Assembly: GCA_030704615.1 (NCBI GenBank)
Contig: CM060731.1
Span: forward strand, 20,460,001-20,524,000
Reading direction: 5' to 3'
Origin: Takakia lepidozioides
Taxonomy: Eukaryota; Plantae; Bryophyta
DNA: 64,000 nucleotides
In this document: positions 1 through 64,000 of the stretch, piece by piece
Position numbering within the stretch: the first letter of the stretch is position 1
Layout: each line of letters opens with the position of its first letter
The notes under the pieces: model-generated
The model's input: the letters and a program-made list of their open reading frames with translations, nothing else
Database searches by the model: none
What the model was told of the DNA's origin: nothing
Position numbers and translations under genes: made by a program

Positions 1-524
1 ACACATCTCACAACTCAAGAGTGTCATGTTGGAGGAGGCAGGCTTCTCCCTTCAGCGAGAACCCTCTGTACATGCAGGTGCTTCTACTTCAACAAGTTCT
101 TGAGTTCCACCACCCAACGCTGATGCATGGCCAACAAAACGAAATGGGAAATTGGTTCGTCATTTCCCTCCGACTGCCGAACACTTCGGCAAGGTGGAAT
201 CCGCTCGAATGCTTCAAGGTCATGTTACAGGCACTACGGAAGTTCCACATCCCGGGTATGGACGAATCTACACTATGATGACATCCACATCCGCTATCCA
301 TGAGGTCGACAGTTTCAAATTTCCCCCACTGCACCTGTCTTGATTTTGTTGGCATGCTTACAACAAGTTTGGGAAAGACAGGAAAATTTATACCCTGCAA
401 GCATCTGTATTTTATCTTCTTGAACAAAATGGTTTGTGATCCCAGACGCGACATCTTCATTCACCAGGCCACCATGAGTTTCAACGAGGTGATTACACTT
501 ATGCAGCGAGATAGAAGCACATAA
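1..524 (+). mobile_element. Frameshifted SWIM zinc-finger coding fragment, probably transposon-derived (runs off the window start)
   Basis: ORF 300-524 has C-T-C...P-C-K-H (CxC-x(n)-CxH SWIM motif). The upstream peptide THLT..MLEEAGFSLQRE recurs on the minus strand at ~20490-20810, so this is a repeat family. Confidence 0.55.
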
Positions 525-2593
525 CATCCTCTTCACTTTGATCATCTGCAATTTCCATTACTGGATTCGCATGAATTGAAACTTGAACTTGATGTCCCTT
601 CGTATATTTGGTACCAGTGCAGCCTCCAATTATGTTGTGCAATGTGTGCCATTTCTTTCTTGTGAGTACTCGTTCGAAAATAGATGGAATGGATGCAAAT
701 GCTTCACAAGTTGTTCCTGCATTTTTATTTTTGGTGTTTTGGGTGAATGAATGCCATGGCTATAGGCCCCTCGGCTATAGGTGCTATATGTTTATGATGA
801 CATGGCATCTGGCAAGTTGTCCAAATGCCACGTCATTCTGTCGACTGCCACATCAGCAGGAAAACGACATGTCAGCAGGCCCTCGCCACGTCAGCCTCAC
901 GCTCACGCCACGTCAGCGTGACCCCACGCTCACCATTGCTTGAAATGTACGCTCTCACGCTCAAGCTCAAGCTCACGCGGAAGCGTCGTCCGCCTCTAGT
1001 GAATATCCACCAGAACTACTTCGTGCATTTTTGTCTTCTACTACCATCATCATTCAACCGTCTTCTTAAAGGTTGATACGGTGCTCGGGCCTCTATTAGA
1101 AGGAGGGAGGGTGCTCGTTCTTGACATTTCATCAAGCATAAACTACATTGACAGGCAGGACCAAAGAAGACGTTTGCAATTTGATTATAAATCTCCTCTA
1201 GCCATTCCACGTTACATTGTCTTTGTTTTGTGAGAGGACATTGTCAACTATTGCAATCATTTTGGATGGCTGAGAACATTGTCTCCCAACCCATGTCCAT
1301 CTACGCAGACAAAAAGAAGACATAGATGTTGCTGGTCCTCAATGTTAAATTTCAATGGCATGTTGAGCTAAAGGTCACCTCCAACGGGAGCTGAGTTGTT
1401 TAAAAAGAGGTTCCACTTGACGAAGGTAACAATTCAAGTTCCAGCAAGATCATTTGTTGTTCCTCGACCTAGATTGTTGGAGTTTCATGAGGCTTGTTTC
1501 AACTCATTTTCATGTTGCGATAATTTGATAATGTGTTAACAGAGGTACCGTCTTCAAGATGTTGTCCAGATTGCTTTGTTCTCACGGAGATTATGAAATA
1601 TTTTTGCTTTGTTTGGTCTGCTGAGCATTGCAAAGATACAACCGGTTATATAAAGCCTGGGATGAAATATCTTATTAAGGATATTGAGAACTCTTTTCTG
1701 GTCAAGTTTTCTGGGAAACCTTTCGCTAGGTAGAGGCAAATACTCATTATGGATTATGACCCATCCGGCTGCATAACAATGTGGCAATGGCTCAAAAGCG
1801 GTAGCAATAGAACTACGCAGACTGTCAGAAGAACAACTAAGGCTCTTCGAAACCCAGTGATTACTGTAATTCTTTTCATATTCACGCAATCAGATAATAA
1901 CGTGGATGATCTGGCTGACCTCACTATTAAAGCAGTGTGGCCTTTTATCTCGTGTATGGTTGGAGCTTCCTCCATTGTTGATTATGTCAGCAAGAACCAT
2001 GCCAAATCCTCTCGCTAGGCTATTGGTCATGATCTCACTTATTGGTATTAGTTTGGAAGATATCTTGATCCTTCTGTTTGACAGAAAGAGCCTGATTATT
2101 TAAGTATGTACTTCTAGAATGCCGAATCTACGCAATCATCATTTACAATGTCCGTATTTGAATGCATAGTCCACCATTTGTTTCTTGAACCTCGACTTAT
2201 AGTTTGACATATGTTTATTTGTTGTGAAGTTTAATTTTGTTTTCTAGATTTTTCCTAACATTAGGTGTATGAGCTGCTTTCCAATATTCAAGTGTTAGGC
2301 GAGGAATCAAATTTGACAGGAGAAAAAAGAGGTTCGAGATTAGAAGACTAAACAAGAAATATTTTGCAACAATCATTTACAAATAATAACCATATCATAC
2401 AAAACCATACATGGCACAATGGAACAATAGCCTTTGAAAGAAGGTCCAATACACGGAGAGAATGACGATTACCATTGAACACGTTTTATTTCAGGTGACG
2501 ATGTAAATAAGTCTCACCATCAAGCAATACAAAGTAACCTCAATTAGCCATCCGACGGCTATAACATCTAGAACATGAAGCCATGTTAGAGTG

Positions 2594-2942
2594 TGTCAAG
2601 TTAAATAAGCACAGTGTGAAAACAGCTAGAATAAAACTAGTTATTTGTATTTAACACTTGGATTTAGGTCAAGTGTTAAATCAGGTGTCAAGTTTAGTTT
2701 GACACCTGGTCCGTCTTATCTTCACGAGAGCGGCAGTCGCGCGGCTCATCTTTCTCGAATTGAGCCTGCGCGACCGAGCTCCTGCATGCGTTTAGATCTG
2801 AGTGTACTCATGATGGGAGTGTAGGTTGTTGTGGGGTGAAGTCCCCATAGCTTGGGGTGCCCCTGGCTCGACTACTATTTCTAAGAGTGATGGTTTGGTT
2901 TTCATGTTTTGTGTAAACAGTGTGTTCGTTGGTTTTCTATCA
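2594..2942 (+). repeat. 5' LTR segment B (349 bp; lacks the first 87 bp of the full LTR)
   Basis: Matches 14180-14528 with 3 G/A differences counted by eye; ends TTCTATCA. Confidence 0.95.
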
Positions 2943-2958
2943 CTCGAGAAAGATGAGC
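2943..2958 (+). promoter_or_regulatory. Self-priming-type primer binding site
   Basis: CTCGAGAAAGATGAGC directly after the LTR is the reverse complement of GCTCATCTTTCTCGAG in the LTR (14330-14345 perfect; 2744-2759 one mismatch). No TGG-initiated tRNA-type PBS is present. Confidence 0.8.
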
Positions 2959-4454
2959 TCTTACCTGTGAGTGCAAGGTAGGAGTTGAGGGTTAGCACTT
3001 GCAAGATTACCTGTGTGTAAGTAGTGCTTAGTTTGAGAAGCATATCATTGAATGTGACCACAAGATTCAGCGTGCCCTGAAACGCCTGGAGGATGACGAT
3101 GCCGGAGCCACCACTGTTATTACAGTCGCTGAAGCTACCAAGTCACCAGAGGCTTTGGAGTACACAAGGAGAGACTTAAAAATGCAGCATGGAGCAGCAC
3201 TGGCAAGCTGTGAACGCTGATATCTGCACTACCACAACGTCCCTAGGATGAATACAAAGTGCCTGGAGTGAAATGGATAGCTGGAGAGCTGCTCAGGCCC
3301 ATACATTTTGGGAGTTAAAAGTCACATCTGTATGTTGAAGGCCCAATTCGCCAATGTGCGGAAGAGTGTGGGCATCCGAGTTTTCTAGGAAAGGGGGCCA
3401 GTGCTTGGGAAAAGCTGTCTACAAGTTTTGGAGCAGGTGACGGCCAGGCCTGCGGTACTTTGAAGACGATGATGTAGAGCTTGAAGAGGGTCTGGTTTCG
3501 TTGCTGGGGAAGTAGGTGGTACGGGCATGGAATCTGGAGGACCCCGGCTTGTACGTGGAGAGTTTCGATGTGCTCTTCCCGATCTTGCTTTCAGATGCCT
3601 TAGTTGGGTTGTGTGTTTGTTGAAAGGCCAGCTTCCAGTATAAAGATGCGGGTGTGGACTCTTCAAAGTAGTGGAGAGAAATGCGGGGTGCAGAGGTGCA
3701 AAGGGTGATCAAACTGAATGGAGAGGAGGTGTTAGTTATGGCCATGGCTCACTAGCTTAGTACATTGAAAGGACGCCGAAGCGAGGAGGGAAGGGGGAGG
3801 AAAAGGCAGGAAAATGTCCTCACCAGGTTGTTCGTCATTGACTTGCACGCCACCTCCCCAGCTAACTTGCACAGTGGCAACGTTCAGGCCATGGAAGTTG
3901 TCGAGCTCACTCAGCGGGTGACATCACTTGAGAAGCGTTAAGCTCGGTACCGGCAAGTCTTGCAGCCAAGATCTCGAATTGAATCGTCAGGCTGGAGATT
4001 ATGTGCGGTGAAAGTGGCAGAGAAGGTGGCCCGTCTAGAAATCTATGGCGCGCGACGTGCTGCCCTTTCTATTCCGAGTTGCTACTGTTACCAACCTTCC
4101 CGCCCCTTTATACATGCAGCGTGCACTCTACCTAGTTCCACCGATATTCAGTCAAGAAGTTTTGGAGTGAAGGTTCTAGGTTTCCTGGCTTCTATTATCT
4201 AACAGGCTTTTGGAGAGCTGAGCAGAGCCGGGTGGTAAGATCACTCCGTTTCGGATCATCCTGGCAAGACGTAGAGTTTGCAGTCACAAACACAAGAGAG
4301 ACAGAAATGCTCGAGTTGTCAGCGATTTCGTCCCTGAAGCCGAATTCGTGAAGCTTCTTCCGAGCTCTCTCGCTTCCATCATTGCAACAGCAAACCACAT
4401 AGTTTCGACTGGGTCACATTCTGGAGAAACGACTCCTTGATCAGTCCAGATCCT

Positions 4455-4728
<274 letters not shown>

Positions 4729-5223
4729 TGAGACAGCCGCCATAGCCCCTAAAGCCCATCCTTCAGCTCTGTACGCCCGCAATCAGTACGTCCGCTCTTG
4801 CCGCCCTCTCCAACGCTGATAAGCATATGCAAATTCCACCCCTGCAGGGAGAAAGCATGACCCAGGTGGAAAAGCATGTAAGGATAGGGGAAGTTTCCAA
4901 AGAGCTTCTCACCTTCATTTGAATTTTTAAATTTGAAAAGAAAAAGAAAAAAAAAAGAAAAAAAAACCCTTTTGATCTAAGTTAAAGGATTTAGAGCCTA
5001 ATTGGTCATATCTTTGGCAAATGAACTCCGTTTGACACAGTTTTTGAGGGGATAGCTGCAGAAAGGGGAAATCTACCTATCTAGATCTGGTTTTTGTTTT
5101 TGGGACTCTGCTAAAAATCTATGGAATTTTTAGAGTGTGAGTGTGCCATGAAAGATCCACAATCCTGTTTCTAGAACCTGTTCTGGTCTATATGAGAGAG
5201 AAATTGGTGGATGTACTCCTTGC

Positions 5224-5973
5224 ATGGCTGGGGGAAATGAGGACGTAATTGAAGGGCATGTCTCTTCTCTTAGTCTGTGCACACAAGGGGACAGGATTTA
5301 TGTTTCCCAAGGAACTCAGACTGATTTGAGTGGAGAACAGTTGGACGAGTTGATTGCATACTGGGAGTCAGGCATTAGCAGTAGACAACAGACTGCCGTA
5401 GTTGGCATTGAGGGCCTCAATATCGCCTTGGACAGTCAGAACTCTGTTGGAGCCAGCAGTTCTGCAGCTGTAGGTGAAATACCAAAGTGGTTGAAAGCTA
5501 GGCTTGGAACACAGCCAAAGACAGCCCCGGGGACCAAGGTGTTCAGCCACAAGGCCGTGGTGTACTGGAGTAGAGGAGCAGGAGCTACACAAGTTTGTGC
5601 AATCAGACAGCGTTGCAGCCGAACACGCTCTGCACAAGGCAACCACGAGCGGGGGTTCATTACCGAGGACAAGTTTGTTCTGTCTAAAGGGGATGCAATC
5701 ATTCGCAATGAGGACACCCGCAACCATCTCAAAGCTTTCGAGTTGAGAGACTATCAGACCCTACCTTTGTTTTTTTTAGTGTTCAGTGAGCGGGAGATAG
5801 GGGAGTATTGCTTTGTCTCTACCTGGCAGAAAGAGGAGGAGGGTTGGTTAGAGCGAGCTACTGTAGCTGGGGACAAGATTAGTGGCAGGTTTCTGGACAT
5901 AGATATACCTCCTACACCTTACCATCATGCAGAGCGAGGCACTTTGAGAGAAGTCTGGCAGTTGATAGCATAG
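5224..5973 (+). CDS. Extra ORF (249 aa) of unknown function in the retrotransposon, upstream of gag
   Basis: Intact ATG-to-stop ORF in the element's sense orientation; no family securely recognised. Confidence 0.55.
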   Translation: MAGGNEDVIEGHVSSLSLCTQGDRIYVSQGTQTDLSGEQLDELIAYWESGISSRQQTAVVGIEGLNIALDSQNSVGASSSAAVGEIPKWLKARLGTQPKTAPGTKVFSHKAVVYWSRGAGATQVCAIRQRCSRTRSAQGNHERGFITEDKFVLSKGDAIIRNEDTRNHLKAFELRDYQTLPLFFLVFSEREIGEYCFVSTWQKEEEGWLERATVAGDKISGRFLDIDIPPTPYHHAERGTLREVWQLIA

Positions 5974-6492
5974 ATCAGGATTAGATCTTGCTTGGTCGGG
6001 CTTCTATTCTTCCCCTCCATCTCTGTACTATTTTCATTACCTTGTACTTGTAGTTGCCAAAGCCTCTCTTGGTGGAGGCCAGTCAGTCCGGGGTTTTGGG
6101 CTGGGATATTCTGCAGGATTAGCATTGCAGCTGGATTTGGTGTGGGGGTGTTGATGTTTTGATTTCTTGTGTTTGGATCCCCCCCAACACCTGCATGCTT
6201 GACTGTGCGCCATGTTGGTTTTGTGTGGGCGCTTGCTTTCATAGGGATTAGGCCGGATTTGATCACCGGTCAATCCTAGAGTATGCTGTCAGTGGTGAGG
6301 CTGGAGTGATGACCAGCAAGACCACCAGTGTTTCTTCTATGGTGAGGCTGGGTTGATGACCAGCCAACCATATGAGTTCTTGCGATGGATGCAGGTGCAG
6401 GTGCCCTGAGTCATTGGGATATGACCCTTAAAACTGCAACAGGTGCCCACCCGTGTCACTATTAGATTAGTACTAGAGCCTTATAGTGTCAC

Positions 6493-8041
6493 GTGGAGGA
6501 GGTGCACATTGTGAGTGTCATTACGGAGTTACCCAAGGGTGTTGAGGGGAGTACGGCTACAGGCAGTAACAGTGAGAGTGGGTTCACAAGACGAGGTATT
6601 CGGTTCAGACCACCTTCACCGCCACCCTCAATTACTGTAGAGTCAGACACAGACTCGGAGGCTTCATCAACAGGTGTGCACTTTCATTCGCCATTGTTGT
6701 GGGACGACATGGAGGAGATGTATGGAGCTACCAAGGGGCCTCGTAGGTACTCTGGAGCTGTGGGCACAATCGAGTTGGATGACTTTATCCAGGAGTTCGA
6801 CAGCTGGTGTGATTTGCAGCAGATGCGCAATCCACAGCTATTCACCCCATTCATGGCATGGAAGGGACTGTTCCAGCATTTGGAAGGCCGCCTATGGACG
6901 ATTACCACGAGTTCAGGCGAGGACATGAAGCAGAGATTGAGGAGTGGAGGATGTATTGGTCACCTGACTACGTCTCCATTACTCGAGGCATGACGCGACC
7001 AGTAGCTGCATCCGTACCAATAGCTCCCACTGCCAGCACTAGTAGTGGAGCAGGTAGTGCTGGTACTTCTGCAGGTGGTACCAGTTCAAAAGGTGCTACT
7101 ACTCCTCCTGCCACAACTACAACACATGTGCCTAGATTCAACCCGGTGGTGGAGTTCTTCCAGGAGTTGCGGAGGAACTACCAAGGTGTACGGACAGAGA
7201 AGCTGCGAAGTTTGCAAAACTTCCAGCGCAAACCCAGTGAGAGCCTGCGAGAGGCGTACACTCGTATGAGGCGCTTGATACGTGTGACCCGAGGGGTTAC
7301 TGAAGCTCAGACAATCCAGTTTTGGTATGGAATTCTGGACAAGGAGCTCAAGAGAAGGGTGCAAGATGCAACCCTGTTACAAGCAGCCCAACCCACATTA
7401 GCAGATGTGTTTCTGCTGGCTGAGCGGATTGAGCTCAACATGGTGGAGGACGAGTTGTTACAATTGGATTTGGCAAAGACATGCCTGTACGGGGCACAAC
7501 TGTCAGCCCACAGGCACAAGGGACTGCCCAACAGCGTGGTCAGGGGGGCAAGGTTGCCCAGCCCAAGTTCCATGGAGCTTACAGGGGACCTCAGGTGCAG
7601 AGGCCCGTGGCATCTTTTGCAGGCCAACAGCAACCAGGGGTGATATGTTGGACATGTGGAGGACCCCATGTCAAAAGAGATTGCCCAGAGAATGGCAGAA
7701 GGCCGGCACAAGCACAGCCTGCACAGTTGCAGTGTGGGCATTGTGGCAAGTATGGGCATGTAGATGCCCAGTGTTATGACTTGCATCCTGAGTTGCGCCC
7801 AGGCCAGTTCCAAGGGAACAATGGTGGCCGGGGGCGAGGTGGACCAGCCCAAAGAGGACGAGGTGGTCGGGCACGAGGTGCAGGCCAAGGGCAAGCTCCA
7901 CATGGCCAAGGACGCGGAGGTCAGGGTGTTGACCAAGGCATGGCCCAATCGGCTTCAGCAGCTAGAGCAGAGGCTCGCTGCCATGGCTATAGTTCAGGCG
8001 GTACCGGCTCCCAGGCGGGATGGTCCACCTCCTGCTCCTGA
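6493..8041 (+). pseudogene. gag: Gag (frameshifted) with two CCHC zinc knuckles and an RGG-rich tail
   Basis: Capsid-like segments across ORFs 6493-6993 and 6858-7643 (LRSLQNFQRKPSESLREAYTRMRRL). CWTCGGPHVKRDC and CGHCGKYGHVDAQC lie in ORF 7481-8041. Confidence 0.85.
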
Positions 8042-8689
8042 GGGAGGAGATATGGGAGGCATGGGATTCATGTGCGGAGCAGCACTACCACTAGAGCAGG
8101 TGGAGTCTGCTGCAGCCGTGACTCGAGGAGCAGCACGAGTTCCTGAGCCACGAGGTGCAGAGGTGGAGTTGGATTCACAACGTGGGGAGGCAAGCCGTCA
8201 GGCGAGGCTGCCTCAGTCATTCACCTTGGCGGAGACAGTATCAACGCCATCCATGGCACCTAGTTCTCGCCCGACTGTTACGAGGCGGAGGTTACTATGC
8301 CATTGGGGAGAGCTACACGTGCAGCACTGACACCTGCTACCAAGGCTAGTGCAGCCGGGTGTGTTATTGGGGCAGCCACCTCTGTGTGTCAAGCCCCACT
8401 GTTCTCGGCAACCATGATTGCGACGCCGGGGGTGAGACCAGCTGCAGTGTTCAGACTAGCAGCAACTCTCTATGAGAGTGGGGAGGTCACTTCATCTTCT
8501 GCGGAGTTAGTGGAAGGTGCAGTGTTCGACTAGCAGCAACCTAATGAGAGTGGAGGGTCACTTCATCTTCTGCGGAGTTAGTGAAGGTGTAGTGCAGAGG
8601 GATCCTCGGATTTGAGGGTCAAGACTTGCCACGGCTGCGCCATGGCAAGTTGCAGCTGCCAGGTTAGACAACCAGGGGGGGGTGGGGAG

Positions 8690-9120
8690 GACCAGTTTTC
8701 CTTTGAGTGGACCGCAGGCAAGAAGTACCGGCCACTTGCGGGTCTTGTTGACTCAGTAGTTCAGCCACTGATGTTGGGGCAGACTTCTATTTATTGCAGG
8801 TTTGGGGCCTCATGGAGCGGATTGGAGCCTTGTCCTTTCCAGATACAGACATCTCTGGGAGGATCAGAGCAGCTACGCCGGCATGACACGGCCCAGTTTG
8901 GCTATTATACTGGCAGCCGGATCATCCTGTAGATGGCTCAGTGATGCGAGCCAAGGCATGTGACAGACGCGGTCTCTTACGATGTCCTTGTTGGTGGGAG
9001 CAGTGTTATACCCCTGGGCTTCACCCTGGATTTCTGGGAGGAGTCAGCATCCTACAGCCTGGGATGGCAGTCCGGTTATGGTCGCCGTGCACAGCTCCCT
9101 GTGACATTCATTGGGGGGGT
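8690..9120 (+). pseudogene. Retropepsin-like aspartic protease domain (degenerate)
   Basis: LVDSVVQPLMLG at ~8744-8779 (DSG-like site altered) and a downstream YDVLVG motif; it lies where protease is expected, after gag. Confidence 0.65.
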
Positions 9121-9459
9121 ATTGCGCTTCCTCAATCGTGGCAAGATGGCCGAACACTACCGCCTTCACAGCTGCAGTTATTTGGCCCTGGAGAGTTGCT
9201 TGGAAGGCAATGCCCATGCAGAGGATGTGCCACCTCCAGCAGAGCAGGATGACATGCATGGTACGGCGAGTGCCCTGCCATTTGCTCACACTCCCGTTGT
9301 GGGGTACGAGCAAAGGATTTGCAGCAGCTGCTGAGGACGGGTGCAACAAGCTTGGGTAGAAGCTTTTGTATCGTCAGGAGAGGAGGAGAGTTCGGTGATT
9401 GCACCAGTGCCACCTCAGTTGTCGCCATTGGACACCACACCTCTTGTGTGGCAACGGGC

Positions 9460-10410
9460 CGGATGAAGGCATTTGCCTTCTGGACTGTTTGGCGGGATCA
9501 GCACGGATTGGCTGCTGTGCTACAGGCAGGTGTGCGGGTAGGCGTTACCTGTATGTGGAGAGGGATGAGACTGCACGACGCGTCTCACTGCGCCATGTGG
9601 CTCAGTTGGTACAGCAGTACCCTGACTTGTTGCCTGTGTCTGCAGTTCGTGGATACCAACAAGCCTTGCCAGCAGACATTTCTTGTGGGGGCGCAAGATT
9701 TGGAGCAGGTTGGCTCCATTGATCTGGTAGTGGCAGGTTTGGCCCTGCCAAGGGCATTCATCAGCCGGGCATGGCAATGGATTGCGAGACTCGAGGACGG
9801 GTCTGTTTTGGAGATGGTGCGGATTTTGCGCTGCTTGCAGCTTCATCAAGCTGTATCTCCAGCATACATCTTGGAGAATGTGCCACTGATGGGTGATTCT
9901 CGGGCCAGGGTGATGGCCAGTGTGCATCAAGTCCGGTCGTGGCTTGGGTCAGCAGTGTTGCTGGATGCAGCTGCAGTGGGGTCACGGGCTCATCGTCCAC
10001 GACTATGGTGGACTAACTTGATGCCACCCGCACTGCTCAAGCGTGCATTTGATGGGGTGCAGCGGCCAGCACACCTCACCGTGGATGGCATTTTGGACAC
10101 AGGAAGGCAGTCTCAACGTGTGAGACACGATGACCGTTCGCCTTTGGCAGTGGTCAACAGGGTGGGTCAACCACGAGCAGCATTACCTACACTGCTCAGC
10201 TTCCCAGGATCCCATGCTTTTCGGGATGGTGGACCTGGCCTCCTGTGGGATGCTCAGTTGCAGCAGTTAGTGGAGCCTAATGCCGACGAGCGAGAGCGGG
10301 CTATGGGGTTTTCCACTGGGACCACGGCGGTGCCTTCTCTTTCTGAGGCATCACGTCGTCAGGTGTTGGGGCAAGCAATGGATCTCAATTGCTTGACCTG
10401 GATTGTCAGC
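9460..10410 (+). pseudogene. C5-cytosine DNA methyltransferase domain, DNMT3-like, embedded in pol (frameshifted in this copy)
   Basis: Motifs across frames: I (LFGGIST), II (YLYVERD), IV (DLVVAG-W-PCQG, with WPCQG at 9740-9754), VI (YILENV), VIII (AHRPRLWWTNL), IX (ERERAMGFSTGTT), X (RRQVLGQAMD). Confidence 0.9.
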
Positions 10411-10779
10411 TTGGCTATGGCTGAGCAACGTAGAGTGCGGAGTGCACTTCCCTTGACGGTCTCTCTGCCTACCGAGACGGTACAGGCAGCGAGTGTGGGG
10501 CGAGCCGTGAGGACCACGAGGTGTAGACATCCATGGCACACGTGGGAGGTGCTCGAGGTTCAGAGGGAGTTGGCAGCGAAGGCAGCTGTGATGGATGAGG
10601 TTGGGGATTCTTCTCGGGATGAGGAGGTTCTCAATGATGAGATGATGGGGCAGGATGAGGCCTTGTCATTGACTGAGCAGGAAGGGGGTACTGCTCAAGA
10701 GGTTGCAGCATAGCAACCACGGGACGCGTCCTCTACCTCTAAGCCCACTGGACTTAAGGTTGCAGTTACGGAGGACAAT

Positions 10780-12539
10780 TGGGAGCCTGACATTGGACCC
10801 ATTGTCACCGGAGGAGAGAGACGACGTATACGGCGGTTCCTGAGGGCTTACAGGAATTGCTTTGCCTTCAGTTTGAAAGACTTGGGAGCACTGAAGGGTC
10901 AAGAGATCCGTATTGAGTTGGCCACTGACACGCCAATCTTTCGGAGACCCTATAGATACAGTGACATGGAGAGGTCTTTGATTCAGATGAGGACTCAAGA
11001 TCTCTGGGAGGCAGGTTTGGTGGAGCTCTCTGGTGGAGAGTATGCTTCAGCCACAGTGATGTCTATGGCAATTGGACGGAGAGACGTATGTGCGGTGATT
11101 ACCGGCCTGTAAATCGTCAGACCAAGTCCGATAGGTATGCCATGCCAACACCAGAGGAGATCTTTGATGCCATTGGGCATTCCAAGGTCTTTAGCACGTT
11201 GGATTTACGATCCGGATATCACCAGTTGCCGATCAAGGAGGCGGATAAGCAAAAGACGACATTCTGGGGGATCAATGAGCACGGGAAGGATTGCCTATAC
11301 CAGTGGCGGTTCTTACCATTTGGGCTTAAAAACGCTCCCGCTGAGTTTCAAAGAGTCATGGACAGGATTCTAGCAGGGGTGGAGTTTGCTCGGTGCTACA
11401 TAGATGACATCATCATCTTTAGTGCTACGGTGGAGGAGCATGAGAGACACCTTCAGGGGGTATTTGAGCGCTTGAGGACGCACGGATTGAAGTTACATCC
11501 GGGCAAGTGCAAGTTTTTCCACAACCAGATTGAGTATCTGGGTCACATGATATATCCTGGAGGATTGGGGGTACAACAGACTAAGGTAGAGTCCATTGCA
11601 CAGGTTCCACGCCCCACGGATGTGAGCCGAGTTCGAGCTTTCATGGGGTTAGCAAACTATTACAGACGGTTTGTTAAGGGATTTAGTGCCATTGCAAAGG
11701 CTCTAACCAAGCTGACCAAGGTGGACCAGGAGTGGCAGTGGGAAGATGAGCAAGAACAAGCTTTTCAAGAGCTCAAGGCGAGGTTGACCTCGGCGCCCAT
11801 CTTGAGACGACCTATCAGGGGGCGTCCTTTTCAGCTGCATACAGATTGGAGCATGCTGGGGCTTGGAGCGGTGCTCACACAGGTGGATGATGAGGGAAGA
11901 GAGTTCGTAGTGGCTTATGCTAGCCGCTCGAACAATGCTGCAGAGTCTAAGTATAGCTCATATGAGGGAGAATGCTTAGCTGCAGTGTGGGCCGTGGCAC
12001 ACTTCAGGTGCTATCTATACGGCAATCTCTTCACCCTTGTCACGGATCACCAACCACTCAAGTGGTTGATGGAGTCAGACAAGCTTACGGGGAAGCTTGC
12101 ACGGTGGGCACTCATCCTTCAAGAGTATGACTTTCAGGTGGTGCATCGACCGGGTTTGGTCAATCGAAATGCAGATGGGTTGAGTCGCAATCCATGCACG
12201 AGCCAGCAGGATGACACTGGAGCTCGGTGGCATGGTGAGACGGACGAGGAGATGGTGCCCGGATGGCATGCATCTGCATTTCTGTGTATCTTGGCAGCGG
12301 AAGGCCAGGTTGGACCTACAACAGGGATGACTGTAGATCAAGTGTCTGAGGACCCTGAGGCCAGCAATGAGCAGGGTGGCGCCAAAGATATACATGAGGA
12401 TTCAGTTGTGTTGGACTACCTCCGCAGTGGAGACACGGCAGCCACTATGACTGCCAAGGAGAGGGATCGGATCCTACAACGAGCCAAGAGGTTCAGGTGG
12501 GAGGGGACACACCTGCTCCGAGTGTGGGAGGATGGTTGA
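10780..12539 (+). CDS. pol: Reverse transcriptase and RNase H (short deletion/frameshift near 11060; in-frame TGA at 12537-12539)
   Basis: MCGDYRPVN, LDLRSGYHQL, LPFGLKNAP, YIDD, and RNase H LHTDWS...YEGECLAAVWAV...TDHQPL. Confidence 0.95.
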
Positions 12540-13832
12540 GTGAGGATTGTGCCTCACCCAACACAGCGGGCACGGTTAGTGCGGCATGCCCATGAGGAGT
12601 TGGGGCATTTTGGGGTGCGACGCACTCATAGTCTACTGCAGGGGCAGTATTGGTGGCGTGGTATGCACACAGAGGTGCAACAATTTGTGGCTAGGTGCAT
12701 GGTGTGTGACAGGGTGCGTGCTTCATTCAACGCCCCTACTCCACAATTGCACCCTCTTCCGATCATGGGATTGGGCTACAGGTGGAGTCTTGACTTCGCA
12801 GGGCCGTTGCCACTGACCATGCGTCACAACAAGTACGTGTTGGTGATGGTGGAGCACTTCTCCAAGTGGATTGAATTGGTTCCATTGCCTGATAAGGCTA
12901 GTGAGGGAGCTGCGTATGCATTTCTGGATTGTGTGCTTAGCCGATTCGGTGCTCCAGCTGAGGTACTCACGGACCAAGGGAGAGAGTTCTTGGGGGAGTT
13001 TCAGGCTTTGTGTGACAAGGCCTTGATAGACCACCGCACCACTTCTCGGGATCATCCTGAAGCCGATGGCTTGGCAGAGAGAGTTGTTCAGACAGTAAAG
13101 AGGGGTTTGCGCAAGTATGGCTTGCAGAAGGGACACCTAGGAGATTGGGACCTTCAGTTACCCTGGTTAGCCATGGGCTACAGGTTCAGCAAGCAAGCAT
13201 CACTTGCCTCCTTTTCACCATACTTTCTTCTCTTTGGCCGAGAGCCGGATTTGCCTACATCCATTCGCAGAGAAGCTGCTACAGTTCTTAACCTTGACGA
13301 TCCGGACGTGTGGGCACGTGCATGTGAGCAGCGTGCAGAGTTGTTCAAGAGAGTCATGCCCATGGCTTTCGAGAACCTTGCCATTGCACAACACCGTGAT
13401 ACGTTGAGGTATGCTACCATACGTAGTGGGGGCTATCGTCCTGGGGTTCGGAGATTCAACCCTGGTGACTATGTCTATCTGCAGCAGACTGCTCCTACGA
13501 CCCTGGATGTGAATGCAGGACGTGTTATTTTGAGGGTTCGAGAGGTCTTGCCCTCAGGCGTCTTGGTCTTGGAGGGTCGGGATGGCATAACTTGGAAGGA
13601 CCATGTGCGTAATTGTGCGCCATGTCACCTTCCGAATGTTGATGGTAGGATTGACCCAAACCTGGTAGTGGTATCTGCAGGTTTGAGGTGCATGTTGTGT
13701 GGGTCTGCTAAAGGGGCAGCCACCATGCTGGTGTGCGATCGATGCTCTAGAGGTTGGCATATGGGATGCTTGACTCCACCTCTTGAGATGGTTCCGGATG
13801 GGGATTGGTTATGTCCACATTGCATTGGATAG
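12540..13832 (+). CDS. DDE integrase with HHCC domain and C-terminal PHD finger
   Basis: HEELGH...CMVC zinc-binding motif; SLDFAG / LTDQGREF / GLAERVV catalytic triad; C-terminal CMLC...CDRC...HMGC...WLCPHC (C4HC3 PHD, ~13689-13829). Confidence 0.95.
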   Translation: MRIVPHPTQRARLVRHAHEELGHFGVRRTHSLLQGQYWWRGMHTEVQQFVARCMVCDRVRASFNAPTPQLHPLPIMGLGYRWSLDFAGPLPLTMRHNKYVLVMVEHFSKWIELVPLPDKASEGAAYAFLDCVLSRFGAPAEVLTDQGREFLGEFQALCDKALIDHRTTSRDHPEADGLAERVVQTVKRGLRKYGLQKGHLGDWDLQLPWLAMGYRFSKQASLASFSPYFLLFGREPDLPTSIRREAATVLNLDDPDVWARACEQRAELFKRVMPMAFENLAIAQHRDTLRYATIRSGGYRPGVRRFNPGDYVYLQQTAPTTLDVNAGRVILRVREVLPSGVLVLEGRDGITWKDHVRNCAPCHLPNVDGRIDPNLVVVSAGLRCMLCGSAKGAATMLVCDRCSRGWHMGCLTPPLEMVPDGDWLCPHCIG

Positions 13833-14077
13833 TGGGAGTGGATACAACCATGGAAGGCTAACAAGAAACGCAAGGCCCAGCTACTAGGAGACCTTGAACA
13901 CACGAGGTCCTGGCTCAAGTTCACAGATTGCAAGATGGCGACTAACGATGGGGCTACTCTTGTACCCGGCCTCTTGGTCTATAGAGTTTGAGTACAATAG
14001 GGACAGTGATAGAGGACTTAGTACGGCTGTGGCTATTACATCTTGTAGCTATCTGGAGGTAGAGGGACCTATCCACC

Positions 14078-14092
14078 AGCTAGGGGGGCGAT
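14078..14092 (+). promoter_or_regulatory. Polypurine tract
   Basis: AGCTAGGGGGGCGAT immediately precedes TGTGGCAG, which defines the true U3 start at 14093. Confidence 0.8.
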
Positions 14093-14528
14093 TGTGGCAG
14101 ACTACTTTATTGTGCATATATGTGTGGTGTGGTTTGGACAGCGATGTAGTTGTGTAGCGATATGTATGCGCACGACAGCTGTCAAGTTAAATAAGCACAG
14201 TGTGAAAACAGCTAGAATAAAACTAGTTATTTGTATTTAACACTTGGATTTAGGTCAAGTGTTAAATCAGGTGTCAAGTTTAGTTTGACACCTGGTCCGT
14301 CTTATCTTCACGAGAGCGGCAGTCACGCGGCTCATCTTTCTCGAGTTGAGCCTGCGCGACCGAGCTCCTGCATGCGTTTAGATCTGAGTGTACTCATGAT
14401 GGGAGTGTAGGTTGTTGTGGGGTGGAGTCCCCATAGCTTGGGGTGCCCCTGGCTCGACTACTATTTCTAAGAGTGATGGTTTGGTTTTCATGTTTTGTGT
14501 AAACAGTGTGTTCGTTGGTTTTCTATCA
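14093..14528 (+). repeat. Complete 3' LTR (436 bp = A 85 bp + GC + B 349 bp)
   Basis: TG...CA ends, follows the PPT, and contains the palindrome GACAGCTGTC at 14174-14183. Confidence 0.9.
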
Positions 14529-14529
14529 T

Positions 14530-14614
14530 TGTGGCAGACTACTTTATTGTGCATATATGTGTGGTGTGGTTTGGACAGCGATGTAGTTGTGTAGCGATAT
14601 GTATGCGCACGACA
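14530..14614 (+). repeat. Second copy of LTR segment A (first 85 bp of U3) appended after the 3' LTR
   Basis: Identical to 14093-14177; ends GACA and is followed by the TSD AGTG. Confidence 0.95.
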
Positions 14615-15580
14615 AGTGACATCTAATGAAGATTATAGCCTAACTCATTAATTTTTACAGAGCCTAATCCTAAATGGCTCGCACTCGAAGCATGTGTTCG
14701 AAGATACCTCTGGTCACCACAACCGCTTACTACACTATCTACACCCAAGAAAATGGATATGTTTTGAGAACGATCGAACATGTCATCAAATATGTCAACA
14801 TGTTACTTGTAGCTTTGCTCGATCACCTTGATGCCCATGAAGCCTCAAATGACTTCGACATCAAAACATTTCGTCGAACATTATATATATATAAAATTGG
14901 ACTTTTGTTCAAAAGTCTATATTTTAATTATTTAAAAAACCGGAACTGGAGGTTATGAAAGAAATCAAATAACCACCCAACACTGCAAAATTCCAGTGAC
15001 GACAAAGTCGGAACTGGTTTTAACAGAGGCGACAATAGGTTCCATTTCTTTCGTACGTTTCGTTACGGCTAGCAAATGATGGTGAAAGCGCACTCGGAGA
15101 ATCACCTCTTCAATTGCACGAGATTCCCCCTCTATCGGACTTCTAGTGTTCTGGATCACGACAATTTCCGAGAAGAATTGTACTACCTAAAGCATCTTGT
15201 GCCTCTCCGCATGTAAAATTGGGTTCTGAAGATCTTGCACCAGGAATCATTGGAATGAGGTTTCCAAGAAAGATCTGGAGTGTTTGGTATGTTTATTTCC
15301 ACCCATCTCATCTGTAATATGGATTTAGGGAAATGAGAACATAGGCAGTTTAAAGCTGGTAAGTGGGGAGGAGGGACGTTGAACGGCGCAGAGAATCAGG
15401 CATTGATCGATCTTTCTCGATGCTTTTCATGCAGGGCGATGGGGTTTCAAATCTGGGATCGGACCCACTTGTCTGTTATGCACCAGAGTCAGGGCAAGGG
15501 TATGAGTTTTGGTACATCCACCATCACCACTGTCTTTAATGGAGGAAAAAAAGAAACATCAAAGGGGAGAGGGCCAAACG

Positions 15581-16205
15581 AAATGTGGTCTCATGGAGTC
15601 ACAGCATATGCTCAGCATGGGTGTGGGAGGGAGACCCTGCAACTATTTGAACAAATGCAACAGGAAGGCTTGAAGCCAAACATAATCACCTTCATCTCTC
15701 TTTTGTCTGCCTGTAGCCATGTGGGCCTACTGCCTGAAGGCTGTCACTACTTTGATTCTATGAGTCATGATCATGACCTCACCCCTACAGTGGAGCATTT
15801 TGCCTGCATGGTGGATCTTCTTGGCCGTGCAGGACAAGTGGATGAGGCAGAGGATTTCATAAAAAATATGCTTATGTGTTGCTGCGCACTGGTGGTTTTG
15901 CAGAAAAGTCTGAGCACCAGATTTCAGGCATACTCATATACATGAGATTCTTTGGATTGACAGTTGGTTGGTTCCTCCTTGGCTGAAAGCAGAGCTGACT
16001 GCCATGTGAGAGAATGGAGGAGAATGATGTGGGAAGGGGTGAAGCAAGACCAGGTTGCATTCATTTGAAGGCGGACATGGGCAAAGAGGTCGGTGGTGAA
16101 ATCATCAAACGGGGAATCACAGCAGATGTTATTCTGAACACTATCCTGGTGGACATGTATGCCAAATGCTGCAGCATCGAGGATGCAAAGGGAGCGTTCG
16201 ACACT
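15581..16205 (+). pseudogene. PLS-class PPR gene fragments
   Basis: AYAQHGCGRETLQLFEQMQQEGLKPNIITFISLLSACSHVG...CMVDLLGRAG, and ILVDMYAKCCSIEDAKGAFD. Confidence 0.85.
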
Positions 16206-16739
16206 ACTACTATGGAGCTCTCAGGTATACTCCTTGAACCTCTGACTGCTGGACTTGACTTTTTAATCTTAACACTGTTTGGGGCAAATCTTTATATGCC
16301 AGAATCAATGAGATTTACATGGTAGTTCTTTCCACCTGCGTGAGCCTTCGTAGTGGACCTCACTCTATCGTCTTATCACCACCTTCCCCCTGCCCTTTCT
16401 CAAAGCTTGGCAAGCATATGGCTGCAAAGCTACATCAAGAAAAGTGTAATGGATTCTTTAGTAGCTCTTGCACACACACTCACCTTCATTTCACTCTAGA
16501 GTCTGAATTGCTGCGATTTATTTCACATTGAAATTGGAATTGCATGCCAGTGAAGTGTTCCTTGATCTATTCATTGTGTTTTTTCTGGTGCAGACTCCAG
16601 ATGCCAACTGGCTCCAAAAGGCTACAGCAGGTATTCCAAGTTGGCAGGTGAGTTCTGTTCGTGTTTAATAGAAGAAGTCAATTTCTGGGTAGGTAGGCGT
16701 CAGATCATCCATAGGTCCTCACCCATGTCACAAACTGGA

Positions 16740-17905
16740 AACAAGCTCAGGGAGTCTTATGCCTAACTTCATTTTGTTTTCATGCTTCTGACATGGGCTT
16801 AGACACTTCCGCGTCCAAGTCAGCTGCATCTAGCAGGGTCAGTTCTTCCTGCCTAGTATTTAGGTACTTGAAAATCTCATTTACATTCTCTGACATGACA
16901 GCCTGTTCAACAGGACGGTCTTGCTTCCAAGAAATATCGATCATCTTAGGGCATCTGGTATGAGGCATGCGATTCAACTGACCCCACCACCTGACCTTGA
17001 ACTCATCACGTCAAGAGCTCTAGGGTGGTACGCCAAAATCGCTCTGAACAGCCACATTAGCTGTTCTAGAGCATGCTGACATGCTCCCCTTGGGCACCGA
17101 AAGCTGAATGGATTCTGAAGTTTTAGCAATGGAGTTGCCTTCCCACACGGAAGATGTGCACTGCAAAGTAGGCCTAATAACGTTACAAAGCATGGTCTTT
17201 TCAACTTGAGAATCAATTCCTCTGCATCGGAAAAAGTGAGTGAGACCCAAAGCTATGCATTTAACTGCTTGACCCACTTTTTATATATGTGGATCCCAGT
17301 TACAACTGTAGGAAAACTTAATAGCGAGACATGTGTAAAAAGGGAGCACATGGATCTATTCGCTGCCCCCATGTACACTTGAGATCCTCTCCTCCTCCCC
17401 ATGATCATGGAAGGCCACCACCACGCATATACTAACCTTCTCCATAGCCAAAGGACCTCTTTGCACAACAATCAACTCTTGAAGATAGGATCCCCTAGGC
17501 CCGCAAAGTCATCCGCAGACATAAGAGCTGGTATGGTGGCATCACCCACCTTCAACCCAAATACCTCGCTTTCCACATCTTCAAGGAGCTGATTAATGAA
17601 AACATTGAAGAGAAGTGGGAGAGGGTACAACCTTGACACCTTGGTCAAAATGTCACAAACACTAGACTTCTGGCCATTGACCATAACATAGCTTTTGGTG
17701 TTCCATACAGGTTGTGACCAATTTGACACATCTTTCTCCTGACCTAGAAGACCACAGATGAAGCCATAGCCCATTGCGTAATTTATACATCCAGGATGAA
17801 GACAAAGGTGGGTTTTCCTTCTTTTCTCCTTCCCTGAATAGTCTGGCTTAGGTTAAAGATATGGTCGACGCAAGCCCTATTTCTCCGGATGCCCATCTGA
17901 CTTCT
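16740..17905 (-). mobile_element. Degenerate non-LTR (LINE) reverse transcriptase region
   Basis: PLLFNVFINQLL...ALMSADDF (RT SP.LF and YADD-like motifs); ACVDHIFNL upstream; many stops. Confidence 0.75.
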
Positions 17906-18887
17906 AGACTCCAAATCAACCTCTTATTATCGTACAAAACAGCTTGCCACCTGCACTGAGAGAGAGCAAGAAAAGTTTATAATGGAGGTGTCCATACGAG
18001 TGGAAATGCAAGAGGGATAATTGATGCGAGCATGTAATGTGTGTATGCAGATAGTGAAGCCTGAGACTACAAAATATTAGGATCAAAGAACATCCGATTC
18101 TGGTATTTTCATATATTTTATCGAAAAGAATCACCGGTTCCGGTTAATAGTAAGAACCTCAAAGAACCGGCGGTGTTCATCAAATAAGCAGCGGGTCTTT
18201 GGCGGATCTTTGACAGTTTTCGCTCATTATCTCAAAACAAGCGGCTTCATAGCTGAGGCCACCCACAATTGTAGGTGCTCATTCACAGGAGCATATGGTT
18301 GACTGCCGGCCCAACTAAGAAAACTATGGCTGGCCCTCCGGTTCAGTTTCTAACTAACCCAACACAAGTTAGTGATATGATTTCGCCCCGTTGACAAGAA
18401 GACTGGAAAACCTGGTGTAATTTCTTCCTGGCATTCGATTACGAGCCAAAGCTCGATCAGAGTGAGTTTTCCCCCCAATGCACGCCTAGTAATTTCAGGC
18501 TGCACTACAATGTGATGTTTAACAGCTTCATATTCTCTTTATTTTAACTGTCTAGAACTGCTCTTCTTCCTTTACCCTCTTGCATATGGAGTAATACTTT
18601 GGCGATCATTCACGGAAATGGCTGGATAATGCAGAGCAAGTTCAGCACAACGACGCCGGGTCAATATTGAAGGGGCTGTGTTGGAGTTGGGACCTCTGGA
18701 AATATCTCTGAACATTACCTGTGAAGGCTACACAGATATTTTGTGGGTGACCTTGCCACCTTCTTGCTGCATAGTGCATGGTCTCACTGTCACCTCTGAT
18801 GTTTTACTAGGATCTAGGACAGGAATGCCTGTATTGTGAGGGTTTCAATGTCATAAGGCCCTAGTGTTTCTTTCTTTTGTGTTCTAC

Positions 18888-19644
18888 CTAGTTAATCGAC
18901 TCTATATCTTGGAAACAGGACCGCCCTGTCAAACAGGCTAAGTCCTGGCAGAAGAGAGTAGAAGAGATTCTCAAGGACCTGGACCTGGATCCGCAAGTCT
19001 TGACCCTGCTGGATAAATCTGACTTAGAGGCTGTAGTGTCCTCAGCCATGTCTGTTGCCATGAGATTGTCTGATGAAAATGAGGTTAGGCAGAAAACTTC
19101 CCTGAACTTGTTTCCAGTCAGTGACATGGGGGAGGACATCTTGGATGACCTCAAGGGTCTACCCACTCTCGGCACTAGACTGAAATTTAAACTCAGGGCA
19201 GGAAGCCTACCTTTGCACAGCAAACAGAAGCAAAGAGGAAAGGGAGAGTGCAATTGCCCGCAGTGTGGGCAATCTGAAGACAGTATTCACTTTCTGATAC
19301 ACTGTCCGGGGTTCTCTCACCAAAGAGACGCTCTCTTCAATTCTATCAAGGGAATTGTGCCTGTACCCCTGTTTAACAACTTTGAAAGTCTCGAGGCTGA
19401 GCCAAAAGCCCAGGCCCTCCTGAGGCCTAGTTTTTGGGCAAATCACACACAGCAGATTGATGCTTGTGTGAAGGGATTTCTAGAGGATATCTGGAAAACC
19501 CGGATTAATTCTATATATGATGGTAAGTCACACTACCAACCTCAGCCCCTGACAGAGGTAGGTTCTGTCCCTTTTGTTCCCGCTCAAACTGGGCGCATGG
19601 TCAATGGCCACAAGGCTATGGCAAACAACGTCTTATGAGTACAA
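18888..19644 (+). mobile_element. 5'-truncated LINE insertion with a 15-bp TSD
   Basis: ORF2 C-terminal CPQC...HFLIHCP zinc motif; TCTTTTGTGTTCTAC at both 18873-18887 and 19645-19659. Confidence 0.85.
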
Positions 19645-20129
19645 TCTTTTGTGTTCTACTTCTAGATTTTAGAGAAAAGGACAAAGCCTGCTCTTTGTGC
19701 TGGGTTCTCTCCTAGTGTACTCTCTTACCATCTTGTTGCTTTTGCATAGATAATTCTACATGGTCTCATTGTCTCTGATGTTTTTCTAAATCTAGGACAT
19801 GAATGCCTGCATTATGAGGGCTTCAATGTCAAAAGGTGCCAGTGGTATCTTTCTTCGTTCTAAATTTAGAGAAAGTCCTGTGCTGCTGGAAGGGACTCTT
19901 CCTTTCAGAATTAGCATTTCCACTACTTGCTTCATGAGCGACTGTACTTGTTTATTCCGCTTCTCATGCTTAGTGTGATGGTTATTAGTGTGGAGGATCT
20001 ACCTCTCCTGTCTGCTCTCACAGATGCTTGCCCCATCACTGTCTCCCTCACTGGTCTCTAGTGTTTACTGCCTATGGTGTAATTATGTCCACTAACAATT
20101 ATTGGGCATCCATTTGCAGGTATCTTGAC

Positions 20130-20810
20130 AACAAAATCGGAATATCTCGGGGCAACAAAGGCAGCATTTTTGTCCACCTACGTGAGCAAAACAAGCCTTA
20201 TCTGGTGGCCAATATGTTTGAGGGTGGGTGTTGATTTTGTCTTATTACCACTCTAAACAGTAAACCACAGCAAACAAATGCTTAATAATCTTGCTATTCT
20301 TTGAGTGTAAGATCTGTTTAATCTCAAGAAATATGTCCCTTGCTTTTGAAGGACAACCTTAGGTTTTTGGTGGAGCTGACAACCTTCGGGAGTGTGAGCA
20401 CAGGTCCATGAAGAGTTGACATCCAATTTGCTACACTGTTTCAACTCTCAGTGATTCAAAGTTCCTCAATGTTTGTTAAGCTGCAGCACTATTTCGATAC
20501 ATGACAGCAGATGTAGAGGTCATCATAGTGTAGATCCGACCATACCCGGGATCTGCAACTTCCGTAGTGCCTGCAACACGTCCTAGAAGCATTCGAGCAG
20601 ATTCCACCTTGCCGAAGTGCTCGGCAGTTGGAGGGAAACAACGTACTACCTTCCCATTTCTTTAAGGTTGGGCATGCATCTGGGTTGGCTGGTGGCACTC
20701 TAGAACTTCCTGAAGTGGAAGCACTTGCACGCACAGAGGCTTCTCGCTGAAGGGAGAACCCTGCCTCCTCCAACATTGCAATCTCCTGACTTGTGAGATG
20801 TGTCCCCACC
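20130..20810 (-). mobile_element. Second fragment of the SWIM-type repeat family seen at the window start
   Basis: GTHLTSQEIAMLEEAGFSLQRE and the PGYGRIYTMMT-encoding segment match 1-290. The left boundary is approximate. Confidence 0.6.
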
Positions 20811-21178
20811 TTGGTGGGTGTGCTTAGCTAAATACCTAACATGCCCTAGCAGACCTATTTTTAGCAGACCTTAGCAGGGCTGCTAGGTAACAGCTGGTGC
20901 GGCGGGGGCCTTATATGATCAAACAGCAAAACGTGCTTGGAGCTCTGGTGGTTGTAGCCTAGCCTGTGCAAGGCTGTGGTTGAGCTATGGCTGCTCAGCT
21001 GCGTAGTACCCACTGGTGGTTTTCTCAGAAAAGTCCAAGATCACCGGACTTCAGGCATAAGCAGACGAATGAGATCCTTTGGGTTGAGGGTTGGTCCGAC
21101 CTTCCTTGGGTCAAAGTAGCAGTAGCTGCCACAGTACAAGGTTGAGCACCAGCTGGTGAGGGAGTTAACAAAAACTGT

Positions 21179-21715
21179 TTGCGCTCTTGTGAGGCTGTGA
21201 GGACACTATGTCAGGCTGGACTTCTGAAAGAAGCAGTGAATGCTTTGCACAGACGAGGCATTTCAGCCGACGTCAATTACTATGTCTCTCTCTTGCGAGC
21301 GTGCATCAGAGTTGAGGACCTTGAAATGGGAAAGCAGGTGCATGCACACATCATCCAAATGTTGAGGTCTAATATTTGACAAAATGCCTGAACGAGATGT
21401 ATTTACATGGACCATAATGATGACAGGATATTCTGAGCACAGTTGTGGAAGGGAGGCTTTCGAGATGTATGAGCAAATGATACGGGAAGGGGTGACATCC
21501 AACAATGTCACGTTCATTTGTGTTCTCAATGTGTGTGCCAGCCTAGGAGCCTTTGGGAAGGGCAAAGAGGTACATGCCAACATCATCAAAGCTGGACTTA
21601 CGCCATACATTAATTTGGAGAATACCCTTGTTAACATGTATGCGAAATGCGGGAGATTGAAGGATGCACGTCAAGTGTTTGACAACATGGCTAAAAGAAA
21701 TGTAGTCTCTTGGAA
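21179..21715 (+). pseudogene. Truncated PLS-class PPR gene (N-terminal part)
   Basis: TLCQAGLLKEAV...; MPERDVFTWTIMMTGY...LVNMYAKCGRLKDARQVFDNMAKRNVVSWN, after which similarity ends. Confidence 0.85.
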
Positions 21716-23123
21716 TAAAATTTTTATTCCCTTCCCTTTCCTCTCCACCTTTTGTCTGCTCCAATCATTTTATGATGTATATTTCGGAAACTGTTGCTAT
21801 ATTCTTACTTCATTAATAAAACATTTCCCTCACCCCTTTTAATAGCAATTATATGGGCTCTGATATACACTATGTCAAAATCATAAATCTTATAACTCCT
21901 CTTCAATCTCTCTCCTCCATTCAAACTAAGTTACCATTCATCACTGGTAGTGCAAAGCATCGCGAAGCCCTAGTCATATACTATCCATTTTACAAGTCCT
22001 CTTACCATATTGATACCATTAATACTCTACCAGGTCATACCTACCACCATACCCTTACCAGCCACTTGAAGAATCAGAGGGGAACCCACACACACACACA
22101 CTCAACACACACGCACAAAAGATTGACTGAAGGAGACTCTCACAAGCACATAGTGGGAAAGGTACCTGAGTATCTTGTTGCGGGCGACTAAAATTTGTCT
22201 GAATAGGGGTGCTTATAGTTGGGCAGTTGTCAGCTACAGTGGTCAGCTTGCCCCATTGACGTGTAGATGCTGCTTACTAGTTTACTTAGGTCCGCTCTAC
22301 CAGAATCCAAGTGATTCTATTCGTTGGTTTTTCATCTTGGTGATGCAATTGCTGAATGGCCGTGCAGCTGATGAGGAAGATGATGGGTTGTTGCAGCTTA
22401 ATTGATTAGTTAGGGTGCAGTCTTTTCAGGTGGGCCAGATTTGGAAGAATGATCACGCACGAGGAAGGAGTAAAGTGCCGGGAGAGAACCGCAATGGAGG
22501 ATGCTCAAGTGGGGGCAAGGGACTTGTGAGATGTAGTACAATCCCTACCACGCAGCAGCCAACCTTCCTATATATGACCGAGCCCTCCGTCATCTTTTCA
22601 TTTTATTCACAGGCCAGGTCCTTCGAGCTGTTCTTTCTTGCCGGCTGCGTAGTCCTCTCCTCCTGGACTCAAATCTCCATCAGCACGTAGTCCTGACACC
22701 TGAGCCTACAACCGAACTCTTTCTAGACTTCTAGGAGGACTTTGAACTCAATCCTGGGACCTTGCAATGGTTTTAAGCATCTATGCAGCGGTGATGTCTT
22801 GTATACATGCCAATCGTGCTGATGACGAGGTGATCAGGAACTACGCAGCTCTGATTCCTTTGAGCTCCAGAACTTTTGTGGCTGCACACAATTATGCTTG
22901 AACTGTGAAGCAACAAGGCTCTGGATGCCAGGAAGTTCTGCAAACCATTGCTGCACCACAAGCCTGTCCGCTGAGCCTTTACCAGTCACTGTTGTCTCTG
23001 ACCAGAAGTTGGTGGTCACGCAGCATAATTTGGTACGCACTCTATTAGAGAGCGGGTACTGAAACTCGTCACCGGTCGAGGATCTATATTATTAAAGCCA
23101 GCAGTGACTAGAGCTGCGACGCA

Positions 23124-25238
23124 ATGCCGACTATCTTGCTTCGAGCCGGCATCACTGGAAGTCTGTGCAGTGAGCTCCTTACAACAGGCGCCTGCGAGCT
23201 GCAACAGTCGAGTAGGAGCTGTTTGGGCGGTCATGGATTGCATGCGAAGCGTCTTCTATCAATGAAATCACGCAGATGCCCAGTAAGGGGAAGGGGGGGA
23301 GCAAAAGTGGTAAACGTGAGGGCGAAAATCAACTATGGAGGCCACCTCACCAAGGAGCGCAGCGAAGTGAGTTTGGAGTCCACTGGTGTTGTCACTGATT
23401 CCGGGCGTTCGTTTCTGTCAACCGAGCAGAAAGTGTTCGATGTGGTTGCCAAGCAAGTGGCCATGGCGGCCAAAACTGTACGCAGCCGGCAGGATGTGAG
23501 GCCTCCTGACTCCCCTGCACAGGAGCTGCTGGACGAGGCTTACAGTCGTTGTGGGGAGGTTTGCGCTGAGTATGCGAAGACTTTCTATCTCGGTCAGCTT
23601 GCCTCTTACTTGCGTTTCTGTAGAGATCTTATCGGCACTGATCCCTATTCAGATTCATCAATTCAATTTGGGTTCTTAAGTCCGATCTGCGTTCCCCATC
23701 CCTCTGATATTCATGAACAAGTAACAACTAGCTCTCACAGTATACGACATGTGGACTCACTCACTTTCTCTTTCTCAGGAACTAAGCTTATGACTCCCGA
23801 GAGGCAACGAGCTATTTGGGCTATCTACGGTACGCGGGATCACCCTGTGCCTCCTTCCTGCATCTCTTTTCTTCTAGATTCATTCAGCTGCAGCGCGATA
23901 GGAACATACTGTAGGAGCTCCATCAGACCAGCTGACCGTGTATTGAGTGTGCGCGGGGTAGCTGTGCAGTCTGGTGCAGGAGAACAGATGAGCTTGTGGA
24001 TGGGCCTAACGCGCCCCGCATCACCCCCACGGCTCTGGACCGTTGGGAGACCAGGCTGGAGGATATTTTCCGACATCAGCCCTTTGACATGCTGGATGCT
24101 GCTCTCGCTGACACTATCAACAACTTCCCTATTGACATTCAGGTAGCTCCCGGGGTGGTCGAGGAAGCATCGTGCTAAATATCTATCAAGAAATGTTCAA
24201 TCTCTTTTGCAGGCCTGGACACTCTCATCAGATTCGCAAACTCGCTAGCTATAATAACTCTTGAAAATTAGTTGCAAACTGCCTAGTGATGGATGGATCG
24301 GATTGTAATCCACTGCTTACAGGCTGCAAGACTGAGAGGGTGTTGTGGTGGTTGTTGGTTGAAGCCATTCAGAGACATGATCGATGGCATGCGGATGGAC
24401 TTGGTGAAGTCCCGATATGCAAACTTTGATGAGCTCTACTTGTACTGCTACAATGTGGCAGGCACTGTGGGCCTGATGAGCGTGCCTGTCATGGGCATTT
24501 CTCCTGAGTCCAAGACGAGCACTCACAGCGTGTACAATGCGGCTTTGGCTCTTGGCATTGCGAATCAACTCACCAACATCTTACGTGATGTTGGAGAAGA
24601 GTAACCCTTCTAGCTTCTTCGCACATTGTAGTCAGATCGCCATTTACTGAAATACCCACTGTAGAACTTGTTCTGTTTTGTGGCATCAGCTAAATAGACA
24701 TCTGGTGGGGCTGCAGTGCACGACGCAGAAGGGTATACCTGCCACAAGACGAGCTTGCCCGCTTTGGATTGTCGGACAAAGACATCTTCGCAGGGATTGT
24801 CACAGACAAGTGGAGGGCCTTCATGAAGGAGCAAATAAAGAGAGCACGAAATTTCTTTGTGGAAGCTGAGAAGGGAGTGCTGGAGCTCGACAATGACAGC
24901 CGTTGGCCGGTATGTGACTCTCCTGGAAACTCTTCCTCATTGCCAACCTTCATCGTGTTGCGGATCAAATATGATTCTAGACCGTGTCTCGACTGTGTAT
25001 GCAAGTGTGTGCGTTCTTGCCTGGCTGAATGCGAGTAAAATCGTGGGTGCAGGTGTGGGCATCGCTGACCCTGTATCAACAGATTTTGGATTCCATTGAA
25101 GCAAATGACTACGACAATTTCACCAAGAGAGCTTATGTGGGCCAATGGAAGAAGATGATGTCTCTTCCTCTTGCATACAACCGTGCCATGCTGCCACCCC
25201 CGTCAACTGCACCCAAGGTGCTGTTGAGCTCTGCATGA
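23124..25238 (+). CDS. PSY: Phytoene synthase; exons 23124-23592, 23779-23829, 23970-24142, 24365-24600, 24717-24909, 25053-25238
   Basis: [66 protein letters not shown]; GT-AG introns keep the frame; transit-peptide-like N-terminus. Confidence 0.95.
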
Positions 25239-28200
25239 CTGTAAACTATGAACTTGGAAGTGTGTTACATGTGTGACATGTAACAGCCATCACAGAGAGA
25301 AGGGTAGGTGGCGAGCCATACTTGACTTGTAAAGATGCCCACAAAAGTAACTACATTCCTTGCTGGTATCTGCCATCATATCTGTTAGCAGATGATTATC
25401 ATGTGCTCACTGCTTAAAACAGGTGCCTGCCAGTGAGTCCACTAGGTTCTAGACTGCCTCTAATCATGATGTTTGTTGTGAGATAATACAACATCAGACC
25501 ATTCTTGTTCTCGTTTTCCTCTCATAGGCATCCCTGGTGGTGAGAAGTATGTGCGACAATGAATTGCTGAACTCTGCAATACATTTTCAGTGACAAACCA
25601 CATTCAAAGAGGGCATTAGGTTCATCAGCTGGAGTTCAGATGTCTCAAATCTTCTGAGGTACTTTTATTGAATCCGGATTTGGTTATGGCAACCATATGC
25701 CAAACCAACCATGCCAGTCGTTACTTCAGAATTATAAATCACTTGGGTTTATCCCAAGAGGCTAAGAATGTCCTTACATATCAGCAGCCTAATGGAAGGG
25801 CCCGTTACATTGCATCAACGTAGTCATTGTCCCGGATCAGAAAGCCCACTTAGTATGCAACCCTTGGGTTAACCAGACAGCAACATATTATGTTAGAGAT
25901 AAAACATGTGGATACATACCCTGACTTGGATGTACATACCCTGGCTGACCCCCTGACTTCACAAGACTGAACTTTGTATAAATTATGAAGCATAGCAGTC
26001 CAATCTGTTTGCTCTCCTGAAATAAGTCTCCTTCCACCACCACTATCATCATAGCCCTCCCATTCATGTATGTTATGTTACTCCCACCAAAGCAAAGACT
26101 TCCTTAATGTGGGGAGGGCAGAACAATGCCCACAGAAGCTGTATCCTACAAGCCCAGGTGCTCGAAGAAATACAAAACACAAGTATCTGGGATTTGTTGT
26201 ACAAAATGGACCTTCAATTTTGCTCACTGTCCCCATTTTCTAGTTGCATCTCACTGAAAAGATAAGTAGCTACGTCAACATTAGATCGGTGTATTAATGG
26301 AGGGCTGTTTACAGTCTCTCGCTATGACGTCCTCGGCAAATGCAGCCATAGCATGTGCTAGCTCATCCACAGCTGGAACGGTGGTACGCTAGTTGATTTC
26401 CTCACAGAACTGAGGTCGGTGACAATACCAGCGTTTCACTTCCTCAAAAAAAGAGCTGATTGAAGCCTACAAGATCCAGTGAGTATGTTACGCATTTGTG
26501 ATTCTATTGGTGTTGCGATCTTGGCGAAGAATTTGCTAGTTTCTCTTTTTGCAGCTCTTGCTGAGCCCTTGCTATTGTATAGACTTGTGTCATGGTGTGA
26601 TTGCAGTGTACCATCCAGCTTGCAGCAGCATGACAGCCAGAGCCGCAGCCTGATCCATAATGTTCAAATCTTTAGCAAGTAGCTCCAGCTCCATCTGTAT
26701 AATTTATTTATGAGGGGAAGATAGACGGCATGTTTGATCCAAACCCTTCCATAGCGTGATCTCTCTCCAGATATCCTGAACCATCTGGGTCTGTGACTAT
26801 AACCAGCAACGCTGAATTTGGGGTGCTTGGCCATTTGGTCACACCCATGGTTGGACTGGCTGATCGGAGTGCCAGTGTCATGCACTAACTCACGAAATTC
26901 CCCATCCTCAGTATAGTTGGCATGGGTGAAACTAGCAAGACAACACTGGTGAAGGAGGCATACTAGCTCGTGAGGAATGAGGAACTCGAAGCATCTCGCT
27001 TCTTACGAGATGTGAGAGCAAGGGAACTTGCTGGGTCCAAAAGCCGCTGTTGTGGGACTTCCCATGACCATTCATCAGACAGATCCTCTTCTCTCCGTAA
27101 CAGCTTCAGCTCTAAATTGAGACCGCACTTACTACAGGTAACATACACAGAGACATTCTCCATATCACACTCTCCACAAAACACCAGTTACCTTCTTTTC
27201 GCCATGGTGTCGATCTGGATGCCATGTGAGTGCACACTGTCGAAACCTGTTAGTTGGACCCAGCCATCAAGTGGACCCTGCATTCTTGTCAGCATTGATA
27301 CCAGAAAGCTAAGAAGCGCCCCCAAAGTACTGTGGCTAAAAGCTAAGTTGTGTCAATACCTCATGAGAGTACCACAGTGAAAGGCTACCCATTCCTACAC
27401 TTTGTATCGAAGACGATTCTAAAGTCAGCGGTAGAGTAAGCTGCACACTTTTCGGACAATTTCAACTGTTGGTTACATTCACTAGCCAAAATTTGGTGTT
27501 CTGAGGCATAGATCTGGCGGCTACCCCAACAAACAAAATACAAACGTCAATGCAATGAGTGGGTACAGCTCTACTTCTTCAGCACATGAAGCAAATTTAT
27601 GTTGCTAAGTCTGGGGGTCCTAAATTTTGTCTCATTTGGGCTCCAGCTACTTTCGGTTGGACCAACTTCGGAGCCCTCATCACCAGCTTTCCTGGAGAGG
27701 GAAAATGTGCTGACCTATCAAACACGAAGACGTGTGTTCCCACCCAAGGCTTTTGTTAACTTACGCCAGTTTAAGATCGTCCAGTGTCAAAGGCCCTGCC
27801 GGTGATAGGCCGAGTGCTAATCTGTCCGTTGGGGACCCTATGTTCTGTTCACAACCACTTGCATTGCTTGCTGTGTGGGCCCCTGGGGTTGGTCCAGTTC
27901 GCTGGTAATTATCTCCAAAGATCCTCCAAGTATGGTTCCAAAATTGACGCTTGTACCTGGCATGTTCTGAGTTCCAATTGTCATGATTATAACATTTCTC
28001 TGAGCTCCCAGAGGAAAAGTCATCTGGACCCTGTTCACCAGATGTAGTTTTTCCATGACTCTTTTCTCCTTGCCTATCTGCAGGTCCCTCCCAGAGAAGC
28101 AAGCTCAGCCCCAAGGTGCTACAACACATTGTACACCCCTCCAAACTTTGACAATGGTGGGCTTACATAGCGTTTAAATTGTTCACTGTAATTGCAACAG

Positions 28201-28584
28201 GTTGTGGCTCAAAACTATCTCAGACTAAGCTGAAAGGGGGCAGAGGGGCAAAGGAGAATAAGAGGGAAGGAAAAGTGGGGACACTGCAAAAGGACTAGAT
28301 AATAAAATGGCTGTGACCTTGAATAAACTTGTACGACGAAATTCCCCAAACTGCCCCCACAAACTTGATCCACAGAAGGGTTATGGGTTGATATCCAATC
28401 ACAATGAGAGATGGCAGGACTCGGTCACACAGACAAGTTGACAGATATTGAGAAACGGAGGGCATTTGTTGAGTAAAGGTGGCAATCCCAAAGGATGTCC
28501 AGGAGTCCTGATAAAATAAACTCTCCCAACAGACATGCAGACAAGCACAATGAAGCACAAACACAAAGCCGAGAATGAACTGCT

Positions 28585-30861
28585 AACCCTTGTGATCCTT
28601 GCAAAAGCGTCTCCATTCTTTCTCAAAGCGTCGTGACCAGCTGAAGGTGTTGGAGGTGTGTGGTATCTCAGCACTGGCTGCTGCTTGCTGCCTACGTCTT
28701 TCTTGTACCTGCCCCACAGTTCCATTGCCACTACTTCAACAGTTTGTCTCCCTCATTGTAGCAATATTCTGATTTGACAAGGTCCATCTTGGAGCGTCCT
28801 AACAAGGTTCGAACACTGACATGACCAGATTGATTGTAAGGTTCTGAAAGTTAAGACTCTAATGGCGTAAGACTTCCTCCCGGCCACACCAGGTTTGATG
28901 CTGAAGGGTTGTCAGTGTTTCACCAGGCCCTCATAAAGTGCTGACAGGTAGCTTACTGGAAGGAAAGACAATGTGGCCTAGTCACAGCAACTATTGGTCA
29001 TGTTCAGTCACAAAACATATCACTACATTCAGAAGGGATGGACTCTGCGAAACTGTTGCAAGGTATGCATATTTCTTTGCTGACTAGTCACCTGGCTGGT
29101 GGCTCGATAACTTCAATGTCTGGTTCATCTCTCCCTTCAACAAAGGGCAATCACACTACTAGAGCAAGCCTTCACCAATGGCACTGTCTCCCCTCATCTT
29201 GCCTTTTCATACCCCTCTCCCCAGTTCTGCATGAGGTGGACATCACATCCAGACATGACCGCAACAGACTCATTCGGAGAGAGCTTATGGAATTACATGT
29301 CAAGAGAACTTGGATGCTACCCAATCTCACGACAAAGCTCCACTTCTATCGAGAGACATTCTTGGTGCTCCGCGATGATAGAATCTTGAGACCAAATTAC
29401 CTTTCAGCACCCTTATCTCCTTCCCTCTTGAGGGCATTGGGGCGGTTCAGGGTGGGTTCCCACAACCTACGGATAGAGACTGGCAGATGGGAAAACCTGC
29501 AACGGGAGGACCGCCTATGTCCAGCTTGCATAGGGCGCAGCAAGGAAATTGAAACTGAAGAACACTTCTTCTTCTACTGCCCTCTATACTACAAGATCCG
29601 TGGGAGATTCCACTGTTTATTCAGTGGAACCCAAACTCTCACTGATGTCTTTCACTATGAGGATAAAAAATGCTCTACCTACACGAGGCCGTCACCCTTA
29701 GACAATCGCTAGAACATTAATTGTGGTTTCTGGATTTGTTCCTCTCTCATGTTTTCTTCCATTTTGTCCCATAAGCTCTACGAGTTTTCCGCGGACGTTA
29801 TAAAGCACCATTTCATTTCATTCATGTCCAAACTTGCTTGTGACAAGCACGAGCCCATCCTGAGTGTCCCCTCTGATGCTATGTCTGACATAAGTTTTGT
29901 TTCTAAGTAAGGAGCAGCAGCCACCTCCAGTGGGTAGAATCCAACACACCTCCCTGTAATCATCGCCATTCATCTGTAAAGACCGCCATTTGAGCAACGA
30001 TCGCTTATCAGCTGCCCTCTTTTGTCTCTTTGCATATTTGTTGTTCCGCTGCAGACCATAGCAGAAACAGATTACCGTGATTCGTTGGCTTCTTAACAAG
30101 CTCTTGGCATATTGCAAACAGCAACATGGAAAATGCTGTGGCCTAAATGGCTTCAATAAGACACAAGCTTAAAACCACAGCAATGCCGGATCTACATGTG
30201 ATTTGGAATCTGTGATTCGACCATTACAGTGGTCAAAGTACTTGGATATTGAAGCATTGAATGGAAACTACCTTGCGGCAAGAGTCGGCATCCATGTAAC
30301 CATACACGTTCTGCACAAATTACACACTCTGTAATCCTCTTGTCAACCATTTGCTCTGCGTTTACATGCAGTTTCCACTTCTCACAATAGAACTTGGATG
30401 ACCACCCACAATTTCGAAACAGAGATACTAACACTTAACAAGCATACGAATACCACCAAGACACGAATGTTCTTCAATTGACACCCTGTGAACATTCATT
30501 TCCATTGTCTCTATCTTGAACTGGCACAAACCTGGCTCTGATGTTCGTGCGTGAATGGGGAATTTCTATGCAGCTGAACAATGTAGATCTGATCCAAGCC
30601 AACTGAACATAAAGACCTTCGACCACAGATTAGAAACGTATGCATGCAATCTGTTGTAAGAACTGAAAACCTCCCACCCCAAAAATGCATCTCTATAATG
30701 CCTAGCTAATTGCAGGATTCAAGTCCAAGTACCGTTTTCCACTTGTTGTCCCACTTCTCGTGACAGGAAGCAGTCCTATGCAGCAACGCAGCACGCACTC
30801 CCAACCCCGTCCACAGTGGGGCGCCTTCAGCCGCCAAGCGCCGGACCGTAACAGCCGCCAT
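28585..30861 (-). pseudogene. N-terminal exons of an organelle-targeted protein resembling plant DnaJ-domain family members (J domain not seen)
   Basis: Exon MAAVTVRRL...LLHRTASCHEKWDNKWKT (donor at 30732), exon RNNKYAKRQKRAADKRSLLKW (~29950-30050) and an exon at ~28590-28740. Family resemblance is from memory only. Confidence 0.4.
29090..29712 (+). mobile_element. LINE ORF2 3' end fragment (different family)
   Basis: ALGRFRVGSHNLRIETGRW...RLCPAC...ETEEHFFFYCPLY C-terminal zinc motif. Confidence 0.75.
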
Positions 30862-31123
30862 GCGGCCCCTCTGATCGGACAAGCCCCTCACTCTAATAAA
30901 CCCAGAAACTAAGTAATCATTCACACTACAGCCCACTGTCCACTGTGCACATTCTGAACAAAAATGAAAAGAGTTCTCGCATTAGCGGCCAGTACTCAGT
31001 CCCCATCACTTCCACTCATCATCATGGAATGTTGTGGTCCTAGAGAGCGAACACTAAAGTTATTCCTTTCTATATGTAGTGGTCTAGGAGACCCGTCCAG
31101 CCGGTTCTGGATGCCCTGTGACG

Positions 31124-31500
31124 TCAAGAACATGTGTATCGAAATATCTCTTCTACTTTCCAATGGGTTTGTCCTGGATTTGAAAGAAATTGTGAGACCA
31201 CTCCCACCGAACGGGCAATGTCTGCCCTAGTACAAACCATGCAATACATCAAACTGCAGACTGCGCTTTGATAAGGAGTTTTCCTCATATCCTCTTGCTC
31301 TTCTTGAGTCTTAGGTGTCATATCCTTCGTAAGTTTCTAACCAACTTCAAGAGGAGTTGATGTTGGCTTACTCGTCTCCAACTTAAACCTTTGTGGAATG
31401 GTCTCAATGTATTGAATACCACGATATAACCAAATTTCACCCATGTTAGTCATGGCAAACTCGGCACTCAACAGTGCTTTGGTTTCTACTACTCCCTCCA
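31124..31500 (-). mobile_element. Ty1/Copia reverse transcriptase fragment
   Basis: LSAEFAMTNMGEI...KPTSTPLE and PYQSAVCSLMYCMVCTRADIARSVGVVSQFLSNPGQTHWK. Confidence 0.85.
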
Positions 31501-31797
31501 CCCTTGACAAACCCAACAAAGCCCACTGATAAAGATTATTCCCTGCTTCCCAACAGCGGCCACAGAGAGAAAGAATGTTCCCTGCTTCATGGGAAATCCC
31601 AAGATGGAGAAAGGAAAACCCAAATGGCACTGATGCTGCAGGATTCCCAGAGATGCCAAACGGCAGGGGTCTGTCCATCAAAATTGTCCAACCTCCATCC
31701 ATCCAAGGTTTTGCTTTATACTATCCAGGTCCTGAGAGGAGAGAGGAGAGAGAGAGCCCAGAGAGGGGTGGGTTTGGAGGTAGAGGAGAGGGGGATA

Positions 31798-32477
31798 ATG
31801 GCGACCATGGCTGCCTCAGCGCAAGGGACGTCGTCGTCGAACTCAGAGTGCTGTTCTAATTCTGGGTTTGGGTGGTGGAGCTTCTCCAAGGCTTGAAGAT
31901 GGAAGTGAATACGAATTCCGTCATTCGAGGGGCTACGCATTCAGAAGGGTTCGGTAAAGGTGGTGCCTTCGAGTAGCAGCAGCATTGGCAGCGGATACGA
32001 GAGGTTGGAAGTAGTTGCGAATAAGAGTGCAAAAAGAGACGGCAGATTGTGTTAACGCAGGACGTGACATACTTGGGGAAGACTGGGGAACTGCTAAGTG
32101 CGAAGCCGGGATACTTCCGCAACTACCTGATGGCAAAGCTAAGGTTGCTACAACTGAGCTTCTCAAATCCATTAGATTGGAAGAGGAGAAGAAGGAGGCT
32201 GAGAAGCGGAAGATAAAGGAAGACGCAGAGGGCATTGCCAGAATGTTCCAAACCATTGGTCAATGTCAGGCGCAAGGGCGGGCAGGGGGGCAAACAAATT
32301 TTTGGATCAGTCACTACTCAAGATATCGTGGACATCATCAAAGCTAATACTATGAAGGAGATTGACAAAAGGATAGTGACATTACTAGAGATACGGGAGG
32401 TCGGCCAGTACATTGCAGAGATCAAGCTCCATCCCAAAGTACTAGCTCAAGTGAAAATCAATGTGATTGGCAAGTAA
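31798..32477 (+). pseudogene. RPL9: Intronless (processed-like) pseudogene of plastid ribosomal protein L9
   Basis: Across frames: [61 protein letters not shown]; stops and frameshifts, no introns. Confidence 0.85.
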
Positions 32478-33321
32478 AGATTATTTCAAAGTATCCACTT
32501 CAGTCTGACCTGGTGCTTCTTTCTTCTTCTTCGATAAAAGCACTCAGCATTGTAGCAAAACCAATTCAATTCGTTTGCTGGTTTGGAGTAGGCTGCTTAA
32601 TTATCTTCAATTTGGAAGCACTGTCTACCTGCAAGCTAGAAAATGGGGGAAGTGCCTCGCATTGCCACTGTGCAACGTCAGCCGGGCTATGACACTCTTA
32701 ATCTATGCCTTTTCTGTTGGTTATGTCCAAGTTGTTCTCCCCAGCAAGCCTGTGGGGCTCTGTTGAATTCAGCGATGCACTGTCAATCACCCTGGACGAG
32801 GGTTTTTGTTCTCCATTTACGGGAATGTAATTTGGTGGCAAGGGAAGGAATTTCCATCCAAAAGAGTCTGTTGCATTCTTCACCGTCTGAGACTGTGGCT
32901 CTTGTTTCTTACAGTAGGGAGAATACTGAAAACACACATTGTGTTGAAGCTCTCAGTGGCATGGCTTTACTCCCACACACACAGAGACAGACTCATACTT
33001 GAGCGTGCTTTGACTTTCAGGTTGTGGTAAAATCAAAAAATCTGGGAGGGATGATGTTGTCTTGCACAGTGCTAGTTGTCTTAGTTTTTAGCTTGATCAT
33101 GTACATGCAAATGGAAAACATAGAATGAGCGGAATGGTAGAGACCATCCTGTGTGGACGGTGCAGGGAGAAGGGGGTTTATAGGTGGAGGAAAGGAAGGA
33201 TTTAGGGCCTACATGTCCTTCCCAGAGCTGGCACACAAGGGTTCCTTTCTCCAACCTCACTTAAGCCCCTGTTCAAAGTAGGCAGGTGTGTGTGTGAGAG
33301 ATAGAGAGATGGAGAGAGAAT

Positions 33322-33830
33322 GTACTCATAAGACATTGTTTGCCGGAGCCTTGTGGCCATACATCCTGCGACCAGTTTGGGCTGAACAAGAGGGAACAGA
33401 CACCACCTATGTGAGGGGCTCACTCCGATAGTGGTGCTTACCTTGGTATAAACAATTAGTTCGGGCTTTCCATTATCCTCCAGAAAGCCATTCACACAAG
33501 CATCAATCTGCTGTGTGTGAGCTGCCCAACAATTAGACCCCAACAGGGCTAGGCCTTTAGGCTCAGCCTTGAGATTTTCGAAGTTGGTGAACAGAGGTGC
33601 GGGAGTTGATGTTGAGAATCCCTGGGACAATGTATCAGAAAATGGATGTTATCTTCAGGCTGCCTGCACATGGTGCAATTACAATCTCCTTTTCCTCTCT
33701 GCATCTGTTACTGTTCAAAAGGGCTGAGAGAGAGTGAGTGAGCGAGATATACACAAGAAGGCAGTGATGCAAAATCTTAAGCTTTTCAACCATAAACCCT
33801 ACTAGATCTAGCCCTGCACAGTTCGCCATT
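33322..33830 (-). mobile_element. LINE 3' end, same family as 18888-19644
   Basis: LFTNFENLKAEPK...HTQQIDACVNGFLED and the same terminus CTTATGAGTACA. Confidence 0.8.
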
Positions 33831-34472
33831 CTTGGATGACTACCACACTTCTCCTGCACACCATAGATCCTTGACCCCAGAAGGTCTTAAGAAAATACAC
33901 AGAGATCCTGGTGACTGCTTGTCATGAGGTTTGTGTGGAAGCAGCCGAAGTCATCAGATGTCTTACACGGCAGCTGCATATAGAGCAGAATCTCCTATTA
34001 CAGGCAGACTTCGCTATTGCGATAGTTCATGTCCTGAGATCTGTCATAAGATGTACATAGTGCAAAGGGATGCTGGCAAGGTACTGGCCAGATTTCCAAG
34101 TTTCAGATGGTATTTGCATTGGAAGCTCATTCAGGTACTTTCCTGAGATCGTGGTGCATATCATCATTGTAGAGAAGCCAAAGTTCAGCACTTCTGTTTC
34201 TGAAAGCAGATTTGAGCAGCACAACAGTAAGTGTGAGCATGGTTATTACTTTGGTTGTTCCTCCCTGTTTGCATTGTTGGATTGGGTCAGGGATCAGAGG
34301 AACTCAACCTAAGCAATTTGGTCCTTAAGAAAGGGCACTGAATTTTAGAGTGATCTATTTCTTTATATTTTCAGTATCACAGGACATATTCAATGAAACA
34401 TTATTTACATGTATACTTCAGAGTGTTGTCCAAAGCACCTCGAGGGACATAGTTCAAGGAGTGACCCTCCCG

Positions 34473-35295
34473 TTATGTCCCAAGTGTCCCCAGTGTTGAT
34501 GCCATTATCACTTTGTGTAATAGGGCTTGAAATGGGCTCCGTGAACCTAAACCAACTTGCAGCCGGTGTATCTCTAGGTCAAGGCCCTTGATGACATAGT
34601 CCGTTATATTGTAAACACCGGTTCGTAGTAATTCTGCCCTCTGCTTTGACAGGCGGGCAATCTCGCCCTTGTTTGACATCGCAGATGATTCTATATCATA
34701 CCTTCTATGACCCATGACCTTCTTCTCAATATCCCTGGGTTCTAAGTGAAGGGAAGGGTCGTCCAAAGCTCCAGTTTTTCCTTTACTTTCTGGCTCCTGA
34801 ACTATACACACCTCAAGCAAACCTTTCTGCTTCTGTCCCACCTCAGCAAGAGGCTTCTCGGATGAAGCTTCAAGCCCAGTTCCAGGACTCTTACAGTGGT
34901 TATCTTGCAAGTCCTGAAAGACAAGTCTGTAACACCCCTTCCACCCACAGCTTCAGCATGTGTCAAAGTTTCAATCTGAGGATTTGTATGCCACTGACAT
35001 CAAGACCATCTTCACCCGGCTTCTCAGGAACACTTTGTAAGACAGGGGCTGGTGCTGCCTTCATAGCTCCGTTCTCATTCAGCTGGAGGTGCTCCAACTG
35101 CTCCTTCAGCTGCAGCAGCTCCAACCTATCCTGTCTCACTTTCTGTGCCTGGGACCGACTGGGCATCAAGCTGGTCCTGCAAGTGCACCACCAGCTTGGT
35201 TTCTGCCGCAGTATGCTCACGATGAAAGCTTGCCAGCTGCTTTGCCATCCTCAGCACCTACTTGCAACTCAAGCAGCTTTGGTATTGCAGACATG
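34473..35295 (-). pseudogene. CEP120-like centriolar protein C-terminal region (fragment, frameshifted)
   Basis: Coiled-coil RLELLQLKEQLEHLQ and IARLSKQRAELLRTGVYNITDYVIKGLDLEI, which resembles the CEP120 terminus (ERDTLMRTGVYNHEDRII.ELD). Confidence 0.6.
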
Positions 35296-37969
35296 AGTGT
35301 CTATAATGACCTCACTGGATCCAGTAACAGAACTAGCAAAATAGATATTGCTGAAAGGTGTTGATGGCAATCAAGGGACGTCAGCGGAGTAAGTCAATAG
35401 CATGTAGCCTTCAGGTTCAGATCAACATGAACTCTGATATTGTCAGTGTACTTTTGAGTAACAGTATAGACAGCAGCCTGGATGATTGGTTGTTGAATTG
35501 AAGAGAAGAAAAGATTTCATGTCCTAGTTCCTATAACATTGAAGTGTTCTCAACTTGGGAGTGTTATGAAGTTAGTCTAGTCATGGTCTCTCTCTAACAG
35601 GAGCAGGAGGCTGCAACCGCCCTGCTCTCAAACGATCTTCATTTCTTTCAGAATATCTGTTGGAGTTGTGCTTGTGGAAAGTGGGTTTAAACTTGAAACC
35701 CAAGTCTCCAAACCGGAGGAGTCAAGAAACCCACGTGGGCCTGTGGCTTGTTAGATGGGGTTGACAATCCCAAATTTGAGATATGCTGGTACCAAACCCA
35801 GGTGGCCTCAAATTTTGAGACACTGACCTACGAGGCCTCAAAGGCTGTCACAAAAATTTGAGACAGTACATTCCTTCGGCTGTTATACTAGGGAACATGC
35901 TGGCTGAGTGGTGAGAAAAGTGGAAGAATAGAATGTTTTGGTCAAAACGAATTCCCCTACCAGAATACCTTACTGCCTTCGAAAGGAATATTTGGAGCCA
36001 TCTCCTATTTGTGCCACCCATAGTGTAAAAAGGCCTGAAGCCCAACAATATCACAGCACTTCTTAGTGCTAAGAATATAAAGCCCTACCTCTCTGGTCCA
36101 TGTCGCAAGTCTGAATCACCCACTGAAGGCCTCACAATTGTAGCAATCAGCACAACCTAAAAAGCTGCTATGGTCCAAAAGATGGCATTGAGCAATATAT
36201 AATCATTGGCCTTCACAAATCTTCCCAGGGGCCCACTTCACCCAAAAGGCTCACAAAGCAAAAAATACACAGCTGCACATCTGTAATTCCAGGTATGGTG
36301 TGCTCCTCTCTGGTGTGCCCAAATTGCTTGCTTGTTACCACTAACCCATGACCCAGGACTCTCCAAAGTGGAGAAGGATCTAGTCTTTCTTCCAGGCCTT
36401 GGTGATAAGAACAGTCAGCAGATAGCATCTGTTCCATCCTCATACATTAGTTCTCAATAATGACAACAAGGTTCCCTTCTCCAACCCATGACTCCAACCC
36501 ATGCATTGTTCCTGCGTGTATGAAAAGGCAGGGCCAATAAACATTGCAACAACCAAATGACCACAAAACTCAAAATAGACATTGCACAAACAGTGGAACC
36601 ATAAAAAGTGATTCGTGTCATGACACCTCCAGAGATGATGCTCTCACAAAATAATGAGAGTGAATAAAATTTTTTACACCCCCACAAAGAGACTGTTCCT
36701 CCCTTGATAGCAAGCATAGAAGTAGCACAAGTATCCCTTGGACCCCAAACTACATTGCTAACACTGGGAGCACCTTCGCAGAGGGTTCAGAGATTGTAGG
36801 TGGCTGTGTGAAGGGATCGAAATTATTTTACGTTTTTGTCGAGGAATCTGGTGTTAGGTGCATGCAGGTAGGTATGGTGCTTGGGTATACGGTCCCATCT
36901 CCGCTTTGTGCTTTTCAAAAACTATCACGGTCGTTGTGCTTTCCAAGAGAGTAGCACTGTACACTGTTTGTGCTTTTACTTTTACGGACCACCATCTGGC
37001 CATGCTGACTGGCTTGTGGGGTCCAGAGCTGGAGGTTGATTTGGAACCCACGTCGAAGTGTGCCTGGTTCCTGGTCTCAGAACTGGTTCAAGAATGATGT
37101 GAAGATTGAGTTTCAAGGCGCTTGATCTGTGTTTGTAATTGAGGTTAGTTTCGCACATGATTTTTTTCTCAGGCTGTGTAGTGTGTGGGTTCCGTCGCTG
37201 AAACTTGATTTCGAGCCCAGTCGCATCAAGTGCCAAGCCTCCCACTTATACTTCAAGTGAAAGAATATTGGCGTCAAGATTCAAATAACAGAATTTAAGT
37301 GGTTGACAGTTGTATTCGAGTCAGGAGGAAGTGATTATGGTCGTTGCTACTCTAGTGATTTGCAGCGTAATGTAGAAGGCCAGAAACGGATTGAAGTTCA
37401 ATTGATCAGCTCTGGAGTGACTGTGGAATCAATATAGGCCAGTTTCATTTCGAGCCTGCAAGCAAATGGCTGGAAATTTTGGCGGTCCATTTGAGGAGTT
37501 GGAATACGGCCCGATTCATTTGGAGAGTGGGCATATGTGGTATTTAAGGAGATTCGTCTGAACGGTTAATATCATATTCAATAGTGCTTGATGATGAAGG
37601 AGGACTGCCGAGGTGATTTTTATCCGCAAAAGGAGCTCCAATATCACACTCAGATCAACATGCTTGAATCTAGAAGAGATCAAAAAGCCAGGGCGAACAG
37701 ACAGCCAAGAGATTTAAGACAAAGCATGCATTTGCGATTCAAATACACATGATTGTTTGATTTACACTTCAGAATTGATGAACACGTGACTGGTCAATGT
37801 TGCAGCTGGCAAGTTGAAAAAAAATCTTTATAATTGCAGCTGTCTTTATAATTGTAGAACTAGCTAGTCTAGATCTCTCGAAGTATGAGAGCCCTCTGAT
37901 CTTGACCTATGACTTGAGCTGATCTCAACAATATTCTGCTATGAACATGGATGGTACATGGTTGCTAAG

Positions 37970-39466
37970 CTAGTGATCCAAGTTACAATCTTGTTTGGCG
38001 AATCCTAGTTGTGACGTCTCTAAATCGTATTCAATGTGAAAGTTCTGCTGCTGAATGTTACCAACTATTACATTGATGCTGCCTGGAGTAATGGGGCCAG
38101 TATTCACGAACGCAAAACAGAACAACTCGCCAGCCTCATCGAAGGGTCCCAGCAGTAGGTTTTCAATAGTGAGCCCAAGATTGACACTGTTTTCGAAGTG
38201 GAAGGTGACAATTGGTATCTCTGCAAGTGGGGTCACCGCAGGGATTGTGAAGCAAGTGTCGAGGCCCAAGGTCAGGTTAGAGGGTGGAGCTATAGTGAGT
38301 TTGGAATCAGAGATGAAAGATTTTCTCAGTGGTTTGTAAGCAGGATCAGGTAAGTAAGTCAGGTACGTGCCTGAATCCACGATTGTACCTCCACTGCCAT
38401 CCCCCTGAAGCTGGAAGACCGAAGAGTTGATGGGAAGCCGTTTCTCTCCCACGCTAATGCCCAGTAAGCTGACATAATAGAAATTTGTACTGATCCCCAA
38501 CGTCGCGTTGATGTCTTGAAGAGGGGTGTATCGCATGCCATGGGTAATGGATTCGCCAAAGATGAGGAAGGTCGTAGCATTCGGAAACCTGATACGATCC
38601 GTCAAACAATAGGAGAATTTTCTCGGGAATAAATCACCTAATTGAGATTGGAAGGAGAGGCTTCCACGGTCTAAACCTATCAACCCAGACTCTCCTGCAA
38701 AGAGACCTTGGTTCAAGCGCCCACAACCAAAGATAATCCCGGGAACCAGAATATCTTTCCCATCAGCTGACTGGAGGGTAAGGGTTTCTGCAGACAAAGA
38801 ACCGACTGTTTCACTGCCATCTCCGTAGGCGGTTTGGTATGCACACGAATTGTCCCCAGGTGAACACAAGGCAGAGACTCCCAGGTTACTGGTAGCGCAA
38901 GCCGTGCTGTTGCAGTCAAACTCGATGTAGGATGTGGAAATTTCGGGATCAAAGATTGGGCCAATCTGGGGGTAACAATATATACATGGGAGACATTGGA
39001 TCCACACCAGTTCACTTCCAGTGTCAATTGTGAGAAGGACCTCCTTGGGAGGGGAACCAATCTTCAGTGAAACGTAATACTCCTGAGATCCGCCAGTGGG
39101 AAGACTCGACACTACCCCCTCGCCATCTAGCAGCTTGGTGCGATCCTGACCCATGACTGATGCTTGTATTGGAGCTTCCTTGGCTTTCGAAGCAGCAGAC
39201 ACTCGCCAATTGAGGACCCGCACACGTGCATGGCTTCGGTGAAGAGCTTCCATGATCAGCTCATATGGGGCCCCGTTTGGGTTCCGGAAGGGGGAGCTAT
39301 AGTGCTCTCTGTGTATGAGATCAAAGCCCACCCCATCCTTGAGATGTTTCGTCCATGAGCTCTTCAGCAGGTCCGGGGCACTCATCAAAGACGCATCTGC
39401 TGCAAAAAACTGCCCCAGGCATGCTGTGACGAGTACTGCAATCACACACTCCTTGGATATCTGCAT
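37970..39466 (-). CDS. Secreted A1-family (nepenthesin/ASPG-like) aspartic protease, single exon, 498 aa
   Basis: Signal peptide, LIHR prodomain, EYYVSLKIGSP, catalytic DTGS and DSGT, Cys-rich insert, GNIQQQNFHIEYDL. Confidence 0.95.
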   Translation of the reverse strand: MQISKECVIAVLVTACLGQFFAADASLMSAPDLLKSSWTKHLKDGVGFDLIHREHYSSPFRNPNGAPYELIMEALHRSHARVRVLNWRVSAASKAKEAPIQASVMGQDRTKLLDGEGVVSSLPTGGSQEYYVSLKIGSPPKEVLLTIDTGSELVWIQCLPCIYCYPQIGPIFDPEISTSYIEFDCNSTACATSNLGVSALCSPGDNSCAYQTAYGDGSETVGSLSAETLTLQSADGKDILVPGIIFGCGRLNQGLFAGESGLIGLDRGSLSFQSQLGDLFPRKFSYCLTDRIRFPNATTFLIFGESITHGMRYTPLQDINATLGISTNFYYVSLLGISVGEKRLPINSSVFQLQGDGSGGTIVDSGTYLTYLPDPAYKPLRKSFISDSKLTIAPPSNLTLGLDTCFTIPAVTPLAEIPIVTFHFENSVNLGLTIENLLLGPFDEAGELFCFAFVNTGPITPGSINVIVGNIQQQNFHIEYDLETSQLGFAKQDCNLDH

Positions 39467-39893
39467 AAGGCAATCTCTCAGTCAGGGAATCTCGATTTTC
39501 TTCCGTTCCAAGTCGCGCAGCACGCGCAGTTCACACCCTCTGCCCTGCCACAAGTAGGGGGATCCTAGTCCTGTATGCAGCTGCCTGGGTGCATATGTTC
39601 AGTGAGAGCACTCGACAGAGTCGAAGTGAAAAGGTGGGCGGGGAACTGGTGGAACAGAATAGAGCTCGAGAAGAGTAACTCTAGTGACAAGGAAAAGAGC
39701 TCCAAGTGGCTAAAACCTCGGGTGTTTGAGCCTAACGAAAGAGATCAGAACGAACTCGTGCACTTATCTGTATGCTCAGGAAGACAGTTGTAAGTTTTGC
39801 TAATACAATTCATGGAACTGTAAGACCAACGACCTGATAGACAAAAAGCTGTTTGGTCGTAATTAGAGGTATCTGAGCCCAGTACTTGCAGCC

Positions 39894-39918
39894 GGAGAGA
39901 GAGAACGAGAGAGCTCTA

Positions 39919-39957
<39 letters not shown>

Positions 39958-39961
39958 GAGA
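39894..39961. repeat. (GA)n microsatellite upstream of the aspartic protease gene
   Basis: Run of GA dinucleotides interrupted by GCGCGC. Confidence 0.9.
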
Positions 39962-41999
39962 GTGAGTGAGGTTTTAGCTGTAAGAAAAGATTCTGCCAGA
40001 GACATTGAGTCAACCGCACATAATCCCTATTGTGTGCAGGCCCCTGTTATTAGACTCCCGCAACCCAATTTTGGGCACCACACTGGACTAAAGAATGAAA
40101 TTACTTTTAGCCTAGCTATTCTACACTGTCTCGCCTATATTTGACCAAGCTGCAACGTTAAGCCATGTCCAACGACAAATTGGTGTGCTTTTGTTACAAG
40201 CAGTACACATATATGCGAGTAACCAGAAAAAGGTGAAGATGGTATGACGGTAGAGGTAGGAAAAGGTAATGATTGATGGCGGCTGTGTTGTCCACGATGC
40301 CTCACTGTTCGGACATGTGTTTACAAGTAAGTCTGTGACTTGGAGCTGACACTCTTAATGTACAATATTGCTGGACAGAATGTTGGGTTGCCGGTTAAAT
40401 TAATACCGAAGGAGACTAGGAGGAGACTCAAGACACATTCCAGGATTTTCTCTGCACACCTGGGAAGTTCCGGGCAACATGCTCCATATTCTGCTCAATG
40501 TGGGTCCTCATCATCGGAGCGGCACACGAAGAATGACACCGGCCGAAGAACTCTGTAAGGTAAGCGGACGATTGACTCTGAAACCCCGGATATAGGTACC
40601 CAAATCACAATTGCGGTTCTGGGTGACTGCAAATCAGATTAGCCGGTCTCTTCTGCCCACTAATCAAACAAGCTTACAGTCCGTGTATACAGCCCTTCTA
40701 GGCATGCGCACAATTCGAGAAGTTCGGTAGGTGCCTTGGTGATATATTATAAACCTTTTCGAAGCAGGTGACTGTTGGCTCATCAGCCTGCACAAAACTG
40801 GAAATGTCTACCACTCACGTTTAAGTGAAACACTAAGGAGCTTTTCTAAAGCATCATGGAATGCTTAAATCTTACACATGGATACCTGTAGGCAACTGGG
40901 CAATCGTCTAATCATTGGGCTTTCTAAGTTCCAAGCCGATTGTACAAAAAGTTTCAAAAACAGATATGATACATTTGTTCAGAATCTACCCAGCAATTGT
41001 GACCAGGTTCGCAGTTTTCCTACTTATTAGGATTTATAATTTACTCGGGCGAAGAAGTGATGTATCAACTTGTGATTGCTTTGGATCGAACCCCACTGAT
41101 GATCAAGTACGACGGAAGTACCAACGTAAATGAGACCCTCCTCCCTGCCTGATCTGTACATATTGGGTGGTTTCAGCCTTCTGTACTCAAGTGGTGGAGT
41201 AGAAGGTTGAAAAGACCAAGAGTGCTGGCTTGTGGCAATGTACTTCCAAGAGGGGATGGGGGCACCAACATCTATGTACCCCGTACAACCTTGACTTATC
41301 TGTTTGTTTGTAACTTGCCAGCAACAAAGAGAGCAGGTAAGGTCGAGAGTGTACGCGACTGGGTGGAATTCCATCCGCAACCGTAGCTGCTCCCATGCCA
41401 TCATTATTGTTTGTTCTTTGTGAATAGGGACGAGCTCTTGAGAGCATTTGACAGGCGCAGATAGTATAGAGTATAAACGTATAAACCTGGGTTGTATGTT
41501 GGAGTCTGCAATTTTGCATCCACGGGAAGATGGTGTGGTTGTTGTGAGTTATTAGTGATTGAATCGTTTGCGGTTTGTCAGGTGGAATTATCGTGGTATC
41601 CATGAGCTATGTAAATGTATTTCAATGTCGCGGCCCAGGTCTGCTTCGGAGTTCGCCCTCCAACATTGTCCGAAATCGGTGTCAGAGTGTGATGGAGTAA
41701 AAACAAAAGAAACAGACACAAAGACTGGAAACAACAAAGATTCAGATGGTCAGGATTCAGGTGCACTGATACATTAAAGGCACAGATGATTGTAGCTTCG
41801 TGCAAGCACGAAGAGGAATGAGTAGGTCATCAATACCAAGTAATGAAGCAAGCTCATAAACGCCTGACTTTGGCAGCCAAGCACTGCAGGCAACCTTGAG
41901 GCATTTCTGTTGCGACCCTGAAGATCGTGTCTTTTACCGCCACGTTTGAAGAGTCCACAGTAATTGAAGGGAGTTTTAAGTAGAGTGACAGAGAAAATA

Positions 42000-42187
42000 C
42001 AGTCTACCCTCTATATGTTTGAAAAAAATTAACACTTATCGAGGACCATTTAATAAAGGAGGGAGTAAAAATTATCATAACACATAACACCTAACACTTT
42101 GCTTTGTAAAATCTTTGGGAGTAAAAAAAAGATAACAGATAAAGAGGGTTAACAGATATGGAGGGAACATTTATGAAGGGTAGACTG
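42000..42187. mobile_element. Tc1/mariner-pogo-type MITE (188 bp)
   Basis: TIRs CAGTCTACCCT / AGGGTAGACTG flanked by TA at 41998-41999 and 42188-42189. Confidence 0.85.
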
Positions 42188-44009
42188 TAGTGGCATAGAC
42201 AAAAACATCAAGCTGATGACAACTTACAAGGAAAGATGACATGTATAGGTTTCGTCTCCAAAGTCGTCAACAGCAATCTCCCTGAGCACTAAGCAACAAA
42301 CAATCTGGAAGGTCAAAACTTGCCCTCAGAAGAGAGGAACCCACGCTTTTGGAGAGTCAAATGTCCAAGCCGAAAATAGGTAGTCTCTGATTCCTGAATG
42401 GACGAACAGGTCTCTCTTGCAGAAGACCATGGATCTTGCTTTCTGGGCCCACTCCCTCAATGATGTAGATACTTGGCTACGAGACAAAAGTGTCTGCTCC
42501 TTGGACTCCACATCGAATCGACCTTGTAGTGGCAATGCTGCGAGGTTGCATGCAGAAAAGATTATAGCTCACCGAAAGGAATACATGTGCTCTAGCACGC
42601 CTTCTCTAGCACAAGCTTTCTGTTGGCCCCAAAGGTTTTGTGGGACCCCACTCCCCACCACCGAGGTTTCAGCTGCACGGGCTCCAACTGTGGTTCCCCA
42701 CCTTGTGTGACTGCCGTGCACCTTGTCCTGTGAAGCTTCAAAACCTGCCTGCATGGGGACCCCCAAGGGCTACTGCATTCAGATGGAAAGGTGGACACCT
42801 TTATGACATCCAATATACTTGTGTGGTTTTGAACCCACAACCTTGAATGAAATTATATTTTGTGCTAACCACTGGGCTAACTATTGGATGTCGGCCTAGG
42901 TCTAACTTGGGTGCATTTCGCTGCTCATGCGAAGGCTATAGACCAGTGTTGTGCAATTATTTGATTTTTTTTATATCAGCCGGTTACATATGTTTATCTT
43001 TAACTTTGTGTTCACATCCTCCATTTCCGGGGATTTGGAACTTTCCCTTTCTGATATGTGTCAATGGGCAACAAATGCAAAACTTAACCCTGTGTGGTTA
43101 CAGACAAATGGATTTTATGTCCAGGATGGCATCCGGCGCTCTAGTATCCGGTTATCAAGCAAATCCAAGTTTATTTTAATAAAATAAAATCATCCAAACT
43201 AAAAAAATCTAATGTATTAAAAGTACTTATAAGAAAATAGTTATATTTATTAGGGTATGACATAGAAGATTCACAATCGCCGCCTTTTCATAAATCCAAT
43301 GCCGCCCTTCAGAACGTGACGAGTAGAAATGAAGATAGGCCGGCTCCTGACTATGACCCGCCTCACGCAATAATCGGCTATTATCCGGATTATAACTTCC
43401 AGTTTTATATGCCGCATGTATGGATTCATGACCTGCTTCTTTTTCACCACTAGCTCATGTTCCAATCAAATTAAAAAAAAATACAAAAACCACCGGCTTT
43501 CAACCCGATCCGGTTATTCCCATCTCTTCATATCCAGTGGTTCTTAACGGAGGCGGATACTTGATTTTTTGACCTCCGGCAGATCCATATATATATATAT
43601 CCAGGTTGGGATTCGCCAAGACTCTGAATCAAATATCCGGGCAACATTGTTGTAGACCTACAATCTATTTCTGCAAACAAAACATCGAATGTGGAATATT
43701 GATTCTCTTCTCATTGTGGAAGGTGACTTCAAACAAGCGGCTAGTCGCCTAATAGCTCCACCCTAATCACAAAACTGAAATGGTAGTGCTGGCGGTCATG
43801 ATAATAATGAATTAAATGCAAGAAACAAATGCAAAAGAATAAAATTGAATGTGGAAGTCATTCAGATAAAAATGACAGAAAATGAATATAATATAACTGA
43901 AGGGATATTTAACAACATGGTTTGGTAGTTTGAAAGCTATATATATATATGTTTGTGATCTGCCAATATGCCTCTTTAACTCTTGATATACATTGTTGGT
44001 TAGGTGTAA

Positions 44010-45040
44010 GCTAAAAATCTGAATTTTGTAAAACGAAAAATTGAAGTTTGTAAAACTGAAATCAATGGTAGTTAAAAAATTAACCGAGATGTCTGAAAGA
44101 CTAGCTGAAAATCTTGTTATAAACTGAAAACTGAGGTCTGTAAAACTGAAAATTGAAGTCTGTAAAATTAAAAACTGGAATCTGTAAATTTGAACTCAAT
44201 GGTAGTTAAAAAACATTAACTGACATGTGTGAAGAACTGGCTGAAAATTGAAAACTAAGGTCTGTAAAACTGAAAACTGAATTCAATGGTAGTTAAAAAA
44301 ATAACTGAGATGTCTGAAGGACTAGCTGAAAATCTGAAAACTGAATTCAATGGTAGTTAAAAAAATAACTGAGATGTCTGTTAGCACTTTCTCGCAAAGA
44401 TTTCGGTTTTCTGCCATAATTTCATGCATAATATGGGCAATTGCAACAATTTCGTAATGGAGCTGCTATATATGCACATTTCAAAAATATTTGAGCAACT
44501 CAGATTGGTGACATGCGACTGGTCAAACTTCCTTGCACCATTTTTGCTCATGTTTTGCACGATGACAAATATGCCGCTTTGTAGCGATTGCATAATGCCC
44601 ACATAGCCCACGGAGGATACAACATAGCTGCTGAGTAATGACCTCTATGTATTTTCAAATTACTGTCTTATTTACATTTATTTGCAAGTACATTTTTTTC
44701 TCATCTCTAACACTTTTGCTGGTTTTCTGGTTTTCTAGTTACATGGATTCTCTACAATATTGTGGAAGCTGCCATTTATATGAGTTATTACAGACTTCAG
44801 TTTTCAGTTTTCAGCAAGATTTTCAGCTAGTCATTTAGACATCTCAGTTCATTTTTGAACGTAATTGATTTCAGTTTTAGAGCCTTCAATTTTCAGTTTT
44901 ACAGACTTCAGTTTTTAGTTTTATAGACCTCAGTTTTTAGTTTACAGCAAGATTTTCAGCCAGTCTTCTAGACATCTCAGTTAATTTTTTAACTACCATT
45001 GAGTTCAGTTTTACATATTTCAGTTTTTCAGTTTTACAAA
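44010..45040. repeat. Foldback-like element with long imperfect inverted arms built from short tandem units
   Basis: Left arm has repeated AAAACTGAA and AATGGTAGTTAAAAAA-TAACTGAGATGTCTG. The right arm (~44790-45040) has the reverse complements. Confidence 0.7.
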
Positions 45041-47245
45041 CAAACATGTTTAAATTTAAGACGTTGAACAAACTTGTGCACAGGGCTGCCCTTCTCATCA
45101 AGCTAGAATCAGTCAAAAATCACCATTTCAGTCAAGTGCAATTATGGACTGACTTTTTACCTATGCTAGGTAGACCCCATGATGGTCATTACTCCCAGGA
45201 AATGGTGGATGGTCTGAGTAGCTACACAGATCAATGAATTAAGCAAGACACCACAAGAACAAATCCCATCTTCAAAGTGGTGAAAGCGGTCCTACGGTGG
45301 TGGAGGCCCAAACTTGTAGAAACCCCATGGCAGGCGCTTTCAAGTGCCTTCAAGATCTTCCTTTCTGCCCTCATCAAACCCTCAAAGTGACTGACTGGCT
45401 CCATTGTGGCCACAACAATGTGTGTCAGGGCAACCACCCGTCCCACTTCAAGTGAACTCACAATATTTGAAGTGGGATTTTTCTGGTGTGTGTGCACTGT
45501 CACATCTATGTGGCCATTTCCTCTGAACAGGGGGAATGAGAAAGACTAAGAGGTTAAGCTCCAAAGAGCTGTAAAGCTGAATGTGATCCTCACCCCTTGA
45601 TTAATCTTTGTTGTAGCCGATTATGGCAATCCAAAACTCGATACATTGTCACCAACACATTACGATGCTAACCACTCACTACAATGAATTTCAACAGATA
45701 ATCTTTAATCTACAATGTTTTCTCTATTGGAGGTTGACAGAAAGTATTTCCGGATGTCGAGTTCAGGCACAATCTTTTCTTTTAGAGATTTCGTGGTAAC
45801 TATTGGCCTTGCATTTCTAGGCTTGAGCACCTTCCTATCCAGCTGGCTTTCAGACTTACTTGCAGGAAGTGATGTTATTCACAAGAGGTTCGCACACGCC
45901 AGACCTTACTTTCTTAGCCAGAGTGCCTTGCCGGCACACTACCTCTGGCACAAGACTTTCTTTCGGTGCAGAAATTTTTTCCTGAGATTCAGTGCGGAGG
46001 TGGACGTGAACTTGGCAAGCTGCCTACATTGGCTTGACGAGGGATATACCCTTCTTGGACTACAGTGATTGTAAGGAGGTTTATGAGGCATAGTAGAATA
46101 AAGGACTTGAGTGGTGCTTGCTACCTGGCTGATGATTTCACCAGGCAATTTAGAATCCCTAGAGGTCTGGCAGGGGGGCAAAAAACAACTCTCTTCCAAA
46201 GCTGAAACCACCCTCCTTCAGGTACACCTGCAGTGCTGGTTCAGAAGATAATGGGGTACCCTCAAAGGTTTCAACATGAAATGGATGTCCTTAATTCTGG
46301 GATGCAACTTGTCATCTACAACGAAGGTGTGCACCCTCTTGCCAACCTCAATGCAGCAGCGACCTGGCTCCTTTTTAACCCCTATCACCTTCATCATTCT
46401 TTTCACATGTGCAGTATCATCCCACCTGCCAGCTGCAGCATAGATGTTTGATAGCAACACATAAGTCGCGGCATCCTGTTCATCCGACTTGAGGATAGAT
46501 GTTGCCGCACGTTCGGTCATCTCCATATTGCCATGGATTCTGTAGGCACCAAGCAAGGCCTTCCACACCACAACATATGGATTGATTGGCATTTTATTAA
46601 TCAGGTCCACTGCTTCATCCAGTTGTCTCGCACGTCCAAGAAGGTCCACCATGTAGCCAAAGTGCTTTACTGTCGGAGTGACACCATGATCTTGACTCAG
46701 GGAATCAAAGTAGTGTCTTCCTTCATTCAGTAGGCCAGTGTAGCTGCATGCATAGAGAACACATATAAAGGTTGTCCAGCTTTAAGTCATTCCTTCAAAT
46801 AGTTGCAGGACCTCCCTTTGACAACATGCTGGGCATATCTTGCGATCATCGCATTCCACATCTAGCATACATGTCCAGGAGGGTATTGTTCAGAACCACA
46901 TCTGGTACAATTCCAGCTTTGGCGATGCAACCATGCCCTTTTCCAGGGCCGCCACGCTTGCATACACGCTGCAAACGCACACAAACGTGATGTGGTCGGG
47001 CTTCACCACTTCTCCTTGTTCATAGGTCTCCAAAGCCTTCATCTCGTGCCCCTGCAAGCATCGCGTTCCACGACACCACATCTTGTTCAACCACAGTGTT
47101 GAAAACTCCCTTCGCATCCTCGATCAACCCACATTTGGCATATGTCCACCAGGGCAGTGTTCATGATGACATCTGGTACAATTCCAGCTTTGATGACGTC
47201 ACCATGGACCTCTTTCCCCTTTTCCAGAGCTCCCAGGCTTGCACA
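45040..47245 (-). pseudogene. Disrupted PLS-E-DYW PPR gene: PPR/E part at ~46218-47245, DYW-end and 3' flank remnant at ~45040-45290
   Basis: MVDLLGRARQLDEA...KKEPGRCCIEVGKRVHTFVVDDKLHP; [13 protein letters not shown] remnant at ~45260-45290. Confidence 0.85.
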
Positions 47246-48429
47246 CGTGCTTTATGTACAATTTGTGTGGGGAGCATGGCCTCTGGGTAGAAATCTTGGC
47301 AAGAAGGCTTGAGCGTTGCGAGGCCATGCCTGTTGTCGCTCAGCGTTGTAGCTGATTGTTTGCTAGCTGGATTTTCTTCCAGAGAGCTATCAACCTTCAA
47401 CAACCATGGCTACCTTCGAGGGAAAGCCTAGCACTTTATAGGTTGACCCCATTGAGCGATTGGCACGTGATATCATCTCAGTAAGAAGCAGGGTTGCCTT
47501 TAAGTCATAAGGATTGGCTTCGATCATAGAACAAGGTTTTGTGCAGTGTGTGTCATCTGCAAACTGATGTGCACACACAACTTCATTTTCCAGTGTTTAC
47601 ACTTTGGATACCAAAATCATACCCTCAAGACTTACTGACTCCTCTGAATGTTGGTGGTGGTGTTGGTTATACCTGTAGGGACCATCAGTACATTTGGATG
47701 CTAACATGTGGGAACTGCGAACCTTTGGAACGGTTTTTAAGTTTTGGGACCGTCTTTCTTTCCAAAGGAATGCACATATTAATAACGTACGATCATCAGG
47801 AGAATGAAGCTACTTGCTGCGGGTATTGGCAAGTTCTATGAGGATGGAGGTCCTCCAATCTACCTTTTGTGAACTGGGGCCCACAACGGAAGATGCCAAC
47901 AGGTAGCTGATTGGCAGTACATGTATTACTAACCAGCTCTTGGACAGAAAATCTTGGGCATCCTGCTTCAGACGAATTTAAACCGTCAAGGTACTTATAA
48001 AGCATTGTTTGGTCTTCCATTTACTGTAGTGCAGTCCTTCCAGTCGACAGAGACGGGGATCGATCCTATGTTCAGGATACCATCCTCCTGTCTGGCAAAT
48101 TAAGCTTTGGGAAATTTCTATGAGTAGTTGACAGCTTTGTTGGTGGGATGTGATCCAGCCTTTGGAACAGGCTGAGAAGCTGAGAAGCTGAGAAGCTCTT
48201 TCAACGAATATGAAAAGTGTGGTTGATATTTTTCCAGTGCTTATTTTGATGCTGAATTGTATGTTGTTTTCTGTTGAAGTTGCTTTCTCAAAAGGCATTC
48301 TGTCAATTCCACACCTGGCCATGTCTGAGTTGTGGGCTCCATTGATATATTTTCTCCATTGCTTTCTCAACTTATCTGGCCTGGGAAGGACAGGCTGCTC
48401 ACATTCTGAACATCCACGATGTTTCCAAC

Positions 48430-49139
48430 ATATGGCATATACCCCTTTTGCTAAGAACTCGTATGCTTTGAGCCATGGGTGTCCATCCTTGAAAAGGCAT
48501 ATGCCAAACTACATGGCTTCTATGAAGCCTTGGAAGGTGGGGTTGTTCATGATGCACTTGTGGATTTGACTAGTGGTGCAGGGGAGGAAATTGACATGTC
48601 TCTTGAAACGTCTCAACTGGATCTTGCTAGTGGGCGACCGTGGTTTCAGCTGCAGCGGTTTAATTCGGAAGGATTTTTGCTTGGGGCCGGTACCCCTTCA
48701 GGATCAGATGTGCATGTATCATCAAGTGGTATTGTGCAGGGCCATGCCTATTCCTTGGTACAGGTCCTGGGCTGTCCCTTTTCCCCGTGTTTCTACCATG
48801 TGTTTCACTTATTCTAATTGGTGTTTGGTTTTGTGTACTGTATGAAGCCTAGAGTTGCGAGGACCTCCCTGTATTATGGGTGAATGCTACCGGCGGGGTA
48901 ACCTAATGTGTTCATTTGTGTATTCGTTTGCTCTGTTACATCTTTCTTTCTCTAACTAAACATGGTTGTTATGCACTTCAATCATCTCCACAGTATCTCA
49001 GGTACGGGAGGTGGATGGGCACAAGCTGGTTCAAATTTCCAACCCTTGGGCCAATGAGGTCGCATGGAATGGTCCTTGGTCAGATTTGTCGCAGGAGTGG
49101 ACTGATCGAATGAAGCATAATCTCAAGTACATTCCTTAG
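48430..49139 (+). pseudogene. DEK1: DEK1-type calpain CysPc fragment (two exons, ~48430-48763 and 49002-49139)
   Basis: [61 protein letters not shown]; TAG at 49137-49139; the catalytic Cys exon is not seen. Confidence 0.85.
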
Positions 49140-52100
49140 GTAAGCTACAGTGAGAATTTGGACTGGGAAGCAACTTCAACCATTTAACATACCTTCCAAG
49201 ATTGTATTAATTGCGGGAGTTCCATCGAGTATGCATGTGTGTCTTGCCAAAATATTTCTAGTCTTCACAGAAACATTTATCTCAGTGCTTCTGTTCTGGT
49301 TAGTATTAACTATAAATATGGATATCTCGATAGTCATAAGGATATTACTTGTCTATGCAATCATACTCACAAAAGTGTTGTACTTCATGAACTTGTCAAA
49401 ATCAAATGCACCCTGATTTACACTAAAGTGCTTGTGTTGTGTCTCTTCAGGGTGGCGGAAGAAAAGCTGGGCTTGTGTTCAGATCCACACAAGCCACCAT
49501 GTGAAGGGTGCGGTAACCTTCCGCGATCTATGTAATATCTATTGAACAGAAAGATGGTGTGGCTTTATATATTAGGTATCGTGTGCACCCAGGATTGTTT
49601 TGTTCAAAGCCTCTTCTTAGTGAATCAGATTCCAGACATATTATGAATGCATCTGGACATGGTGAGTTGAGCTGGGAAGTCTGGATCAGGCCTCCTTAAC
49701 GACTGCATATCAGGCATTTCCATTGCTGAAGGCTGAGCTTCCGTGACAGTGGACTGGAATTTTTGACTCAACCTGGCTTTGTGTGACTACTGCAGGTCTG
49801 TAGAAATCATGGCCCCTGTCTTTCTCGAAAGCATGGCAATGTGTTTGGTATTTATATAGGTTACTTCATCCCAAAGAAAGTGGGCTTGTGAGCTTGTTAC
49901 TCGTCTTCCTACTTAAATTGTTTCAGGGAGCATTGTATCCATTTAAGTATCACATATCTGGTGCTTAAGGTTGTCAACGAGGATTGGCAAATGTAAAGGG
50001 ATTTGTTGAAAGGATTTACAAAGTGAAGATGTGAGGGACATGTAGGACAAGCTACAAGTAGTTTTGGCAAGGAAAGTTCGTTTAGGGAAAATCTAAAGGT
50101 TTGGGAGACAAGCAATGGCTAAGACCTGTGATTGGCATTGGTTGGCGGCAGATAGACCTGGTTCATGGGTGGGGCCTGGACTGCCGCCTTTATCGCTGCA
50201 TTGATGTAAGCCTGCTACCTGACCTCACTTCTTATTAGGCTTTAGATGTCTAGAACCAGCTTTCTAGCACGATGTCATGTTGATGCCAATGTTGATTTGT
50301 CGAATACCTGGGTTGCAGCCTGCACATGAGAAGATAGGGGTGGTTGATGCTTAGTGCATCGGACACAAGGTTATTCCCTCTCTTGGACAACAGGTGCACT
50401 TCCCTTCCTTCTTTCTCTTTTCTGTAGAGGAAAGCTAATTGCTTGATTTTTCTCTATGATAATGCAGGTACTGGTAAGCTTTGTGCTTGGCAAGTGTGCA
50501 GAAGGACTTGTCACTCGGTGATAACAGATCAGAGGGTGGTTGAATTTTAGTCTAGCCAGTAGAAATTGGCGGGGAGGACCTCGTGGATTGGGTGGTTGAG
50601 GCTCCATCTTGACTTCCTATAATTAACCTCACTAGTATTAGATGGTATGGTGAAGGCAAATTCACTCTTCAATAGCTTGTGTCCTTCCTCCTATTTGTCT
50701 AGGTGTGAATCTCCCACTGTGTTATTTGTACTGATAATCATTTGCAAAGACCCAACACTGGGTTCTCACGCCTGCTCATTGTTTTTGTCTCAGGGAGAAC
50801 CACATCAAGGGAAGCCAACACGGGAAGTGGTTAGTATTTTTTGGCTCTCTGATTCTCGTCCTTTATTGTGGAGGGAGTGTTTAGTAATTGAATAGTTACA
50901 AAGCTAAGTTAATACCTGGCTTGGACCTGACAGTAGTTTGAATAAGTCTTTTATAAAAAAGATGGATTTGTGTAGTATGAGCTATTCCACAGGAAAGTGG
51001 GATAGAAAAGGTCAAGCCTTTTCTCTGTTGGAGTAGGGTGAAAAGCATGTCACCTAATGTAGTACCTAAAGGAAGAAAGATAGCAGAAACTAAGCGCTTC
51101 TGCATGACTCATGTTGGGCTTTATACCAGTAATATCATATTCCCTTTGACATAATAACCCACTGAAGGCATTGTGGGGATGTGAGACGCCATGAGATTGC
51201 CGCAGTGCTCACACCATATAGTTCATGATAGTCTACTTTCACATGCTTGAATGTTGATTTAAGGGCTGACCCTGACATCATACTTAAAACAACTTGAGTT
51301 TTGATTCCTGGACTGCTTCTCTGGCCCTGTACCTTGCAATGAATGTGGCACATGTTGCCGTGGTTTGCCCTATACTGCTGATGGAAAAGGACAGAGAGAA
51401 GTAGAAAGATGTGGAGTGGGAGCTGGGTTGCTGCCGCTGCCACTAAAGACTGACTGCATTATGGATGATGTACTGCAGGCTGCTCTGCTTGAGGACGTTG
51501 AGCATTTGCAAGCTTGCCTTGAGGAGTCCACTGACATTTACTCAGGTGGGAGAGATTGTCTTTGAATGTACATCCCCCTATCTACCTGTCACACATATTT
51601 GGAGCTTGGAGCTATAGAAGAGGCGGTTTCCTAGTGTTTCCTAGCCCTTCCCAAGCAGATCTCACAGCCCATAGATAGTCATCTTGGGGTAAGATCCAGA
51701 TGCTTCTCCTCATCTTATATCTGTCATGTTTCCTTGAAAAATCTTCCAGACTTTTCTGTCCTAGTGAAGTAATACATCATTGTCGGGTACATTGTGGTGC
51801 CACTCGAGTTTGCTGCTCTATACATCAAAGAGGCGAGCATAAGTAATGGTCCTCTGCCATACCATAACGATATGATTAGGAAACAGAGAGAGTTTGGGCA
51901 GGTGGTAGGAAACTCCACAATTTGGACCCTGAAGCTCTTGAACCATGATGCAATGTAGTTGAAAAAATGCTACAATGGTGATTTGTGAATAGAGCTCTTC
52001 AATTGCAGCAGTACTAGTGGACTGTTGCCCCTGTGTGGGCTTGGGTTTTGGGACTTGTAGCCTTTGAGGCTTGTTTTTTAATCCATGTGGCCTTTCAGAC

Positions 52101-53628
52101 TTCTTGAATGCTCATTGTACAACCTTGTGGCATCTATGGGAACATTTTTTCCCATTGGATTTTTCCTGTATGATTGACATTCCAGTGACAATCTCTATAT
52201 TTGTGTGAAAGTTTTTCATTCAATTAAATATATTTAATCTATATATTTAATATATATATTTAAATATATCTGAATGTCAAATCGATAAACAAAATTTACA
52301 TGAAATTAATAAACAAAATAAGATTAATGGTTTATAAATTAATCGAATAAAGACACGTGTTAGGTGACCCACCAGAACCAGCACACATCTGTAGTGATCC
52401 AGTCATATTTGTAGTCATGAAATATGCCACATGCTACCCTCAGTGATGTAGTGAATAGTGATGTAGTTAGAAGGTACAGTCCTGTAGTCATACATATCCG
52501 GGGGGGGGTGTCATGGAGAAGCCTCTCTATTTTGCACTTCTCTGTAGTGACGTAATCATAAGTGTAGTCATGAAACGTAGCTTTGTAGTCGTATAGTTAT
52601 GACTATAGTACTACAACCCACATCACTATGAGTCGTTGGGCAGGTGCCATGTCTGCAGTGATGATCATGACTCATGCACTTATCACTCCATTACTAATGG
52701 TAGAATTGCGTTTCTCATTCTGCGGAGTAATGTCTCAGTAATGTAGTCATAAAATTTGCACATATGACTACAAATGTAGTGATATTTGCAGTCATAGAAG
52801 GGATAATCTGTACTCTAAGTGTATATGACTACATTCACGGTAATAGGTTTCTAGAGCAAGGGTGCGATACAATCCGTTGTTATATATTCAAGATGTCTAC
52901 ATGTGGGCCTAGGAGCAGCATGGACCTAGTAAGCCGAGTATCAATCCATCCCAATATTCTGAGAACTATGTTCAATTTTTCACAAAAGAAAGGGCTGGGT
53001 CATCCCCACGGTGGTACATGCAGAGATCCCGTGTTTTGTTTTTTTCTGGAAGAAAAATGGCAGATCTACATTTCAACATTCAATTTTCACAAGCCGCATC
53101 AATCAATAACAACATACCCAAATACCCTTACATTCACTATATGAACTTTCAAGCATCCACCATGGGATTGGATCAAGGCTAGCTTTTGACAATATTCATG
53201 CAAGTTCATCAAGGGCTCCATCCAAAACCACACCACGAGAAACAAACACATCCAAATTTAAGATGCTGAAAAAACTTGTGCACAGGGCTGCCCCTCTCAT
53301 CAAGCTCATTAAAATTCGTATTCACTTCCATCTTGAAGCTTTGGAGAAGCTCCACCACCCAAACCCAGAATTAGGACAACACTCTGATTTCCATCCACTG
53401 TCACAGAATCAGTCAAAAATCACCCCTTCAGTCAAGTGCAATTATGGGCTGACTTCCCACCTATGCCGGGTAGCCCCACTATCATTTCATGTGGATTTAT
53501 AGCACAGGAAATTCACTCAACAGTACATCATGGTCAATACTTTCGGGAAATGGTGGATGGTGTGAGTAGCTAAGTCACATATCAATGAATGAAGCAAGAC
53601 ACTCGCATCTTTCCAAGAAGACATCCTT

Positions 53629-55640
53629 TCACCAGTAATCACCACAAGAACAAATCCCATCTTCAAAGTGGTGAAAGCGGTTAACGTCCCGTACAACAAT
53701 TGCTCGGCCAACAATCTTTGAGATGAATTTGGTGGAGGTGTGGCAGCACCACACACTCGAAGATTCTTGATGAGACGGAGAGGCGTCCTAGGGGTCATGC
53801 TGATCAGCCCAAAACCAATGGCCAGCTTCTCACTGTGGTGGCAAAGAGAAAATTCATTTTCCTCCTCCCCACATCATGCAATACAAAGTGCCTGTCAGGC
53901 ACATACCCCGCCTCCTTCATCTTCCCAGACAATCTTCTCAACTCAGCATGGATTTCCTTGATTCTGGGATGCACAGCAACCTGGCTCCTTTTCAACCCCT
54001 CTGACCTTCATCATTCTTCTCACCTTTATAGTATCAACCCACCTGCCAGCTGCAGCATAGATGTTTGATAGCAACATAAGTCGCGGCATCCTGTTCATTC
54101 CACTTGAGGATAGATGTTGCCGCACGTTGAGCCATCTCTACATTGTCATGGTATCTGCAGGCACTAAACAAGGCCTTCCACACCACAACATCTGGATTGA
54201 TTGGCATTTTATTAATCAAGTCCACTGCCGCATCCAGTTGTCCCGCACGTCCAAGAAGGTCCACCATGCAGCCAAAGTGCTATACTGTCGGAGTGACACC
54301 ACGATCTTGAATCAGGGAATCGAAGTAGCGTTTACCTTCATTCAGAACGCCAGTGTGGCTGCATGCAGAGAGAACACATATTGCTTCAAGCCGTTCTTTT
54401 GCATTCCTTCAAATAGTTGCAGGACCTCCCTATGACAACCATGTTGTGCATATCCTGCGATCATTGCATTCCACGACACCACATCTCATTCAGCCATATT
54501 GTCGAACACTCCCTTTGCATCCTCCATGCACCCACATTTGGCGTACATGTCCACCAGGGCAGAATTCAGGATCACATCTGGTACAATTCCAGCTCTGACG
54601 ATGTTGCCATGCACCTCTTTGCCCTTTTCCAGGGCTGCCAGGCTTGCACACGTACTGCAAACGCACACAAACGTGATGTGGTCGGGCTTCACCCCGTCGC
54701 ACATCATTTGCTCATAGGTCTCCAAAGCCTCCATCCCACGTCCCTGCTGTGCATACCCTGCAAGCACCGCACTCCACGACACCACACCTCGTTCAGCCAT
54801 AGTGTCGAACACTCCCTTTGCATCCTAGATGCACCCACATTTTGCAAACATGTCTACCAGGGCATTGTTTAGAATGACAGCTGGTACTATTCTAGCTCTG
54901 AAGATGTCGCAATGGACCTCTTTCCCCTTTTCCAGAGCTACCAGGGCAGTGTTTAGAATGACATTTGGTACAATTCCAGCTTTGACGATATCCCCATGCA
55001 CCTCTTTGCCCTTCTCTAGGGCTGCCAGGCTTGCACGACGCCACCATCTTGTTCAGCCATAGTGTTGAACACTCCCATTGCGTCCTAGATGCACCCACAT
55101 TTTTGCAAACATGTCCACCAGGGTATTGTTCAGAATGAAATCTGGTACAATTCCAGCTCTGAAGATGTCGCCATGGACCTCTTTGCCCCTTTCCAGAGCT
55201 GCCAGGCTTGCACACGCATTGCAAACGCACCCAAACGTGATGTGGTCGGGCTTCACCCCTTCTCCCATCATTTGTTCATAAGTCTCCAAAGCCTCCATAC
55301 CACGTTTTTGTTGTGCATACCCTACAAGCATCGCGTCCAATGGCACCACATCTCGTTCAGCCATAGTGTTTGAAAACTCCCTTCGCATCCTTAATGCACC
55401 CACATTTGGCATATATGTCCACCAGAGCAGTTTGCAGAATGACATCTGGTACAATTCCAGCTTTGACGATGTCACCATGGACCTCTTTCCCCTTTTCCAG
55501 AGCTCCCCGGCTTGCACACGCATTGTAAACAAAAAGTGGTTGGGCTTCCCCTTTCGTGCAGCATTTGCTCATAGGTCTCAAAGCATTCCTACCAAACCCG
55601 TGCTTGGTAAATCTTGCCAACATCCACATGATCAAACATC
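53629..55640 (-). pseudogene. Frameshifted PLS-E-DYW PPR gene (canonical C-to-U type deaminase)
   Basis: P-L-S repeats, [43 protein letters not shown]-stop at 53629. Confidence 0.9.
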
Positions 55641-55669
55641 GTTGAGGCATTCGTTGAACACTTGGTGAG

Positions 55670-56795
55670 CATCCCATCTCTACATTGTCATGGATTTTGC
55701 AGGCACTAAACAAGGCCTTCCACACCACAACATCTGGATTGATTGGCATTTTTTTAATCAGGATAATCAGGCCCACTGCCTCATCCAGTTGTCCCGCACG
55801 TCCAAGAAGGTCCATCATGCAACCAAAGTGCTATACTGCACTCAGGGAATCGAAGTAGCGTCTACCTTCATTCAGAACGCCAGTGTGGCTACATGCAGAG
55901 AGAACACATACTGCTTCAAGCCGTTCTTTTGCATTCCTTCAAATAGTTGCAGGACCTCCCTATGACAACCATGCTGTGCATATCTTGCGATCATTGCATT
56001 CCACGACACCACATCTCATTCAGCCATATTGTCGAACACTCCCTTTGCATCCTCCTCATGCACCCACATTGGCATACATGTCCACCAGGGCAGTGTTCAG
56101 GATGACATCTGGTACAAATCCAGCTTTGACGATGTCACCATGGAACTCTTCCCCCTTTTTCCAGGGCTCCTAGCTTGCACACGCATTGCAAACGCAAACA
56201 AATGTGTTGCGGTTGGGCTTCACCCCTTCGCACATCAATTGCTCATAGGTCTCCAAAGCCTCCATCCCGCATCCTTGCTGTGCATATCCTACAATCATCG
56301 CACTCCACGACACCACATCTCATTCAGCCATACTGTCGAACACTTCCTTTGCATCCTCGACATTTGACATACATGTCCAGCAGGGGCAGTGTTCAGAATG
56401 ACATTGGGTACAATTCCAGATGTGACGATGTCACCATGGACCACTTTGCACCTTTCTAGAGCTGCCAGGCTTGCACACGCAAACAACGTTATGCGGTTGG
56501 GCTTCACCCCTTCCCCACATTAGGTCTCCGAAAGGCCTCCATCCCGGCCCTTGCTGTGCATATCCTGCAATCATCGCCCTCCACGACACCACATTTCTTT
56601 CAGCCATACTGTCAAAAACTCCCTTTGCATCCTCGATGCACTCACATTTGACATACATGTCCAGCAGGGCTCAGCAGGGCTGTGTTCAGGATGACATCTG
56701 GTACAAATCAGCTTTGACAATGTCACCATGGACCTCATTGCACCTTTCCAGGGCTGCCAGGCTTGCACACGCATTGCAAATGCAAACAAACGTCA
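55670..56795 (-). pseudogene. Tandem degenerate PLS PPR copy (to E domain)
   Basis: MMDLLGRAGQLDEAV...VVVWKALFSAC; near-duplicate of 54130-54800. Confidence 0.85.
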
Positions 56796-56934
56796 ACAAG
56801 CTTCTCCTCATCTATGTTATCTGTTTTTGGATACTTTCCTGCTGCCACATCGGTAGTAACTTGTCAAAGTCAGTCCTGACCACCACAGATACACCCAACA
56901 AGCTAACTTACAGAATTCACTATGCATCTCAGGG

Positions 56935-57540
56935 CCGCCCTGGAAAAGGGCAAAGAGGTGCATGGTTGCAATGCCAAAGCTGGAATTGTACCAGATGTGA
57001 TCTTGAACAATACCCTCGTGGACATGTATGCCAAATGTGGGTGCATCAAAGATGCGGATGAAGTGTTCAACAGTATGGCTGAACGAGATTTGGTGTCATG
57101 GAATGCCATGCTTGCAGGATATGCACAGCAGGGGCGCGGGATGTAGGCCTTGGAGACCTATGAGCAAATGATGGGTAAGGGGTGAAGTGCGACCACATCA
57201 CGTTTGTGTGCATTTGCAATGCTTGTGCAAGCCTGGCAGCCCTGGAAAAGGGCATAGGGTGCATGGTGACATCATCAAAGCTGGAATTGTACCAAGGTTG
57301 CAATGTGTGTGCAAACCTGGGAGCCCTGGAAAATGGGAAAGAGGTCCGTGATGACATCGTCAATGCTGGAATTGCAGCACATTCATCCTGAAACATGCCC
57401 TGATGGACAATGCCAAATGTGGGTGGATCGAGGATGCGAAGGGAGTTTTCAACACTGTGGTTGAAAGAAATGTGGTGTCGTGGAACGCTATGCTTGCAGG
57501 GCATGCACAGCAGGGGCACGGGATGGAGGCTTTGGAGACC
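56935..57540 (+). pseudogene. Inverted PLS PPR fragment
   Basis: Plus-strand ORFs 56922, 57182 and 57410 are nearly identical to minus-strand ORFs 63732, 63526 and 63311. Confidence 0.85.
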
Positions 57541-57769
57541 TATTAGAGTGTGTGTACAGAAGCATCCAAGAGGGCCAGATTTCAAGCACAAGATTACCTA
57601 TGATTTTGTCAGTTAGTTCGTTAGCTCGGAGCACGGATAGAGTGTGGGTCCAGATTCATCCAAGAGGCCAGATTTCAAGCACAAGAGTACCTGTGATTCT
57701 ATGTGGATCGATAGTTACAAGAAACCTGCATGGGTAGATGGTCAACTGGAAGCCGCAGAAAATAGCGAC

Positions 57770-58430
57770 ACGAACTGCAAATGCACACAAACGTGATGTG
57801 GCTTCACCCCTTCCCCATCATTTGCTCATAGGTCTCCAAAGCCTCCATCCCACGCCCCTGCTGTGCATACCCTGCAAGCATCGCGTTCCACGACACCCAC
57901 ATCTGTTCAGCCATTTGAAAAACTCCCTTCGCATCCTTCATGCACCCACATTTGGCATACATGTCCACCAGGGCAGTGTTCAGGATGACATCATGTACAA
58001 TTCCAGCTTTGGCGATGTCACCACGGACCTTTTTCCTCTTTTCCAGAGCTCCCAGGCTTGCACACGCACTGCAAACGCCCACAAACGTGATGCGGTTGGG
58101 CTTCACCCCTTCGCACATCAATTGCTCATAGGTCTCCAAGTCCTCCATCCCACATACTTGCTGTGCATATCCTGCAATCATCGCACTCCACACACCACAT
58201 CTCATTCAGCCATAGTGTCAACACTCCCTTTCCATCCTCAATGCTCCACATTTGACATACATGTCCAGCAGGCAGTGTTCAAAATTACATCGGGTACAGT
58301 TCCAGATTTGACGATGTCACCATGCACCTCTTTGCACCTTTCCAGGGCTGCCAGGCTTGCACACGCATTGCCAATGCAAACAAACGTTATGCGGTTGGGC
58401 TTCACCCCTTCGCACATCATTTGCTCAGAG
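57770..58430 (-). pseudogene. Degenerate PLS PPR fragment
   Basis: [11 protein letters not shown]...GVKPNRITFV...LVDMYAKCGCMKDAKGVF. Confidence 0.85.
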
Positions 58431-58939
58431 GAAGTGTGATGTAAAGATGTGAAGACCCAGTTGCATCTGTCAAAGTCCCTTTGGGAGTGAAGTAGGTGAC
58501 CAAAATGATAAAACGGCAGGAGGTCACCTGACCTCACAACAGAGCACAAACTCTTCATAAGTGCGTGCTTGTGCAGCATGACTTCCCTATTTCAAGTCCA
58601 AGCTTATGACTTCCCACAACATCTGCAACAGAACTCCCCAGATTTTTACCAGTCATGGTCTAGTAAAGGATAGGCAATATATTTGGAGCATACTTTGCTT
58701 ATAAGATAGTGTTCAAGCCACAGATGTCGCACGGCCAGCTTATTGCCAGGCTACACCATGTTTGATAGTACTACTTGCTTGCTTTAAGTTTGAAATTTGA
58801 CTCATCTAGCCACAAAATCCATCTGTTTAAGTATGAGTGTGAGATAAAGCAGCCAGAAACATTGCTTCTCTCCGCCTTACGACACTCCCATTGGAATGGG
58901 GCAGGGAGATGAGAGGAGCTATGAAAAGAGCGAGAGCCC

Positions 58940-60600
58940 CACCTCTTGTACTTCTTTCCATAGCCGCATGGACAAGTAGCATTTCGACTCAGTTGTCCAC
59001 TTTTTGCAAGATTCATAGATGTTGCCGCATTCCAGCGACCCCCCATCAACTCTTCCACCTTCACCAATCAACAAATCCATGGTGTCAACCTCAGGCCAGA
59101 CCCTTCATCTCCCAGCTATGGCCACCTTATATTCAAGGTACAGGGACAAATATATTTCATCATTCAAGGTATTAAAAGATGGTAGGAAACAGGCAAACAA
59201 TGAAAGCCATTGGTGAGACAGCGAGGAGGAGAGATTTTGAAAAGAGAATGCAGCTGCTAGAGCATAACAAAAACATACAAGAGCTCTTAGGCAGCAAACA
59301 CGGGAGACTAACCTTGTCAAGAGACTTGGGAAGCGGCTTGCTTTCCTCCTTAAGCTTCATCACACGCATGTTTGCCTCATTTGCCCACTCGTACTTTGCC
59401 AGTACGGCATCAACATCGCGCACAGTGCACCCCCACTCCGTTGCCACCTCAGCCTTGTGCAGCTCTCCAACTCGCTGGACCCACACCATGCCCAGCCCGA
59501 TGCCCCTTGCTTACTTTCTGAAGACATCGTGTGCTCACCTGCAAGCCCGGCCGTCCAGTATGCAGCCCTCTTTAACTGTTTACCACTTCTGAAGGTTGGT
59601 GCTCTCATTAAACATTGAAACAGACTTTCCTGTAGCAACCCAAATTCAGATGTAATGAAAAAGCATACCAGAGGGTCATGTCGGGCTAGGGATCGAAGAA
59701 TCCCCTCCTGTCTCTCAAGGGATTTTACAGCTGATACTTCACCCCCTCTGGGCAGGCCACGTCCAAACGTCGTTAGACTTCCAAACTGGCGTGCCTTCTT
59801 CAACTCATCTGCAAAATCTGTACAACACAAAGAAAATCTATTGAGAGGCAGAGCCAGATTTCAAAGAAAGATTCACAAATCGTGTACATACTTGTACTAG
59901 ACCGGTTATTGGGCTAATTTCCAACCTCTGACCGCCGTGGCTGCAAACTACAGGATTGGGTTCTCAATCTGGGGTCTTCGAGCACTCATTGAAAGAAGAC
60001 ATAAAATTTCTTGCTTGTTTGATCACTGTTACTCTTCCCACGAAAGACTTACATTCCCGGCGGAAACCATCGGCCAGTTTCCGCATCCCCCCCTCTGTTA
60101 TACTGGTGTCCTATATTGCGAATCATCATAATCATCATATTGCGAATCTCCGCCATTGTCTCCTATAAGCCAAATTGGTACCAGAAGCAGACTTGTCTAC
60201 ACCATCATTTCATCATTCAGCTAAGAAATTCGTGAAGTGTCCTTTGCAATAAATAAACAAAGTGATCCAACGGTTCATACATATCAACTCCCAGCAGTCA
60301 CATTGTGCAAGTGAGGGCCTTAGTTTGTTGAATCTGTAGCAGAGCACCTAGCGACACAGTAGAATGGCACTCACTTTCCATTGTAAGGTCATGCTGAGAC
60401 ACAGACTTTTCTTTAGAAGTATCCGATTGGGAAGAATCTGATGAAGGTGTCTTGCTCTTGAACACACTCTTCAGCCTCTGCATCCAGGACGAAGCTCCTG
60501 CAGATGAACCCTCATCCTCCACCGCCGTTGCAAAACCTGATGCATGTGAGGGCCAATGTGTGCATTCTGGGATATGGGTCCGTTGGGAAAATGTAGGAAC
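58940..60600 (-). CDS. Multi-exon SEC-C motif / SRP54 M-domain-like protein (organellar); 5' end uncertain or frameshifted
   Basis: Exons SSWMQRLKSVF...HDLTME; FADELKKARQFGSL...ILRSLARHDP; GCTVRDVDAVLAKYEWA...KPLPKS; VEELMGG...SRNATCPCGYGKKYKR (SEC-C). Confidence 0.65.
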
Positions 60601-61608
60601 GGGTGACGGTGAGAGATGACAGGAACGTAAAGGACAACGCAGGGCTACAATCTACCTTAGCATGGATTTCCTCAATTTGTTGAGAGCTTGCAGCTTGCAA
60701 GGTGAACGATGGCGGCAGATCAAGATCCGGGCATTGCGGCAGTTCCGAAAAAGTTGGCGCGGCGATTTCTATTGGCATATTTCGGGCGGGCAGTCCGGGC
60801 AAATTCCAAATTGACGACGACGATGACGTGTCTACGATGACCTAGCTACGATGATGTGTCTACAATGACGTGGCGATGATGATGTGGCACTATGGCACCC
60901 TATTCTTGCTCTACGCTAAACTAGCTTTCGACCTTCGGTCGTCACTAGAACTAGGGCTTCGCGTTGCTCTGCACTACTAGCGACGAATTCTGAGAACTAC
61001 GTTCAATTTTTCACAAAAATGGGGTGGGTCATCCCCACTGTGTTACATGCAGAGATCCCATGTTTTGTTTTTTCCTGGAAGAAAAATGGCGGATCTGCAT
61101 TTCAATGTTCAATTTTCACAAGCCACATCAATCAATATCAACATACCCAAATACCCTTACATTCACTGTATGAACTTTCAAGCATCCACCATGGGATTGG
61201 ATCTTGGTGGGTTAAGGCTAGCTTTTGACAATATTCATGCAAGTTCGTCAAGGGCTCCATCCAAAGCCACACCACGAGAAACAAACAAACATGTCCAAAT
61301 TTAAGATGCTGAACAAACTTGTGCACAGGGCTGCCCCTCTCATCAAGCTCATTAAAATTCGTATTCACTTCCATCTTCAAGCTTTGGAGAAGCTCCACCA
61401 CCCAAACCCAGAATTAGGATAGCACTCTGATTTCCATCCACTATCACCAGAATCAGTCAAAAATCACCCCTTCAGTCAAGTGCAATTGTGGGTTGACTTC
61501 CTACCTATGTCGGGTAGACCCCACTATCAGGAAATGGTGGATGGTCTGAGTAGCTACACAGATCAATGAATGAAGCAAGACACTAGCATCTTTCCAAGAA
61601 AACATCCT

Positions 61609-63270
61609 TCACCAGTAATCACCACAAGAACAAATCCCATCTTCAAAGTGGTGGAAAGTAGTTAGCGTCCCATACAACAATTGCTCGGCCAACAATCTTT
61701 GAGATGAATTTGGTGGAGGTGTGGCAGTCTCCACACACTCGAGGATTCTTGATGAGTCGTGCTGATCAGCCCAAAACCAATGGCCAGCTTCTCACTGTGG
61801 TGGCTAAGAGAAAATTCCTTTCCTCCACATCATGCAATAAAAAGCGTGTGTCAGGCACATACCCCACCTCCTTCATCTGCCCATACAATCTTCTCAGCTC
61901 AGCATGGATTTCCTTAATTCTGGGATGCAACTTGTCATCTGGCTCCTTTCTAACCCCTCTGACCTTCATCATTCTTCTCACCTTTGCAGTATCATCCCAC
62001 CTGCCAGCTGCAGCATGGATGTTTGATATAGCACCACATAAGTCGTGGCATCCTGTTCATCCCACTTGAGGATAGATGTTGCCACATATTGAGCCATCTC
62101 CACATTGCCATGGATTCTGCAGGCACCAAGCAAGGCCTTGCACACCACAACATCTGGATTGATTGGCATTTTATTAATCAGGTCCACTGCCTCATCCAGT
62201 TGTCCCGCATGTCCGAGAAGGTCCACCATGCAGCCAGAGTGCTTTACTGTCAGATTGATACCATGATCTTCACTCAGGGAATCGAAGTAGCATCTTCTTT
62301 CATTCAATAGGTCAGTGTGGCTGCAGGCCGAGAGAACACATATAAAGGTGATACTGTTTGTGTTGGGCGTTAGACCCTTTATTTTGCATTTGTTCATACA
62401 TCTCAACAGCCTCCCTGCCATACTCATGCGGAGCATATGCTACAATCATGGTCCTCCATGAAACCACATCATGTTGTGTCATATTGTCACCTGCCAAATG
62501 CGGCGTAGATGTTGGATAGCAGCACATAAGCTGCATGGTGGTTGGGATCGCACTTGAGAAGAGATTTGCTGCATGTTTGCTACCTCCACATCCCCATGAA
62601 TTCAAGCAGCAGCAAGCAAGGTCCCCCAAACTAGAGCATTTGGTTCAATTGGCATTTTGTTGATGAACTCTTCTGCCTCATCTCATCGGCCTACACGGCC
62701 AAGAAGGTCCACAATGCAGCAAAAATGCTCCACTGTAGGAGTGAGGCCGTGATCTCTACTCATGGAACCAAATAAGTGGTGGCCTTCATCCACCAGGCCT
62801 ACATGCCTACAAGCAGAGAGAAGAGAAATGAAGGTGATACCATCTGGCTTCAAGCCTTCCTGCTGCATCTGTTCAAATAGTTGGAAGGCCTCTGTACTAC
62901 ACCCATGCTGAGCATATCCTGCAATTATGGCATTCCATGCTTGCTGAACCATATTTTCAAACACTTGACGTGCATCGTGAACACTCCCACATTTGGCATA
63001 CATGTTAACAAGGACATTATCCAAGTTAATATATGACACAACCCCAGCTTTGTTAATATCAGCATGGACCTGCGTGCCCTTTTCCAGGGCCCCTAGACTG
63101 GCACATGCATTGACAACGGAAACGAACGTGACCCTGTTCGGTGTCATCGCGTCCAGTTCCATTTGCTTGTATCTTGAAAGCCTCTTCAGCATAGCCATGC
63201 TCAGCATATCCTGTAATCATGGCATTCCATCTCGATCAGGCATTATGTCGAAAACATGACGTGCATCTTT
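61609..63270 (-). pseudogene. Frameshifted, chimeric PLS-E-DYW PPR gene
   Basis: PPR repeats, two E-region starts (CIVDLLGRVG and CMVDLLGHAG), [21 protein letters not shown]-stop at 61609. Confidence 0.85.
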
Positions 63271-63339
63271 TCCGCTCCCACATTTGGCGTCAAGAAGGTT
63301 GTTCTCCACTTTAATATCTTGCAATCATTGCACTCCATG

Positions 63340-64000
63340 AGGGCTTCACCACTTCCCCCATCAATTTGTTCATAGGTCTCCAAAGCCTCCATCCCGTGCC
63401 CCTGCTGTGCATACCCTGCAAGCATAGCGTTCCACGACACCACATTTCTTTCAACCACAGTGTTGAAAACTCCCTTCGCATCCTCGATCCACCCACATTT
63501 GGCATATGTCCATCAGGGCAGTGTTTCAGGATGAATGTGCTGCAATTCCAGCATTGACGATGTCATCACGGACCTCTTTCCCATTTTCCAGGGCTCCCAG
63601 GTTTGCACACACATTGCAACCTTGGTACAATTCGAGCTTTGATGATGTCACCATGCACCCTTTGCCCTTTTCCAGGGCTGCCAGGCTTGCACAAGCATTG
63701 CAAACGCACACAAACGTGATGTGGTCGCACTTCACCCCTTACCCATCATTTGCTCATAGGTCTCCAAGGCCTCCATCCCGCGCCCCTGCTGTGCATATCC
63801 TGCAAGCATGGCATTCCATGACACCAAATATCGTTCAGCCATACTGTTGAACACTTCATCCGCATCTTTAATGCACCCACATTTGGCATACATGTCCACG
63901 AGGGTATTGTTCAGAATCACATCTGGTACAATTCCAGCTTTGGCGATGCAACCATGCATCTCTTTGCCCTTTTCCAGGGCTGCCAGGCTTGCACACAAAC
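63340..64000 (-). pseudogene. PLS PPR fragment continuing beyond the window
   Basis: CASLAALEKGKEMHG...LVDMYAKCGCIKDADEVFNSM. Confidence 0.85.

Follow-up and report, generated by a model that had tools for sequence, protein, structure and literature searches.

The window is the whole stretch of 64,000 nucleotides of Takakia lepidozioides DNA analysed in this study. It contains, on its + strand, a 12-kb Gypsy element at 2594-14614, flanked on both sides by the target-site duplication AGTG (2590-2593 and 14615-14618). The element is composed, in order, of a repeat A, a primer site, a long 5′ region, gag, protease, a DNA methyltransferase (DNMT) domain, reverse transcriptase (RT), RNase H, a DDE integrase and a PHD finger, after which follow a polypurine tract (14081-14091) and the repeats B-A-B. 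The left copy of A (2594-2942) starts with TGTC, the left end of the element, and is identical to the right copy (14180-14528) at 346 of 349 positions. The first copy of B (14093-14177), with the polypurine tract immediately 5′ of it, is identical at all 85 positions to the terminal copy (14530-14614), which finishes in GACA, the right end. In four runs, which come from two samples, the family's depth goes no further than 14614. Because the A copies differ at only three bases and the B copies at none, the insertion is young. Despite this, its coding region is broken many times, chiefly in the 5′ half; a template already damaged may have been mobilised in trans, or else some of the breaks are errors in the assembly.

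Outside the element, the window contains a cluster of PLS-class PPR genes (15337-16325, 21366-21842, 46218-47270, 53500-58440 and 61300-64000), some of them with DYW ends and most of them frameshifted; the segments 56933-57395 and 63522-63984 form a 97% inverted duplicate. An intron-containing gene at 23112-24600 (+) may encode a phytoene synthase, judging from how its first exons read, and its first exon gave no Pfam match. An intact single-exon gene for a nepenthesin-like aspartic protease lies at 37970-39481 (-). LINE-end-like fragments, comprising an RT piece and a C-terminal zinc-binding part, occur in both orientations at 17472-19638, 28945-29712 and 33202-33648, and a possibly MITE-like structure at 44012-45052 has AT-rich inverted arms (189 bases, 82% complementary) and short repeats inside. 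One host gene that was searched finds its best named match in Sphagnum, at 38%, and no close match among seed plants, which together with the style of the PPR genes fits a non-seed host, probably a bryophyte.

The element's 5′ region carries an insert at about 3148-4843 (+; up to 4975 in a wider delimitation), in which ribosomal protein L2/L8 gene fragments (PF03947 matches at 4410-4722) are followed by an A-rich run. This insert is low-copy, with a depth of ~500-2800 in run X2 of the same species compared with at least 170,000 from 4844 onward. Its contig depth is ~8x that of the single-copy flank in the same run, and a small subfamily may carry it. The family's high-copy 5′ region also contains an extra open frame of 273 codons (5152-5973, +), which had no Pfam match and no counterpart in the 80 related loci (best 80 of 213, see below) and which may be a family-specific accessory gene. 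All of the retroviral-type domains are on the + strand. The broken gag (6709-8264) has a capsid-like part (PF03732, E 3e-4) and zinc knuckles (a weak zf-CCHC match), and can be aligned to the natural ORF1 proteins P0005 and P0171. The aspartic protease (8696-9112), also broken, has DSV as its active-site triad, whereas its relatives, which match PF13650/PF13975, have DSG. The RT and RNase H (10714-12130; YIDD at 11397; PF00078, PF17917, PF17919) contain one frame change near 11055, and the closest solved relative of the RT region is Ty3 Pol (E 1.5e-71). Directly after a stop at 12537-12539 comes the DDE integrase (12540-13832; zinc-binding part and core, PF17921 and PF00665), which ends in the PHD finger (PF00628, E 2e-10). 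We tentatively take this finger, by motif comparison, to resemble readers of unmethylated H3K4; it would steer integration to chromatin. A chromodomain after the integrase gave no match in the window or in the relatives examined, the PHD finger standing in its place.

The DNMT domain (9465-10419, +) is of the DNMT3 type of C5 cytosine methyltransferases, with motifs I-X unpermuted. The earlier note had claimed such motifs in order, with the catalytic cysteine at 9746-9748, and all of them were found in the canonical order: FGG (9488-9496), YVERD (9552-9566), WPCQG (9740-9754, the Cys codon being TGC at 9746-9748), ENV (9874-9882), AHRPRLWWTNL (9988-10020), ERERAMGF (10288-10311) and RRQVLGQAM (10354-10380). 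What that claim left unstated is that they are spread over three frames, with six frame changes near 9485, 9503, 9540, 9680, 9738 and 9810. At no fewer than four of these six breaks the window differs in length from other copies, among 12 copies listed of 83. The window copy itself cannot make the enzyme. The motif match is nevertheless not due to chance, as the domain of an intact relative aligned to 9400-10500 with 328 bits, against at most 23 bits for codon shuffles (n=200). The search for PF00145 that had been suggested gave a divided result, since the domain was undetected in the window's own fragments but was detected in natural relatives. The stop-free C-terminal part (9814-10425, 204 residues) matched 74 proteins among 2696 candidates, most of them with PF00145; the top matches, from Marchantia polymorpha, Calypogeia fissa and other assemblies, are 73-76% identical, and Sphagnum proteins rank lower among the 74. 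The nearest Atlas cluster of the domain is Streptophyta PF00145.

The proposed similarity to DNMT3 was borne out in an intact relative, P0002, for which DNMT3A was the best solved match (E 6e-12), ahead of DRM (1e-8) and bacterial enzymes (4e-4 or weaker). Its structure model has a mean pLDDT of 87, and DNMT3A/B were the first structural matches (E 1.6e-18). The features of the DNMT3 family are present, namely linear motifs I-X, PC, ENV, RxR and the DNMT3 fold, so that the element domain has its catalytic motifs and fold in common with host enzymes such as DNMT3A/B and, from the accessible part of its description, Physcomitrium DNMT3b (PMC6453930). However, it is only 20-23% identical to DNMT3A/B, has a longer stretch between motifs VIII and IX and, unlike host DNMT3, is without DUF3444, PWWP and ADD domains. 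DUF3444 is given as a C-terminal feature of host streptophyte DNMT3 genes in the available text of the same paper (PMC6453930), and no Pfam match to it was found in P0003, P0005, P0171 or ORF1 of locus L023. The observed/expected CpG ratio is 0.45-0.60 in the element versus 0.44 in the flank, so CpG depletion is not stronger in the element.

To place the window copy in its lineage, metagenome contigs were scanned with the integrase-PHD frame, which gave 213 relatives; the best 80 were kept and form 62 groups at 98% identity. The DNMT is present in 34 of the 37 distinct loci among these 80 that have enough DNA upstream of the integrase, and the main group of loci shares 78-88% identity with a Sphagnum protein across ~125 residues. 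A profile search of 1.84 billion representatives gave 574 clusters at E 1e-30 or better, which were inspected in part only, and 209 of 223 full-length natural domains retain the catalytic Cys, the Glu and both Arg. In a second organism, one contig of 5009 bases covers 9201-14097. No relative of the element was found in viral contigs. Relatives bearing PF00145 are found in Marchantia, Calypogeia, Sphagnum and Closterium, and the Closterium protein also has the DNMT before the RT. FastTree was the only program used for trees, which cover 70 of 260 DNMT domains (element domains only) and 34 RT-RNase H sequences; the searches had yielded no host DNMT3 sequence and no protein labelled as Klebsormidium. 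In the RT tree, the DNMT-before-RT elements form one clade with a support of 100 (10 of the 34 rows), in which the window adjoins Marchantia.

A second architecture, RT-RNase H-DNMT-integrase-PHD, was seen in locus L075, one of the 34, in which the DNMT lies between RNase H and integrase, and in proteins such as P0059, P0064 and P0202. It is the commoner one among distant relatives (88 versus 17 stored proteins with both domains), and its only named member is a protein of the chlorophyte Haematococcus. Another relative, P0204 (1417 residues), combines PF00145 with PF05869, a Dam-type adenine methylase, which recalls the dual-methylase elements of a 2026 preprint. Together, the Marchantia, Calypogeia, Sphagnum and Closterium relatives and the Haematococcus architecture point to an old and large clade.

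The dN/dS analysis called for in the earlier note revealed purifying selection on the DNMT, with a value of 0.11 between the intact loci L023 and L028 (protease 0.10, RT 0.04). The window compared with four loci gave 0.10-0.11 with synonymous sites near saturation (pS 0.72-0.73 against Sphagnum-like loci), and pairs of more distant or decayed copies gave 0.22-0.30. Among dead sibling copies the ratios are near neutral (DNMT 0.7-1.1), and RT behaves alike (0.7-0.85), as would be expected if copies decay once they have inserted. In run X2 the summed contig depth is 0.73-1.19 million for the DNMT and 0.95-1.17 million for the RT, and a contig over the right junction and flank has a depth of 60; although these depths are not copy numbers, they indicate a very large family that keeps its DNMT domain. 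Thus, the domain does not occur in this copy only: the 34 loci, the named relatives and a depth equal to that of RT support the conclusion that it is part of the element lineage and not a one-off capture.

As to the claimed order of protease, DNMT and RT, a protease-like region does lie upstream of the DNMT and the RT downstream, but an in-frame TAG at 10711-10713 parts the DNMT frame from the RT, which goes on in the same frame. This UAG, followed by CAA CCA (10711-10719, +), closes the Gag-protease-DNMT frame and is likely a programmed readthrough site. In the intact locus L023, a Gag-protease-DNMT frame of 1369 codons is followed by one TAG and then, in frame, by 1047 codons for RT, RNase H, integrase and PHD finger; the continuous frame from gag to integrase for which the earlier note had suggested a test thus exists as far as the DNMT and is interrupted by a single stop before the RT. 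L028 shares this stop. Among the best 80 of 213 relatives, a stop followed by CARYY was present in 30 of 36 distinct loci at 330-415 bases 5′ of the RT, mostly in frame at 375, as compared with five of 936 control windows, and many database proteins terminate 77-165 residues past motif X. The sequence in most loci, UAG CAA CCC, is one base off the strict CARYYA. According to the available text of a study in plants, a UAG with CAA UYA after it is leaky, with 6-32% readthrough (PMC2754532). Judging from this context, the methyltransferase is likely made with every Gag, and the RT and integrase only with a minority of them. The earlier idea of an enzyme within the RT-integrase polyprotein therefore has to be modified: the two are linked through a likely readthrough stop, but the DNMT closes the Gag-side frame and would be far more abundant than the RT. 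Gag-level expression of the DNMT is not universal, as DNMT and RT are not separated by a stop in the distant relatives P0154 and P0155.

Besides the window, the complete layout A-internal-B-A-B was found in loci L005, L012, L037, L060 and L073. Among the best 80 of 213 relatives, the 3′ ends are B-A-B in 17 groups and B alone in 22 (~14 and ~20 when shared flanks are merged on visual inspection); copies with B alone may derive from one-repeat circles or from recombination between the B copies, and some may be due to collapse in the assembly. Eight of the 11 elements with both ends (the window and 10 loci), three of the eight being of the B-alone type, have an exact 4-bp duplication at TGTC…GACA (AGTG, AAGG, TCTC, CATA, CATA, TACA, TGTG and ATTA); of the remaining three, one has a mismatched duplication and two have none. 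The internal joint from B to A, GACA-GC-TGTC at 14174-14183 in the window, is a palindrome that amounts to the two element ends joined by two bases, and is the predicted attachment site of the integrase. The form GACA-NN-TGTC recurs in the loci and also in the divergent L023 and L028, which otherwise have different repeats, and relatives have ACGACA-NN-TGTCA or decayed forms of it. Four to five bases from the cut lies a CpG, which is CG in nine of the 15 listed sites and the product of CG deamination in the other six, and these 15 sites span subfamilies with saturated synonymous sites.

The primer-binding site (2942-2958, +) has a 17-nt exact complement inside the right copy of A and does not evidently correspond to a tRNA. 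The complementary stretch at 2744-2759 (+) is the predicted self-primer and a likely transcript start. In the folded RNA, their pairing has a z of -3.6, with two of 200 shuffles as good. The self-complementary stretch is 17 bases long in both the window and L005, 16 bases in L023 and 8-13 in four decayed loci, and analogous primer pairs of different sequence occur in L005, L023 and L060; priming thus looks tRNA-free and self-primed. As the polypurine tract precedes B and the primer site complements A, an ordinary BA-internal-BA cDNA is to be expected, and the integrated form would be a permutation of this cDNA cut at the palindrome. Within each of five old copies, the A pair has diverged to about the same degree as the B pair, as if both had been renewed at insertion. 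At two of 15 A-to-B junctions (L008 and L012), filler or additional bases of the polypurine tract are present, which is what joining of ends de novo would produce. The mirror layout A-B-A-internal-B, with B ahead of A, was not seen at any of 13 distinct 5′ ends; since a symmetric circle should also yield this layout, either the cut would be biased or the mirror copies would have been lost.

The closest described element is KnitGypsy-Dnmt3 of Klebsormidium nitens, a Gypsy element with a Dnmt3 domain and DIRS-like repeats (de Mendoza et al. 2018, PMC5890265). As far as the accessible text of that study describes it, the two have in common the Gypsy order protease-RT-RNase H-DDE integrase, a Dnmt3-like domain in the coding region that is intronless and unpermuted and keeps the catalytic residues, the repeats A-coding-B-A-B, and purifying selection (Ka/Ks under 0.2 there). 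However, the domain of KnitGypsy-Dnmt3 is described as sharing the Pol frame, whereas here the DNMT ends a Gag-side frame before a conserved UAG; a conserved stop interrupts the DNMT-RT frame in the clade of the Takakia element, and an uninterrupted one was seen only in P0154 and P0155. The PHD finger, the self-priming site, the internal palindrome and the 4-bp duplication are not mentioned for KnitGypsy-Dnmt3 in the same accessible text. Because the repeats are arranged alike, the Takakia element is probably a land-plant branch of the KnitGypsy-Dnmt3 kind and not an independent invention. SymbioDIRS-Dnmt3, again from what is accessible of PMC5890265, shares a retrotransposon-borne Dnmt3 domain and split repeats, but has a tyrosine recombinase in place of the DDE integrase and target duplication found here.

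Several other groups were considered for the element. Membership in DIRS/PAT was rejected on account of the rve and H2C2 domains, the 4-bp duplication and the lack of a tyrosine recombinase match. Troyka, with CG…CG ends and 3 bp (PMC12440569), disagrees with the TG…CA ends and 4-bp duplication, and AGTG and the other duplications do not fit the NCGN given for Phygy in the available text of PMC6317226. Complementarity between the primer site and the repeat of the same element, seen here at the level of sequence, is also reported for the self-priming Gypsy elements Tf1 and Tcn1 in the accessible parts of PMC7175516 and PMC6317226; unlike these chromoviruses, as described there, the Takakia element has a PHD finger, permuted repeats and a methyltransferase. 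A PHD finger in a green-lineage Gypsy polyprotein is shared with Chlamydomonas Gypsy-7a and REM1, for which the available text of PMC9940879 states neither a methyltransferase nor split repeats.

We propose that the element RNA primes itself and that reverse transcription would give the two-repeat cDNA BA-internal-BA, whose outer ends would be joined, either in a circle or by the host's repair once strand transfer has taken place. The integrase would then open GACA-NN-TGTC in the left repeat to give A-internal-BA-B, and a one-repeat circle would give A-internal-B. The Gag-linked methyltransferase, carried in the particle, would methylate the element's own cDNA and so pre-mark new copies as look-alikes of host heterochromatic DNA. 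Taken as a whole, this reading (a Gag-level DNMT3 likely methylating its own cDNA, RT and integrase made by readthrough, and an integrase that cuts a palindrome inside the long repeat) seems to us fairly probable. The domain order, the catalytic residues, the fold in an intact relative, the selection, the UAG context, the layout, the ends and the duplications are observed, and to these we add self-priming, readthrough, end joining and cutting at the internal site as proposed steps. Its least certain element is the substrate. We favour the element's own cDNA because the Gag linkage would put the enzyme in the particle and because the related SymbioDIRS enzymes were shown in yeast to methylate CG de novo, according to the accessible part of PMC5890265; the same text reports no methylation in yeast by the Klebsormidium domain, a result that its authors call inconclusive. 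A bolder version, which we advance only tentatively, holds that a DNMT3 at Gag stoichiometry methylates the cDNA, that the integrase ignores the cDNA ends and opens the CpG-flanked internal palindrome, that circles are productive and that the element's own methyl mark may choose the cut site.

Selection on the DNMT could also reflect another job, either methylation in trans of older copies or of the host chromatin surrounding the insertion, as a self-limiting form of silencing, or reading or marking of the CpG beside the attachment site as a guide to the choice of repeat. Gag-level expression would leave much enzyme outside particles, the CpG near the cut persists as CG or its deamination product across subfamilies, and a strand-biased mark could explain the absent mirror layout. 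However, this CpG may simply belong to the recognition sequence of the integrase, and we consider the proposal unlikely. The single orientation and the precision of most A-to-B junctions would likewise be explained if the permuted repeats were copied through RNA, as in split-repeat DIRS/PAT elements, with the B-A junction as a splint and the integrase acting on ordinary linear cDNA ends; the available text of PMC5890265 attributes this same layout to DIRS-type elements. Such copying fits poorly with a primer site and polypurine tract at the standard places for a BA repeat, with junctions that can include polypurine-tract bases, and with B copies as alike as the A copies (in the window and in five loci), a likeness not guaranteed by passage through RNA; we regard it as quite improbable. 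That a functionless host DNMT3 fragment or nested insertion was merely caught in the window copy, as the six breaks, the host gene fragments elsewhere in the copy and the ratios of dead siblings might suggest, is extremely improbable and already contradicted by the equal DNMT and RT depths in the same species, the 34 of 37 loci, the low dN/dS between intact lineages (the neutral values of dead copies hold for RT too), the missing DUF3444 and the single clade in the RT tree.

A 2019 opinion paper held that land plants such as tracheophytes lack transposon-encoded DNA methylases (PMC6338049). In the accessible text of PMC5890265 the Klebsormidium case is interpreted as an acquisition specific to that lineage, and two subsequent papers from de Mendoza's group, in the portions available, say 'streptophytes' with reference to the 2018 study. 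Neither these two nor three papers on bryophyte methylation describe land-plant members in their accessible text. The literature searched yielded no account of members in land plants, and none of either the readthrough stop or an internal attachment site, although closed-access papers, the large supplement of PMC5890265 and repeat libraries may hold some. The earlier suggestion that no land-plant lineage had been described agrees with this search, and the relatives found here are in land plants. It stands out from the known kind mainly by its range in land plants, by the position of the DNMT on the Gag side and by the anatomy of its integration.

Since Marchantia is a genetic model with methylation mutants, the question of why a transposon carries its own silencing enzyme becomes testable. 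The repeat anatomy makes this a natural example of a DDE retro-integrase apparently working at an internal site. Circles of cDNA are usually held to be dead ends. Annotation tools that seek two equal terminal repeats would be expected to miss such elements. If the circle reading is true, an old LTR clade of the green lineage, abundant in non-seed land plants, would have left the standard retroviral route.
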